From Thermodesulfobacteriota bacterium (GTDB lineage Bacteria > Desulfobacterota_D > UBA1144 > Nemesobacterales > JAJCZQ01): a stretch of DNA of 64,000 bases. The stretch is from the NCBI GenBank assembly GCA_965215275.1, contig OZ244044.1:1-64000 (forward strand), written 5' to 3'. Made by a program: the position numbers and the translations under genes. The notes below the pieces were generated by a model. That model did no database searches. It saw only the letters and a program-made list of their open reading frames with translations, and was not told the origin of the DNA. Positions 1-64,000 of the stretch are shown piece by piece (positions within the stretch are counted from its first letter, which is position 1; the number at the start of each line of letters is the position of its first letter).

Positions 1-3000
1 CCATCTTAGACCGTGGCTGAATAGTAAAGCAATTAAAGAATCTACAACAGTAGAAATTGTTAGGCCATCTTAGACCAAAAAACAGTATTATAAAGATAAT
101 ATAATCTACAACAGTAGAAATTGTTAGGCCATCTTAGACATGAAACTTCGTTAGGTTTAGATAAGTTAATCTACAACAGTAGAAATTGTTAGGCCATCTT
201 AGACGGTAAATATAATGGCTAAATCAGTAAAAATCTACAACAGTAGAAATTGTTAGGCCATCTTAGACTCACAAAAATGGCTGGGGTATTATGCTACGAT
301 CTACAACAGTAGAAATTGTTAGGCCATCTTAGACTTGCAGAGCTACTGGACAGACATACAGGGGATCTACAACAGTAGAAATTGTTAGGCCATCTTAGAC
401 ATTACCAGTTTTGGTATCCTAAAAGATTTGATCTACAACAGTAGAAATTGTTAGGCCATCTTAGACACAAATTTTATAGTGTAAATTCCTGTCTATCTAC
501 AACAGTAGAAATTGTTAGGCCATCTTAGACTTCCATTTAATTTGAAAGAACAGCTGGGAATCTACAACAGTAGAAATTGTTAGGCCATCTTAGACAAAAC
601 AGTTGGGGTTTTCGCTGTTTAAGTATCTACAACAGTAGAAATTGTTAGGCCATCTTAGACAGGAGATCGTACAATCTGGATGATCACGTATCTACAACAG
701 TAGAAATTGTTAGGCCATCTTAGACAGCCAAAAATATAGGTAATTATAATGAGATCTACAACAGTAGAAATTGTTAGGCCATCTTAGACCCGTCAATGAC
801 GCTGCTCGCTTGAAAATCTACAACAGTAGAAATTGTTAGGCCATCTTAGACAAGGTTGAGTGACTCTACATTAAGTCCAAATCTACAACAGTAGAAATTG
901 TTAGGCCATCTTAGACCTCTTGATGTTATAGCTGTCCGGATAAATATCTACAACAGTAGAAATTGTTAGGCCATCTTAGACTGTCGACAATATAACAAAG
1001 TCCTTTTATATCTACAACAGTAGAAATTGTTAGGCCATCTTAGACCCGAACTTACAAACTGTGATTATCGTGATAATCTACAACAGTAGAAATTGTTAGG
1101 CCATCTTAGACATGAGTTAGGTATTGCTTGCAACAGCAAATCTACAACAGTAGAAATTGTTAGGCCATCTTAGACGGTATTCGTACTTGGGGAACGACGA
1201 TAAATCTACAACAGTAGAAATTGTTAGGCCATCTTAGACGCGAGCTGTATATGATACGCAGGGAAATTATCTACAACAGTAGAAATTGTTAGGCCATCTT
1301 AGACCGATTATAAGCGTTTTCATGCGAGTTGCTATCTACAACAGTAGAAATTGTTAGGCCATCTTAGACTCCACAATTTATCCCAGCTGTAAGTCCCTAT
1401 CTACAACAGTAGAAATTGTTAGGCCATCTTAGACCTGAAGGTGAAACACGAGGGGAGTTACTATCTACAACAGTAGAAATTGTTAGGCCATCTTAGACTC
1501 AAGATGAGTAGTATTAACTGAATCAGCAATCTACAACAGTAGAAATTGTTAGGCCATCTTAGACTCGCCATTCATCCAGAACCTATTGAGCATATCTACA
1601 ACAGTAGAAATTGTTAGGCCATCTTAGACATTTGAAAAGGCTTGCGAAAAGTTAGGCAATCTACAACAGTAGAAATTGTTAGGCCATCTTAGACGTAAAT
1701 ATGATATTGATAAAAAAGAATTAATATCTACAACAGTAGAAATTGTTAGGCCATCTTAGACACCCTGACAGTATGGCCAGTACTCACGAATCTACAACAG
1801 TAGAAATTGTTAGGCCATCTTAGACACATTAGACAATCCCAGAGAGCTTTGTAATCTACAACAGTAGAAATTGTTAGGCCATCTTAGACTTTACTTCTGT
1901 AACAGAAACTTTATTTAAATCTACAACAGTAGAAATTGTTAGGCCATCTTAGACTAAAAAACAGCTGGGGTTTCAGGTGCTTATCAATCTACAACAGTAG
2001 AAATTGTTAGGCCATCTTAGACATAACAAAGTCAAGTAAACTATTTTCCCCGATCTACAACAGTAGAAATTGTTAGGCCATCTTAGACAAAACACAATGG
2101 CTAAACAGTCAAAAAATATCTACAACAGTAGAAATTGTTAGGCCATCTTAGACGCTGGGGCATAATGTTGCGTAAAGGCAGATCTACAACAGTAGAAATT
2201 GTTAGGCCATCTTAGACATAAAAAAACAGGTAAACTGTATATCAGATCTACAACAGTAGAAATTGTTAGGCCATCTTAGACCCGGAAGGCGATAAAAGAG
2301 CAGATCGTTAATCTACAACAGTAGAAATTGTTAGGCCATCTTAGACTCTACGATCCTGTGGACCTCTTCTTTCAGCTATCTACAACAGTAGAAATTGTTA
2401 GGCCATCTTAGACGTTCTATCGAGGAACTAAGAAAGTTCTGTAATCTACAACAGTAGAAATTGTTAGGCCATCTTAGACGATAAAACAGGTAAATTGTAT
2501 GTAAGCGATATCTACAACAGTAGAAATTGTTAGGCCATCTTAGACGATAAAACAGGTAAATTGTATGTAAGCGATATCTACAACAGTAGAAATTGTTAGG
2601 CCATCTTAGACATAAAAAGGAGGTAGTAAGTAATGGACTATATCTACAACAGTAGAAATTGTTAGGCCATCTTAGACTGAATATCGATGGAAGTGACGAT
2701 TATAATAATCTACAACAGTAGAAATTGTTAGGCCATCTTAGACGGCGCTTGTACGGGTCCACACGATATTATTTAATCTACAACAGTAGAAATTGTTAGG
2801 CCATCTTAGACAATAAAATTGAGTATGTATATTTCACGAATCTACAACAGTAGAAATTGTTAGGCCATCTTAGACATGCCCAGCCAAATAAGTAAACCAG
2901 CTCATATCTACAACAGTAGAAATTGTTAGGCCATCTTAGACCTAACCCTGCCAGTATGAATGATACTCATACATCTACAACAGTAGAAATTGTTAGGCCA

Positions 3001-4184
3001 TCTTAGACTGAATATAAACAACAAGCTAAAGCTGAACTATCTACAACAGTAGAAATTGTTAGGCCATCTTAGACTTTAGTAAAAATATGCGTGAATTGTT
3101 TGCATCTACAACAGTAGAAATTGTTAGGCCATCTTAGACTCAAAATGATGCTATAGCCGAATATAAGCATATCTACAACAGTAGAAATTGTTAGGCCATC
3201 TTAGACGCTGTATTACTGATAGCGGCAACTTGGAAATCTACAACAGTAGAAATTGTTAGGCCATCTTAGACATGAGTGGAGCAGATAAAACAGCTCACTT
3301 AATCTACAACAGTAGAAATTGTTAGGCCATCTTAGACGGTGCTTATCATAGTAAGCAATATCACATCTACAACAGTAGAAATTGTTAGGCCATCTTAGAC
3401 AAGCGTATCAAAATGAGGCGATTAGTGAAATCTACAACAGTAGAAATTGTTAGGCCATCTTAGACTGAGCAGGCCTGAAGCATTTAGGCTTTTTATCTAC
3501 AACAGTAGAAATTGTTAGGCCATCTTAGACAGGGAAGGATCTCCACTAAAGGAAGTCGCAGATCTACAACAGTAGAAATTGTTAGGCCATCTTAGACTAA
3601 AACTACCGCGGCGCCGATTATCATATCTACAACAGTAGAAATTGTTAGGCCATCTTAGACTCATAAAAATGGCTGGGGTATCATACTTAATCTACAACAG
3701 TAGAAATTGTTAGGCCATCTTAGACATATTATGTAATAATAATAACGATTATTGTATCTACAACAGTAGAAATTGTTAGGCCATCTTAGACCATCATGAA
3801 GTATGTTATTAGATTAAAGTAATCTACAACAGTAGAAATTGTTAGGCCATCTTAGACGGGACAGCATCATGTACATTGTAAAGCTTATCTACAACAGTAG
3901 AAATTGTTAGGCCATCTTAGACACAGGGACGAGGCTTTGGATTTTTATACAGATCTACAACAGTAGAAATTGTTAGGCCATCTTAGACATGGATGTATAC
4001 ATGGACGAGGGGCTTAATCTACAACAGTAGAAATTGTTAGGCCATCTTAGACTGATTATAAGGTACTCAGTGATTTACACACTATCTACAACAGTAGAAA
4101 TTGTTAGGCCATCTTAGACTGAGCAGGCCTGAAGCTTTTAAACTGTTTATCTACAACAGTAGAAATTGTTAGGCCATCTTAGAC
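1..4184 (-). CRISPR. Type V-A-like CRISPR array, about 64 spacers (26-32 bp), 36-bp repeat, truncated by the window start
   Basis: Repeat ATCTACAACAGTAGAAATTGTTAGGCCATCTTAGAC on +; its reverse complement GTCTAAGATGGCCTAACAATTTCTACTGTTGTAGAT ends in the Cas12a handle AATTTCTACTGTTGTAGAT. Manual count: 64 full repeats plus 1 partial. Confidence 0.99.
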
Positions 4185-4349
4185 CGATAACTTTGCCAAA
4201 CGACCTGAATATGCCTCTTTTTTGTGCAAGATGACCTGAAATACTTGAATTAAACACTTTATTTTACAGGAATTATGACACCTAACGATATTAAGACCAA
4301 GATTTACAGTTTGTCAAAGAACTTATGTATTGCGAGTAATTATAGAGAT
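4185..4349 (-). promoter_or_regulatory. CRISPR leader (AT-rich, between cas2 stop and first repeat)
   Basis: Non-coding AT-rich segment next to the first repeat in transcription orientation; GACCTGAA occurs twice (4202, 4233). Confidence 0.75.
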
Positions 4350-4625
4350 TCAATCAATAAATATCAAGTTTTCGTCATTGTTCTTTGCATATCCAAACTT
4401 CAACTGCTTACAGTTTTTACTGAGAATAAAGATAACAACACTGTCCTTTTGAGAAAAATGACGGCTAAATTTACCTTCTATCTCAGATATGATGTTATTC
4501 AACATTCTGTCACTATTTCTAATTTGAAAGACGGAATATTGTAAACGATAGCCAAACTTGCTTAAAAATCTGGATAGTTTCCCTCGTATCTTATCATCGC
4601 TTATATCATATGAAACAATCAGCAT
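4350..4625 (-). CDS. cas2: CRISPR-associated endonuclease Cas2
   Basis: MLIVSYDISDD...RLQYSVF motifs, 91 aa, next to the array. Confidence 0.97.
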   Translation of the reverse strand: MLIVSYDISDDKIRGKLSRFLSKFGYRLQYSVFQIRNSDRMLNNIISEIEGKFSRHFSQKDSVVIFILSKNCKQLKFGYAKNNDENLIFID

Positions 4626-4626
4626 T

Positions 4627-5598
4627 TTATTGATCTGAAAGAAGAAAAACCGGGTATTCCTCTATTGATTTTTCGCGAACAAAACATCTGTAATACTGCT
4701 GTATGAAAAGGAACATGGGTTTTCTGTAACTCAATATTTCTTTTAACAACCATTCTATGTATGGTTTGCCGGGTTTACCGAAAATGCGGTATTGTTTGTT
4801 TACAATGGTAAAATCCTCTTCTTTTATCTGACCGAGGGAGTATGCCTTTTTTATACGGGCGTCAATAATCGGTCGGAAAGGTTCTACAATATCGCACACC
4901 AAAGATTTTCTCTGGTAAAAACACTGATGGTAAACGCCTTTGTAGATGTCAAAACCGTAAAGGTTTAAAAGACTTTCAATTAAATTAAACAAAAATGTGT
5001 AACCGGTATCCTGAAGTGAATTGATCGGATCGTGTTTAACTCTTGGTCTACGAACTGTCCAATTACAGTTTTTGAAAAGTATCTTGAAGTATTCTCTGGA
5101 AGCAATTCCCTCGAAACCTAAAATTTCTTTCAGTTCCAATTTGTCTTCGGCAATGCGTGAGATATATTCCTCCAATCTTGCTATAGTTTCCTTTGCTTGA
5201 TTGTTTTTATTACGGGACTTTTTGAGTAAAAACTTTTGGTTGTTTATTTTGTTCCTTATCAGGTGCTTGGCAATGTAAAGCGACGAGTAACTGTACTGTT
5301 TTTCTCTCAGGAGAAAATTTCCCTCCGTTTTTGCTTCCCATATTCCGTATACACGCAGTCCATTGGTCATAAAAATGAGCGTGAAACCGAATTTTTCAGC
5401 ACGCTGAAGCAAACCTGATGTAATGGTTGCATTACCTACTATGAAAACAGCAAACAGACTGTAGCAAGTTGATTGATGAACGATCTTATCTTCTTTATTT
5501 TTTACAACGAGATTATCGTTTGCGAAATTTAATCTTTCTCCCTTGCTTGTAAAAATAAACACTACCTGTTTTTCCATAAAATCCGGTAAACTCATCAT
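4627..5598 (-). CDS. cas1: CRISPR-associated endonuclease Cas1 (type V-A associated)
   Basis: 323 aa; LGFEGIAS, GVYH, SLVCDIVEPFRPIID motifs; lies between cas4 and cas2. Confidence 0.97.
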   Translation of the reverse strand: MMSLPDFMEKQVVFIFTSKGERLNFANDNLVVKNKEDKIVHQSTCYSLFAVFIVGNATITSGLLQRAEKFGFTLIFMTNGLRVYGIWEAKTEGNFLLREKQYSYSSLYIAKHLIRNKINNQKFLLKKSRNKNNQAKETIARLEEYISRIAEDKLELKEILGFEGIASREYFKILFKNCNWTVRRPRVKHDPINSLQDTGYTFLFNLIESLLNLYGFDIYKGVYHQCFYQRKSLVCDIVEPFRPIIDARIKKAYSLGQIKEEDFTIVNKQYRIFGKPGKPYIEWLLKEILSYRKPMFLFIQQYYRCFVREKSIEEYPVFLLSDQ

Positions 5599-6155
5599 AT
5601 CTCGGGTTTTTTATCGCAAAAATTCGCGTATATACACTTGGCACATTTATTGGGATTTGGTTGAAACGGGTCTGTCAGATTGTAAAGATTGATATCTTGG
5701 ATCAGTTCTGCGAATTTTTCCTGCATGGGTTTATCGTCTCTTGGTAAATGAACTGGATAACTTTTATTTGTATCCATGCTGTATAAACGTAATTTCCTGA
5801 CTTGGTAACCCATCTCTGTCAGACAGTGATACTGTGCGTAAAGCTGAAATATGTAACCATCGTAAATGTTTTTGATAAGTTTTTTGCGTTCCGTAAGCAA
5901 ACCTTCTTCCTCATCAAAGATGTCAATCTTTCCATGCAGCTTGTAAAGTTCCGAATAAACCGAAATACCCTGTAAAATGTTTTTCCTTGTACTATATGTT
6001 TTGGTATCAATAGTTTCATGGGCTTGTCTACCTTCAATTTGAGGTCTGTCTTGATAGATCAGTTGTTCCCGTTTGCCGTAAAGTTGGTGAAAGTAGATAG
6101 AACGGGGGCAAAAGATAAAATCGTTTAGGAAAGATATAGGAATGTAATTTTCCAA
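5595..6155 (-). CDS. cas4: CRISPR-associated exonuclease Cas4
   Basis: N-terminal FCPRS, GKID..ERK, QLYAQ and C-terminal CAKCIYANFC Fe-S cysteines; overlaps cas1 by 4 bp. Confidence 0.96.
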   Translation of the reverse strand: MENYIPISFLNDFIFCPRSIYFHQLYGKREQLIYQDRPQIEGRQAHETIDTKTYSTRKNILQGISVYSELYKLHGKIDIFDEEEGLLTERKKLIKNIYDGYIFQLYAQYHCLTEMGYQVRKLRLYSMDTNKSYPVHLPRDDKPMQEKFAELIQDINLYNLTDPFQPNPNKCAKCIYANFCDKKPEI

Positions 6156-6191
6156 TACTGTTTTTTTATTCGAACTTTTGTTTTTATCTTA

Positions 6192-9100
6192 TTATTGTGA
6201 CGGTTGTTCCAAGGGATTTTTCATTTTTCCAATTTCCCTGGATGTTTTGATTTTCTTGGCAACGTTGTATGCTGCTACCTTGTCGGGGTCATCTATCTTT
6301 TGGAATAGATTAAACTCGCTTTTATAGGAAGCAGTATCTACCTCCGGTTTATGATCTGGTACCTTGTCTTGTTCGCCTTTGAAATGATAGGTATCAAAAC
6401 CGCAAGGACACCCGTCACCGCAGATAAATCGATGCTGTTGAAATTTTTCGTCCACTCCTTCTTTTCGGTTTTGTTTTTCCTCGCAGTAAGGGCAGTTCTT
6501 GCTGGTATTAGTTTCATCCGTAAAGATGATGGTTCCAATTTGTGAAGACCGGATAGAACCTTCTTGTCCTTGCTGTTGTTTTTTATTGTTGTTTTGTTTT
6601 TTTCTAATATCTTCTCTCAAGCGGATAATGTCCTTGACGTGTGGAGGAACTAATCCAAGGGTTTGGAACTTGTTATAGAGGGCATTTTCTAACCTGCGAC
6701 TGATATTCTCGTTGTGTTCGGCAAAATGTGTTTCAACAGTTTTTGAACTTAAATCCTCTAATATAACGAAACCCGGATAGGTTTTTTGCAGGTGGCAGAT
6801 TACCCCAACCATATTAGCGGTGATAGCATCTCTCAAGTTATTAATCTGCAGGATCGTGGGTGTGTGTCTGTGGTCTGCATTCAGTAGTTCATTGAGGTAA
6901 CGGTTAAAATCCGTTTCTATTCTCTCTTTTGAGAGAATTTTACTGTATTTTTTCTGATACCAGTAAATGGTTTTTTCACCGCCGTGGGTTTTTATATTCA
7001 ATACACCCTCGGGTATTTTTTGTTTATCTTTTCCATCTTCCTTGATACTCCACTCAAGTTTTGAATCTTTTTCTATTTCATGTTTAAATTCATACAGTTT
7101 CCGTTTTCCTGCCGTTTTTTTGAGTTTGAGATAGGTCATTACATCGCCGTTTGTTACGATCTTTCCCTTAATTACCTTAGCGGTGGTAAGATCTAGACAG
7201 GAAACGGTTTCCATACTAAAAAGTTTCTCATCGTCAATGAAGTAAGATAGGTTATTAATTGCCTTGCGCAATCTGGTTTCACCTTGTTTTGTCGTGTACC
7301 GTTCTGAGCGGTCATAGTCCTTCAAAGTGTAGCATTTTATGTCTTTCTCACCGCGGGGGAAGAATGGCTTTACAATTTTTTTACCTTTCTCCTCATAGAC
7401 TTCATTATCGGGATTAAACCTGACAAGACATAGAGTTGCAAGTTCAATATTACCACGGTCAATTCCATATTTCCAAGCTGTCTTGAAATTCATCTCGTTG
7501 TTCAATCTGTTGTTGAAGTCATTGATTTTATCTACAATCTCTTCCGGTTTACTAAAGGCAAGTTCCTCATATTTTTTGCCAGCGTTCAGTGCCAGGGTAA
7601 AACCTGCAGTGAATTGCTCTTCTAATCTTCGATGCTTGAATGAATTGTCAAAATGCCTTTTCTTAAAATATTCTTTTAGTTCGTTGTCGGTTTTGCGATA
7701 ACGGATTTTTACTTCAGGGTTTAAGCGAACCTTTCCCAGCTTAAAGCCCTTTATTTCCGTTTGTTCTGGATTGTCAAGACCGTCCCAGAATGCTTGCCAT
7801 AACTCGGTATGATATCTCTTATCACTGAATTTATTTCTTCCCTCCAAGTCGTAGGAACTGATCCCCAGGACCGTTACATCAAAATCCTTTAGAAAGCGAA
7901 GTTCATCATCTTTGTTAAGGTTTATTCTCTTGATTTTATAACAGGCATCTTCCAGAGATTTTTCAAATTCTTCTAAATTTTTTGCCTTAAGAATATTTGT
8001 TAAATCAAAATCTCCAAGTTCCAGGGCGTCTTCAGCATAACCGTCTTGCAATAGTTCCTTGTATAGCTTAAGTTGTTTTTGATGTTTGGCTTTAAGTTTT
8101 CTCTCATTACCATCTGTTTTGAATGTTTTGGCAGATTTTTGTAACTCTTTTAGCTTGTTTGGCATTCCTTTTACAAAGGAACTCTGTTCGGCAAAGCAGA
8201 GTTTGTGTAGTGCACGCGTTGTCAGAGATACAAAACAGCACAAATATTGCGTGTTTTCTGTTTTGTAATTTTTGCCTTGTTTGTTACAGAGGCTGTCATA
8301 GAAATCTCTTGCTCTCTGCATCTTATCTTTTGGTATAAGCCACAGCTGTTTACTGTCATTGTTTACATAGAACAAACTCCAATAGCTTGTTTGTTCTGCA
8401 TCCTGCTTTTCTTTTTCAATGCCCTTGATTTGAGCGATCAACCTTCCTCGTTCTTGAGCGACCTTTCTGTAATTCTGGCAGAAATCGCGGTACTTCTTAA
8501 AGTAACAATCTTTACCAAAAAAGAATAATTTTCCTCGTTGCTTCTTATTGTCTCGTTGTTGAATGTTTTTAGTTAACTCCATAAATTCATCATACATTCT
8601 TTTATCTTTTGGTTTAAGTTCGAATAGTGAAAACATTTTGTTGATACTTTCCTGATTAAAAGTGCGATAGCTGAAGTCGTATCCTTTTAGTAAATGATCA
8701 TCATTGCGAGATTTATAGCTGCTGCCCCGTTTACTGGCAATATGGGTCATAATTTCGTTAAAAATACTCTTTTGTTCTGCTTTGAAGGCTTTCATCGCAG
8801 AGTAAGTTTGATCTAATGAAAGAGTAATGTCAGCGTCGAGATTATTCTGTAGGTTTTTTTCTATGTATCTTTTTATCCACTCTTTCTCTTGGTCACTTCT
8901 GAAGGTAAATATTCTCTTGTCCTTGTCAGTTTTTATTTTTTCCCAAACGTAATTGCCTGCCTTTATGGTTGTAAATCCATCTTTATCTTTCTTCTTTTTC
9001 GCCATGTTAAGTTGTGTATCGTAATCCTTGGGTTTTTTATTTACGGTGTAGTAATTGAAACTGGTTCTGGCTATTTCAATGCCGGAAGATTGAGATGGAA

Positions 9101-9725
9101 GATAATGTTCTTCCGCTTCCTTCAGTTTTTCCCTGACCTCTTGCAGGGTCGTTCTTAATGTCTCTATTTTTTTGTCCAGACCTACATATTTTGAGTGAAC
9201 CTCTCTTAAAAGATCACTGATATAGTCCAGTTTTGTTCTGTTCAATAGCACAGATATAATGCTGGCAACGTCACTGCGGCGCACCCGAGAGTGCGAGGGG
9301 TTTTCAGAAGCCTCTTTGAGTCGTTTAATGTATTTTTTCCACTCATCAAGCCATTCTTTAAACTTTGGATGCAGTTCTTTCAGTTCCCAAAGGAAATACC
9401 TGTTCTGTTTTTTGTTTGCCAGCCTAATCGACGCATAGAAAACATCTTTATGCCAGTTTTTCAACCATACCTTATTGACGGACAGTTTTTTATTGAAAAC
9501 TGATTGACCATCTTTTGTTCTTACGTAAAACAGGGATGTCAGTTTTGTATGTGATTCTAATAATAACTCAGTCAATTCTGGCAGATTATTTTTGGATACG
9601 TCCCTGTTGGTCCTGTCTTTAAAGCACTTGCTTTGCCTTTGAGGTTTGGTTCTAAAACGAATGGCACGGGTGTATTGATATGGGTTATCTTTTAAAGTGA
9701 GCGTTGTATGATTATCTCTGTTCAT
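6192..9725 (-). CDS. Second type V effector, Cas12a2/Cas12a3 (Cms1, Smithella-type) clade RuvC nuclease
   Basis: RuvC-I GIDRGNIELATL, RuvC-II ILEDL, zinc ribbon CPYC...CPCGFD, RuvC-III DPDKVAAYNVAK. Motifs YLPSQSSGIEIARTSFNYYT, RALHKLCF, RLNPE and DLTTAKVIKGKIVTNGD resemble SmCms1 as recalled. Confidence 0.88.
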   Translation of the reverse strand: MNRDNHTTLTLKDNPYQYTRAIRFRTKPQRQSKCFKDRTNRDVSKNNLPELTELLLESHTKLTSLFYVRTKDGQSVFNKKLSVNKVWLKNWHKDVFYASIRLANKKQNRYFLWELKELHPKFKEWLDEWKKYIKRLKEASENPSHSRVRRSDVASIISVLLNRTKLDYISDLLREVHSKYVGLDKKIETLRTTLQEVREKLKEAEEHYLPSQSSGIEIARTSFNYYTVNKKPKDYDTQLNMAKKKKDKDGFTTIKAGNYVWEKIKTDKDKRIFTFRSDQEKEWIKRYIEKNLQNNLDADITLSLDQTYSAMKAFKAEQKSIFNEIMTHIASKRGSSYKSRNDDHLLKGYDFSYRTFNQESINKMFSLFELKPKDKRMYDEFMELTKNIQQRDNKKQRGKLFFFGKDCYFKKYRDFCQNYRKVAQERGRLIAQIKGIEKEKQDAEQTSYWSLFYVNNDSKQLWLIPKDKMQRARDFYDSLCNKQGKNYKTENTQYLCCFVSLTTRALHKLCFAEQSSFVKGMPNKLKELQKSAKTFKTDGNERKLKAKHQKQLKLYKELLQDGYAEDALELGDFDLTNILKAKNLEEFEKSLEDACYKIKRINLNKDDELRFLKDFDVTVLGISSYDLEGRNKFSDKRYHTELWQAFWDGLDNPEQTEIKGFKLGKVRLNPEVKIRYRKTDNELKEYFKKRHFDNSFKHRRLEEQFTAGFTLALNAGKKYEELAFSKPEEIVDKINDFNNRLNNEMNFKTAWKYGIDRGNIELATLCLVRFNPDNEVYEEKGKKIVKPFFPRGEKDIKCYTLKDYDRSERYTTKQGETRLRKAINNLSYFIDDEKLFSMETVSCLDLTTAKVIKGKIVTNGDVMTYLKLKKTAGKRKLYEFKHEIEKDSKLEWSIKEDGKDKQKIPEGVLNIKTHGGEKTIYWYQKKYSKILSKERIETDFNRYLNELLNADHRHTPTILQINNLRDAITANMVGVICHLQKTYPGFVILEDLSSKTVETHFAEHNENISRRLENALYNKFQTLGLVPPHVKDIIRLREDIRKKQNNNKKQQQGQEGSIRSSQIGTIIFTDETNTSKNCPYCEEKQNRKEGVDEKFQQHRFICGDGCPCGFDTYHFKGEQDKVPDHKPEVDTASYKSEFNLFQKIDDPDKVAAYNVAKKIKTSREIGKMKNPLEQPSQ

Positions 9726-9726
9726 T

Positions 9727-12700
9727 TTATTTAGGTAACATGTCTTGTTTAAAATTAAACCAATCCTTGTTGTTCAAATATGGTCTTTTGTCTTTGCGAA
9801 GTTGTTCAAGCATCATTAACCCTTTGAGTCCGATGTGATATGCTCCATTGGCATCTGCGTTTTTTGGCATAGAATCATCTGCATTACGAGAATCAAAAAA
9901 ACCACCATCCTTGTTTTTTACAGGTGAGATTATCCAGTCCTCATCTGTTTTTATTCTACTGTTACGCATCTGTAGAGTCAGTTTAAGAAATCGAATCAAG
10001 GATTTGAAAAAATTACTGTCATTTTCTTGAATGATCTGATCGATTAAACATTTTTCACTTTTTAAATTAACAGAGTACTCCCTGAACAGTTTTTTTATGC
10101 ATTTAGTCAAATCGATTTCTTGGGTTTTCCATTGACCATTTTTCTCTTTAACATTTTCCAAACGTTTCCCATTACTGTACACTACCCAATCCTGTTTGCT
10201 TCCTTCGGCTTTCTTTGTAAATCCATTGTAATTAAAATGAAACTCAAAGTATTCTTCATTTTTGTTGAAGCATATTTTTTTGAATTTTTTGAAAAAGCCC
10301 TGAGATTCCTTAATTGTTTTATACTTTGGACGGAGCAGGTCGACAAAACCCGTTACAGGACAAACGTTGGAAGTGTAGCCGGGGGACACATAAAAAATTA
10401 AACCTGTTTGTTTTCCCAATTCCCTAAAACTTTTAAACGGAGCAGTCAATTGCAAAGCATTCATCAATCCTCCAACCTCGTTTGGACATCTGTCCTTAAA
10501 CACAAGGTAGTTAAGTTTATCTATAAGCTTTTTTTCTAATTTTTGGTAAACCTGCTTTTCTATTTTAAAACGACCTTTCTTAAAACCATAATTCAAATCC
10601 TCAAATACTACTATAGCATTATGATTGATTATAAGATTAGCTGTTTTGTGTATGACTTGAGATAAATAACCTTCTTTTAAGTCTTTGATTTTTTCAATCG
10701 TTTTCCATGACTTTCTTGCTTTATCTCTATCTTTTTCTCGCTGGTCTAAAAGCTTGTGATAGTCCTTACTGTTAAAAGGATTGTTGAAACTTCCTTGCTC
10801 TAATATCTTTCCTTCTTTACTAATAACCGTGTAATAGGCTAAATGCCTCTCTCCTCTGTCAATACCGATAATATTTACATCCTTATTTGCTTTAAGGAAT
10901 TCATTGACTTTGTCATTGAATTTAAATACTTTTCCATTCTTAAAATTACACGTTACGGACACATGGAAAAAGTAAGAGTTTTTAGCGTAGCGTCTGTCTT
11001 TGATAATTGGGTATTGTTGTTTCTTTTTGGGGTCATTTGCATGGTGTCCCTCTCGCCATGTTTTATCGGAATACTGAATAGAGGCTTTGCGATAAAACAT
11101 ATTAGCATTACCATTAAGTTTATATACTACGTTCTTTAAATTATCATCGTCGAACAGGGCCTTCCAATAATACGTGTGCAAATTAGGTTTTCCATTCGAA
11201 TTGGGCGAAAAGTCCTTACTGTAAATTTCGAAGAGATAAAGTTTTCCATCTTCTACCAACTTATGAATGTAATCACCGGAGATATATTCAAAAGTGATTT
11301 TGTAAGCTTGTTCTTTTATATGATCAGTAAAATCCTTAAAGGTTTCATAATCTTTAGTGGGATAGAAATAAAATTTACACCAATCCCAGTAATGTTTTGC
11401 AGCTTCTTTATAGTAATCAATAAAAATATTAAGGTCTTCTTTTTTGAAATTGGGGCCTTTAGTAGAATAGGATTCTGATTTTTTAATCCTGTAGATTTCA
11501 GGGATATTTTCCTTTTTAAGTTCGTCAAGTTTTTTTGTCTTTCTTACAAAATTACCATTAATCTCAATGAGGTTCTGAATATCCTTACTAGGATCTGCTA
11601 CCTGCTTATAAATCATCTTTTTATAACACTTGTCTATTGTTTTTTGGTTTTTTCTTTTATATTTATTAATCCTATCTTCATCAAACAAAGTTCTATCATG
11701 TTTGTCCATTATCCCTAAATAATACCGATTATCTTTAATGAATATTATACAGGCGTTATCTTTTTCCTTACTCTTGTCCCAACCATCTCCAAGTTGTTGG
11801 TTTTCAAAATTTAATTTGTATTTTTCTGCACTGAAAGGTTTTTTAGTAAAGTAGTTACGTGTTTTGTTGTATATGGGAATAATGTCACAAATTTTTTTGT
11901 ATAATTCGTCAAACTTACTGTAAAACCCTCCATCTTTCTCGTATATTTCGGCTTGTTTTTTATCTTTCTTTTTGAGTTGAAAATGCAGAGGTTTTAAAAA
12001 ATCTAGCAACTCCATCAAAGAATCAAGATAGTGTTTTATCTTTTCTACTTCGTTCTGTTTGCTTTTGAGTTTTTCTTTATTGATTCCTTTGTATTTTTTT
12101 AATACAGGCAAAACGTTTTTATGCGTATTTTGTATTTCCTCAAATATTTTTATTGTTCTTTCGTTTTTCTTAACAGAGAGGTTTGCAAAGTAATCAAAAA
12201 GAGGTTTACTCATAGCAATTTCTTGCTCTTTTTTTATAGTTCCATCTTTCAAATCTTCATCATATTGCTGGCAGTACTTTTCTAAAGCACTGTGAATATC
12301 GTCGAAAGAAAAGTAAGATTGTTTGGTAATCCAGTCTTCTCTCTTTTTTGAAAGTGTTTTTGTTGCTTGCTTGCCTTCTGGAGTAGGGAACTTCTCTTTC
12401 TCGGCATAGTGCTCAAGACAGTTTTTGATAACATCCCACTTGCCAAAAAGGTGTTTGGAAATATCATTTATGGATTTATTATAAATGTAGATTCTATCGT
12501 TATCGACTTTTTTAAGAGTATTTAAGATTTCTTCAACTTCCTCCCTCTTTATGTCCTGCAAATCAGCAGAATTAATTAATTCGCATAGCTCACTATCATT
12601 TTGAATGGTTTCAAGACGAAAAGAATCTGTGTTGTGGTCACTGAGGATTTGTTTGTAGAGTTGTTCTAGTTGGCATTTGCGAATTTTTTTACTTTCGTCG

Positions 12701-13524
12701 GGATGTTCTTGTGCATAAAGATTAACATTTTCATTAATACCCTGATCTCTTGTATTGTTTTCATAACTTCTCCCACCTATAATCAAATTGTATTTTTCAA
12801 TCCCAGTTTGAGTTATACACTGATTAAATCCCTCAAGAGTAAAAATTTTGTCCAAATTGACGTTTAAATTGTTTTCTACTTGAGAAAAATCTACACCTGA
12901 ATAGATAGCTTTCTTGTATCGGTCTATATTGTCCAAGAATCTTGGTAGATTTTCGTGAACTAAACGATATCCAATAGAACCACTATTATCTTTATCTGTA
13001 AAGATATTTTTTCTGTTTTCATGAAACCCTGTAAAGTAGGTCTTCCACCTTTCAAAATCTTTTATAATCCCTTTAGGGTCTTTAATACCTTTTATATTAT
13101 TTGTTTTTGGATTATTTTCTAACCATTTAAAAACATCTTTAATCAGGTCTCCTGTTTTATTTTTCTTTTCTTTATCAAATACGGATGACACTTCTTTACG
13201 CAACTTATTCTGTATAGTTGCTAATTTTTTACTGAGTTCATTATTATATTCTCTATTGTTTTTAAGGTTGTGGTATATATTACAAAACTTTTCTATACTA
13301 TATCTGTTGAAAGAAAAACTTTCTAGTTTGGAATCAACAAGTTGTTTATAGTACTCATCAATAATATTCTTGGCTTGTTTATACTTCTCTGCTAACTTTT
13401 CATCCTCTTGAAGTAAATCCTTCCTTTGTATATGAGCATCAGTTTTTCCAACTGGTTTGAGCCTAAACCTTAATGTTTTATCTACAGAATATATTTTAGT
13501 AAATTCCTTAAACATGTTGTTCAT
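9727..13524 (-). CDS. cas12a: Type V-A effector Cas12a (Cpf1)
   Basis: FTKIYSVDKTLRFRLKPVGKT, YFTGFHENRKN, KLNFEN..LGDGWD, GIDRGERHL, VFEDLN, NADANGAYHIGLKG; RuvC D/E/D intact. Confidence 0.98.
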   Translation of the reverse strand: MNNMFKEFTKIYSVDKTLRFRLKPVGKTDAHIQRKDLLQEDEKLAEKYKQAKNIIDEYYKQLVDSKLESFSFNRYSIEKFCNIYHNLKNNREYNNELSKKLATIQNKLRKEVSSVFDKEKKNKTGDLIKDVFKWLENNPKTNNIKGIKDPKGIIKDFERWKTYFTGFHENRKNIFTDKDNSGSIGYRLVHENLPRFLDNIDRYKKAIYSGVDFSQVENNLNVNLDKIFTLEGFNQCITQTGIEKYNLIIGGRSYENNTRDQGINENVNLYAQEHPDESKKIRKCQLEQLYKQILSDHNTDSFRLETIQNDSELCELINSADLQDIKREEVEEILNTLKKVDNDRIYIYNKSINDISKHLFGKWDVIKNCLEHYAEKEKFPTPEGKQATKTLSKKREDWITKQSYFSFDDIHSALEKYCQQYDEDLKDGTIKKEQEIAMSKPLFDYFANLSVKKNERTIKIFEEIQNTHKNVLPVLKKYKGINKEKLKSKQNEVEKIKHYLDSLMELLDFLKPLHFQLKKKDKKQAEIYEKDGGFYSKFDELYKKICDIIPIYNKTRNYFTKKPFSAEKYKLNFENQQLGDGWDKSKEKDNACIIFIKDNRYYLGIMDKHDRTLFDEDRINKYKRKNQKTIDKCYKKMIYKQVADPSKDIQNLIEINGNFVRKTKKLDELKKENIPEIYRIKKSESYSTKGPNFKKEDLNIFIDYYKEAAKHYWDWCKFYFYPTKDYETFKDFTDHIKEQAYKITFEYISGDYIHKLVEDGKLYLFEIYSKDFSPNSNGKPNLHTYYWKALFDDDNLKNVVYKLNGNANMFYRKASIQYSDKTWREGHHANDPKKKQQYPIIKDRRYAKNSYFFHVSVTCNFKNGKVFKFNDKVNEFLKANKDVNIIGIDRGERHLAYYTVISKEGKILEQGSFNNPFNSKDYHKLLDQREKDRDKARKSWKTIEKIKDLKEGYLSQVIHKTANLIINHNAIVVFEDLNYGFKKGRFKIEKQVYQKLEKKLIDKLNYLVFKDRCPNEVGGLMNALQLTAPFKSFRELGKQTGLIFYVSPGYTSNVCPVTGFVDLLRPKYKTIKESQGFFKKFKKICFNKNEEYFEFHFNYNGFTKKAEGSKQDWVVYSNGKRLENVKEKNGQWKTQEIDLTKCIKKLFREYSVNLKSEKCLIDQIIQENDSNFFKSLIRFLKLTLQMRNSRIKTDEDWIISPVKNKDGGFFDSRNADDSMPKNADANGAYHIGLKGLMMLEQLRKDKRPYLNNKDWFNFKQDMLPK

Positions 13525-13557
13525 ATATTGCTCTTTAATACGACTTTATCTAAAAAA

Positions 13558-14508
13558 TCACTCCTGCCCGCTTAAAAATCTCTCCGCGTCAATTGCTGCC
13601 ATGCATCCGGTACCGGCAGCGGTAATTGCCTGTCTGTAAACATGGTCCTGTACGTCACCTGCCGCGAAAACCCCAGGGACGTTTGTCTGGGTGGAACCTT
13701 CCTTTGTTATAAGGTAACCGTTCTCGTCCATATTCAGCTTGCCTTCAAATATCTTTGTATTGGGGATGTGTCCGATTGCAACAAAGAACCCCTGACAGGA
13801 AAGTTCGCTTATTTCCCCTGATTTTACGTTCTTTACCCTTATTCTGCTGACCCCGGATCGCTTATTACCGATTATCTCTTTCACTACCGTGTTCCACGCA
13901 AAATCAATTTTCTTGTTTGCAAAGGCCCTGTCCTGCATTATTCTTGACGCCCTTAATTCATTTCTTCGGTGAATTAAAGTGACCTTTGTTCCGAACTTGG
14001 TAAGGAACAGGGCCTCTTCGATTGCTGAATCCCCTCCGCCTACTACCACTATTTCCTTATCCTTGAAAAAAAATCCGTCGCACGTTGCACAAGTGGACAC
14101 GCCGTGCCCTAAAAGTTCCTTTTCGGATTCAAGTCCGAGCATCCTTGCCGAGGCGCCGGATGAGATTATAAGAGTTTCAGCAGCAAGTTCTTTCTGATCG
14201 GTTTTAACTTTGAAGGGTCTGCTGGAAATATCTACGTCCGTGATCTCGCCGAACACGCATTGAGCACCAAATCGTTCGGCCTGTTTCTTCATTGATATCA
14301 TAAGTTCAGGACCAAGGACACCGTCTGGAAATCCGGGATAGTTTTCAACGTCCGTGGTCAGGGTAAGCTGTCCGCCTGCCTCCATACCTTCAAAGACAAT
14401 GGGCTTGAGACTTGCACGAGCGGTATAAAGGGCGGCGGTCAGACCTGCGGGGCCGGAACCCATAATAACAACTTTGTATCTATCCTTTATATCTTTATTA
14501 ATCTGCAT
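13558..14508 (-). CDS. trxB: Thioredoxin reductase
   Basis: GSGPAG FAD motif, CATCD redox motif, GGGDSA, VFAAGDV. Confidence 0.97.
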   Translation of the reverse strand: MQINKDIKDRYKVVIMGSGPAGLTAALYTARASLKPIVFEGMEAGGQLTLTTDVENYPGFPDGVLGPELMISMKKQAERFGAQCVFGEITDVDISSRPFKVKTDQKELAAETLIISSGASARMLGLESEKELLGHGVSTCATCDGFFFKDKEIVVVGGGDSAIEEALFLTKFGTKVTLIHRRNELRASRIMQDRAFANKKIDFAWNTVVKEIIGNKRSGVSRIRVKNVKSGEISELSCQGFFVAIGHIPNTKIFEGKLNMDENGYLITKEGSTQTNVPGVFAAGDVQDHVYRQAITAAGTGCMAAIDAERFLSGQE

Positions 14509-14615
14509 TTTTACCTCTGATCAATTGGATTTTCACAGGTATATGATCTGCTGATACCGATGGCTGCTTTAACGACTGTTTATCACGGAATTGTTCAGGA
14601 ACGTAAAAGAACGGA

Positions 14616-15413
14616 TCAAACAAGGTCTTCTCCTCCATCCACCCCGATCACATTGCCGGTTATCCATTGTGCGTCGTCACTGGATAACAGCACGACCGCC
14701 TTTGCAACGTCTTGAGGTGTTGTAAGTCTTCCGCCTGGATTTGCCTTTAATGCGTGTTCTATCAGTGCATCATTACCAGGTATCTTTCTGAGCGCAGGTG
14801 TGTCTGTAACCCCGGCCCTGATGGAATTTGCAGTGATGTCATACGGTGCAAGTTCAACGGCAAGCTGTCTTATATGAGCTTCAATGGCAGCTTTTGAGGC
14901 AGATACTGCGCCGTACGTTGGCCATACCCTGTGGCTCCCGGAACTTGTCATTGCGAATACCCTTCCTCCCTGTCCCATGAGCTTTTCTGTGACGAGGTCC
15001 TGCGTCCAGTAAACGATCGTGTTTGCCATAACGTCGAGCGTCATATCGATGTTCTTTCTGTTCAACATCTGACCGTCGTTTTCTGCGATGTAGTTCTTTA
15101 AAGTTCCAAATGCAACCGAGTGCACCATCACCTTTACGGAGTTTTCTTTCTGAGCTGTTTTCTTTATTGTTTCAATGGTTTCCTTACGCTGGGTTTCATC
15201 TGATACGTTCGTGTTGAAAAAGACCGCCTGACCCCCTTGGGCCTTGATATTTTTCTTTACCTCGTCCACTTTCGGGAGAGTGCTCCTTCTGTCCAGATGG
15301 ACACCAAAAATATTCATACCGGCTTTTGCCAGTGCAATGCTTATCGCCTCCCCAAAGCCGCTTGACGCTCCCAGTACCAATGCCCATTTATCTTTTAATG
15401 AGTTCTTGTTCAC
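14616..15413 (-). CDS. SDR-family oxidoreductase, enoyl-ACP reductase (FabL/FabI-like); likely GTG start at 15413
   Basis: LGASSGFG, YGAVSASKAA, ITGNVIGVDGG; GGAG upstream of the GTG. Confidence 0.8.
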   Translation of the reverse strand: MNKNSLKDKWALVLGASSGFGEAISIALAKAGMNIFGVHLDRRSTLPKVDEVKKNIKAQGGQAVFFNTNVSDETQRKETIETIKKTAQKENSVKVMVHSVAFGTLKNYIAENDGQMLNRKNIDMTLDVMANTIVYWTQDLVTEKLMGQGGRVFAMTSSGSHRVWPTYGAVSASKAAIEAHIRQLAVELAPYDITANSIRAGVTDTPALRKIPGNDALIEHALKANPGGRLTTPQDVAKAVVLLSSDDAQWITGNVIGVDGGEDLV

Positions 15414-15752
15414 CGATCTGCTCCCGTTGCTTTTGAATTTAACGACATAAGCCGGACCATGAAAAGAGCTGGTTGAGTTGAAACCGTTTGCCTCAACCGC
15501 CACCAATACAAACAACTTGGATAATATACTTTATATTAATGGGTTTTGTCAATTAAACGTCGTGGCGATTATTGTAAAGCTGACGTGACAAGGATATGAT
15601 AATGGATTTCAGATGTTTCAGTAAGGGCGTTGTCCGTTTTATTGACGAAATTCTGATTTTAGTAATGTTTTGAGCAAAATCACAGGTATAGCTGAAGGTA
15701 TGATGACAGACGTCCAGTTTACAGATATGAGCACCAGGTCAGAGGAGTTTAA

Positions 15753-17420
15753 ATGAGCGCAGCCGTTATTGCCATAGCCGTTCTTGTTTTGTATTTCCTA
15801 GGGTACAGGTTCTATTCATCGTTTCTTTCCAGGAGGATCTTTAATCTGTCTGATGATGAACTGACGCCGGCAAACAGCTTCAATGATGGTATGGATTTCG
15901 TACCATCTGAAAAACACGTTCTCTTCGGTCATCATTTTGCTTCCATAGCAGGTGCCGCTCCCATTATAGGTCCTGCAATTGCAGTGTTCTGGGGCTGGCT
16001 GCCGGCCATACTGTGGGTTGTCTTCGGGACCATTTTCATGGGTGCGGTACATGATTTTGTGTCACTTGTGGTTTCAGCAAGGAACAAAGGAAGATCTATA
16101 AGCGATCTTGCGGGAGTTATCGTTAATCCCAGGGTAAGGACGCTTTTTATGCTTATTGTTTATTTCCTGATATTTTTTGTGATGGCGGTATTTGCTTATG
16201 CGATCGCGGCATTGTTCGTGAAATTCCCTGCAAGCGTGGTTCCAGTTAATTTTGAGATCATTGTTGCAGTGCTGATAGGTTTTCTGCTTTATAAAAAAGG
16301 CGTGCCGCTCCTGTGGCCCTCAATAATAGCTCTGCTGCTCCTTTATTTCATGATATGGGTGGGAACGAGGTTTCCCGTGCAGGTGCCTGAGGTCTTTGGT
16401 TCACAGGTAGCAACGTGGATAATCTTTCTTTTTATCTATTCTTTTATAGCTTCGGTTCTTCCCGTCTGGATACTGCTTCAGCCCAGAGATTACATAAACA
16501 GTCATCAGTTGTTTGTTGGCCTGGGGATCGTGTTCGTCGGGCTTTTTATTGCCAATCCCCAGATGCAGGCCCCCGCCATCAATGTTGCCGCGGGTTTGGA
16601 CGGAGTTCCTTTGCTCCCTTTTCTCTTTGTAACGATAGCGTGTGGTGCTATAAGCGGGTTCCATGGCCTTGTTTCAAGTGGAACAACCTCAAAGCAGCTT
16701 AATAAAATGACCGATGCGAGGTTCATAGGCTACGGTGGAATGATAGGTGAGGGTACCCTTGCGATGCTTGCCACCCTGGCGGTGGCGGCGGGTATAGAGC
16801 ACAGCGTGTGGCTGACCCATTATGCAAGCTGGCATCTTGCCGCAAGCAGCGGGATCGGAAATTTCATTATCGGTGCTTCTTCGTTCCTGGATTCCCTTAT
16901 GATCCCCAGTGCCATAGGGACCACACTGATAAGCGTTATGGTTATAAGTTTTGCCGCGACTTCCCTTGATACCGCTACGCGAATTCAGAGATTTATAATA
17001 GGTGAACTCGGGTCGGTGTATGAGATCGACTTGCTTAGGAACAGGTACGTGGCATCGTTCCTGGCGGTCGTTCCCGCCGTTATGCTGGCATTTCTTGCAG
17101 AGGTTCCCGGGAAAGGTCCTGGTTCGGGAGGATTTCTGCTCTGGCCGTTGTTTGGAGCCACTAACCAGTTGGTGGCATCACTTACGCTTCTGATCGCCTC
17201 GATATACATGTGGAAAACGGGAAAGCCGTTTATTTATACTTTAATACCGATGATCTTTCTGATGCTTATTACAGTAGGGTCCATGATCTTGAATTTTAAG
17301 ACTTTTGCAGATAATTTTCTGCTGTTGGTGCTTTCGACCGTTGTTCTTGCTCTTGCCATCTGGATAGTGCTTGAGGCACTTTTATTCTACAAAAGGGAAA
17401 GGAGCAAAAGAGGGGATTAA
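15753..17420 (+). CDS. cstA: Carbon starvation protein A family transporter
   Basis: GHHFASIAGAAPIIGP, QPRDYIN, ACGAISGFH, LWPLFGATNQL; many TM segments. Confidence 0.95.
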   Translation: MSAAVIAIAVLVLYFLGYRFYSSFLSRRIFNLSDDELTPANSFNDGMDFVPSEKHVLFGHHFASIAGAAPIIGPAIAVFWGWLPAILWVVFGTIFMGAVHDFVSLVVSARNKGRSISDLAGVIVNPRVRTLFMLIVYFLIFFVMAVFAYAIAALFVKFPASVVPVNFEIIVAVLIGFLLYKKGVPLLWPSIIALLLLYFMIWVGTRFPVQVPEVFGSQVATWIIFLFIYSFIASVLPVWILLQPRDYINSHQLFVGLGIVFVGLFIANPQMQAPAINVAAGLDGVPLLPFLFVTIACGAISGFHGLVSSGTTSKQLNKMTDARFIGYGGMIGEGTLAMLATLAVAAGIEHSVWLTHYASWHLAASSGIGNFIIGASSFLDSLMIPSAIGTTLISVMVISFAATSLDTATRIQRFIIGELGSVYEIDLLRNRYVASFLAVVPAVMLAFLAEVPGKGPGSGGFLLWPLFGATNQLVASLTLLIASIYMWKTGKPFIYTLIPMIFLMLITVGSMILNFKTFADNFLLLVLSTVVLALAIWIVLEALLFYKRERSKRGD

Positions 17421-17469
17421 ATATGACGCATCTTTTACGCAGTTTGCTATTGAATATATCATAATATAA

Positions 17470-17889
17470 GGGAATTATATAGGAAAGTTGACAAAATCCC
17501 ATAACTCCCTTTAATTATTAACTTCTTTTATAAAAAAATTGCCTTTAGAATCTACTACTGATTTAAACCTTTTATTCAGTTCTTCTTTAGTTGGTTTTTT
17601 TAGGTCGTTTATGCGGGACCGGTCCCATTTTTAAGAACATCTATTGCTTGTTGTTTTTCTTTTTTTGCTTTTAATTTTTTCATTATAAAACGAATAACTA
17701 TTAAATATGATCAAGACTTCTCCATACTATATTATCATTACTTAATTCTTCAAAGGTAATAGTTTTTCTTACCATACTTGCTAAAAAGAGCATCCGACCG
17801 GTCTTGTGTGTCTGTTTTAACAATCATCATGAAAACCTATCTATATACTTCTCAAATTGCTATTTTGTCAACTTTCCTATATAGTTCCC
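17470..17889. mobile_element. MITE copy 1 (about 420 bp, 28-bp terminal inverted repeats, IS1595-like ends)
   Basis: Left end GGGAATTATATAGGAAAGTTGACAAAAT, right end ATTTTGTCAACTTTCCTATATAGTTCCC; no ORF of 60 aa or more inside; second copy at 21513. Confidence 0.85.
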
Positions 17890-17916
17890 CTTTATTTGAA
17901 CGTCTGCAAAGATACA

Positions 17917-18024
17917 GTTGAAGTCCTAAGGTATGAATGATGAAAAACATATTCTTGACAACAGAGCCCGCATCAGTTAGAGTCTACGTTGAAGTCCTAA
18001 GGTATGAATGATGAAAAACATATT
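17917..18024 (+). repeat. 37-bp direct duplication of the lolD-like start region enclosing a sigma70-like promoter
   Basis: GTTGAAGTCCTAAGGTATGAATGATGAAAAACATATT at 17917 and 17988; TTGACA(17955)-N17-TAGAGT(17978) lies between them. Confidence 0.75.
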
Positions 18025-18691
18025 TGAGGTCGACAGTATTTACAAGACATTTTCAAACAAGAACAATAAGGTAGAAGTTTTAAAGGGAGTAACCCTTGAT
18101 ATACGCAACGGCGAGACGTTCGGTATACAGGGAGCAGGAGGGTCCGGCAAAAGCACCTTGCTGTATATACTGGGAACTTTAGAGAAACCAACTGAGGGCA
18201 GGGTCCTGTTCGACGGGGTCGACGTCTTTAAGCATGATGACAAGGACCTGTCACGTATCAGGAACGAGAAGATAGGGTTCGTATTTCCGTTCCCCTATAT
18301 TCTTCCGTACCTAAATGCCCTGGAAAACGTTATGGTGCACTGTTTGGCGAACGGAATGGAAAATAAAACAGCAAAGGAAACGGCCTTGGCCGCGTTGGAA
18401 AGGGTCGGTTTAGCAAACAAATCAAGCCAGAAGCCAGGTGAACTGTCAGGTGGAGAGCAGCAAAGGGTTGTAATTGCAAGGTCTGTCGTTTCAGGTCCGA
18501 AGGCAGTGCTTGCAGACGAGCCGGCGAGTAACCTGGACCTGAAAACAGGGATGGGCATAACCGATCTCTTTTTAGGATTGAACGAGGAAAAAGGCATTAC
18601 GTTCGTGATAATTACCCATAACTCCGAGATAGCTGACAGACTGAGCAGAAGGGCAATACTGTCGGATGGGAAAGTAGTCGATGTTAACTAA
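18008..18691 (+). CDS. LolD-like ABC transporter ATP-binding protein, orphan copy 1
   Basis: Walker A GAGGSGKST, RNEKIGFVF, LSGGEQQR, LADEP; no permease nearby. Confidence 0.85.
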   Translation: MMKNIFEVDSIYKTFSNKNNKVEVLKGVTLDIRNGETFGIQGAGGSGKSTLLYILGTLEKPTEGRVLFDGVDVFKHDDKDLSRIRNEKIGFVFPFPYILPYLNALENVMVHCLANGMENKTAKETALAALERVGLANKSSQKPGELSGGEQQRVVIARSVVSGPKAVLADEPASNLDLKTGMGITDLFLGLNEEKGITFVIITHNSEIADRLSRRAILSDGKVVDVN

Positions 18692-18699
18692 AATTTATA

Positions 18700-18978
18700 G
18701 TGTTATTAAGTTCTTTCTCGCTTTTGTCACCAAAGCATATAATTCCCTTAGGATCAGGAGAACGACTGAGAGAATTAGAACAATATATTGCTAAAGCAAA
18801 AGAACAATACAAGGAAGCGACCGAGGATTTTTACAAAGCAATGGAGAAAAATCCACGATTAACAGAAGCATACCATGACAGAGGGCGTACCAACTATAAA
18901 CTTGGTCAATACAGAGAAGCAACCCATGACTTTTACCGTTATATGAGGAAGCGACTGCAGAATTTGATAAAGCAGTAG
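18700..18978 (+). pseudogene. Truncated TPR gene (C-terminal fragment)
   Basis: 3' half nearly identical to the end of TPR gene 19307-20176; 5' part contains an IS-end-like ATATAATTCCC near 18740. Confidence 0.7.
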
Positions 18979-20800
18979 AGACCGACCCGCAAGATATAAA
19001 CTACTGTTACAGAGGGGATAGCAAATTCGGACAAGGGAAATAACTGATAGAGATGGAACAAGATAAAGCCGCTGCAGGTTTAGAGCGTGCCGGCAGATTG
19101 CAGAAAAAAGAGATTTCGAAGAAGTTTGCTTGGTGTATACAGAAAATACCTTATGAACTCCTTAGCAGAGGTAACTGGCTGATCGGAGTATTAAATCCCG
19201 ATCTTTTAGTTGTGGTAAAAGAGTTCAATTTTTTCAGACGATATAAACCTTCTGCAATCTTTACTGTATAATAGTCAGTAAAGGATACAGTTTTCAGATA
19301 ATAAACATGGACAGATCAAATACCTTGCCAGAACCAGAGGATGCAAAAGGATACTTTGAACGCGGAAAAGACTTTTTGAACAAAGGAGAGATCCTAAAAG
19401 CCATTGATGATCTGGATGAGGCGGTCCACCTTGATCCCCGATTTGCAAGAGCTTACTATCACAGAGGGCTTGCCAAAAATGAACTTAGGCAATATAAGAA
19501 AGCGGTCGAGGACTTTGATAAAGCAATAGGGAGCAATACCCCCCCCCTTCGAGATACAGAAATCTACTACCGCAGAGGGCTTGCCAAAAATAAACTTGGT
19601 CAATACAAGGAAGCACTTAAAGATTTTGACAAAGCAATAAAGGTCACACGATTTGCAAGAGTTTACTATCAAAGAGGGCGCGCCAACTATAAACTTGGTC
19701 AATACAAGGAAGCACTTAAAGATCTTGACAAAGCAATAGAGAAATATCCACGATTAACAGAAGCATACCATGACAGAGGGCATGCCAACTATAAACTTGG
19801 TCAATACAAGGAAGCGATCAAAGACTTCGGCAAGGCCATAGAGATTAATCCGAAATTCGCAAGAGACTACTATCATATAGGGCTTGCCAAATATGAACTT
19901 GGTCAATACAAGGAAGCACTTAAAGATTTTGACAAAGCAATAAAGGTCACACGATTTGCAAGAGTTTACCATCAAAGAGGGCGCGCCAACTATAAACTTG
20001 GTCAATACAAGGAAGCGATCAAGGATTTTGATAAAGCAATGGAGAAAAATCCACGATTAACAAAAGTTTACAATAACAGAGGACTTGCCAACTATAAACT
20101 TGGTCAATACAGAGAAGCAACCCATGACTTTTACCGTTATATGAGGAAGCGATTGCAGAATTTGATAAAGCAGTAGAGACCGACCCGCAAGATATAAACT
20201 ACTGTTACAGAGGGGATAGCAAATTCGGACAAGGGAAATAACTGATAGAGATGGAACAAGATAAAGCCGCTGCAGGTTTAGAGCGTGCCGGCAGATTGCA
20301 GAAAAAAGAGATTTCGAAGAAGTTTGCTTGGTGTATACAGAAAATACCTTATGAACTCCTTAGCAGAGGTAACTGGCTGATCGGAGTATTAAATCCCGAT
20401 CTTTTAGTTATGGTAAAAGAGTTCAATTTTTTCAGACGATATAAACCTTCTGCAATCTTTACTGTATAATAGTCAGTAAAGGATACAGTTTTCAGATAAT
20501 AAACATGGACAGAGCAAATACCTTATCAGAACCAAAGGATGCAAAAGGATACTTTGAACGCGGAAACGATTTTTTGAACAAAGGTGAGACCGTAAAAGCC
20601 ATTGATGATCTGGATGAGGCGGTCCATCTTGATCCCCGATTTGCAAGAGCTTACTATCACAGAGGGCTTGCCAAAAGTGAACTTGGGAAACACAGGGAAG
20701 CGATCAGGGACTTTGACAAGGCAATAGGGAGCAAATCCCCCCCCCCTCAAGATACAGAAATCTACTACCGCAGAGGGCTTGCCAAAAACGAACTTGGTCA
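18890..20800 (+). repeat. Tandem duplication, period about 1198 bp (TPR 3' end, spacer with 72-aa ORF, TPR 5' end); boundaries approximate
   Basis: Near-identical 72-aa ORFs at 19053 and 20251 with near-identical flanks. Confidence 0.9.
19307..20176 (+). CDS. Tetratricopeptide repeat protein
   Basis: Repeated YYxRGxAxxxLGQYKEAxKDFDKAI units. Confidence 0.92.
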   Translation: MDRSNTLPEPEDAKGYFERGKDFLNKGEILKAIDDLDEAVHLDPRFARAYYHRGLAKNELRQYKKAVEDFDKAIGSNTPPLRDTEIYYRRGLAKNKLGQYKEALKDFDKAIKVTRFARVYYQRGRANYKLGQYKEALKDLDKAIEKYPRLTEAYHDRGHANYKLGQYKEAIKDFGKAIEINPKFARDYYHIGLAKYELGQYKEALKDFDKAIKVTRFARVYHQRGRANYKLGQYKEAIKDFDKAMEKNPRLTKVYNNRGLANYKLGQYREATHDFYRYMRKRLQNLIKQ

Positions 20801-21557
20801 ATACAGGGAAGCGGCCGAGGATTTTGACAAAGCAATAGGGATTAGGCCGCAAGATGCAGCACTCTACTACCGCAGAGGAATCTTCAAAAACAGGTTTGGT
20901 CAACACAAGGAAGCAATTAAGGATTTTGACAAAGTAATAAAAGTTTATCCGCAACTAATAAGATGTTACTATGACAGAGGGCTTGCCAAAAACAGATTTG
21001 GTCAACACAAGGAATCAATTAAAGATTTTGGCAAGGCCATAGAGATAAATCCGAAATTCGCAAGAGACTACCGTTATAGAGGGTGTGCCAAATATGAACT
21101 TGGTCAATACAAGGAAGCACTTAAAGACCTTGGCAAGGCAATAGAGAAAAATCCACGATTAAGCGGAGCATACCATTACAGAGGGTGTGCCAAATATGAA
21201 CTTGGTCAATACAAGGAAGCAATCAAAGACTTTGACAAGGCAATAGAGAAAAATCTATCACAATTAGCACAAGCATACCATTACAGAGGGTGTGCCAAAT
21301 ATAAACTTGGTCAATACAAGGAAGCACTTAAAGACCTTGACAAGGCAATAGAGAAAAATCCACGATTAGCAAAAGCATACCATTACAGAGGGCTTGCCAA
21401 ACATAAACTTGGTCAACACAGAGAAGCGACCCATGACTTTTACCGTTATATGAGGAAGCGATTTCGCCGCAAGATACAAGATCTTGCTATTACAGGGATA
21501 ATAGCAAATTTGGGGAACTATATAGGAAAGTTGACAAAATCCCATAACTCACTTTAA
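20505..21557 (+). CDS. Tetratricopeptide repeat protein; last codons derive from MITE copy 2
   Basis: TPR units; C-terminus diverges from paralog 30557-31786 exactly where the MITE begins. Confidence 0.92.
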   Translation: MDRANTLSEPKDAKGYFERGNDFLNKGETVKAIDDLDEAVHLDPRFARAYYHRGLAKSELGKHREAIRDFDKAIGSKSPPPQDTEIYYRRGLAKNELGQYREAAEDFDKAIGIRPQDAALYYRRGIFKNRFGQHKEAIKDFDKVIKVYPQLIRCYYDRGLAKNRFGQHKESIKDFGKAIEINPKFARDYRYRGCAKYELGQYKEALKDLGKAIEKNPRLSGAYHYRGCAKYELGQYKEAIKDFDKAIEKNLSQLAQAYHYRGCAKYKLGQYKEALKDLDKAIEKNPRLAKAYHYRGLAKHKLGQHREATHDFYRYMRKRFRRKIQDLAITGIIANLGNYIGKLTKSHNSL

Positions 21558-21955
21558 TAATTGACTTCTTTTATAAAAGGATTTACTTTAGAGTCTGCTA
21601 CTGATTTAAACCTTTTATTCAGTTCTTCTTTAGTGGTTTTTTAGGTCGTTTATACGGGATTGATCCCATTTTAAAAACATCCTTGATGCTTTATCTATTG
21701 CTTGTTGTTTTTCTTTTTTTTTGTTTTTAATTTTTTCATTATAAACAAATAACTATTAAATATGATCAAGACTCCTACATACTATATTATCATTACTTAA
21801 TTCTTCAAAGGTAATAATTTTTCTTAAAATACTGCTAAAAAGAGCATCCAATCGGTCTTGTGTGTCTATTTTAAAGTTACAATCATTTAACCTTCTGAAA
21901 ACTCATCTATATACTTCTCAAATTGCTATTTTGCCAACTTTTCTATATAATTCCC
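21513..21955. mobile_element. MITE copy 2
   Basis: GGGAACTATATAGGAAAGTTGACAAAAT ... ATTTTGCCAACTTTTCTATATAATTCCC; interior collinear with copy 1. Confidence 0.85.
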
Positions 21956-22009
21956 TAATATAATATTTATCCTCATCATAATAGAAATGAATTATCAGGT
22001 GTATGGAAG

Positions 22010-23890
22010 ATGTCTTCTAACTGGAATTTTAGAAAAGTTTCTCCAGCAGAGATGAATTATGATCCCGTTCAGGGAGAGTTCTTTACAGGTAAGGATATTG
22101 TTGATCGCCTAGTCAGGGAAACTCTGCAGAATTCTCTTGATGCAGGAAATGGAAATGGTCATCCCGTGAGAGTTCGCTTTGCCGTACACTCTGATGAACC
22201 GGTTTTTTCTTCCGACAAACAGGATTTCTACTTTAGTGGACTTATTCGGCATCTGCATGAATCAGGGTGTGATTTTATACTCTCTAAACAATCTTTGTCT
22301 TATCTTGTTATTGAAGATTTTGAAACCACAGGACTTACTGGAGACCCTGAACAAACAAATGATGAAAAGGGTAACGATTTTTACTATTTTTTCAGAAATG
22401 TAGGACGTTCTGGGAAAGGGGAAGATAAAGGTGGCAGTTGGGGACTGGGGAAATGGGTTTTTCCGGATGCTTCGAAGCTAAATGCATTTTTTGCTCTGAC
22501 AAAAAGGGATGATGGCGATGTTTTATTTATGGGGCAAGCAGTTCTTAAACAGCATACGATTGATAATGAGAAATATGACCCTTACGGTTTTTTCTCAAAA
22601 CTTGAAGATAATGAAAGTGGGTTACAAATACCCTTTAACGCCCAAGAAGATCAGAACATAATTAAAACCTTTCAGCATGATTTTAATCTGCAACGCGATG
22701 ACGAGACAGGTCTTTCAATAGTAGTTCCTTTCCTATCTGAAGATGAGGGTTTTCAATCTTTTTTTCCTGAAGATATAGTTCGTTCCGTAATTAAATACTA
22801 TTTTTATCCAATTGTGTCAGGCGATTTGGTGGTTGAGGTTTGTGGTTCTGGAAAGGAGTGGTCTTCTGAAAAAAAAGTTTTGGATCACGATAGTATTGAA
22901 GATATTGTCACACAGCTGCGTTGGCCTGATCATCGAGAGATCGGTCAGGAGGACCTTAAGCGCCTGATTGAAATGGCTATGGACAGATCAACAATTGAAG
23001 AAAGTAAATGGCATAATCTGGAATACAAAGGACTTAACAAAGGTATGAAAGAGTCTATTGGTTCTAAAAGAGAAGAACTTGCTGAACTTTATAACTCTGG
23101 TGAAAGGCTGTATTTAAAAATTCCCATAGAAGTTAAAGAAAAGAAAAGTAAAAAAAACTTTTCTTCTTATTTCACTGCAATTATTCAAAAGGATAAAGAT
23201 GTTGAGCAAGGTAAAGACTACTATGTGAGGGGTAATCTTGCCATTCAGGATATTGATACCGTCAGACAGTATCCAGTGCGGGTTTTAGTCCATATAGAGG
23301 AAAAAGAAGCTTTGGCTCATCTTCTAAGAGATACCGAAGAACCATCACATTCCGATTGGCGACCTAATGCTCCACGAGCAAAAGAAAAATACGTCAACGT
23401 TCGACAGACGGTAAATATGGTGAAGAATGCGGTCAAGGATATCCTTTCTGTACTTTCCGAAGACAACGATGAATCAGTACAGGAAGATGCTTTTATTGAT
23501 TTCTTTTACGTGAAAAAACGGGAAACAGGTTCTAATAATGGTGAAATATCAACTTCTCCAACTCCTGATGTAAATCCGGATGGAAAAATGAATTTATTTA
23601 AAATTGAACGCAAAAGCAACGGTTTTGCAGTTTCTATGTCGGATGGATATGACCTTCCTTGTTCTATTCACATTGACCTGGCTTATAACATCACAAAAAA
23701 CCCGCTTTCCCAGTACAGTCCACTTGATTTTGAGCTGGATAAATCGCCAATCAGTATTAAATGTGAAGGATGCAGTTGTAAAGGCGAGGACAACCATCTT
23801 GTAGTGGAAAACATAGAAGAGAATTTTAAAGTGACCGTTAAGGGTTTTGATATACATCGTGACCTCTATATAAAAGCCGAAGCTGATTAA
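22010..23890 (+). CDS. GHKL (MORC/Hsp90/MutL-like) ATPase domain protein with uncharacterised C-terminus
   Basis: N-box LVRETLQNSLDA, G1-like IEDFETTGLTG, G2-like GKGEDKGGSWGLGK. Confidence 0.75.
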   Translation: MSSNWNFRKVSPAEMNYDPVQGEFFTGKDIVDRLVRETLQNSLDAGNGNGHPVRVRFAVHSDEPVFSSDKQDFYFSGLIRHLHESGCDFILSKQSLSYLVIEDFETTGLTGDPEQTNDEKGNDFYYFFRNVGRSGKGEDKGGSWGLGKWVFPDASKLNAFFALTKRDDGDVLFMGQAVLKQHTIDNEKYDPYGFFSKLEDNESGLQIPFNAQEDQNIIKTFQHDFNLQRDDETGLSIVVPFLSEDEGFQSFFPEDIVRSVIKYYFYPIVSGDLVVEVCGSGKEWSSEKKVLDHDSIEDIVTQLRWPDHREIGQEDLKRLIEMAMDRSTIEESKWHNLEYKGLNKGMKESIGSKREELAELYNSGERLYLKIPIEVKEKKSKKNFSSYFTAIIQKDKDVEQGKDYYVRGNLAIQDIDTVRQYPVRVLVHIEEKEALAHLLRDTEEPSHSDWRPNAPRAKEKYVNVRQTVNMVKNAVKDILSVLSEDNDESVQEDAFIDFFYVKKRETGSNNGEISTSPTPDVNPDGKMNLFKIERKSNGFAVSMSDGYDLPCSIHIDLAYNITKNPLSQYSPLDFELDKSPISIKCEGCSCKGEDNHLVVENIEENFKVTVKGFDIHRDLYIKAEAD

Positions 23891-24685
23891 ATGGAGAGGA
23901 TGAAGATGATCAGGAAACTCAATTACACGGCCAGAAGACGCATTTCAAAATCGGATGCGATAATTACTTTTGATAAAAGCACAAGTCCACTTTCTTTTGA
24001 AGCCCAACTTAATTTTGAAAAATACAATTTTGAACCGGAATCCCGTGTATTCGTGGAAGCATATCGTGGTAACTCCTTTATGCGTTTTGATTATGGTACC
24101 GTGGAAAATCCTGAGATACCCTCAGACCGCAGATTATCCGAAATTGAAGGTGCCGCTCATACTCGTTTTCGTGTAAAGGTCGTTGACGATCAAAGTGGAA
24201 AATTATTTGCAATAACGTCTGTGTTGAATCCGAAACAGGGTTCTCAGGATCAACATGAGCCCTTGCTTCCTTTGTATATAACGGATACAGGCAATCAGGT
24301 CTGGAATCTAAAATTTGATAATGAAGGTGTCAGGTTGCAAGCGAATCGGCACATTAAAAGCGTTAAAGAGATGACAAAAACTCCGGCATTTCGAGCCTTG
24401 GTTTTTCCTGCTGTAATCCGTGAAGTCCTTTTTTATATTATCTTTGTGGAGAAGTGTGAATACTATGAAGACAATGACATGGATGAAGAGTCTCCATGGG
24501 ATAAATGGCTGAGGTTTATCGCAGGTTTCTATCCAGAGGAATATCCAGGTCCATCTGGAGATGGATACTCTGATGAACAGGAATTTTCAGGGTGGATTGA
24601 CGGGGCAGTTGAAGCTTTCAGTTCCAAGTATAAATTGAAAGATGTTTTTCAAAGCAGCGTTCGCCGGGGGACCTGGTTTGGCTGA
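23891..24685 (+). CDS. Hypothetical protein, operonic with the GHKL ATPase
   Basis: 264-aa ORF starting immediately after the upstream stop; no recognised motif. Confidence 0.8.
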   Translation: MERMKMIRKLNYTARRRISKSDAIITFDKSTSPLSFEAQLNFEKYNFEPESRVFVEAYRGNSFMRFDYGTVENPEIPSDRRLSEIEGAAHTRFRVKVVDDQSGKLFAITSVLNPKQGSQDQHEPLLPLYITDTGNQVWNLKFDNEGVRLQANRHIKSVKEMTKTPAFRALVFPAVIREVLFYIIFVEKCEYYEDNDMDEESPWDKWLRFIAGFYPEEYPGPSGDGYSDEQEFSGWIDGAVEAFSSKYKLKDVFQSSVRRGTWFG

Positions 24686-25424
24686 TATAGTTCGTCAACT
24701 TACAAAAGAAGGTATGAATGCCTTCCGTGACTATATTGAAGCAAGACGGCGTGGTGAAGACCGTGGTCCGGTACCCTCCTATCTGCTTTACAGCAGTCCC
24801 TACTCAGAGTCTCTGCAGCAGCAAATAGAGATAGAAAAAGAGCGGTTTTATACAAAATATGAAGAGGCGGTCTACTTCAGCGACGTTTTTAAAGGTTTTG
24901 ATCACGAAGAAATATCATACAATGGTGGTTTGTGGTCGTGGCTTAGTCTTTACTATCTTGATGAGTTGTTACAATCACAATCCGGGCGAAGAGGAACATT
25001 GAACGCTCCAAACAACTATATCCTTGAAGTGGAAGAAGGGGAACTTAACTGGAGAGACTATGTAAAACACCTTCTTGCAACTCCTTTTTATATTTACAGA
25101 TACCACGGAGAAAAATCCAGGATGTTACTGACGGGACCTGTTGGGTCCAGAAAGCAATTGACATTTCAAATTGCAGGACGACAACAATTTGCCAGATCAG
25201 ATGAATTCATCAAATTGGTCAACCGACTTTATGAGGATGACAGTGGCAATACTAAATCCGGGGTGACTTCTGGTATATCAAGTAAATTTAAAGCAAATCC
25301 CGGTGATCTAAGTAGATTGTTCTTATTATTTAAGCAACTAGAATTAACATACGATATTTTCAATATGTCTTGTGAAAAGATGATAGAACTGCTTCCTTCT
25401 GAATTTGATGAGTGGCTTGCTTAA
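24678..25424 (+). CDS. Hypothetical protein, third gene of the operon (likely TTG start at 24678)
   Basis: Long ORF overlapping the previous stop; GGGGGA upstream of the TTG. Confidence 0.75.
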   Translation: MADIVRQLTKEGMNAFRDYIEARRRGEDRGPVPSYLLYSSPYSESLQQQIEIEKERFYTKYEEAVYFSDVFKGFDHEEISYNGGLWSWLSLYYLDELLQSQSGRRGTLNAPNNYILEVEEGELNWRDYVKHLLATPFYIYRYHGEKSRMLLTGPVGSRKQLTFQIAGRQQFARSDEFIKLVNRLYEDDSGNTKSGVTSGISSKFKANPGDLSRLFLLFKQLELTYDIFNMSCEKMIELLPSEFDEWLA

Positions 25425-25444
25425 AATAAACGCCCAACCACAAC

Positions 25445-26050
25445 TTACATCTCTTTTCTATCTTTCAAGGCTTTTGCTATGGTCAGTTCATCTATGTACT
25501 CAAGGTCTCCTCCCATGGGTATACCGTGGGCGAGCCTGGTTACCTTGATGCCAAGGTTCTTTACGATCTTTGCAACGTATAATGAGGTTGCTTCTCCTTC
25601 CACGCTTGGATTGGTTGCTATAAGGACCTCTTTCGTTTGATTGTTGTCAAGGCGTTCTGTAAGTTCACGGACAGTAAGATCTTCCGGACCAACTCCATCA
25701 AGTGGGGATATAACGCCGTTCAGCACGTGATAGACCCCATCGAACCCTCTGCTTTTTTCTATTGCTATCAGATCAAGAGGGTCTTCGACCACGCAGATCA
25801 GCGACCTGTCTCGTGATCTGTCGGTACATATGCTGCAAGGGTCAACGGAAGATAAATGAAAGCAGGTACTGCAGGCAAAAACCGAGGATTTTGTCTCCAG
25901 TATGGACTTGGCAAGCCTTTGGGTGTAGTCGTTCCTGGACCTCAGGATATAAAAGGCAAGCCTTGTGGCATTTGTTTCTCCGATGCCGGGCAGCTTGGTA
26001 AGTTCGTCAATAAGTATGGATATGGGTTTTGGAAGTCCTTTGTGGCTCAT
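25445..26050 (-). CDS. recR: Recombination mediator RecR
   Basis: LPGIG, C4 zinc finger, Toprim ATNPSVEGEAT, GIPMGGDLEYID. Confidence 0.97.
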   Translation of the reverse strand: MSHKGLPKPISILIDELTKLPGIGETNATRLAFYILRSRNDYTQRLAKSILETKSSVFACSTCFHLSSVDPCSICTDRSRDRSLICVVEDPLDLIAIEKSRGFDGVYHVLNGVISPLDGVGPEDLTVRELTERLDNNQTKEVLIATNPSVEGEATSLYVAKIVKNLGIKVTRLAHGIPMGGDLEYIDELTIAKALKDRKEM

Positions 26051-26053
26051 ATA

Positions 26054-26377
26054 TCAGATCAGACCGGGAGGAAGTCCGAGTCCTCCTGTAAGCTTTACAA
26101 CTTCGTCTTTCATCATTTTTTGTCCCTGGCTCAATGCTTCGTTTACCGCAGCGATAATAAGGTCCTGAAGCATATCGATATCTTTGTCTTCTATAATGTC
26201 CGGTTCTATCTTTATTGAAGTTATCTCACCTTTGGCCTTTGCCGTAACGGTTACCATGCCCCCGCCTGACGTGACCTCCAGTTCTTTGTTTCCAACTTCC
26301 GATTGCATTTTGTCCATCTGCTCTTTCATTTTTGCCGCCTGCTTCATTAAGTTCTTCATATTTCCGCCAAATTTCAT
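26054..26377 (-). CDS. ybaB: YbaB/EbfC nucleoid-associated protein
   Basis: SGGGMVTV, DMLQDLIIAAVNEA; dnaX-ybaB-recR synteny. Confidence 0.95.
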   Translation of the reverse strand: MKFGGNMKNLMKQAAKMKEQMDKMQSEVGNKELEVTSGGGMVTVTAKAKGEITSIKIEPDIIEDKDIDMLQDLIIAAVNEALSQGQKMMKDEVVKLTGGLGLPPGLI

Positions 26378-26395
26378 GTCTTTGCTCCTTTATTG

Positions 26396-28060
26396 TTATT
26401 TGATTATCTTTCCCTCGAAAATCTCTATTGCCATTTGAACGGCAGTTTTATGCTGCGTTTTGTCTTCACTTTTTGCAGCAGGGGGTTTGTCCGTATCCCT
26501 TTTTTTAGCTTCCGGTCCATCTCCCTTTTTAAGTTCCACCCTGATCCTCATTTCAGGTTTATTATAATACTGACAGGCAAGTGACTTCAGTTTTTCCAGG
26601 TCGTTTTTTGCAGACTCGAAGCTCATTGAGCTTTCGCTGTAGACGATCTTAACGTTCCCTTCCTCTTCGTCTATCGAATCTGCTTTTTCCAGATGCATCC
26701 CCAGGATGTGACTTTTTTCTTTAACAAAAGATACAAAGGTATCAGGGCCTGGGTCATCTTTTGCTGTCTTGCTGCTCTGTTGCCTGGTGTATGGGTTTGC
26801 TGGTTCATCTGCGGATCTGGTATTACGTGCTGTGCTGTAACGTTTTGTGGAGTAGTCTGGCGTGCTGGCTGCTGTGTGGGTTGTAACTTCAGGTGTGTTC
26901 TTCAACTTGGCAGAAAGACCTTCTATCTGTTCTATGATCTTATTAATGGGTATTGTGGTATCAGTTATAGTGGCAAGCCTTATTATCATTGCTTCCAGAT
27001 AAAGTTCAGGAAAGGACGATCTGTGAACTTTCTCGGCATTTTCGATAGCAAGACTGAATATAAGTTCAAGGTACTCCGGGCTTTTGCCACTGATCAGCTT
27101 TTTTATATGCTCGGCATCGTCATCGGTCAGGTCCACGTCCAGTTTATCTCCATATATCCTGATGAAAAGGGCATCCCTCAGGATGCTTGTAAGACTGCCT
27201 GCGACCTTTCTGGGCGGTATTCCCCAGCTAGTTATATGTTTAAGCGTCTCGATCGATCTTTTAGGGTCTTTATCTATTATGCCTTGTAATAGTTCGTGCA
27301 GGCAGGTCTTGTCCAGGATCTCCAGAGCCTCCACCGTGTCGTTATAGCTTATTTTATTGCCAAACGCTGCGATCAGCTGGTCCATGAGGCTCAGTGCATC
27401 CCTTATACTGCCGTCGGATTCTTTGGATATTGAGGTGGTGGTTTCCTTGTCTACCGTTATTCCCTCGGTCTCTGCGATCCGTTCGAGCTGTACTCTGATC
27501 TCTTTGATCGAGAGTTTTTTAAAATCGTAATTCTGGCATCTTGAGCGGATGGTTGCCGGGATTCCGTGAGCTTCAGTGGTTGCGAGTATAAAAAGCACGT
27601 GACCTGGGGGTTCTTCAAGGGTCTTTAAAAGTGCGTTAAACGCCGCTTTTGACAACATGTGTGCCTCGTCGATTATATAAACCTTGTTCTTTGCCGAACT
27701 CGGGAGGTACTTTACGTTTTCCGTTACTTCTCTTATTTTATCCACTCCCGTGTGAGATGCTGCATCTATTTCCAGCACGTCAACTGATCTGCTTTCTGAT
27801 ATTTCAGTACAGGAAGAGCAGGCATTATCCAGATCCTTACATACCAGGTTCTCGTTGTCCGGCCTAGTGCAGTTAAGTGCTTTAGCGACTATTCTGGCAG
27901 TGGTGGTCTTACCAACGCCCCTTGGCCCTGAAAATATAAGTGCATGGGCGAGTTTTTCCGAGGTGATCGCGTTTTTCAGTGCAAGCGTTATGTACTGCTG
28001 ACCTATTACTTCGTCAAACGTTTTAGGTCTCCATTTTCTTGCCAGAACTATATATGACAT
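26396..28060 (-). CDS. dnaX: DNA polymerase III gamma/tau; true start probably ATG 28060
   Basis: MSYIVLARKWRP, GPRGVGKTT, EIDAAS, DEAHML, SRC. Confidence 0.96.
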   Translation of the reverse strand: MSYIVLARKWRPKTFDEVIGQQYITLALKNAITSEKLAHALIFSGPRGVGKTTTARIVAKALNCTRPDNENLVCKDLDNACSSCTEISESRSVDVLEIDAASHTGVDKIREVTENVKYLPSSAKNKVYIIDEAHMLSKAAFNALLKTLEEPPGHVLFILATTEAHGIPATIRSRCQNYDFKKLSIKEIRVQLERIAETEGITVDKETTTSISKESDGSIRDALSLMDQLIAAFGNKISYNDTVEALEILDKTCLHELLQGIIDKDPKRSIETLKHITSWGIPPRKVAGSLTSILRDALFIRIYGDKLDVDLTDDDAEHIKKLISGKSPEYLELIFSLAIENAEKVHRSSFPELYLEAMIIRLATITDTTIPINKIIEQIEGLSAKLKNTPEVTTHTAASTPDYSTKRYSTARNTRSADEPANPYTRQQSSKTAKDDPGPDTFVSFVKEKSHILGMHLEKADSIDEEEGNVKIVYSESSMSFESAKNDLEKLKSLACQYYNKPEMRIRVELKKGDGPEAKKRDTDKPPAAKSEDKTQHKTAVQMAIEIFEGKIIK

Positions 28061-28071
28061 GGTGATTAGCC

Positions 28072-28172
28072 GGTTTGCTAGGTTACCGTAACGCTCAGGA
28101 GCTTTTGCTACCGTTGCTACCTTCCGGTTCTGGCGGGGTTCACAAATTCCTGCCGTACGGGCCCAGCTCACC
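28072..28172 (-). ncRNA. ffs: Signal recognition particle RNA (4.5S), approximate ends
   Basis: Minus strand has GTGAACCCCGCCAGAACCGGAAGGTAGCAACGGTAG (helix-8 GGAA loop) with pairing ends; directly upstream of dnaX. Confidence 0.85.
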
Positions 28173-28489
28173 GGAATTTTATGTTAGCTTTCAGAGAAAT
28201 ACTTTACACAAAATTTCGTTATTGGGAATTATACACTATTTGCCCTCAAAACCAACAAAATTCTTTAGCTTTGTTTTTTAGTTCAGCAGTTTTGACATAT
28301 CGCTTTGCTCAGCTATATATCCATTCGAAGTTCTGTCCATTGCCCAAAACGTCTACGACACAATGCTCCTGATCGGACGGCACTCGGCAATTGATCATAA
28401 ACCAGCCCGGCAAAAACCGCCTGCTCGACGTCTAGGATCTCGGCGAGTTCCCTTGTCTTGCGAAGGCAAGGCTGTGCGGGATTACTTTG

Positions 28490-29617
28490 TCAATGGTCCT
28501 TACAAGTTCTACCAGTAATCCGGAAGGGCATGAAAACAGTCATCATTGGGGGGGGGGCTGGGTCTGCCTTTGGACCAGAAGTTCCCTTGTAGTCTATGAT
28601 GGCATTATATCGACCAATGGCCTCCAGACGACTGATCTTTTTGTACATACTGTATACATCAAGCTGATTTACCTGATTATAGACCCGTCCGAAGTTAGCC
28701 CAGGAATCGAACAGAGAACCTACGTCAATTGCTATCCCACCCCTTTGTTTGATCCATTCACAGTATATCTTACCGAAAATGCCTGCACCGACGAGGAACA
28801 GTGCTCCGGGATACGGAACTTTGAGAGTTTTGTAGATCTCATTGAAACGATCAGGATAGTGGGGTATCAATACATCATTAGGAAAAGATGGTTCACTTCG
28901 CACCTTGTACTGTTTGACCTCTCTTATGCCAAAAGTCCGTTTCATCTTTTCTTCCATGTCGCGAGAAGAAATGATCCCCACAAAATCCAGTTTTTCCAGC
29001 ATCGGCCTGTACAGTAAGGCGTGGTTCAGATGTGTGTTAATTGATGCATGGGTCAGCAGCGTTGATTCTGTTAACAGATTGAAACCGGTCAGCGATTTCT
29101 CAATCATTGCACGCAAATAAGCAGGGGCCTTTGTTATGTCGTCATCTAATAAGCCTACGATATCGGCATTTGTTACCGAATGCCTCAGAGCTTTTGATAA
29201 CGTAAGGACATCTTTTTCATCCCAGGTCGCTATGGGTTTTAAGATGCTCCTTGGCGTGAATCCGACACGTATCCGTGGCGGGTCTACAGGAATTAATTTC
29301 CTTCTGTTTGGACACACTAAATGACGCACCGACCTATATAGCTGTTGTCTTCGCCAGGAAGGGGGGGGGTATTGTCTTGCTATGTCACGTAACGCCTTGA
29401 ACACGCTCGTTATTTGCCACTTCCAGGTGGGTTTATCGAACCACGCCCACATAGAATTGGTTACATTTCCTCTTGTTGTGAATTGGGGATACCCCAGAAT
29501 AGAGGCTTCACCGTCGCCAAGCCTGATTAGTGAAAATGGCGTTCCCGCCTCCTTGCTCTTCTGGATGTGCAGAAATACCTGGAACGCGTTAAGACGCTCC
29601 GGTTTAAGGCTTTTCAT
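28490..29617 (-). CDS. GT-D-fold-like glycosyltransferase domain protein
   Basis: FSLIRLGDGE near the N-terminus and LVGAGIFGK...GGIAIDVGSLFDSW near the C-terminus. Confidence 0.65.
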   Translation of the reverse strand: MKSLKPERLNAFQVFLHIQKSKEAGTPFSLIRLGDGEASILGYPQFTTRGNVTNSMWAWFDKPTWKWQITSVFKALRDIARQYPPPSWRRQQLYRSVRHLVCPNRRKLIPVDPPRIRVGFTPRSILKPIATWDEKDVLTLSKALRHSVTNADIVGLLDDDITKAPAYLRAMIEKSLTGFNLLTESTLLTHASINTHLNHALLYRPMLEKLDFVGIISSRDMEEKMKRTFGIREVKQYKVRSEPSFPNDVLIPHYPDRFNEIYKTLKVPYPGALFLVGAGIFGKIYCEWIKQRGGIAIDVGSLFDSWANFGRVYNQVNQLDVYSMYKKISRLEAIGRYNAIIDYKGTSGPKADPAPPPMMTVFMPFRITGRTCKDH

Positions 29618-29624
29618 AGTTTAA

Positions 29625-30537
29625 GGGAATTATATATTTAATTACTCAAGAAATCAAAATTACCTGACGGAAGAGTTATGTTATGGCAGTCAAGGGATTT
29701 AGAGGTAACGCAGAATACGGCCTGGTTTTCAGCGCACAGGATAAGAAAAGCGTTTGAAGGGCGGTCGGATAATGCTTTGCTCTCTCCAACAGAGATGGAT
29801 GAGACCCGTGCGGGCGAATCGTTAAAGAACAAACGTGCAAGCAAGAAGACAGAAGGGACACAGGGCAGAAGGACCAGGTCAGCAGTAGCAGGAATCAAGT
29901 CAGGGGCAGACAGGAAGATCAAGACAAGGGTAACTGAAACCATTAAGAAGGAAGAACTGCAGAATATGATAAAAGAGACGGTTACGGACGGGTCAACGGT
30001 TTACAAGGATGATAATCCAGGATATAATGGATTGAGTAAAAAGGGATATGCTCACGAGAGAGTAAATCACAGCGTGGGAGAGTATATAAAAGGTCGAGCA
30101 CGTACCAACCGCCGGATAGAAAGTTTCCGGTCTGCGTTCAAGAGGGGATATACCGGAACTTACCACACTATATGAGCAGGAAACACCTGCAACGCTACGT
30201 TGACGAGTACGCGGGCAGACACAATAACGGACCATTAACTACTGTGGATCAGATCGCAAAGGTCATAAAAGGATCGTCAGGCAAGCGTCTCAGATACGAG
30301 GAATTGATCAGATGAACGGATATATTAAGTGAGAGAGAGGATAAATGGGAAGAAAACCAAAATTAATACGGCCTGTTAAAGTTTCCATGGAAGAGGTAGT
30401 GGATGCTCTGTATTTGCCAAACAAAAGGCTGTTGTAAAGGCAGGAAAACCTAAAAATAAACTAAAAGACAATCAAAAATTAAAAGCTAATGATAACAAGT
30501 AGTTAGATCTTTTTGGGTAATTAAGTATATAGTCCCC
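29625..30537 (+). mobile_element. Internally deleted IS1595-family element, copy A (transposase pseudogene)
   Basis: Imperfect TIRs GGGAATTATATATTTAATTACTC and reverse-complement GGGGACTATATACTTAATTACCC; EMDET, VNHSVGEY, IESF, GTYH motifs; frameshifted tail SRKHLQRYVDEY...GKRLRYEELI. Confidence 0.88.
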
Positions 30538-30556
30538 TTATCTTATTCTAGTTTTT

Positions 30557-31786
30557 TCAGTCTTTCTCCAATGCCAAATTTGCTATCACCCCTGTAATAG
30601 CAGGATTTTGCATCTTGCGAAACCGCTTCCTCATATAACGGTAAAAGTCCCTGATCGCTTCCCTGTATTGACCAAGTTTATATTTGGCAAGTCCCCTGTT
30701 ATTGTAAACATTTGCCGGTCGCGGATTTTTCTCCATTGCTTTGTCAAAATCCCTGATCGCTTCCCTGTATTGACCAAGTTTATATTTGGCAAGTCCCCTG
30801 TTATTGTAAACATTTGCCGGTCGCGGATTTTTCTCCATTGCTTTGTCAAAGTCCCTGATCGCTTCCCTGTATTGACCAAGTTTATATTTGGCAAGTCCCC
30901 TGTTATTGTAAACATTTGCCGGTCGCGGATTTTTCTCCATTGCTTTGTCAAAATCCCTGATCGCTTCCCTGTATTGTCCAAGTATGACTTTGGCAGAACC
31001 TCTGTTATTGTATGCTTTTGCTAATCGCGGATTTTTCTCCATTGCTTTGTCAAAATCCCTGATCGCTTCCCTGTATTGTCCAAGTATGATTTTGGCAGAA
31101 CCTCTGCTATTGTAAGCTAGTGCTAATTTTTGCCGTGGATTTTTCTCTATTGCTTTGTCAAAATCCTTGATCGCTTCCCTGTATTGTCCAAGATTATATT
31201 TGGAAAGTGCTTTGTCATAGTAGTCCGCTACGAATTTCGGATTAATCTCTATGGCCTTGCCAAAATCTTTAATTGCTTCCTTGTGTTGACCAAATCTGTT
31301 TTTGGCAAGCCCTCTGTCATAGTAACATCTTATTAATTGCGGATAGACTTCTATTACTTTGTCAAACTCCTTAATTGCTTCCTTGTGTTGACCAAATCTG
31401 TTTTTGAATATCCCTCTGCGGTAGTCGAGTGCTGCATCTTGCGGCATAACCCCTATGGCCTTGTCAAAGTCCTCGGCCGCTTCCCCGTGTTGCCCAAGTT
31501 CGTTTTTGGCAAGCCCTCTGCGGTAGTAGATTTCTGTATCTTGAGGGGGGGGGGATTTGCTCCCTATGGCTTTGTCAAAGTCCTTGATCGCTTCCCTGTG
31601 TTTCCCAAGTTCACTTTTGGCAAGCCCTCTGTGATAGTAAGCTCTTGCAAATCGGGGATCAAGATGGACCGCCTCATCCAGATCATCAATGGCTTTTACG
31701 ACCTCTCCTTTGTTCAAAAAATCGTTTCCGCGTTCAAGGTATCCTTTTGCATCCTTTGGTTCTGGTAAGGTATTTGATCTGTCCAT
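30557..31786 (-). CDS. Tetratricopeptide repeat protein (start MDRSNT at 31786)
   Basis: TPR units including near-identical 102-bp tandem copies; paralog of 19307 and 20505. Confidence 0.92.
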   Translation of the reverse strand: MDRSNTLPEPKDAKGYLERGNDFLNKGEVVKAIDDLDEAVHLDPRFARAYYHRGLAKSELGKHREAIKDFDKAIGSKSPPPQDTEIYYRRGLAKNELGQHGEAAEDFDKAIGVMPQDAALDYRRGIFKNRFGQHKEAIKEFDKVIEVYPQLIRCYYDRGLAKNRFGQHKEAIKDFGKAIEINPKFVADYYDKALSKYNLGQYREAIKDFDKAIEKNPRQKLALAYNSRGSAKIILGQYREAIRDFDKAMEKNPRLAKAYNNRGSAKVILGQYREAIRDFDKAMEKNPRPANVYNNRGLAKYKLGQYREAIRDFDKAMEKNPRPANVYNNRGLAKYKLGQYREAIRDFDKAMEKNPRPANVYNNRGLAKYKLGQYREAIRDFYRYMRKRFRKMQNPAITGVIANLALEKD

Positions 31787-31799
31787 GTTTATCATCCAA

Positions 31800-32865
31800 C
31801 CTGCCTTTACAACAGCCTTTTGTTTGGCAAATACAGAGCATCCACTACCTCTTCCATGGAAACTTTAACAGGCCGTATTAATTTTGGTTTTCTTCCCATT
31901 TATCCTCTCTCTCACTTAATATATCCGTTCATCTGATCAATTCCTCGTATCTGAGACGCTTGCCTGACGATCCTTTTATGACCTTTGCGATCTGATCCAC
32001 AGTAGTTAATGGTCCGTTATTGTGTCTGCCCGCGTACTCGTCAACGTAGCGTTGCAGGTGTTTCCTGCTCATATAGTGTGGTAAGTTCCGGTATATCCCC
32101 TCTTGAACGCAGACCGGAAACTTTCTATCCGGCGGTTGGTACGTGCTCGACCTTTTATATACTCTCCCACGCTGTGATTTACTCTCTCGTGAGCATATCC
32201 CTTTTTACTCAATCCATTATATCCTGGATTATCATCCTTGTAAACCGTTGACCCGTCCGTAACCGTCTCTTTTATCATATTCTGCAGTTCTTCCTTCTTA
32301 ATGGTTTCAGTTACCCTTGTCTTGATCTTCCTGTCTGCCCCTGACTTGATTCCTGCTACTGCTGACCTGGTCCTTCTGCCCTGTGTCCCTTCTGTCTTCT
32401 TGCTTGCACGTTTGTTCTTTAACGATTCGCCCGCACGGGTCTCATCCATCTCTGTTGGAGAGAGCAAAGCATTATCCGACCGCCCTTCAAACGCTTTTCT
32501 TATCCTGTGCGCTGAAAACCAGGCCGTATTCTGCGTTACCTCTAAATCCCTTGATAGTTTCAAACCTGAAACTCCTTTCAGATCGGTCGTTAACAAGTAA
32601 ACGGACGCAAACCAAATCTGGAACGGTAATTTGCCTTGCTCCAATATCGTCCCCTGTCCTACGCTAAATCTCTTTCTGCAATCCTTACATCTGTACGGCG
32701 TTGCACGTTCAGCCCTTACCGTCCTCATGCTTCCACAGTGAGGACAGAACCTGTCCTTCTCATCTTTACCCCATAATCTTTCTGAAAGGTAATTCCTTGC
32801 TGATCCCTCATCCGGAAACTTCTTAAAAAAACTTGTAAAAACTTACCTTGTTTTTTTCCTCTCAT
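31800..32865 (-). mobile_element. IS1595-family transposase pseudogene, copy B, inverted relative to copy A
   Basis: CPHC...CKDC zinc ribbon plus DDE region; 31800-32554 is the reverse complement of 29690-30444; frameshifts near both ends. Confidence 0.88.
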
Positions 32866-33330
32866 CTATGGTTAATATACTTCCATAATATCACTCCTCT
32901 ATCAAGTTGTCTTTATGTTAAACAAACAAGAACACATAGCCGGAGTGAAAACTGGTCGCAGAAAGGCTTATCTGTGCAGTTCAACTCACAAGAAGTCAGA
33001 TGAGTGTCTAGATATTCATACTTGTTGTATTCAATAGTGCTTTGCAAGAAAGAATAGTTGATCACAGGGAGATGAAAAGGCCGTATAGAGAAGTAACTCC
33101 CGTTAGCTGGAAGTATAAAACAAATTACTATGATCAGCAGAACAGGTTATATCGTTCATTCCCTTATGTTCTCCCCGGCCTTTTCAATCAAGTACAGGTA
33201 TCCGGACATAGTCTTTATGTTCAGTTCTGTTAATTCCCCTTCAACCCTTCTATCTCCCAAGACCTTAAAGACGGAGATTGCAGGTTCCTGCGTCTCATCG
33301 CCGTCTGGAAGAACCTGCTCGGCAGGGACA

Positions 33331-34011
33331 TTAGTTAACGTCGACTATTTTCCCATCCGACAGCGTTATCCTCTTGCTCAATCTGTCAATTGTCCTGAAG
33401 TTCTGGACGATCACAAGTGTAATGCCTTTTTCCTCGTTCAATCCTAAAAGGAGGTCGATTATGCCCATCCCCGTTTTAATGTCCAGGTTACCCGCCGGTT
33501 CATCTGCAAGCACTGCCTTCGGACCTAGAACGACAGACCTTGCAATTGCGACTCTCTGCTGCTCACCACCGGACAGTTCACCTGGCTTATGGCCTAATCT
33601 GTTTGCCAGACCAACCCTTTCCAGCGCGGCGGCGGACGTTTCCTCTGCCGTTCTGTTTTCCATTCCGTTCACCAGACAGTGTACCATAACGTTTTCCAAG
33701 GCATTTAGGTCCGGAAGAAGATAGGGGAACTGAAATATGAACCCTATCTTCTCGTTCCTGATCCGTGACAGGTTCTTGTCATCATGCTTAAAGACGTCAA
33801 TCCCATCAAACAATACCCTGCCCTCCGTTGGCCTCTTTAAAGTTCCCAGGATGCACAACAAGGTGCTTTTGCCAGACCCTGAATACCCCCGTATACCAAC
33901 AGTTTCACCATCGCGTATATTAAAGGTTACTCCCCTTAAAACTTCAACTGTATTGTTTTTATTTGACAAGGTCTTATAAACGCACTCAACCTCAAATATG
34001 TTTTTCATCAT
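33331..34011 (-). CDS. LolD-like ABC ATP-binding protein, orphan copy 2
   Basis: Paralog of 18008-18691; GYSGSGKST, LSGGEQQR, LADEP; H-loop altered (IVQN). Confidence 0.82.
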   Translation of the reverse strand: MMKNIFEVECVYKTLSNKNNTVEVLRGVTFNIRDGETVGIRGYSGSGKSTLLCILGTLKRPTEGRVLFDGIDVFKHDDKNLSRIRNEKIGFIFQFPYLLPDLNALENVMVHCLVNGMENRTAEETSAAALERVGLANRLGHKPGELSGGEQQRVAIARSVVLGPKAVLADEPAGNLDIKTGMGIIDLLLGLNEEKGITLVIVQNFRTIDRLSKRITLSDGKIVDVN

Positions 34012-34094
34012 TCATTAATATATTAGGACTTTAACCGGATCTTTGCAGACGTTCAAAAAAAAGAATTATAGTGAATAGTTGTCAAACCTCAAGC

Positions 34095-34268
34095 TACTTC
34101 TCTTTTTCCCTTCTATCTTTATCTTCATCAACTTCTTCGTCATAAAATCTTGGTTCAAAATCGGTTTTGCCCATTAATATCTTAACAATGTCGTCAAATA
34201 CTATCTCGTTCATTTCAGGATTTTTTCCCTGCTTTTTATACCATTCAAATTTACTCTTCTTTGTCATT
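34095..34268 (-). CDS. Small hypothetical ORF (about 57 aa), possibly an IS passenger
   Basis: Manual translation MTKKSKFEWYKKQGKNPEMNEIVFDDIVKILMG...; below the ORF-track cutoff. Confidence 0.35.
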
Positions 34269-34777
34269 ATAAGTTCCTGTTTCTTTCATATTCATATTTA
34301 TCAAAATACCTCTTGTATTCTAAATATTCACTTGTTTCCTCGTAGTTATTTTCTTGGTCGTAATTTGGAATAATCAAATAATTTTCCAGATCAAACTCTT
34401 TGACGTCAGACCCTGAACGGTTGACAGGCTGTATTTTACCTTTATTATTATCAGTGGGAACTGAATACCGTCAATTACAGTGAACGGGAAAAAAAAGGGA
34501 ATGATCCGTGCGTCCTGAATATCATTGTCATTGCAGGAAAGGAAAGAAAAGGAAATTACACTTGACATTCGTTCATAATACGAAGTAAAATATCAGTGTT
34601 ATGAAAAATTTCATGAAAAGATCAAACATAAAAACAAAAACACGTAGTTCCATTACCCCCCCCCGTGTATACCTGACCTTTCAGCCTGGTATAAGTATTC
34701 TGTAAGAACAATGTTTAAGATAATCCCCCCCCCCATCCAGGTCATTACTGACTTTAGTCTTTATTCTACTGAGTATA

Positions 34778-37700
34778 ATGGTCATAGCTGCAAAAGGGCA
34801 GAGCAGCCTGGAAGGACCATTATCTGAATGCAGAGGTAACAGTGCAGACGTGGAAGATCCGTTATACGGATGTCAGTGGCATCTGAAGAACACTGGACAG
34901 TTTATTTATTCAGGAAAGGAAATAACTGCAGGAGAAGATATAAATATAGAGGGAGTGTGGAACGATGACGTATACGGTTCCGGAATTAATATAGCAATAG
35001 TAAGTGACGGTATGGACCTTTCACATGAGGACCTTTCTGCAAACGTCCGTTCCGGACTGAACTATGATCATTCTGGAAAAAACAATTCTGAAGAAAACAG
35101 TTCAGAAAGCGTTGATCTGTCTGACGGTTCATCCTTTAGTGGAACACGAGCGGCAGGTGTAATTGCAGCAACTGGATATAACGGACTGGGAGTAAGAGGA
35201 ACAGCACCTGGTGCGAGTATATACAGTTACAGGTTATCCGGTGATCTCAGTGAAGCGGACGCAGGGGACGCAAAGGAAATAACCGCTGTATCGGTTAACG
35301 ACTGGGGACCGGAAGATAAATACTTACTTGTTCAGGCATCAACTGTGTGGGAAGAAGGATTGGAACTTGGAATAAGTAAAGGGTTTTACGGTAAAGGAGT
35401 GTTTTACGTCCGGGGAGCAGGGGACGGGCATGAGAATAACGATCAGGCTAATTTTTCTGAATATTCTAATTACTACGGCGTAACTGCCGTGTGTTCAACA
35501 GACGGCTTTGGAAAAAAGAGTATATTTTCAGAAGAGGGAGTAAATCTATGGGTATGTGCACCTGGTTCTGATATTGTAACTACTGATAACAATAACGATT
35601 ACGTTGTAACATCCGGAACTGTCCTATCAGCTTCACAGGCTGGAGGAGTGGCAGCACTGCTGAGAGAGGTGAATGGAAATCTGAGCTGGAGGGATATAAA
35701 GCTTATACTTGCGGGTTCAGCACGGCAGAACGACGTTTCTGACCTTATCTGGGAGACTGGAGCATTTAAATACGGCTCTGACGTGGAAAGATATAAATAT
35801 AATCCTAAGTATGGTTTTGGAGTGGTAGACGCGGAAGCAGCGGCAGAGCTTGCAGAAAGCTGGAAAGGCGTTGGTGAGATGAGGACCGTTACAGCCTTTT
35901 CAGATAATGAGATAACAATTCCTTATGGAGAAGGGAATGGAGAAGGAGAGGCAGACGGGGTCGCTGTCTCAGGACTTATTATCCCTGACCTTGAAGAAAC
36001 AACGTTTACGGAGTTCGTTGAAGTTGAACTTGTTCTCTCGTGTGACTGCTTACAGGACCTCAATATAAATATAACCTCTCCTTCCGGGACAGTATCTGAA
36101 CTTGTGCGGGAGGTTGTAAGTGGACCTTCGGATGAAAAAGAAAAGAACTGCGTCAGTTACCTGAGAAGAACACATCGTTTCGGGTCGGCAAGACACCTCG
36201 GAGAAGACCCTTCCGGAGAATGGATCCTTCATATAACTGATACTGCTTATGGAGATGAAGAAAATGAAGAAAACACCGTTACCCTGCACTCATGGAGCGT
36301 TAAGGTGTATGGACATTTTTATCAGGGATCTGGCAGTGAGATCACTCCTAAAGCTTTAACCTTCGGCGGTGCGACGATCCCAACCCAGAATTATTTTGTA
36401 GGAGAAGCAATAACACCAGTAATGCTGCCTGAGGCAACCGGGGCAAGCGACATAACATACAGTTTTAATCCTGCTTTAGCAAGAGGATTGGAATTTGATC
36501 AGGATACCCGAACTATAAGCGGAACACCAGCTATTACTCATGTGTCAGGTCGTTTGTATTCATATGTTGCAAGAGGTGGCGGACGGGTTGTAACTATAGC
36601 TTTTACTATTAGAATTAGCCCTCGACGAGTGCCGATCTTCGGCAATCAGACGGTAGAAGATCAGGTGTGGGGTAACGGCAGAGCAGTAACGTTAACTCTG
36701 CCTCAGGCTACCGGAGGTAACGGAACTTTAAATTACAGTTTAACTCCTGCTTTATCTTCTATTGGATTGAGTTTTAACAGTTCCACTCGGCAGATAACCG
36801 GAACGACCAACGTCAGTGGACAACTACCCGTAACTACTACTTATACTTATAAGGTAACTGATGATGACGGAGACACGGATACTCGCACCTTCTCTATTAC
36901 TATAGAAGCGAACTCAGAGCCGAGCTTTGGAGGTCAGACTATCCCGAATCAGATATATATTCAAGGGACAACGGCAGGTCTTCCGGTAACGCTTCCTGCT
37001 GCCACTGGTGGTAATTCTCCACTTGTTTATAGTATCTCTCCTGCTTTACCTAATGTATTGAGTTTTAATCCTGATACCCGAGTGATAAGTGGAACTCCAA
37101 TTCAACATATACCTATACCAGTAACTTATACATATAAGGTAACGGACAATGACGGAGATACAGACGAGTTAACATTCAGTATCACAGTAAGAGCAGAACC
37201 CAACACAATGCCGACCTTCGGCAGTGAGACCATAGAAAATAAAGTGTATATAAACGGAGAAGCAGTAATGGAAACACTGCCAGAGGCAACGTCAGGGAAT
37301 GCACCATTAACTTACAGTTTAAATAGGGGTAATAGTGCTTTATTTAAGGAATTGATATTTACTGCATCTACCAGAGAGTTAAGTGGGACACCCAACCTTG
37401 ATGCACGAATACTTCCTATAACTAAGGCTTTTACATATAAAGTAACAGACAATGATGGAGATACAGCAGAGATAACGTTCAGTATAACGATAGAAGAAGA
37501 CAGCGAACCGGACTTCAGCGTGACGACGATAGAAGATCAGGTGTACATGGGGAGATCAATAAGGTTGCCGGTAGCAACGGGAGGGAATGCACCGTTAGTA
37601 TACAGTATAACGCCTCCCTTACCTCCTGGGTTGAGATTGGACAGAAACACAGGGGAAATAAGCGGGACGCCCGCGAGTGCGTCGTCTGAGAGGACCTACA

Positions 37701-37933
37701 CGTACACGGTAACGGACAGGAATGGAGACATTAAAGAGTTGACCTTCAGGTTCAGTGCAGCGGCTCCGCCACCGACAGGTAGTGATCCAGGCGGAGGTGG
37801 AGGAGGATGTGCTGTATCAGATCAGAGCAGTGTTGCTTATGATATTCTCGGAGTAATGGCATGTCTGATGCTTATACCCGTGTCGGTATTGATCAGAAGG
37901 AAGGGAAGAGCTCGGATAAGGACCTGGCAATGA
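34778..37933 (+). CDS. S8 subtilase-like (kexin-type, P-domain) protein with putative Ig repeats and C-terminal Gly-rich-Cys/TM sorting signal; catalytic residues substituted
   Basis: DPLYGCQWHL, LSWRDIKLIL, YGFGVVDA, P-domain GEDPSGEW; about 5 repeats with LPxATGG/ISGTP/YTYKVTD; GGGGGGC, then TM helix, then basic tail. Confidence 0.85.
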   Translation: MVIAAKGQSSLEGPLSECRGNSADVEDPLYGCQWHLKNTGQFIYSGKEITAGEDINIEGVWNDDVYGSGINIAIVSDGMDLSHEDLSANVRSGLNYDHSGKNNSEENSSESVDLSDGSSFSGTRAAGVIAATGYNGLGVRGTAPGASIYSYRLSGDLSEADAGDAKEITAVSVNDWGPEDKYLLVQASTVWEEGLELGISKGFYGKGVFYVRGAGDGHENNDQANFSEYSNYYGVTAVCSTDGFGKKSIFSEEGVNLWVCAPGSDIVTTDNNNDYVVTSGTVLSASQAGGVAALLREVNGNLSWRDIKLILAGSARQNDVSDLIWETGAFKYGSDVERYKYNPKYGFGVVDAEAAAELAESWKGVGEMRTVTAFSDNEITIPYGEGNGEGEADGVAVSGLIIPDLEETTFTEFVEVELVLSCDCLQDLNINITSPSGTVSELVREVVSGPSDEKEKNCVSYLRRTHRFGSARHLGEDPSGEWILHITDTAYGDEENEENTVTLHSWSVKVYGHFYQGSGSEITPKALTFGGATIPTQNYFVGEAITPVMLPEATGASDITYSFNPALARGLEFDQDTRTISGTPAITHVSGRLYSYVARGGGRVVTIAFTIRISPRRVPIFGNQTVEDQVWGNGRAVTLTLPQATGGNGTLNYSLTPALSSIGLSFNSSTRQITGTTNVSGQLPVTTTYTYKVTDDDGDTDTRTFSITIEANSEPSFGGQTIPNQIYIQGTTAGLPVTLPAATGGNSPLVYSISPALPNVLSFNPDTRVISGTPIQHIPIPVTYTYKVTDNDGDTDELTFSITVRAEPNTMPTFGSETIENKVYINGEAVMETLPEATSGNAPLTYSLNRGNSALFKELIFTASTRELSGTPNLDARILPITKAFTYKVTDNDGDTAEITFSITIEEDSEPDFSVTTIEDQVYMGRSIRLPVATGGNAPLVYSITPPLPPGLRLDRNTGEISGTPASASSERTYTYTVTDRNGDIKELTFRFSAAAPPPTGSDPGGGGGGCAVSDQSSVAYDILGVMACLMLIPVSVLIRRKGRARIRTWQ

Positions 37934-38472
37934 GGTCCTTTCAGGGACGTTCATGATAGAGGACCGCGTAATGGTCCTCCCCTGTACCCGTCCGCTTAAG
38001 GTAAAGGCAGCGTTACCGCGCACTGGACCGTCCCTGTATTCTGATGAGACGACGGGAGAAGCAGAGGAAGGCATCAGCACGGGTGATCTTCCGAACGTTC
38101 CGTTTACTGAGGTATGTTATTCTCTAAATTGAATAGTAATAAGTTCACATTGTCAGGACTTATAAAAGAAAACAAAAAAACTCAGCTATTATTATAAGGG
38201 TTAAACATAATATAGTAGCTGCTAAATTATCTAATCTCTAATTCTGGGGCAAATGGTATATGATTCCTATATTTAATTGGGTAGAATAGCAATTTTTATA
38301 ACTTATATAAATTTTTACCGTTTGTATGAAGAAATCTTGAAAAAATGTTTTGACAAATACAAAAGAAGTGATAAAAATAAACAGTTTACATTTCAGATCA
38401 AAGATAAAGGTCGTCAGGAAAAAGGAGCAGGTAAACTCAGGGTAAGTTATAAGCAGGAGGAGGGAGTAATTA

Positions 38473-39657
38473 ATGTCAAAGGAGAAATTTGAGCGAGGAA
38501 AGCCTCATCTGAACGTTGGGACGATAGGGCACGTGGATCATGGGAAGACGACGTTAACGGCGGCAATAACAAAGGTATTGAGCAAGCAGGGGCAGGCGGA
38601 GTACGTGGAGTTCGGGGACATAGACAAGGCGCCGGAGGAAAGGGAGAGAGGGATAACGATAAGCATAGCGCACGTGGAATACGAGACGGACGGCAGGCAT
38701 TACGCACACGTGGACTGTCCGGGACATGCGGACTACGTGAAGAACATGATAACGGGAGCGGCCCAGATGGACGGAGCAATACTTGTGGTAAGTGCACCTG
38801 ATGGACCGATGCCGCAGACAAGGGAGCATATACTGCTTGCTAAGCAGGTAGGAGTGCCGTATATAGTGGTGGCACTGAACAAGGTGGACATGCTGGACGA
38901 TGAGGAGCTACAGGACCTGGTGGAGCTTGAGGTAAGGGAACTGCTGAGCCAGTACGAGTTCCCCGGGGACGATGTACCCGTGGTAAAGGTGAGCGCGTTA
39001 AAGGCACTGGAAGGGGACGAGGGTTGTGAAGGACAGATAAAGGAACTTATGGGGGAGGTAGACAGATACATACCTGAGCCTGAGAGGGACCTTGACAGGC
39101 CGTTCCTGATGGCGATAGAGGACGTGTTCACGATATCAGGGAGGGGGACAGTGGTAACGGGAAGAGTAGAGCGAGGGAATATAGTGGCAGGGGACGAGAT
39201 AGAGATAGTAGGATTTAAAGATACGCGCAAGACGGTGGCAACTAGCCTTGAGATGTTCAGGAAGATACTGGACGATGCCCAGGCGGGAGATAACGTGGGA
39301 GTGCTGCTCAGGGGGATAGGTAAGGAAGAAGTGGAGAGAGGGCAGGTACTTGCAGCGCCTGGTGCTATAACGCCGCACAGGCGTTTCAATGCAGAGGTAT
39401 ACGTACTGAAGAAGGAGGAAGGAGGAAGGCACACTCCGTTCTTTCCTGGATACAGGCCGCAGTTTTACTTTAGAACGACGGACGTGACGGGGAGCATAAA
39501 GCTGCCGGAAGGAGTGGAGATGGTGATGCCGGGGGATAATATAAACATGGAAGTGGAACTTATAAGTCCCGTTGCAATGGACGAGCAGTTGAGATTTGCG
39601 ATAAGGGAAGGCGGCAGGACCGTCGGTGCAGGAGTGGTTACTTCCATTACAGAGTAG
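38473..39657 (+). CDS. tuf: Elongation factor Tu
   Basis: [21 protein letters not shown]. Confidence 0.99.
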
Positions 39658-39672
39658 CTTTCAGGTATTTAC

Positions 39673-39993
39673 ATGAGCGCAACCGCTAAAATAAGAATAA
39701 AGCTGAAGTCCTTTGATCATAAACTGCTGGACAAGTCCACCGTTGAGATCGTTGATACGGCAAAAAGAACTGGTACAAGAATATCAGGACCCGTTCCGAT
39801 CCCGACCAAGGTAAGCAGGTACTGCATACTGCGTTCTCCTCACGTTAACAAGAACTCAAGGGAGCATTTTGAAATAAGAACGCACAAAAGACTGGTTGAG
39901 ATACTTGAACCGACCCAGCAGACGATCGATGAACTGATGAAACTGGAACTGGCTTCAGGGGTTGAAGTAGAGATCAAACTGACGGGAGTATAA
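39673..39993 (+). CDS. rpsJ: 30S ribosomal protein S10
   Basis: [16 protein letters not shown]. Confidence 0.98.
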
Positions 39994-39998
39994 CTTTC

Positions 39999-40637
39999 AT
40001 GATACAGGGTCTGATCGGAAAAAAAATCGGCATGACGCAGCTCTTTGACCAGGAGTCGCTCATGGTGGTCGTGACCCTGGTAGAGGCCGGTCCCTGTTAC
40101 GTTGTATCCAGAAAGACGGTTCAGAGCGACGGTTATGAAGCTCTTCAGCTGGGCTTTGGTAAGGGAAAACCCCAGAGGTTCAGCAAACCCATGTCGGGGC
40201 ATTTCAAGAAGTCGAAAGTCCCACCGCTGAAAGTCCTCAAAGAGTTCAAAGCTGAAAACGTCGAGGACTACCAGCCTGGTCAGGAAATTAAAGCGGATAT
40301 TTTCAGTTCAGGGGATATCCTGGATATTACGGGCGTGAGCAAAGGCAAGGGTTTTTCCGGCACGATGAAGAGGTACGGCTTCAGAGGGGGACCCAGTTCT
40401 CATGGAGGTATGGCTCACAGAAGACCCGGTTCCATAGGTCAGGCCTCTTATCCCGGAAGGGTCTTTAAAGGAATAAAAATGGCAGGAAGGATGGGTGGAA
40501 GGAACACAACGGTCCGGGGCGTCAGAGTGGTCAGCGTGGACCCTGATAAGAACCTGATCGCCGTCAGGGGCTCACTTCCAGGTCCTGATGGCGGGACTTT
40601 ATTATTAAAACTGGTCTCAAGGAACGGAGATAAGTAA
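39999..40637 (+). CDS. rplC: 50S ribosomal protein L3
   Basis: GKKIGMTQ, SKGKGF; synteny. Confidence 0.98.
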   Translation: MIQGLIGKKIGMTQLFDQESLMVVVTLVEAGPCYVVSRKTVQSDGYEALQLGFGKGKPQRFSKPMSGHFKKSKVPPLKVLKEFKAENVEDYQPGQEIKADIFSSGDILDITGVSKGKGFSGTMKRYGFRGGPSSHGGMAHRRPGSIGQASYPGRVFKGIKMAGRMGGRNTTVRGVRVVSVDPDKNLIAVRGSLPGPDGGTLLLKLVSRNGDK

Positions 40638-41261
40638 TTGCCGCAGATCGATGTTTATGACCTGAAGAAGAACAAGACGGGAGAGGCCACTCTCAGTCCG
40701 GAAATATTTGAATTTCCGGTAAAGGAACCTTTATTACACCTGGTTACGAGATGGCAGCTTGCTTCCAGACGTGCAGGTTCTGCTTCCACGAAGACCAAAG
40801 GGGAAGTAAGGGGAGGGGGCAGGAAGCCATGGAGACAGAAAGGTTCAGGAAGGGCAAGGAGCGGTTCCAGCAGGTCGCCCCTGTGGAGGGGAGGCGGGGT
40901 TACTTTTGGTCCAAAGCCAAAGGACTGGTCTTTCTCTCTGCCCAAGAAGGTCAGAAAGCAGGCGATCAGATCGGCACTGTCGCATAAGTATAAAGAGAAC
41001 ATGATCTACGTTCTGGAGGATTTTAAGCTTCCGAAGATCAAAACCAGGCAGGTAGTGGACTTTATGAAAAAATTCGATATTACCGAATGTCTTATACTGG
41101 ATAATGACGGGAATGAAAACCTGATAAGGTCGGCAAACAATCTGAAGAACGTAAAAGTCTCGAAAGGTAACGCGCTGAACGTCTACGACATGTTAAGGTT
41201 CAGGTATCTTGTTATGACGAAAGATCTGCTGGACAGAGTCCAGAAGGTGTTTAAAAATTGA
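40638..41261 (+). CDS. rplD: 50S ribosomal protein L4
   Basis: KPWRQKGSGRAR. Confidence 0.98.
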   Translation: MPQIDVYDLKKNKTGEATLSPEIFEFPVKEPLLHLVTRWQLASRRAGSASTKTKGEVRGGGRKPWRQKGSGRARSGSSRSPLWRGGGVTFGPKPKDWSFSLPKKVRKQAIRSALSHKYKENMIYVLEDFKLPKIKTRQVVDFMKKFDITECLILDNDGNENLIRSANNLKNVKVSKGNALNVYDMLRFRYLVMTKDLLDRVQKVFKN

Positions 41262-41545
41262 AAGATCACAGAAATGTAATAAAATCACCTCTGATTACCG
41301 AGAAGACGACCGATCTTAAAGAGAAGGACTGGTACGTTTTTTCCGTTGACAGAACGACCACGAAGAACGAGATCAGGGACTCCGTGGAGAAGATCTTCAA
41401 GGTGAAGGTGGAAAAGGTCAGGACCCTTACCGTGGCGGGCAAGGTCGTAAAGAAGTTCGGGAGAACTATCGGCCGGCGCTCAGCGGTGAAAAAGGCCTAC
41501 GTTAAACTGAAGGAAGGGAGCATAGAGCTGTTTGAAGGTGTTTAA
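41258..41545 (+). CDS. rplW: 50S ribosomal protein L23
   Basis: PLITEK, KKAYV; synteny. Confidence 0.96.
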   Translation: MKDHRNVIKSPLITEKTTDLKEKDWYVFSVDRTTTKNEIRDSVEKIFKVKVEKVRTLTVAGKVVKKFGRTIGRRSAVKKAYVKLKEGSIELFEGV

Positions 41546-41548
41546 ACG

Positions 41549-42391
41549 ATGGGAATAAGGAAGTACAAGCCGAAAAGTGCCGGGACCAGGTTCAGATCAG
41601 GTCAGGATTTTGCAGAACTGACAAGGGACCGTTCAGAGAAGTCGCTTACCATCTCGCTTAACAGGAGGTCCGGAAGAAATAATAATGGACGGATCACGAG
41701 TCGTGGCAGGGGAGGTGGTCATAAAAGGCTGTACAGGATAATTGATTTTAAAAGGGATAAGCACGGCGTGCCCGCAAAGGTGTTTTCGGTGGAGTACGAC
41801 CCTTACAGGTCCGCCCGGATAGCACTGCTTCATTATGATGACGGCGAGAAAAGATACATACTGGCCTCGGAAGGCATGAAGGTCGGAGATATGGTCTCTT
41901 CGGGGGTGGATTCTGAAATCCAGGCGGGGAATTCGCTTCCGATAGAAAAGATCCCCGTTGGTACCGTGGTTCACTGTATTGAACTGAGACCGGGTGGTGG
42001 TGCAAAGCTTGAAAGGTCCGCAGGTGCCTCGGCACAGATAAACGCGAAGGAAGGAAGCTATGCCAACGTCAGGTTAAGTTCTGGCGAGATCAGATTGATA
42101 CACGTTAAATGCAGTGCTACCATAGGACGGGTGGGAAACTCGGAACATCAGCTCGTAACGCTGGGTAAGGCTGGAAGGAGCAGACACAGCGGCAGAAGAC
42201 CGCACGTCAGAGGAGTGGCCATGAACCCCGTGGACCATCCCCATGGCGGTGGCGAAGGCAAGGCGACGAAAGGCAATCCACACCCCGTGTCTCCCTGGGG
42301 CTGGATAACCATAGGTTACAAGACGAGAAAGAACAAAAAAACGGATAAATACGTGGTCAGGCGGAAAAGAGTAGGCTACGGAATGGATTAA
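41549..42391 (+). CDS. rplB: 50S ribosomal protein L2
   Basis: [18 protein letters not shown]. Confidence 0.99.
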
Positions 42392-42405
42392 GGAGTAGAT
42401 GAATA

Positions 42406-42699
42406 ATGCCCAGATCGAGTAAAAAAGGTATTTACGTTGCTTCCAAGCTGATGAAAAAGGTTCAGATGCAGAAGGATTCCGGCAGCTTGCAGATCATAAA
42501 GACCTGGTCAAGGGGTTCTATGATCGTTCCTGAGATGATCGATCTTACGTTCGGGGTCTATAACGGAAGAAAGTTCATCCCGGTTTACGTAACCGAGCAT
42601 ATGATAGGGCACAAACTGGGAGAGTTCTCTCCCACCAGGACCTACCACGGGCATACCGCCGGGGATAAGAAGGCCAAGAGGTTAAAGGGCAGTAAATAG
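42406..42699 (+). CDS. rpsS: 30S ribosomal protein S19
   Basis: [11 protein letters not shown]. Confidence 0.98.
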
Positions 42700-42718
42700 A
42701 TCCGGAGTGATATTAACT

Positions 42719-43057
42719 ATGGTTTCAAGGGCAGTTTTAAAATATATAAAGGTATCTCCGAAAAAGATGGGTATAGTACTTGACGTTATAAGGAACAGGA
42801 ACGTTGAGGATGCGTTCAGTCTGCTTTCCGGATTGAAGAAAAAATCTTCTCCCATCGTTGTGAAAGCATTGCAGTCGGCCGTGGCAAATGCTTCCGAGAA
42901 GGGTTATTCGGAGACGGAATACCTGTACGTCAAGACCGCCGTCGCGTCCGCGGGTCCGACGTTAAAAAGGTATAAGTCCAGGGCAATGGGCAGGGCAACG
43001 CCGAGAAAAAGAAGAACGAGTCACATAGTGATCGAACTAGAAGGAAGAGGGCTGTAA
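42719..43057 (+). CDS. rplV: 50S ribosomal protein L22
   Basis: SAVANA, RAMGRA, TSHI. Confidence 0.96.
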
Positions 43058-43059
43058 AA

Positions 43060-43704
43060 TTGGGTCAGAAAATTAATCCGGTTGGTTTCAGATTAGGTAT
43101 TACCACGAGCTGGAACTCAAAGTGGTACGCGGAGAAGAACAAATACACATATCTGCTGCAGGAAGATATGCAGATCAGGTCCCTGATCAAGAAGAAGTTC
43201 TATCAGGCGGGGATCTCAAGGATCGAGATCGAGAGAGTTGCCACTGAACGCGTGAGGATAGTTATATATTCTGTACGTCCGGGCATACTTATCGGACGGA
43301 AGGGACAGGAGATAGAGGCGCTCAGAAAGCAGCTGAACGGCGTTACAAACAAAGAGGTTTACCTTGATATCAGAGAGGTAAGAAGACCTGAAGTAGACGC
43401 TCAGCTGGTAGCTGAGAACTGTGCGCTTCAGCTTGAACGTCGCGTGGCTTACAGAAGGGCCATGAAGCGCTGTATCTCTTCGGCGCTCCGCATAGGTGCC
43501 ATCGGGATCAAGATCATGGTTTCCGGAAGGCTCGGCGGTGCTGAGATAGCCAGAAAGGAGTGGTACAGAGAGGGGAGAGTGCCCCTTGCGACGCTGAGGG
43601 CCGATATTGACTATGGTTTTGCTGAAGCCAGTACGACCTATGGGATAATCGGAGTTAAAGCGTGGATATTCAAGGGTGAGGTACTGGAGAAAAAATCAAA
43701 ATAA
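43060..43704 (+). CDS. rpsC: 30S ribosomal protein S3
   Basis: [22 protein letters not shown]. Confidence 0.98.
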
Positions 43705-43724
43705 GGTAGTTAATAAAAAGAGCA

Positions 43725-44150
43725 ATGCTGCAGCCAAAGAAGACAAAGTACAGGAAAGTACAGAAGGGGAGGATAAGGGGCAAACCCTCCAAGGGTATGA
43801 AAATATCCTTCGGGGAACTTGCCCTTCAGACACTTGAGAACGGGAGAATAACCTCTCAGCAGATCGAAGCAGCACGTATTGCTATTACCAGAAAGGTCAA
43901 AAGAGGTGCAAGGTTATGGATCAGGATATTCCCGGACAAGCCGGTTACCAAGAAGCCCGCGGAAACCAGAATGGGTAAAGGTAAAGGGGACGTTGATGCC
44001 TGGGTAGCTCCGGTAAGAAAAGGTCAGCTGTTATACGAGATCAGTGGAATTTCCGAGCAGCTCGCACGTGAGGCGTTCAGACTTGCATCGCATAAGCTGC
44101 CCGTGAAGACAAGGGTCGTGTCCAGAGATTACAGTGGAGGTCTGTTCTGA
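43725..44150 (+). CDS. rplP: 50S ribosomal protein L16
   Basis: [18 protein letters not shown]. Confidence 0.98.
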
Positions 44151-44356
44151 TGGTGACGGCCAGTGAGTTAAGGAGTTTAACAGGTGACGAGTTCGCCAAG
44201 AAGGAAAAAGATATAAGAGAGCAGCTGTTCAGCATCAGGATCCAGGTCTCTACAAAACAGGTGAACAGTTACTCGGAGATAAAGAAATTGAAAAAAGACA
44301 TAGCTCGTATCGAAACGGTTAAAAGAGAAAAGAGCACCGGTTCAGGAGACGTTTAA
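44150..44356 (+). CDS. rpmC: 50S ribosomal protein L29
   Basis: ELR, KKDIARIET; synteny. Confidence 0.93.
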   Translation: MVTASELRSLTGDEFAKKEKDIREQLFSIRIQVSTKQVNSYSEIKKLKKDIARIETVKREKSTGSGDV

Positions 44357-44601
44357 TGTCCAGAGGAAGACTGAAAACATTGACCGGGCTGGTAGTGGGG
44401 AACAGTATGGATAAAACGGTGGTGGTTTCTATAAACAGGATCAGAAACCATCCTCACTACAAGAAGCCCATAAGGTGGCAGTCCAGGCTCAAGGCCCACG
44501 ATGGCCTTAATAAGTGTCAGATAGGGGATAAAGTGGTTATTGCGGAATCAAGACCTATAAGTAAAACGAAGAGATGGCGAGTGAAAGAGATAATCAAGTG
44601 A
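44356..44601 (+). CDS. rpsQ: 30S ribosomal protein S17
   Basis: [18 protein letters not shown]. Confidence 0.97.
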
Positions 44602-44644
44602 GATACGCAGCGGTTTACCTGAGGCTGTCAGGCAGGAGTTACAG

Positions 44645-45013
44645 ATGATCCAGTCAAGTACTTATCTGGAGTCTGCGGATAATACGGGTGCAAAGAGGCT
44701 TTTCTGTATAAAGGTCCTGGGTGGTTCCGGGCGTAAATACGCGCGTCTGGGGGATATCATAACCGTCTCGGTAAAGGAGTCCATACCGAACGCCAGGGTC
44801 GAGAAAGGTGGAGTACACAGAGCGGTGATCGTAAGGACGAAAAAAGAACAGAGGAGACCGGACGGCACGTACGTGAGCTTTGATGACAATGCGGCGGTGA
44901 TAATAAGTAAAGATAATGAACCGGTCGGCACGAGGGTCTTTGGACCCATAGCAAGGGAGTTAAGGGTGAAGGGTTTTATGAAGATAATCTCACTGGCTCC
45001 GGAGGTCGTATGA
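44645..45013 (+). CDS. rplN: 50S ribosomal protein L14
   Basis: ADNTGAK, FDDNAAV, SLAPEV. Confidence 0.98.
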
Positions 45014-45032
45014 TCCGTATCTGGAGGAACAG

Positions 45033-45350
45033 TTGAAGAAGATCAGTATCAGGTCAGGTGACGTGGTGTACGTTACGACCGGTAAGGATAAGGGCAAGAC
45101 GGGCAAGGTGCTCAGGGTCCTGTCCGATAAAGGCAAGGTGGTGGTGGAGAAGGTGAACGTCGTTAAAAGGCACAGCAAACCCACGCAGAAGAATCCCACC
45201 GGGGGGATACACGACAAGGAACTGCCGGTAGATATATCGAACGTGATGCTGTACGATACCAGTACCAGTTCTCCGACCAGGGTGAGATTCGAGGCCGGAA
45301 AAGACGGTAAGAAGGTCAGGGTCAGTCAGAAAAGCGGAGAGACGATATAA
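45033..45350 (+). CDS. rplX: 50S ribosomal protein L24
   Basis: [11 protein letters not shown] motif. Confidence 0.97.
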
Positions 45351-45904
45351 TGGAGCCAAGACTTAAAACGGTTTACAGAGAGGAGGTACTGCCTGAACTG
45401 ATAAAGAGGTTCTCGTATAAGAACGTTATGCAGGTGCCCAGGATCTCCAGCGTGGTCCTCAACATGGGCCTTGGTCGTCTGTCCGAAGCGGGAAGGAACA
45501 CAAAGATAGTGGAGGAAGCAGCTGATGAACTGATGCAGATAGCGGGACAGAAGACGGTCACGACAAAGGCAAAAAAATCGATAGCGGGATTTAAGCTCAG
45601 AGAGAATGTGAAAATAGGGTGCAAGGTGACGTTACGAGGTAACAGGATGTATGAGTTCCTTGACAGGTTTATCAACCTTTCCCTTCCGAGGGTAAGGGAC
45701 TTCAGGGGAGTTAACCCCGTGTCCTTCGATGGGAACGGGAACTATACCCTTGGCGTCAGGGAGCATATAATATTCCCTGAGATCGATTACAGCAGGGTGC
45801 AGACCGTTAAAGGGCTGAACGTAAGTATAGTAACCACTTCTGAAACGGACGCCGAGGCACTTGAGCTGCTGAGATTACTGGGAATGCCGTTCTCAAAAAA
45901 TTAA
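45350..45904 (+). CDS. rplE: 50S ribosomal protein L5
   Basis: [16 protein letters not shown]. Confidence 0.98.
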
Positions 45905-45914
45905 GAGGAAGATC

Positions 45915-46100
45915 ATGACAAGAAAAGCATTACTGGAAAAAGCAAAGAAAGAACCGAAGTTCGCGGTCAGGAAGGTCAGCCGGTGCGGTGCGTGCGGAAG
46001 AACGAGGGGTTTTATGAGAAAATTCGGAATATGCAGATTATGTTTTAGAAAAATGGCCAGTGCGGGGCTGATCCCCGGCGTACGAAAGGCAAGTTTGTAG
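45915..46100 (+). CDS. rpsN: 30S ribosomal protein S14, zinc-binding short form
   Basis: 61 aa, CGAC...CRLC. Confidence 0.96.
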
Positions 46101-46109
46101 GAGGTATCC

Positions 46110-46505
46110 ATGACCGATCCAATTGCAGATATGTTGTCCAGGATAAGGAACGCGATCATTGCAGGGCACGACAGGGTGAAGATCCCTCATTCCGTGGTCA
46201 AGTCCCATATAGTCAGAGTGTTGAAAGAGGAAGGTTATATCGATAAGGTGGAAGTCTCCAAAGAAGACAGCGTAAAGAAGTTCCTGATACTTAAACTGAA
46301 ATATACGGAGAAAGGGGAATCTGCAATAAATGAAATAAAAAGGGTAAGTAAGCTCAGCAGAAGGGTATACGCTGGCAGACATGATATACCCAGGGTCAAG
46401 GCCGGGATGGGAATATCCATTCTTTCCACTTCAAAGGGGATCGTTACGGGAGTGGCCGCAAGAAAACAGGGAATTGGTGGAGAGGTTATCTGTACCGTCA
46501 GTTAA
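46110..46505 (+). CDS. rpsH: 30S ribosomal protein S8
   Basis: MTDPIADMLSRIRN. Confidence 0.98.
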   Translation: MTDPIADMLSRIRNAIIAGHDRVKIPHSVVKSHIVRVLKEEGYIDKVEVSKEDSVKKFLILKLKYTEKGESAINEIKRVSKLSRRVYAGRHDIPRVKAGMGISILSTSKGIVTGVAARKQGIGGEVICTVS

Positions 46506-46520
46506 AAAAAGGTAGATCAA

Positions 46521-47069
46521 ATGTCCCGGATCGGAAGAAGAGCCGTTAAATTATCAGATAAGGTGAGCGTAGAGACAAAAGGCAGGGTCGTTTATGTAAA
46601 GGGTCCCAGGGGAGAACTGGAAGTAAGCCTGCCAGGCGGGATAGAGGTTAACGTTGAGCAAGGCAGCGTAAAAGTGACCAGACGCGGTGACGATAAGCAG
46701 AGCCGTACCGATCATGGACTGGCCAGGTCGCTGCTTCAGAACTCGGTTACGGGTGTATCCGAAGGTTTTTCCAAGACCCTGGAGATAGTGGGTACCGGTT
46801 ACAAGGCGGAAACGGCCGGCAGCGGGGGTTTGAAGCTCAGCCTTGGTTACTCGCACGTGATAGATTTTACCCTGCCGGAGGGAATTAAGGCAAAGGCAGA
46901 AGAAAGGGGTACAGTTTTAACTCTGGAAGGAATAGACAAGCAACTGGTCGGTGAGACCGCTGCAAAGATCAGGCAGCTGCGAAAGCCCGATGCCTACAAG
47001 GGAAAAGGGGTAAGGTACAGAGGGGAATACATGAAACTGAAGGTCGGTAAGGCTGGAGCTACAAAATGA
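46521..47069 (+). CDS. rplF: 50S ribosomal protein L6
   Basis: MSRIG, PDAYKGKGVRY. Confidence 0.98.
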   Translation: MSRIGRRAVKLSDKVSVETKGRVVYVKGPRGELEVSLPGGIEVNVEQGSVKVTRRGDDKQSRTDHGLARSLLQNSVTGVSEGFSKTLEIVGTGYKAETAGSGGLKLSLGYSHVIDFTLPEGIKAKAEERGTVLTLEGIDKQLVGETAAKIRQLRKPDAYKGKGVRYRGEYMKLKVGKAGATK

Positions 47070-47449
47070 GCAATAAGCTTTCAAGAAAGGCAAGAAAGGA
47101 CGTCCGGCATAAAAGGATAAGAAAAAAACTCTCCGGTACCGCCGATGTACCGAGGATCTCCGTGTACAGATCAAAAAAGAACATCTCCGCGCAGGTCGTG
47201 GACGACGTCAGTCAGAGTACGCTCCTTCATGTCTCCTCTCTATCACCTTATTTTTCTGATAAGGTAAAAGAGGCGGACGGGAACGTGTCAAGGAAAGTGG
47301 CAATATCAAAACTGGTCGGTAAGCATCTGGCGCAGCTTGCAAAGGGCAAAGGTATTGAGCAGGCCCGTTTTGACAGAGGGGGCTATTCTTATCACGGCAG
47401 GGTGAAGGCACTTGCCGATGGACTTAGAGAAGGCGGGATCAAGATCTAA
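47066..47449 (+). CDS. rplR: 50S ribosomal protein L18
   Basis: FDRGGYSYHGRV. Confidence 0.97.
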   Translation: MSNKLSRKARKDVRHKRIRKKLSGTADVPRISVYRSKKNISAQVVDDVSQSTLLHVSSLSPYFSDKVKEADGNVSRKVAISKLVGKHLAQLAKGKGIEQARFDRGGYSYHGRVKALADGLREGGIKI

Positions 47450-47467
47450 AACTTTAGGAGGAGAGCG

Positions 47468-47995
47468 TTGCAGAGAAAATACGTGGAACCGGAAGGTCTG
47501 GAACTGGAAGAAAAGGTGGTGCACATAAGAAGGGTCGCAAAGGTCACAAAGGGTGGCAAGAGGTTCCATTTCACCGCACTGGCCGTTGTTGGTAACAGGG
47601 ACGGCGTGGTTGGTTCCGGTCTGGGTAAATCCAACGAGGTACCTGATGCTATAAGAAAGGCCGTTGAGAAGGCAAAGAAAACCCTCATAGAGATACCCAG
47701 AGATGGGTCGACCATACCACATGAAATAATCGCCAAACATATTTCGACCACGGTGAAATTAATGCCGGCTGCACCTGGTACGGGAGTAATTGCCGGTGGT
47801 GCCGTCAGGGCAGTGGTATCACTTGCGGGAATGTACGATATTTTATCAAAGGTACTCGGGTCAAGAAATCCTATGAACGTGGTCCTGGCGGTTATGAAGG
47901 GACTGTCCGAGCTGCAGGTTCCTTCACAGATCGCTTCGGTCAGGAACAAGGAATTAAGTGAACTTGATATGATCAAAGGTTATTCAGCAGGTTAA
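47468..47995 (+). CDS. rpsE: 30S ribosomal protein S5
   Basis: RVAKVTKGG, PGTGVIAGG. Confidence 0.98.
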   Translation: MQRKYVEPEGLELEEKVVHIRRVAKVTKGGKRFHFTALAVVGNRDGVVGSGLGKSNEVPDAIRKAVEKAKKTLIEIPRDGSTIPHEIIAKHISTTVKLMPAAPGTGVIAGGAVRAVVSLAGMYDILSKVLGSRNPMNVVLAVMKGLSELQVPSQIASVRNKELSELDMIKGYSAG

Positions 47996-48007
47996 CAGAG
48001 GTTTTTT

Positions 48008-48439
48008 ATGCTTGAAAGATTATCTCCGTCAAAAGGTTCAAAGAAGTCTTCTAAAAGGGTCGGAAGGGGTTTTGGCTCAAAGGGAAGGCAGAGCGGTAAA
48101 GGGCACAAGGGTCAGTCGTCAAGGTCCGGAAGGAGCGTCTCACGCTGGTTCGAGGGTGGACAGACCCCGTTAAAGCTCAGGGTTCCGAAAAGGGGATTTA
48201 AGAACAGGTTCAAAAGATCCTTTGATGTTGTGAACGTGATGGACCTGTCGGTTTTTGAAGAAGATCAGAAAGTATCGATCGAATCCCTGGTTAACAAGGG
48301 TCTGGTAAGCGGTAAGAAGGAAGTGAAACTGCTGGGAGATGGTCAGCTGGATAAAAAACTTACCGTGCAGGTAAACGCGGCAAGTAAACCGGCAAAAGAG
48401 AAAATAGAAAAGTGCGGTGGTAGTATAGAGATCATATGA
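48008..48439 (+). CDS. rplO: 50S ribosomal protein L15
   Basis: GRG, GHKGQ, FEGGQTPL. Confidence 0.97.
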   Translation: MLERLSPSKGSKKSSKRVGRGFGSKGRQSGKGHKGQSSRSGRSVSRWFEGGQTPLKLRVPKRGFKNRFKRSFDVVNVMDLSVFEEDQKVSIESLVNKGLVSGKKEVKLLGDGQLDKKLTVQVNAASKPAKEKIEKCGGSIEII

Positions 48440-49767
48440 GTAGTAACGTTTCCTCCCTTCCAAGAATACCGGAGCTGAACAAGCGTCTGCTGTTTACGGC
48501 CTTTATGCTCATTATATACAGACTGGGCGTTTTTATCCCGATACCGGGGATAGACCCTGATCAGATAGCCCGTCTGTTCGAGCAGACCCAGGGAACTATA
48601 TTTGATATACTGAACATGTTTTCCGGCGGCGCCCTGGAGCAGGCTTCGATATTTGCACTTGGAGTTATGCCTTATATTACCTCGTCCATTATCATGTCCT
48701 TACTCGTTAAAGCGTTCCCGTCCCTGGAGGCGATGCAGAAGGAAGGAGAGGCCGGCAGGAGAAAGATAAATCAGTATTCAAGGTACGGGACTATCCTTAT
48801 CTGTATAGTTCAGGGATTTATGCTCGCTCTGACCCTGGAGGGGGGCAGCTTCGGTGCCGTGGGGATCGGTTCCTCTGCGGCAACGGACCCAGGATGGGGG
48901 TTCAAGATAGTGACCGTGTTAACGCTCACTGCCGGATCGATGTTCGTGATGTGGCTGGGTGAGCAGATATCCGAGCACGGGATAGGTAACGGTATATCCC
49001 TGATAATAGCCGTTTCGATACTTGCGGGGCTCCCGGGTGCGTTCTGGAACATGGTCAGGCTTGTAACGACCGAGGAACTGACCGTGTTGGGAGTACTGCT
49101 GATCTTGCTTTTCCTCGGCGTTCTGGTAGCAATGATAGTTTTTGTCGAAAGATCTTACAGGAAGATCCCCGTACAGTACCCGAGGAGGGTCGTGGGAAGA
49201 AAGGTTTATGGAGGACAGACGTCTCACCTGCCCCTCAAGACCAACCCCGCGGGGGTAATACCTCCGATCTTTGCCTCGTCACTTCTGATATTCCCGGCTA
49301 CCGTACTGACCTTTATTGACGTTCCGTTCCTGAGGAGCGCGTCCGAGGTCATGTTTCAGAACGCCTTGTTCTATAACGCTATATTTGCAGGTCTTATAAT
49401 ATTCTTCTGCTATTTTTATACTGCAATAATTTACGACCCGGACGACCTGGCGGATAACCTGAGAAAAAATGGCGGGAATATTCCCGGTATAAGACCGGGT
49501 AAGAGAACTTCTGAATACATCGGGAACGTGCTTAATCAGATAACCTTCATAGGTGCGATCTACCTTGCTGCCGTGTGCGTTCTGCCTGCGTTCCTGGAAA
49601 GAGAGCCCTTTAATCTGCCGTTTTATTTTGGAGGCGTGTCCCTTTTGATAGTGATAGGTGTTACGCTGGACTTTCTGCAGCAGATAGAGTCCTTTCTCAT
49701 TACTCACAGTTATGAAGGTTTTGTAAAAAAGAAAGGGATGAAAGGTCCAAGGAGATTCGGGAGCTAG
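48436..49767 (+). CDS. secY: Preprotein translocase SecY
   Basis: SIFALGVMPYITSSI, GIGNGISL, IPGIRPG. Confidence 0.99.
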   Translation: MSSNVSSLPRIPELNKRLLFTAFMLIIYRLGVFIPIPGIDPDQIARLFEQTQGTIFDILNMFSGGALEQASIFALGVMPYITSSIIMSLLVKAFPSLEAMQKEGEAGRRKINQYSRYGTILICIVQGFMLALTLEGGSFGAVGIGSSAATDPGWGFKIVTVLTLTAGSMFVMWLGEQISEHGIGNGISLIIAVSILAGLPGAFWNMVRLVTTEELTVLGVLLILLFLGVLVAMIVFVERSYRKIPVQYPRRVVGRKVYGGQTSHLPLKTNPAGVIPPIFASSLLIFPATVLTFIDVPFLRSASEVMFQNALFYNAIFAGLIIFFCYFYTAIIYDPDDLADNLRKNGGNIPGIRPGKRTSEYIGNVLNQITFIGAIYLAAVCVLPAFLEREPFNLPFYFGGVSLLIVIGVTLDFLQQIESFLITHSYEGFVKKKGMKGPRRFGS

Positions 49768-49774
49768 GAGAGTT

Positions 49775-50344
49775 ATGCGGATAATAATATTCGGACCACC
49801 TGGAGCAGGTAAGGGAACACAGGCAGCCCATATAAACGAGAGGTTTAAAGTTCCTCACATATCCACCGGGGACCTGCTGAGGGAAGCCGTGAAAAATGAA
49901 ACAAAGACGGGTCTGCTTGCCAGCTCCTATATGAACAGCGGAGCCCTTGTGCCTGACACCGTGATGATCGAGATGATCAGGGAGAGACTGACCAGGTCGG
50001 AGAACGACGTCTTTATGCTCGACGGGTTCCCAAGAACGGTCGCACAGGCCGAGGCACTTGATGAAACGCTTGAAGAGGCAGATCTGAAGTTGGATATGGT
50101 TATATTCCTTGACGTGAATGATGACGAGGTCGTTTCAAGGATACTGAACAGACAGGAGATCGAGGGAAGACAGGACGATTCCAGGGACGTGGTAAGAGAA
50201 AGACTGAACGTGTACAGAGAAAAGACGTCACCTCTTGTAAACTACTATGGATCAAAGGGTATTTTAAGGAAAGTAGACGGGATCGGCAGCGTTGATGAAA
50301 TATCACGGAGAATAGACCGGTTATTATTATCACTTGAACAATGA
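49775..50344 (+). CDS. adk: Adenylate kinase (short LID)
   Basis: GPPGAGKGT, LDGFPRT. Confidence 0.97.
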   Translation: MRIIIFGPPGAGKGTQAAHINERFKVPHISTGDLLREAVKNETKTGLLASSYMNSGALVPDTVMIEMIRERLTRSENDVFMLDGFPRTVAQAEALDETLEEADLKLDMVIFLDVNDDEVVSRILNRQEIEGRQDDSRDVVRERLNVYREKTSPLVNYYGSKGILRKVDGIGSVDEISRRIDRLLLSLEQ

Positions 50345-51096
50345 TCCATTTAAAGACGAAAGAAGAGCTGAAAAAAATGAGGCTGGCCGCCAGTGCCGTA
50401 AAAGAGGTACTGCTGAGCCTGAAGGAGAACGTAAAAGAGGGCGTGTCAACCTGGCAGCTTAACAGGATAGCCGAGGATATTGTGGACAGAAGGTCTTATA
50501 AGGCAGCGTTCAAAGGTTATTCCAACTATCCGGCCTCTGTGTGTTTTGCTTTAAATGAAGAGGTGGTGCATGGAATACCGTCAAAGGACAAGGTCTTGAA
50601 GGAAGGTGACGTTCTGGGAATAGATTTTGGTGCCTGCGTGGACGGGTATTACGGGGATTCCGCCATAACCGTTCCCGTGGGAAGGGTCTCGGAACTGACA
50701 AGGAAATTGCTGGAGGTTACTGAAACTTCATTGTTATTAGGTATTGACAATGCAAAACCAGAGAACATAATGAAAAGTATTTCCAAGTCGATACAGGACC
50801 ACGTGGAAAGTCAGGGGTTTTCAGTTGTAAAATCGTTTGTGGGTCACGGGATCGGGAAAAGCCTGCACGAAGAACCGCAGGTACCCAATTACGTTGAAAG
50901 TTCCCAGAGCGGGATCAGGCTTAAGAACGGTATGGTCCTGGCGATCGAACCTATGGTCAACGCCGGGACGGACGAGATAAAGATCTTAAATGACGGCTGG
51001 ACTGCTGTTACGGCAGATGGTAAACTTTCAGCTCACTTTGAGCATACCGTGGCAATAACTGATAACGGTGCAGAGGTATTGACCAAATTAAATTAA
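50341..51096 (+). CDS. map: Methionine aminopeptidase
   Basis: VHGIP, GHGIG..LHEEP, SAHFEHT. Confidence 0.98.
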   Translation: MIHLKTKEELKKMRLAASAVKEVLLSLKENVKEGVSTWQLNRIAEDIVDRRSYKAAFKGYSNYPASVCFALNEEVVHGIPSKDKVLKEGDVLGIDFGACVDGYYGDSAITVPVGRVSELTRKLLEVTETSLLLGIDNAKPENIMKSISKSIQDHVESQGFSVVKSFVGHGIGKSLHEEPQVPNYVESSQSGIRLKNGMVLAIEPMVNAGTDEIKILNDGWTAVTADGKLSAHFEHTVAITDNGAEVLTKLN

Positions 51097-51110
51097 TGTA
51101 TGGGACCTGA

Positions 51111-51332
51111 ATGGCAAAGGAACAGAGATTAGAATTCGAGGGAACGATCGTAGAGTCGTTACCAAATGCTATGTTCAGGGTTGAGATAGAGGGTAAACAT
51201 CAGATCCTGGCTTACGTATCGGGAAAGATGAGAACGAGGTTCATAAGGATACTTCCAGGGGACAGGGTTAAACTTGAACTGTCGCCGTACGATCTGACAA
51301 AGGGCAGGATCACCTACAGGCTGAAAAAATAG
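51111..51332 (+). CDS. infA: Translation initiation factor IF-1
   Basis: [16 protein letters not shown]. Confidence 0.98.
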
Positions 51333-51352
51333 TGCAGGTGCGGGAATAAATC

Positions 51353-51466
51353 GTGAAAGTAAGAGCGTCGGTAAAGAAGATCTGTGATAAATGCAAGATA
51401 ATCAGAAGGAACGGTATCGTCAGGGTTATCTGCATTAATAAAAGACACAAGCAGAGGCAAGGTTAG
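51353..51466 (+). CDS. rpmJ: 50S ribosomal protein L36 (not in ORF track)
   Basis: Manual translation from [40 protein letters not shown]. Confidence 0.96.
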
Positions 51467-51485
51467 CTCAGGAGGAAAGCAGTTT

Positions 51486-51866
51486 ATGCCAAGGATCGCA
51501 GGAATAGATATTCCTTTAAATAAAAGAGTGGAAGTGGGATTGACCTATATATATGGTATTGGCAGACAGACTTCAAGGGATATCCTGAAGCTGGCAGATA
51601 TCGATCTGGATAAAGCGTCCAAGGACCTGGACGGCAATGAAGTTGCCAGGTTAAGGGAAATAATCGAGACTGATTACACGGTTGAAGGTGACTTAAGGAA
51701 AGAGATCCAGAACAACATCAGAAGACTGATCGAAATAGGTTGCTACAGGGGGATAAGGCACAGGCAGGGTTTACCCGTAAGGGGACAGAAAACAAAATCA
51801 AATGCAAGGACCAGAAAAGGTCCAAAGGGTTCGGCAATCGCTAAAAAGAAAAAAGTAGGGAAGTGA
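51486..51866 (+). CDS. rpsM: 30S ribosomal protein S13
   Basis: [15 protein letters not shown]. Confidence 0.98.
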
Positions 51867-51887
51867 TCATAAGTTCGGAGCTTTATA

Positions 51888-52274
51888 ATGGCTAAAAAGA
51901 AGGTAACAAAGAGAAAAGTTAAAAAGTTCGTTGAAGAAGGCGTGGTAAATATAAAGGCGACCTTTAACAATACCATTGTCAGCATCAGCGATCCGAAGGG
52001 CAACGTCCTTTCGTGGTCAAGCGGTGGAGCGAGAGGCTTTAAAGGAACGAGAAAGGGTACGCCGTTTGCAGCTCAGGTGGCAGCGGAGGATGCCGCAAAT
52101 AAAGCGGCCTCCATGGGCATGAAATCAGTTCAGGTCTTTGTGAAAGGACCGGGACCGGGCAGGGAACCTGCGATCAGATCACTGCAGGCGTCGGGACTGC
52201 GGGTCTCGTTCATAAGGGATATTACCCCTCTTCCCCATAACGGCTGCAGGCCTCCGGGAAAAAGAAGGGTATAG
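51888..52274 (+). CDS. rpsK: 30S ribosomal protein S11
   Basis: [15 protein letters not shown]. Confidence 0.98.
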
Positions 52275-52325
52275 AAAGTTATAAGTTCAGTATTATTCGT
52301 TTTTGAGGAGGTTAGATAATTTCAT

Positions 52326-52949
52326 ATGGGAAGATACACGGGACCAACTGACAGGCTTTCAAGAAGAGAAGGGATCAACCTGTTTCTCAAGGGTGAGCGG
52401 AGCTACAGTGGAAAATCTTCAGTAGAGTCCAGGCATCCGCCTGGAGAACATGGTCAGAGACGAACCAAGTTCTCTGAATACTGCGTGCGTCTCAGGGAAA
52501 AACAGAAGGTAAAGAGAATGTACGGACTGAGGGAAAAGCAGTTCAGAAGGTATTTTAAAAAAGCCGCCAAGCTGGAGGGTATAACGGGTTCGATCCTGAT
52601 ATCCATGCTTGAACGAAGGCTTGATAACGTTATTTATCATCTGAGCTTTGCCAGTACAAGGAGCGACGCACGTCAGCTGGTCGGACATAAACACGTGCTG
52701 GTCAATGATAGAACAGTGAACATCCCTTCCTTTCAGGTCGGTGAAGGGGACGTGGTTGCAGTGAGGGACAAGAGCAAGAGACTTTCCAGGATCAATCAGT
52801 CTCTGGAGCTGCTTACGAGAAAGCCTGTACCTCAATGGCTGGAACATGACAAGGATAATTACAGGGGCGTGGTGAAAAGATTACCGGAAAGAGAGGACGT
52901 GACGTTCCCGATCGATGAACAGTTGATCGTGGAGTTTTATTCAAGATAA
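52326..52949 (+). CDS. rpsD: 30S ribosomal protein S4
   Basis: LREKQK, LERRLDN, IVEFYSR. Confidence 0.98.
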   Translation: MGRYTGPTDRLSRREGINLFLKGERSYSGKSSVESRHPPGEHGQRRTKFSEYCVRLREKQKVKRMYGLREKQFRRYFKKAAKLEGITGSILISMLERRLDNVIYHLSFASTRSDARQLVGHKHVLVNDRTVNIPSFQVGEGDVVAVRDKSKRLSRINQSLELLTRKPVPQWLEHDKDNYRGVVKRLPEREDVTFPIDEQLIVEFYSR

Positions 52950-52975
52950 TAAATCAGGAAAAAGGGTTATAAATT

Positions 52976-54112
52976 ATGGAAAATCTCCCAGAAAAAAGTT
53001 CACAGGAAGTAGATTCAAAGCAGTTCCAGAAAAACTGGAAGGACCTTATCCATCCCAGAAGGATCGAAAAGGACGAGAAGGTCTCCACTGAAACGTACGG
53101 CAAGTTCGTCTGCGAACCTCTTGAAAGGGGCTACGGGGTGACCCTTGGTAATTCATTGAGAAGGGTCTTGCTTTCTTCCATACAGGGTCCTGCGATCACG
53201 GGCGTGAAGATCGACGGTGTGCTCCATGAATTCTCGACCGTGCCGGGAGTTAAGGAAGATGTTACGGAGATCGTTATTAACCTTAAAAGCCTGAATCTGG
53301 AAATGCACACGGACCAGCCACAGGTATTGAGGTTAAAGTTCGAAGGTCCCGGTAATGCCACGGCTTCGGACATAGAGGAAAATCACATGGTATCCGTGAT
53401 CAACAGTGATCAGCATATAGCAACGGTATCGGAAGACAGCCTGCTTGAAATGGAGATCACGGTTGAGATGGGCAGAGGCTACGAACCCGTTGAGAGGAGG
53501 AACAAGGTTCAGAAGAACATAGGGACCGTACATATCGATGGTCTGTTCTCACCTGTAAGGAAAGTTAACTTCATAGTTACTAATGCAAGGGTGGGAAGAA
53601 GGACGGATTATGAAAAACTGACCCTTGAAATATGGACAAATGGTACGATACTTCCCGAAGATGCCCTTGCTTACGCTGCAAAGATCATCAAACAGCAGCT
53701 GAACATATTTATTAATTTCGATGAAACGCTTTTTGAAGAGGAAGAAGAGGAGAAGGATATAAAGGGGACCAGGGGCAATGAGGAGATCCTTTTCGACCTC
53801 ATTAAAGATATAGACCTGTCCGCCAGATCGTTCAACTGCTTAAAAAAGGCGAACGTTGTGTTTCTGGGCGAGTTAATTCAGAAGACAGAGGACGACCTTT
53901 TGAACCTGGAGAATTTCGGGAAAAGGTCTCTTGATGAAATTAACAATAAACTTAAGGATATGTCACTGAAGCTGAATTCAGATATTGACGTTGAGTTGTT
54001 CGAGCAGGAAAGGGCAAGAAAAATAGCTTCGGATGAACTCCTCAGAAAGCGCGTCAGTGAACTGTCTGAGCAGGAAAGGGCAGGCGGGCTGGATGCAGGT
54101 GAGGACGGCTGA
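52976..54112 (+). CDS. rpoA: RNA polymerase alpha subunit
   Basis: EPLERGYGVTLGNSLRRVLLSS, LSARSFNCL. Confidence 0.98.
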   Translation: MENLPEKSSQEVDSKQFQKNWKDLIHPRRIEKDEKVSTETYGKFVCEPLERGYGVTLGNSLRRVLLSSIQGPAITGVKIDGVLHEFSTVPGVKEDVTEIVINLKSLNLEMHTDQPQVLRLKFEGPGNATASDIEENHMVSVINSDQHIATVSEDSLLEMEITVEMGRGYEPVERRNKVQKNIGTVHIDGLFSPVRKVNFIVTNARVGRRTDYEKLTLEIWTNGTILPEDALAYAAKIIKQQLNIFINFDETLFEEEEEEKDIKGTRGNEEILFDLIKDIDLSARSFNCLKKANVVFLGELIQKTEDDLLNLENFGKRSLDEINNKLKDMSLKLNSDIDVELFEQERARKIASDELLRKRVSELSEQERAGGLDAGEDG

Positions 54113-54148
54113 TAAAGATATTGTGACCGGGAGAGATCGGAGAATCAT

Positions 54149-54757
54149 ATGAGGCACAGAAGAACTGGCAGGAAATTAGGAGTTGTAACAAAACACAGAA
54201 GGGCTATGCTGAGGAATTTAGCTACGACCTTCTTCAAGTATGGCAGCATAAAGACCACGGACGCACGTGCAAAGGAAGTGAGAAGGGTTGCCGAGAAGCT
54301 GGTCACTATGGCTAAAAAAGGCACCTTACAGCACAGAAGACAGGCAGCCTCGTACTTAAAGGACAAAGACGTTTTGAAAAAGCTGTTTTCCGAGATCGCT
54401 GAGAAGCACAGGGAACGCCCGGGTGGTTACACGAGGATAGTTAAACTCGGCTTCAGAAAAGGGGATGGTGCCCCTGTATCTTTGATCGAACTGGTTCAGG
54501 ATGAATATAAGTCCAGGCCTTCCAGGTCTAAAAAGAAAGGGTCTTCAGCGAAAGCCAGGGACAAGGTAAAGAAAGAAGGTACCCTTTCAGAAAAAAGCAA
54601 TAAGAAAGAATCTGCCGAAGAACTCGGCCTGGTCGAAGATAAAGCATCTGAAGTTAAGGCAAGAGAAGAAGCAGTGGATGAAAGTCCGGAAAGCTTAAAA
54701 GATGACGCCGCCGGTAATAAAACCGGTCCCGAACTGCAGAAGCAGAATGACGATTAA
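54149..54757 (+). CDS. rplQ: 50S ribosomal protein L17 with charged C-terminal extension
   Basis: MRHR, RPGGYTRI. Confidence 0.97.
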   Translation: MRHRRTGRKLGVVTKHRRAMLRNLATTFFKYGSIKTTDARAKEVRRVAEKLVTMAKKGTLQHRRQAASYLKDKDVLKKLFSEIAEKHRERPGGYTRIVKLGFRKGDGAPVSLIELVQDEYKSRPSRSKKKGSSAKARDKVKKEGTLSEKSNKKESAEELGLVEDKASEVKAREEAVDESPESLKDDAAGNKTGPELQKQNDD

Positions 54758-54871
54758 GTATCGTTAGCTTTTCAGGCACTGAAGTATACGACTTCCTGAA
54801 AACCCCTTAAACCCCTTAAACCCCTTGAAACGAAAAACTATAACGACAGGTCCATCTTCTTAAAACATTTC

Positions 54872-55378
54872 TTAAAATGTTTTTCGGGAAACGTCAGAAG
54901 GTCTCCATAACCATCGAAGCTTACCGTTTCCCGGTTCGATCTTTTTCCATTTCTGTACGCTGAGGTCGATCCGTGCCATAGTTGCGGTCTTGAATATAAT
55001 GTTGCCGCCGCCTGTCATCAGATTTGCAAGGGTCGAACATTTGGGTTCATGTCCAACTAAAATGGCACTGCTGTACTTATCTGAAATAGATCTGATGCTT
55101 TCAATGATCTCTTTGACCGACCCGTAATAAAGTTTTTCATTTTCTATAACCGTGCATCTCCATCTGCCTGCAAGCATTGAGATCTCAAGGGTCTTCCTGG
55201 CCCTGATGGCAGTGGACGTAATTGCAAGTTCCGGTATCTGATCATATTTTTTCAGTAGTTTTCCCATTATTTCTGCACTTTTAATGCCTCTTTGGGCAAG
55301 AGGTCTGTCGTGATCAGAACCGTAAGCAGCTGTCCAGTCGGATTTTCCGTGACGATAAAGTATGATCCTTTTTGTCAT
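54872..55378 (-). CDS. sixA: SixA-like histidine phosphatase
   Basis: RHGKS, DRPL, LVGHEP. Confidence 0.85.
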   Translation of the reverse strand: MTKRIILYRHGKSDWTAAYGSDHDRPLAQRGIKSAEIMGKLLKKYDQIPELAITSTAIRARKTLEISMLAGRWRCTVIENEKLYYGSVKEIIESIRSISDKYSSAILVGHEPKCSTLANLMTGGGNIIFKTATMARIDLSVQKWKKIEPGNGKLRWLWRPSDVSRKTF

Positions 55379-55576
55379 AGAATTAACATTTGAACCTGTT
55401 TGTGGTAAGTTGCTGCCGGTATTTTATTTGTTTCTTCGTTTTTTCAAAAGCACCTTATATAAAGAGAGTAACAGCTGTTCAGATTTTCACTTGCAGAAAA
55501 GTAAAATAATAACTGTTTTTTTGTTCTGACTTTTGTATAATTGTAGATTTTATTTTTCTGCTGAGGAGAGTACATC

Positions 55577-57454
55577 ATGAGCTTGCACATTAGAAATGAT
55601 CTGGAAAGTAAGTATCCGGACGTTTATACCGGCGAATCACTGGAAGCGTTAAAGCTGCTTTCTAAGTTCAACAGAGATCAGAAGGACCTTATGGAGAAAA
55701 GATATCAGAGAAGGGAAGACAGATACAGGAATAAAAAGAGGATCTCCTTTCTCGACCCTGATGACCTGATACCGGGAACGGATATAAAGGTTCAGGACGC
55801 AAGGGACGGTAAATTTGAAGGAGGGAACGTTCCTCATGACCTTCAAAGGCAGTGGATCCAGGGAACGGGTCCGGCAGCAAAACCCAGCTCTCCCGTGGAG
55901 GTCAGCATAAGGAACGTGGCTTATGCCCTTTTATCAGGTGCCGATGGATGGATGTTCGATGGTGAGGATGCACTTGGGCAGATAGACAGCATGTCCCTTG
56001 ATAACATCAGAAACCTGAAACTTGCAGTTCATAAGGACCCGCTGTTCCTGAGTGTCGCTGAAAAACTCGCAGGTACTATGAACAGGTGGGGTAATGAATT
56101 TTTCGGACGCGATATAATTGAGGACTGGAAAGAACAGCTTGATTTTACCACTGTGATCTTTCGTGCACGCGGACTGCACCTTGACGACAGGCACGTAAGG
56201 GATGAAGACGGCGTGGCAGTGTCCGCCTCCATAGTGGACGTGGTCCTGTACGTTACGAACGTCTACAGAGAACTGATCAGGAACGACAGGTCCATTGTAC
56301 TTTATCTGCCAAAGATCCAGACCGCGGAAGAGGCAGCCTTCTGGAATAAGGTCCTGTCTGCACTTGAGGAGCATCTGGACCTGCCGGCGGGAACCATTAA
56401 AGTTTACGTTCTGATCGAGCAGCTTGAGGAAACGTATCAGTTAATGGAAATTCGTGCGGCACTTGGAAAGCACTTTGTGGGGTTCAATACCGGCAGATGG
56501 GATTATATCAACAGCGTGGCGGATGCAATGGGATGGGATGAGGGTTTTGTAAATCCTAATATTGAATCCATCACGATGACGTACGCGTACATGAGAAATT
56601 ACGAGGACCGCGTTCGCCGGGCGGTAAACACGCCGGATATTAATAACAACTGTGCCTTATGGCAGGGAGGTATGGAGCCTAATATCCCGGTTGGCAGTGA
56701 AGAGGGGGTAGCCAGCAGCATGACGAAAGCGGTGGCTGGAGCAGAACGTGAGCAGCGTGAGGGTGCAAGTGGCAAATGGGTGGCACACTGGAAGATGGTC
56801 CACATTGTAAGACCCGTCTGGGAAAAAGCAGGAGAGGCCAATCAACTTGGCAGAAAGTTCTCTCCTCTTACCTATACGCGGGAGGACGATATGGGATTGA
56901 CCCGGCTTGAACCGGCTCCAAGAACGATCAGAGGGGCAAGGAACCTGCTGAGCGTTGGTATTCAGTACGGTAACGCTTTCGGACAGGGGTTTCAGGCGGC
57001 CGCGCTCAAACCTGCGGATTTTTTTGAAGACGACGATATTCTTTATCTTATGGAAGATGCCGCTACTGGTGAGATAAGGTTGAGCATACTTTGGGAATGG
57101 ATACATAAGGGGGCCAGGATGACGGAAGACGATCCCGGGACGGGGATAAAAGCGGGTGACGTGTTTACCGCTGAACTGTTTGAAAGACTTCTGGAGGAAG
57201 AGTATCAGAAGCTGCGTAACGCCAGGGATAAGGACGTACATGACGTGTCCAAGGACACCACTCTTCCCATTGCCAGAGAGATCGTAAGGACCTATGTAAT
57301 GGAAGAGATAAAAACCCCCTGGTACATTGATCTGCTCAATATCAATCTGAACAATCATGATTTGAAGACGGCTCAGAAAAGAATTAAACTGTACGTGCGC
57401 AGGTTTAAGGAAAAAAGAGAACGGATCACGGAAAATCTTGATTTTAAGTTGTAG
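55577..57454 (+). CDS. aceB: Malate synthase
   Basis: MFDGEDA, LYLPKI, FNTGRWDYI, LMEDAATGEIR; adjacent to isocitrate lyase. Confidence 0.88.
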   Translation: MSLHIRNDLESKYPDVYTGESLEALKLLSKFNRDQKDLMEKRYQRREDRYRNKKRISFLDPDDLIPGTDIKVQDARDGKFEGGNVPHDLQRQWIQGTGPAAKPSSPVEVSIRNVAYALLSGADGWMFDGEDALGQIDSMSLDNIRNLKLAVHKDPLFLSVAEKLAGTMNRWGNEFFGRDIIEDWKEQLDFTTVIFRARGLHLDDRHVRDEDGVAVSASIVDVVLYVTNVYRELIRNDRSIVLYLPKIQTAEEAAFWNKVLSALEEHLDLPAGTIKVYVLIEQLEETYQLMEIRAALGKHFVGFNTGRWDYINSVADAMGWDEGFVNPNIESITMTYAYMRNYEDRVRRAVNTPDINNNCALWQGGMEPNIPVGSEEGVASSMTKAVAGAEREQREGASGKWVAHWKMVHIVRPVWEKAGEANQLGRKFSPLTYTREDDMGLTRLEPAPRTIRGARNLLSVGIQYGNAFGQGFQAAALKPADFFEDDDILYLMEDAATGEIRLSILWEWIHKGARMTEDDPGTGIKAGDVFTAELFERLLEEEYQKLRNARDKDVHDVSKDTTLPIAREIVRTYVMEEIKTPWYIDLLNINLNNHDLKTAQKRIKLYVRRFKEKRERITENLDFKL

Positions 57455-57547
57455 GACAGCTGGTGCACCAGCTGCAGCTGATTTAGTATGTTCAGGGAAC
57501 TGAACAGCTTATTTTTAACAAACATCATTTAAGGAGAGTAAAAGCAG

Positions 57548-59869
57548 ATGGCTTTATTTGAAAAGGAAATAAAACAGACCCAGGAGTATTTTAACTCACC
57601 CCGTTTTAAGGGAATTACCCGTCTTTACTCCGCAAGACAGGTCGTTGAGCAGAGAGGGACCATTAACAGGGATTATACCATCGCTAAACGGATGGCCGTG
57701 GAGTTTTACGACCTTTTAAGGGATCTGTTTAAAAAAGGTCAGCAGATAACGACCTTTGGTCCTTATTCGCCCGGACAGGCCATAATGATGAAAAAGAAAG
57801 GTATACAGGGCATATATCTTGGCGGGTGGGCCACTTCGGCCAAAGGTTCCATAAACGAGGATCAGGGAGCGGACCTTGCAAGTTATCCGCTGAGTCAGGT
57901 ACCGGACGAGGCGGCACCGATAGTACGAGCGCTTCTGTCTGCGGACAAAAACCAGAGATTTACGAGATCAAGGATGACGGCAGAGGAGAGAGCGGAAGTG
58001 CCGGAGGTGGATTACAGACCGTTCATTATTGCGGACGCGGATACGGGACACGGGGGCGATGCACACGTCAGGAACCTGATTCGCAGGTTCGTTGAGGTCG
58101 GAGTAACGGGCTATCACATTGAAGATCAGAGACCTGGAACTAAAAAGTGTGGTCACCAGGGTGGAAAGGTCCTGGTCTCGATTGATGAGCAGATCAAAAG
58201 GCTTAACGCCGCAAGGCTTCAGCTGGACATTATGAAGGTGCCTGGGATTATCGTGGCCAGAACGGACGCCGAAGCTGCTAACCTGCTCGATAGCAAAAAC
58301 GACGACAGGGACCATCCGTTCATACTTGGAGCTACCAATCTGAACGTGCCGAGCTATAAGAGCTGCTACGTTTCGATATTAAGAAGGATAAACAGGCAGG
58401 GGGTTAAGGAAATTAACGGACATCTGCTTTACAGGCTTTCCGATATTGCCGGAAGAAGAGCGGATGAATGGCTTGAGGAACATGGGATCTTTGATCTTAT
58501 TACTGCTGATTTAAAGGCTTTGAAAACAGGGGATACGTACGAGTTCGAGAGCGTCTTTGACAAGATCGTGACGCAGTTTGTGAAAATATGGGAGTCGGAG
58601 TCCGGATTGACCACGATCGGGGAAGCAGTTGCCGATATTATGGAGTTCAACGTTCAGCAGGGTTCGAAGTTCAGTATGACCGTTGCGGAGTGGAAAGAGT
58701 TTACCAGAACGGCGTCTATCGAGGATGCAAGGCTGAAGGCCGAGGAACTTGGAGTTAACTTTACGTGGGACTGTGAGCTTTCAAGTACGCCAGAGGGTTA
58801 TTATCAGGTCAGGGGAGGTATTGAGTACTCAATAGCAAGGTCTCTTGCCGTTACACCATTTTGCGATCTGCTGTGGATGGAAACAAAAACTGCCGATATT
58901 AAAGATGCAGAACAGTTTGCCGATGCGATCCATAACGTGTATCCCGATAAGATGCTCGCGTATAATCTGTCACCTTCGTTCAACTGGGATACAACGGGTA
59001 TGACGGACGAGCAGATGAAGAACTTTCCTAAGGAGATCGGAAAGCTGGGTTTTGTATTTGATTTCATTACGTACGGCGGTCACCAGATAGACGGTCTTGC
59101 CGCCGAGGAGTTCTCGCAGGCGCTTCAGGAGGATGGCATGCTCGCTCTTGCACGTGTACAGAGAAGGCTGAGACTGATCGACTCTCCATATAAGACCCCG
59201 CAGACACACGTTGGAGGACCGAGACTTGATGGAGCATTAGTGGCAAGTTCGGGCAGGACCGCAACTACAAAGGCAATGGGTAAAGGTTCCACTCAGTTCC
59301 AGCACCTTGTACAGACGGAAGTCCCGCCCAAGCTGCTTGAAGAATGGATAGTTTTCTGGGCAAAGCATTACAATATCAGAAAAAAACTGCGCGTGGAACT
59401 GAAGCCTCACACGGTTGGTATGAACGTGCTTGAACTGAACATTCTTGATAAATCCAATACCAAGATGGCAGACGTTATCTTTGAAACGCTGCAGGACAGG
59501 GAAAGAAGGATAATCCTTTCCGTAAGGGATCAGAACACGTTCAACCTTGATTTCAGACAGAAGAGGTTAATGACCCTGATCAGCCTGTTCCTGTTCCATC
59601 GTTACAAGGCCTTTTCCGTTCATTACGTCAGTCCGACCAATGATAATATGAAGCAGACGCAGGGTATGAAAAAGATCAGGATCTTCAGTAACGTTAATAC
59701 TGAGATCGGTCATATAATCGTCTGCAGTATTAATCAGACAAGGATCAGGGAACTTCTTGAAGCTGATCAGACGGCTTTAAAGGATATGATAGCTAAAAAA
59801 GAACCAACTTCTTCTGCAAGGAAGCCGTCCTCTAAAAAAGATCGTGGTTCAAAAAAACGTTCCAGGTAA
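57548..59869 (+). CDS. aceA: Isocitrate lyase, long ICL2-type
   Basis: [10 protein letters not shown], catalytic [20 protein letters not shown]; 773 aa with extra C-terminal domain. Confidence 0.95.
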
Positions 59870-59871
59870 GT

Positions 59872-60660
59872 TCAGAGGATATCTTCACATTCCTGCGGGG
59901 GCCTGCGTTTAGGTTTCTTTGCTGAGTTCCTTTTGGGTCTTTTTTCAGAAAGCCATATTTCAAGGGCTTTCCCGCAGCCCGTTCCTTCCGGGATACGGGG
60001 TCCGGATCTGCATTTAATACTGTTATCAGGGCATTTAAGCCTTAGATGAAAATGACCGTCGTGTTTGTACCAGGGCCTGATCTTTCTAAGCCATGCCTGA
60101 TCGTCGTATATGGAGCAGAGCTCTTTTTTGATCAGCGGATTTACAAATATACGATCAACGTTCATATGTGACGCGGCCAGTTTCAGTACCCTGCCGTTTA
60201 TCCAGCTCCATTTACCGTGGTCGATCGCAGTTCTGGATCCGTTAAGGACCGACTCGGGGGACATTTTTTCTCTCTCGTTTACAGAGTACGGCCTTTTGTC
60301 TTTTTCAGCGTACCCGTGTATATAAAGAATATCTGCATCCAGACCGGTCTGATGGCTGCTGTGGTACTCTGGCATAGGACCACCGTTCTTACTGGACAGG
60401 TCTCCTATGAGCAGGGTTACACCGTAAGTTGATCTGATCTCAGATGCGATGTTTTCAATTAAACCTGTCAGGCTCTTGTGTCCGTAGTTGCTGTTCCTGC
60501 TGGTCCTGATCACCTGGTATCCAAAGCCATCGACTGGAAGCATATGAGAGTTCTTTATACACCCTGCCGTGTAGTAACCTACTGCAATGGATTCTTCAGC
60601 ACGCAGTTTCTCAAAAGGGGTGACAGAGACGGCGGCAAGTAGAAGAAAAACGTATAACAT
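59872..60660 (-). CDS. mepA: Penicillin-insensitive murein endopeptidase
   Basis: GYYTAGC, HSSHQTGLDADI, RIFVNP, HDGHFHLRLKCP. Confidence 0.9.
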   Translation of the reverse strand: MLYVFLLLAAVSVTPFEKLRAEESIAVGYYTAGCIKNSHMLPVDGFGYQVIRTSRNSNYGHKSLTGLIENIASEIRSTYGVTLLIGDLSSKNGGPMPEYHSSHQTGLDADILYIHGYAEKDKRPYSVNEREKMSPESVLNGSRTAIDHGKWSWINGRVLKLAASHMNVDRIFVNPLIKKELCSIYDDQAWLRKIRPWYKHDGHFHLRLKCPDNSIKCRSGPRIPEGTGCGKALEIWLSEKRPKRNSAKKPKRRPPQECEDIL

Positions 60661-60777
60661 TATATAATAGTTATAAGTATCGAGGGTAAAACAGTACTAT
60701 CAAAGCTATTTACTTGTCTTGGCGAACAAAGTATATAGTTCCCTTTATCAATATACCAGAATTAAAACCATGGAGAT

Positions 60778-61437
60778 ATGAGATTGAACAGATTTTTCTT
60801 TTATTCTTTTGTAGCGATAGCAGCAGCTGGGCTGCTTTTAACCGGCAAGATAGGCGAGTATTATAAACCTGAAAATACTGAAAAGGAGAAAGAGGTCATG
60901 GCGGACAGGAAAAAATTACAGGTCGCTACTTTGGCAGGAGGATGCTTCTGGTGTATGGAACCTCCGTTTGAAAGGTTAGACGGGGTTGATCAGGTGATCT
61001 CCGGTTACTCCGGAGGCGTAGAAGTCGACCCTGCTTATGCAGAGGTATCCTCAGGACGCACGGGTCACACCGAATCAGTTCAGATATCGTACGACCCCGA
61101 TAAAGTGTCCTATGAAGACCTTCTGGACGTGTTCTGGATGAACATTGATCCCACTCAGGCAGACGGTCAGTTTGCCGATAAAGGCAGACATTACAGAACG
61201 GTGATATTTTATCATGATGACGAACAGCGAAGGAAAGCTGAAGGATCAAAAAAGAAGTTAGCGGGTTCCGGGAAATTTCAAAAACCCATAGTTACGGTAA
61301 TTGAACCTTTCAGATCTTTTTACAGAGCCGAGGATTATCATCAGGACTATTACAGGAAAAACCCCGTTCGTTATAATATGTATAAGAAAGGGTCCGGGAG
61401 AGAGGGTTTTATCAAACGGACCTGGGGTGATAGGTAA
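60778..61437 (+). CDS. msrA: Peptide methionine sulfoxide reductase MsrA with N-terminal hydrophobic segment
   Basis: GGCFWC, GYSGG, AEDYHQDYY. Confidence 0.96.
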   Translation: MRLNRFFFYSFVAIAAAGLLLTGKIGEYYKPENTEKEKEVMADRKKLQVATLAGGCFWCMEPPFERLDGVDQVISGYSGGVEVDPAYAEVSSGRTGHTESVQISYDPDKVSYEDLLDVFWMNIDPTQADGQFADKGRHYRTVIFYHDDEQRRKAEGSKKKLAGSGKFQKPIVTVIEPFRSFYRAEDYHQDYYRKNPVRYNMYKKGSGREGFIKRTWGDR

Positions 61438-61514
61438 TGGTCACGTTTTCAGAAAGACGGGTTTTTAAGAGGTCTTAACGGATAAAAGTGCCTGTATTGA
61501 TCACTGATCCGTTC

Positions 61515-62051
61515 TTATCGAATGGATCTTCTTACGTAGTTGGACTTTAGATAACTGATTATTTCGTCAGTTGCTCTGCCGCTTGCACCTAAAAGTACGC
61601 TTCCGCTTATCAACCCGAACTTTGAAGTACCTTCAAAGCTGGACTCTGCGATCAGGGTTCCGCTCTCTTTATCTGTAAACCTTATTTTAATAACTATACT
61701 TGTGGTCCTGACCAGCTGTTTGTACCACTCTGGAGGCTGTATATCAATGATCGTTCCATCAATTATCATAACACCGCTGGAAGCAGCGACCGGTGATCTG
61801 ACCACCCCTGTGAAGGTAAGTTCTTTTCTGAGCTTTTTAGCAAGCTGATTCGGTATCTGCAATTGAAGATCAGGAGGTGAGTTGGGAATATCGGACCCGA
61901 AGTCAGGGATCTCAACTATTTCATACCTTCCGAACTGGTGCACAGGGGCCTGTGTTTCGAACGTTCTTCTTGATCCACAGGATATCAGAACTGTGGTTAA
62001 GATCACAAAAACTGCAACATGGAAAAAGAACTTATGGTCCGCTTTTTTCAT
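61515..62051 (-). CDS. Putative lipoprotein
   Basis: Basic N-terminus, hydrophobic stretch, lipobox-like LISC. Confidence 0.65.
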   Translation of the reverse strand: MKKADHKFFFHVAVFVILTTVLISCGSRRTFETQAPVHQFGRYEIVEIPDFGSDIPNSPPDLQLQIPNQLAKKLRKELTFTGVVRSPVAASSGVMIIDGTIIDIQPPEWYKQLVRTTSIVIKIRFTDKESGTLIAESSFEGTSKFGLISGSVLLGASGRATDEIISYLKSNYVRRSIR

Positions 62052-62115
62052 GGTACTGAATTATCTAATAAAAAATCCGTATTGTAAAGAAGGCACTCTG
62101 TGCGTTAAAACCTGC

Positions 62116-63192
62116 TTAAAAGTGTCTGATCACCTCATAGTAGGTGTTACGCTGGGCCGGCCGGAACCCCGCTGATCTTATCATGTGAACCAGTTCATCG
62201 ACCGTTGACCTTCTTCTGTTGTCCGCACAGGCCAGGACGTTTTCATCAAACAAGGTCCCCCCAAGGTCGCTTGCACCGTAATGCATCGTGATCGATCCCA
62301 TCTTCTTGCCTTGAGTGAACCATGATCCCTGTATGTGTCTGAAGTTATCAAGATATATCCTTGAGAGGGATAAGACCCTCAGATACCTGTCTCCTCCGAT
62401 CTCGTTCGGGAGTTTTTTTTCCAGGAACGTGTTCTTAGGCTTGAATATCCACGGTATAAAGGCAAGGAACCCTCCGGTCCGGTCCTGCAGCTCCCTTATG
62501 CGCGTCAGGTGCTCAATAATATCTTCGTCATCTTCAAAGTGTCCGAACATCATGGTCGCGGTGGTCTTAAATCCGATCTCATGTGCTTCTGACGTTATCT
62601 CCATCCATCTGTCCGCGTCTATTTTGAGCGGACTGATCTTTTTTCTTGTCTTGTTCGTCAGAACTTCCGCTCCGCCGCCTGGTATGGTTCGCAGACCTGC
62701 GTTCCATAAGCTTTGCAGCACTTCACGGGAGGTCATGTTCTCGTATTTTGCTATTGCTCCGATCTCTGGAGCGGAAAATGCGTGCAGATGGAGACCGGGG
62801 ATCTCCTCTGTGGCCCTTCTGACTATTTCAATGTAGTAATCCAGTTTGATATCGGGGTTATGTCCACCCTGCAGCAGTACCGTGGTAGCACCATTGTGAT
62901 AGGAAGTTTTCATAATGCTTATTAACTTGTCGACGCTGAGCGTGTAGGCGTCCTGTGCCTCCTGCGGTCTCCAGAAGGCACAGAATAAACATTCTGTATC
63001 GCAGACATTGGTATAGTTGGGATTGGTATCGGTTACAAAGGTCACAACGTCATCAGGATTAAATCTCTTTCTCACAAGGTTCGCTATAGCACCGAGCTGG
63101 AGCAGGTCTCCCTCTCTGAGCAGATGAAGAGCTTCCTCCGCGGTTATTCTTTTTTCTTCGATTGTTTTTTTATATATTGCCTGAATATCCAT
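62116..63192 (-). CDS. mqnC: Radical SAM CofH/MqnC family, likely cyclic dehypoxanthine futalosine synthase
   Basis: NYTNVCDTECLFCAF, LQGG, PGGGAE, TATMMFGH, AFIPW, SWFTQG. Confidence 0.85.
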   Translation of the reverse strand: MDIQAIYKKTIEEKRITAEEALHLLREGDLLQLGAIANLVRKRFNPDDVVTFVTDTNPNYTNVCDTECLFCAFWRPQEAQDAYTLSVDKLISIMKTSYHNGATTVLLQGGHNPDIKLDYYIEIVRRATEEIPGLHLHAFSAPEIGAIAKYENMTSREVLQSLWNAGLRTIPGGGAEVLTNKTRKKISPLKIDADRWMEITSEAHEIGFKTTATMMFGHFEDDEDIIEHLTRIRELQDRTGGFLAFIPWIFKPKNTFLEKKLPNEIGGDRYLRVLSLSRIYLDNFRHIQGSWFTQGKKMGSITMHYGASDLGGTLFDENVLACADNRRRSTVDELVHMIRSAGFRPAQRNTYYEVIRHF

Positions 63193-63200
63193 AATACAGA

Positions 63201-63485
63201 TCAGCTTTCAACTCCTTCACCAAAGCCGTGTTCGATAAGTTTATCGATCTCATTATATGCCTGTTCCGAATCCTCGCCACTTGCCACGACTTCAATGACC
63301 GTTCCTTTAACGGCGGCAAGGGACAGCACGCCCAGTATACTCTTTCCATCAACGGCGTAGCCGTCTTTTTTTATCGTTATGTCAGAGCTGAACTTGCTTA
63401 AAACCCTGACAAGATGGGCGGCAGCTCGGGCGTGTAACCCAAGCTTGTTCTTTATTTCAAAAATCTTTGAAGAATGACTGCTCAA
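63201..63485 (-). CDS. ptsH: Phosphocarrier protein HPr
   Basis: GLHAR, DGKSILG. Confidence 0.95.
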   Translation of the reverse strand: MSSHSSKIFEIKNKLGLHARAAAHLVRVLSKFSSDITIKKDGYAVDGKSILGVLSLAAVKGTVIEVVASGEDSEQAYNEIDKLIEHGFGEGVES

Positions 63486-63517
63486 ATTATTGCGGTTCCC
63501 GGAAGCACGCTTGTGCT

Positions 63518-64000
63518 CTATCTAAACGGTAATCTTATATCCGTCTCTTTATTTAAAATCAAATCTTTTTCATAGTTTATCTGAAGTTCGTTTGATAAGT
63601 AGCTTAATTTGATCTTCTTTGGAAAAAGCAGACCGTTTATGCTCTTGTAGTTCGAGTATTCGACGTGTAACAGGTTGTTATCACCGGTTTCTATATCGGC
63701 AGACATTATCTGACCGTTATAAGGGTTTATATAGAGCATGGTCTTAGAGTCCCTGGAGTTTGTATAAGTGACGGTCAGGAGGTTATTTTCTTTTCCTGTG
63801 ACCGGGTTCTGGTCCGGGTCCCAGAGTCCGAACGGGACTTTTCCAAAAAGAACGTCTATAAGTTCTCTGATCTTGACCACAGGCGGAAGGTCGGGATAAA
63901 AATACGACAGATCAAAACTGTCGGTATCTTCAAATACGGCCTGGTCATCTGGCGTCAGTAATACGACCCGTTTACCATCGGAAGTCAGCGTCGCAAGGCT
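63518..64000 (-). CDS. 3' part of a LolB/LolA-fold-like (DUF4292-like) protein; start lies outside the window
   Basis: Frame open to the window edge; C-terminal VEYSNY..NGLLFPKKI pattern. Confidence 0.5.
   Translation of the reverse strand, partial: SLATLTSDGKRVVLLTPDDQAVFEDTDSFDLSYFYPDLPPVVKIRELIDVLFGKVPFGLWDPDQNPVTGKENNLLTVTYTNSRDSKTMLYINPYNGQIMSADIETGDNNLLHVEYSNYKSINGLLFPKKIKLSYLSNELQINYEKDLILNKETDIRLPFR

Follow-up and report, generated by a model that had tools for sequence, protein, structure and literature searches.

Within the 64,000 nucleotides of Thermodesulfobacteriota DNA analysed here (the window), three consecutive genes, termed A, B and C, lie between a MITE and recR, and the locus raises the question of what a GHKL ATPase does in the company of two such partners. 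On balance, though with considerable doubt, the cassette is probably an acquired three-protein complex that defends against foreign DNA, in which A would act as an ATP-gated clamp, B as a bridge and C as the DNA-engaging component.

The ORF calls comprise three open reading frames on the same strand (22010-23890, 23891-24685 and 24642-25424), which an earlier note on this DNA had described as tightly coupled, with no gap between the first two. The coupling stands, but the junctions have moved. Gene B most likely starts at the ATG at 23906; a ribosome site, GGAGAGGA, lies upstream of this codon, the database call for B is 259 residues and B homologues open with MIRR. With the start moved there, the gap between A and B becomes 15 bp rather than 0. 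Of 58 loci, 48 show an overlap between the two genes, which measures 4 bp in 39. Gene C most likely starts at the TTG at 24678, giving an 8-bp overlap with B and a protein of 248 residues; C homologues open with MADIV, and a GGGGGA site lies 5' of this TTG.

Table 1. Features of the locus and its surroundings, with positions in the window
Feature	Position	Strand	Remarks
cstA	15753-17420		flanks the 8-kb insertion
8-kb insertion	17421-25444		MITE, ABC ATPase gene, TPR genes, second MITE, then A-B-C
MITE	21513-21955		terminal inverted repeats of about 28 bp; overlaps the upstream TPR gene at its 3' end
Gene A	22010-23890	+	626 aa; GHKL ATPase domain, S5 region, linker, C-terminal domain of about 90 aa
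Gene B	23906-24685	+	259 aa; alternative ATG at 23891; predicted Ig/FN3-like sandwich and helical domain
Gene C	24678-25424	+	248 aa from TTG; ORF open from 24642; predicted mostly helical
recR	25445-26050		flanks the 8-kb insertion

The placement of the cassette between a MITE and recR, also claimed earlier, is confirmed. Seven MITE copies, both window copies included, align over at least 350 bp in this genome (blastn against the genome itself), and recR is convergent, its stop at 25445 lying 20 bp beyond the end of the cassette. A promoter scan placed a TTGCTA-17-TATAAT site at 21923-21951, within the right end of the MITE and oriented towards gene A, which is a lead only, since the scan gave 4 sites against 3.5 expected by chance. 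The region 21896-26500 is unbroken and without differences in contigs from three public DNA runs (one study), so the join between cassette and recR is not an assembly artefact. The empty site, with cstA abutting recR, is seen in three relatives (G019, G020 and G047), and in a genome of the same genus (G018) a C gene adjoins recR. The neighbours of the window copy are TPR genes, an ABC ATPase gene and MITEs, with a Cas12 locus 8.5 kb away. This copy is not inside a defence island and, as the earlier note had stated, no methylase or nuclease gene is adjacent to it.

Protein A carries the sequence motifs of a GHKL ATPase, from which ATP hydrolysis and dimerisation are predicted. The motifs sought were the N box, with its catalytic glutamate and magnesium-binding asparagine, the DxGxG box and the glycine-rich lid box. 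These correspond in A to R36-D44, E102-G111 and G141-V150, which are invariant or nearly so among 28 homologues, with E37, N41, D103, T106, G108, G142, G145 and G147 identical in 28/28 rows. The defining feature of paraMORC2 ATPases is an ExxxH motif conserved in the C-terminal portion of the S5 domain, whereas the MORC family proper has a GhXhhpXXRhl motif in that domain (Iyer, Abhiman and Aravind 2008, PMC2292703). In the S5 region of A the paraMORC2-type motif reads E443-x-P-x-H447, and E-x-P-x-H is present in all 28 rows and in 4/4 proteins of the PDC-M33A type, a comparison taken up below. The strict MORC pattern occurs in 0/28 rows; of the earlier label GHKL/MORC-like the first half is thus retained and the second gives way to paraMORC2. 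The C-terminal domain closes with a conserved F613-D-x-x-R-D-L strand. Neither Pfam nor NCBIfam gave a significant family for A, B or C, and sequence and profile searches of solved structures (PDB) gave no significant match.

The AlphaFold2 model of B (pLDDT 89) is predicted to comprise an Ig/FN3-like beta-sandwich, at about residues 8-111, followed by a helical C-terminal domain. Compared with Ig/FN3 sandwiches, B reached a VIA Z of 8.5 (rmsd 3.1, 95 aligned); Foldseek returned no match at E 0.001, its best rows being Ig/FN3-like with the helical half barely covered. The model of C (pLDDT 94) is mostly helical. Foldseek gave no match for C at E 0.001 in PDB or BFVD and the ESM Atlas none at 0.9, and the best VIA Z, against an unrelated helical part, was 3.7 (rmsd 2.7, 61 aligned). 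Such absent matches do not prove a new fold; a structure of C would likely add one. Profile comparison suggests that C is remotely related to DUF6339, with an hhalign probability of 57% (E 1e-4, 157 columns); an earlier comparison with only four DUF6339 rows gave 1.3% (E 0.041), and single-HMM cross searches did not reach significance (best E 0.011 and 0.016). One C relative, P0067, bears a precomputed PDC-M33C/DUF6339 label.

The C family is large, with 1951 representatives at 50% identity. B and C contain no conserved nuclease motif and no Walker A, and an HKD pattern appears in only 1/45 and 1/150 rows, although such loose pattern counts were taken over whole sequences and carry little weight. 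HEPN RNases possess an invariant R-x4-6-H motif. Reading the R-x4-H of C in this way was rejected, as an arginine at that spacing before H131 is found in only 77 of 148 rows and is thus not conserved. The window protein has F163 where 78% of relatives have glutamate and K130 where 93% have arginine. It is also acidic (pI 5.2, against a family median of 6.9), so DNA binding by this copy is not favoured. Among the 150 representatives listed, two carry C fused to a DNA-binding domain of the restriction-enzyme type: P0137 to a B3-type barrel (TM 0.76) and P0235 to the N-terminal portion of a restriction enzyme from the EcoRII-C family (31% over 138 columns, E 3e-12).

Structure prediction supports a single complex of A, B and C in which B forms the bridge. 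The complex scored 0.72 against 0.28 for the best control; 116 of 157 solved complexes attain the mark applied, as do 2 of 215 mismatched pairs, with the caveat that the prediction used three chains and custom alignments, unlike the calibration, and left out A residues 1-339. The runs share at least 77% of contacts, with partner pLDDT of at least 80. In the prediction the first strand of B (2-7) pairs with the last strand of A (615-624), while residues 97-100 of B contact the conserved C residues 167-170 and 223-230. Conserved residues underlie the predicted interfaces. R168, Q169, T224 and D226, among the best-conserved polar residues of C, fall within the predicted B interface and thus few remain for catalysis.

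As judged from its sequence and distribution, the cassette is horizontally acquired, patchy and mobile. Of 120 genomes from the phylum 6 contain C, the flanking genes differ among three relatives, and the GC3 of the cassette is 0.30-0.36 against a genome median of 0.46. Gene order is well kept: where the sequence extends more than 1 kb upstream of C (59 loci), A is found in all 59 and B in 58. Decayed copies occur at two loci (L055 and L098). Eight plasmid records match A, one of them full-length, and a copy of the cassette lies on a plasmid of the cultured soil bacterium Rhizobium leguminosarum TP16 (NZ_CP140867.1); no plasmid record was found for the C relative P0102. On viral contigs 0 of 33 pattern matches were confirmed, and the phage records hold one partial match to A. 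No RNA dataset carrying the locus is listed, a blank that carries no information on expression.

It has been proposed from genomic context that paraMORC2 ATPases belong to restriction-type systems (PMC2292703). The earlier note had suggested a survey of homologue neighbourhoods for defence genes and dcm/vsr. Curated defence genes lie within 5 kb of 12/19 loci against 4/19 control windows (Fisher p 0.02), the controls being drawn from one defence-rich genome. Linkage to a cytosine methylase or Vsr is confined to 9/83 loci (Dcm 8, Vsr 7). Before housekeeping-like matches were removed the comparison was 13/19 against 8/19 (p 0.19, not significant), and 7/19 loci have no curated defence neighbour; the window copy has no such gene next to it. 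No conserved SF2 helicase or restriction-fold nuclease is present in the cassette. The earlier idea of a stand-alone module led by a GHKL ATPase is supported: the three-gene unit is mobile and often found among defence genes.

From these relationships a mechanism can be suggested. A, as a paraMORC2-type protein, would form an ATP-gated DNA clamp, dimerising on ATP binding to trap or loop DNA as may be expected from the GHKL superfamily, and giving a working unit of A2B2C2. B would join A to C. The fusions and neighbours suggest that C may read DNA sequence or modification state, and that the complex may then block or damage the invader. Damage could be mediated by an unrecognised active site in C, for which H131, R213, Q220 and E242 are candidates, or alternatively by recruitment of a nuclease encoded elsewhere, and a linked cytosine methylase would be optional. 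A bolder version, possible but doubtful, is that A-B-C is a stand-alone, methylase-independent restriction machine in which the paraMORC2 clamp drives C, an effector whose unsolved fold would be shared remotely with DUF6339, through an Ig-fold adaptor. C would damage or immobilise foreign DNA, its chemistry would be unlike that of known nucleases, and the cassette would form one large superfamily with PDC-M33 in which self-marking partners are swapped freely.

Alternatively, the complex might sense infection and respond with a toxin: an Hsp90-like A, perhaps by way of the Ig-like domains, would capture a phage protein and then release or activate C to arrest the cell. This is unlikely, although GHKL proteins can bind proteins as well as DNA, according to one report (10.64898/2026.09.30.754977), B has an Ig-like sandwich, 19/21 well-flanked loci lack a linked C5 methylase or Vsr, and the absence of a nuclease motif would also suit a toxin. 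Against such a sensor stand the two fusions of C to DNA-recognition domains and the methylase-linked copies, which are spread over several branches of the C tree. In the predicted complex, A and C already occupy the Ig domain of B; moreover, C matches no known toxin fold among the structure-search rows listed. It is distinctly unlikely that the cassette is an accessory to methylase systems rather than an effector, acting like MutL to bring a Vsr or a restriction nuclease, whether linked or not, to methylated sites. MutL does act together with Vsr (PMC2292703), and the Dcm- and Vsr-linked loci point the same way, as do the C5 methylase gene beside 4/4 PDC-M33-type cassettes and the Vsr beside 3/4 (from ORF sequence). 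Type I or III restriction genes lie directly beside the cassette in four loci (L001, L012, L015 and L079), and the window genome has four C5 methylase genes and two Vsr matches elsewhere. However, most loci, among them those of a 41-row clade and of the clade to which the window copy belongs, have an intact trio and no methylase, and the type of restriction system beside the cassette changes between loci. It is very unlikely that the cassette is selfish, an addiction module or has a non-defence role, gathering in variable regions only because they are insertion hotspots: housekeeping genes adjoin the cassette in several loci, the raw enrichment is not significant and one site is kept in two species of the genus, but about 1950 clusters (50% identity) keep the intact ATPase partner pattern where loci are readable, the conserved unit contains no transposase or integrase, and defence neighbours are enriched after curation.

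A defence complex of this kind can be set against several described systems. Azaca is a three-gene candidate. Its components are described as a DUF6361 protein, a PLD nuclease and an SF2 helicase with a Walker A, and the cassette was rejected as an example since no Zac model matches, B and C have no Walker A and the HKD pattern is rare. Tiamat and the GHKL-bearing Shedu proteins likewise place a GHKL ATPase in anti-phage defence, but in each of them a single protein also carries the nuclease domain, and their PADLOC models match none of A, B and C. The prokaryotic MORC systems (Mza in PADLOC), in which MORC is accompanied by an SF2 or Z1 helicase and by nucleases, share the GHKL and S5 engine and defence-type neighbourhoods, whereas the cassette has no MORC motif, no Mza model match and no helicase partner. 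The paraMORC2 group of 2008 is closer, with the same N-terminal GHKL motifs and S5 ExxxH, a sporadic spread and some copies with Dcm and Vsr, although partners like B and C are not described in the accessible text of that paper (PMC2292703). Within the literature searched it is the only paper to use the term paraMORC2, and neither a description of the trio nor a paper on PDC-M33 or DUF6339 came up there. Two comparative papers contain no GHKL, MORC or DUF6339 term; PDC-M33 may be described further in the supplementary PDC tables of Payne et al.

The closest system is PDC-M33, a PADLOC phage defence candidate described as untested, from the PDC set of Payne et al. (10.1101/2024.01.29.577857). 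Its models include PDLC04582 for A and PDLC04584-04587, equivalent to DUF6339/PF19866, for C. The earlier statement that the operon matches no named system does not hold, since in PADLOC A residues 1-278 match PDC-M33A (E 8.2e-30, 102 bits; the best stretch spans positions 1-268 of the 627 in the model). The same check found no PADLOC model for B or C here, nor does Pfam have one. B has no match at E 0.1 and two relatives none at 0.001, whilst 0/46 C relatives match PADLOC/PF19866 at E 0.01, with none in the window's own genome. The PADLOC 2.0 models hence miss two of the three genes of a large family. Both systems consist of co-oriented genes for an ATPase, a middle protein and a protein of about 250 residues, in the same order and of similar lengths. 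A is homologous to PDC-M33A-type proteins over 419 columns (probability 99.4%), E-x-P-x-H included, and B and C appear weakly homologous to, and colinear with, PDC-M33B and PDC-M33C/DUF6339, although the profile-profile probability for B is only 18.5% (E 0.0013). In contrast, no alignment with the PDC-M33 counterparts was obtained for the C-terminal domain of A or for the Ig domain of B, and the window clade mostly lacks a linked methylase. The two occur in different genomes of the phylum and stand back to back in one locus (L053). In 2008 it was proposed that bacterial MORC-like ATPases drive restriction-type defence and are the source of the eukaryotic MORC silencers (PMC2292703). A minimal, methylase-free cassette of three genes, with a predicted assembly, named interfaces and a plasmid copy in a cultured host, makes that proposal directly testable. 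With PDC-M33 already catalogued as a candidate, the cassette is, by sequence comparison, its distant and uncatalogued sister clade.

The cassette is a linked, mobile set of three genes, A (GHKL ATPase, 626 aa), B (predicted Ig-like bridge, 259 aa) and C (predicted helical, 248 aa); the set is conserved and probably defensive. By sequence comparison it is a relative of PDC-M33, a PADLOC phage defence candidate, and belongs to a known kind that is itself a candidate class. The positions of the three ORFs in the earlier note are borne out, as is the neighbouring MITE, which is genuine and repeated elsewhere in the genome. The tight coupling survives as an 8-bp overlap between B and C, whereas the 0-bp gap between A and B becomes 15 bp because the likely starts of B and C shift once homologues and ribosome sites are taken into account. 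The MITE may be a source of the operon promoter, the number of sigma-70-like sites in the promoter scan being at chance level.

Coordinates of the cassette features and of side observations (window positions unless a locus, L, or genome contig is named)
Position	Feature
17421-25444	Insertion between cstA and recR
21513-21955	MITE
21923-21951	MITE right end: 10/12 sigma-70-like site directed at A, 58 bp before its start
21896-26500	Spanned without difference by contigs of 3 public DNA runs (one study)
23906	Likely start of B
24678	Likely start of C (TTG)
17470-21955; 30557-34011	Unit of MITE, ABC ATPase gene and TPR genes; several genome copies
29678-30175; probably also 32069-32728	IS1595-family transposase fragments
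34778-37933	1051-aa protein: subtilase domain, P domain, several Ig repeats
6192-13524 (- strand)	Two tandem Cas12a-class genes: first typical Cas12a (1265 aa), second divergent (1177 aa)
to 4627	cas genes, with cas4- and cas1-like genes beyond the Cas12a pair
~2000-4200	Array, at least 34 repeats
L055:9590-9995	Decayed cassette, Ig half of B lost
L098:7832-8359 (genome G089)	A-to-C deletion remnant, A start joined in frame to C end
L053:303-10738	Cassette back to back with a PDC-M33-like one (667, 377, 233 aa; last = DUF6339); C5 methylase and nicking-endonuclease-like gene at far end
L121:937-2661 (own contig ~803.2-804.9 kb)	574-aa ORF with C5 methylase and Vsr domains, then EcoRII-C-family gene
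Own contig 378, 818, 926, 958 kb (L134, L137, L139, L140)	Control-window matches: Azaca ZacB, type IIG restriction gene, PD-T4-4/PDC-M47, Mza operon

Since cstA directly adjoins recR in two genomes of the same family (G019, G020) and one of the same order (G047), the DNA between these genes in the window is an insertion; no recR match was found in a further relative, G021. In a genome of the same genus (G018) a C gene adjoins recR, and the cassette was therefore probably present before the two species split, DNA identity being 74% for the C gene against 83% for the recR region. The GC3 values of A, B and C (0.30, 0.36 and 0.35; genome median 0.46) are suggestive only, because 18% of the genome's long ORFs also fall below 0.36. 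C occurs in 6 of 120 phylum genomes, this one included, and at 50% identity its profile search gave 1951 representatives. The three most similar full cassettes, in Thermodesulfobacteriota MAGs, have 57–59% identity in A and unrelated flanks, and a Rhizobium leguminosarum plasmid carries the complete cassette. Three loci were fetched via A and 80 via C (the best 80 of 86). Where more than 1 kb lies upstream of C, A is present at 59 of 59 loci and B at 58, a count that gauges A and B given C and not C given A; at the one remaining locus the first half of B is gone.

Of the earlier description of A as a GHKL/MORC-like ATPase, the GHKL part holds: its N box, its DxGxG box and its glycine lid are invariant in 28 rows. 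The GhXhhpXXRhl motif occurs in none of these rows and ExxxH in all 28, so A is paraMORC2-type by motif under the definitions given by Iyer et al. (2008, PMC2292703), in which the former marks MORC and the latter, lying in the later part of S5, paraMORC2.

The model of B (pLDDT 89) consists of an Ig/FN3-like sandwich (~8–111) and then a helical half. The sandwich aligns with Ig/FN3 (Z 8.5, rmsd 3.1, 95 aligned), a common fold that gives no clue to function. Residues 1–6 are poor in the lone model yet well conserved (R3 87%, N6 100%). C is modelled as mostly helical (pLDDT 94), with no structural match in fold searches, and its conserved polar residues are H131, R213, Q220, T224, D226 and E242; none of the PD-(D/E)xK, HNH, HKD or HEPN patterns is conserved by column. 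Among the 150 representatives listed, four C proteins exceed the usual length. P0137 has an extra B3-type barrel at its N-terminus (TM 0.76; EcoRII-N feature matches below 0.9), and the extra segment of P0235 shows homology to an EcoRII-C-family enzyme, in that enzyme's N-terminal region; in both of the others a low-complexity tail and a zinc ribbon are added (Pfam match for P0108).

Joint folding of A(340–626) and C with B as partner scored 0.72, against 0.28 for the best of three controls. In calibration, 116 of 157 solved complexes came up to the mark, as did 2 of 215 mismatched pairs; these counts are only rough for a three-chain job with its own alignments. Contact agreement was at least 77% and partner pLDDT at least 80. 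The last strand of A (615–624) is predicted to pair with B 2–7, and B 97–100 to lie against C 167–170 and 223–230, the predicted interface residues ranking among the best conserved in each protein. The prediction supports binding of A, B and C as one complex, the modelled B–C link being less well supported than the A–B link because the score drops to 0.28 when A is replaced.

A mechanism that is somewhat favoured is that an ATP-gated dimer of A would grip DNA, as proposed for GHKL-S5 proteins (PMC2292703), and carry two B–C units, with C reading DNA and the complex then blocking or damaging the invader. The effector is its weakest step, no catalytic site having been recognised in the cassette; an abortive system that senses a protein is an unlikely reading of the same assembly.

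For the neighbourhoods, 13 near-duplicate loci were removed and, of the 184 candidate ORFs lying no more than 5 kb away, the 132 nearest were scanned; 21 loci had at least 2 kb on both sides, 19 of them distinct. A defence gene at E 1e-25 or better lies near the cassette at 12 of these 19 after curation (13 counting a sigma-54 regulator match), the types being type I and III restriction, Mrr, DRT1, Cas3, Dcm and several PDC models. In 19 random 10-kb windows of the own genome the count was 4, or 8 with the dropped matches restored, namely two P-loop proteins and two Cas12f/TnpB-like proteins. The enrichment is modest and curation-dependent (Fisher p 0.02 curated, 0.19 raw). Defence systems are numerous in this 2-Mb genome; the second Cas12a-class protein in the window gets its highest scores from other Cas12a models (PDLC01230/01232, M26), has no Pfam match and may be a Cas12a2-like nuclease.

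Of the surroundings that the earlier note proposed to look for, defence genes are found at part of the loci, and dcm/vsr mostly are not. A C5 methylase or Vsr is linked at 9 of 83 loci and at 2 of the 21 well-flanked ones, short contigs concealing some partners. On a 65-row tree of C this label takes 5 changes, and no member of a 41-row clade or of the window's clade carries it. Elsewhere in the own genome, unlinked to the cassette, there are 4 C5 methylase genes and 2 Vsr matches. That the cassette is an accessory of such a methylase or Vsr is less probable still than an abortive system. A selfish or non-defence role is improbable.

The preferred reading, a DNA-directed defence complex, can be set beside known systems. 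The components of Azaca, as described in its preprint (10.1101/2025.07.10.664194), differ from A–B–C, and paraMORC defence figures as a proposal in the Tiamat preprint (10.64898/2026.09.30.754977). The earlier note could place the module in no named system. A matches PADLOC PDC-M33A (99.4% probability against a PDC-M33A-type profile), and B and C bear a remote likeness to the partners of PDC-M33A. B and C are without match to PADLOC or Pfam models; profile comparison gives B a probability of 18.5% (E 0.0013) against its counterpart and C 57% (E 1e-4, 157 columns, 125 DUF6339 rows) against DUF6339, the PDC-M33C family, to which the A and B profiles, as specificity control, score about zero. PDC-M33C matches in four other phylum genomes lie in A–B–C cassettes of similar size, with DUF6339 as C, beside methylase genes. 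Payne et al. (10.1101/2024.01.29.577857) describe the 145 PDC systems as untested, M33 being unnamed in the main text. Because two of three PDC-M33 model tests failed, the cassette is filed as a sister clade of PDC-M33, with which it probably shares an ancestor and likewise a similar way of working.
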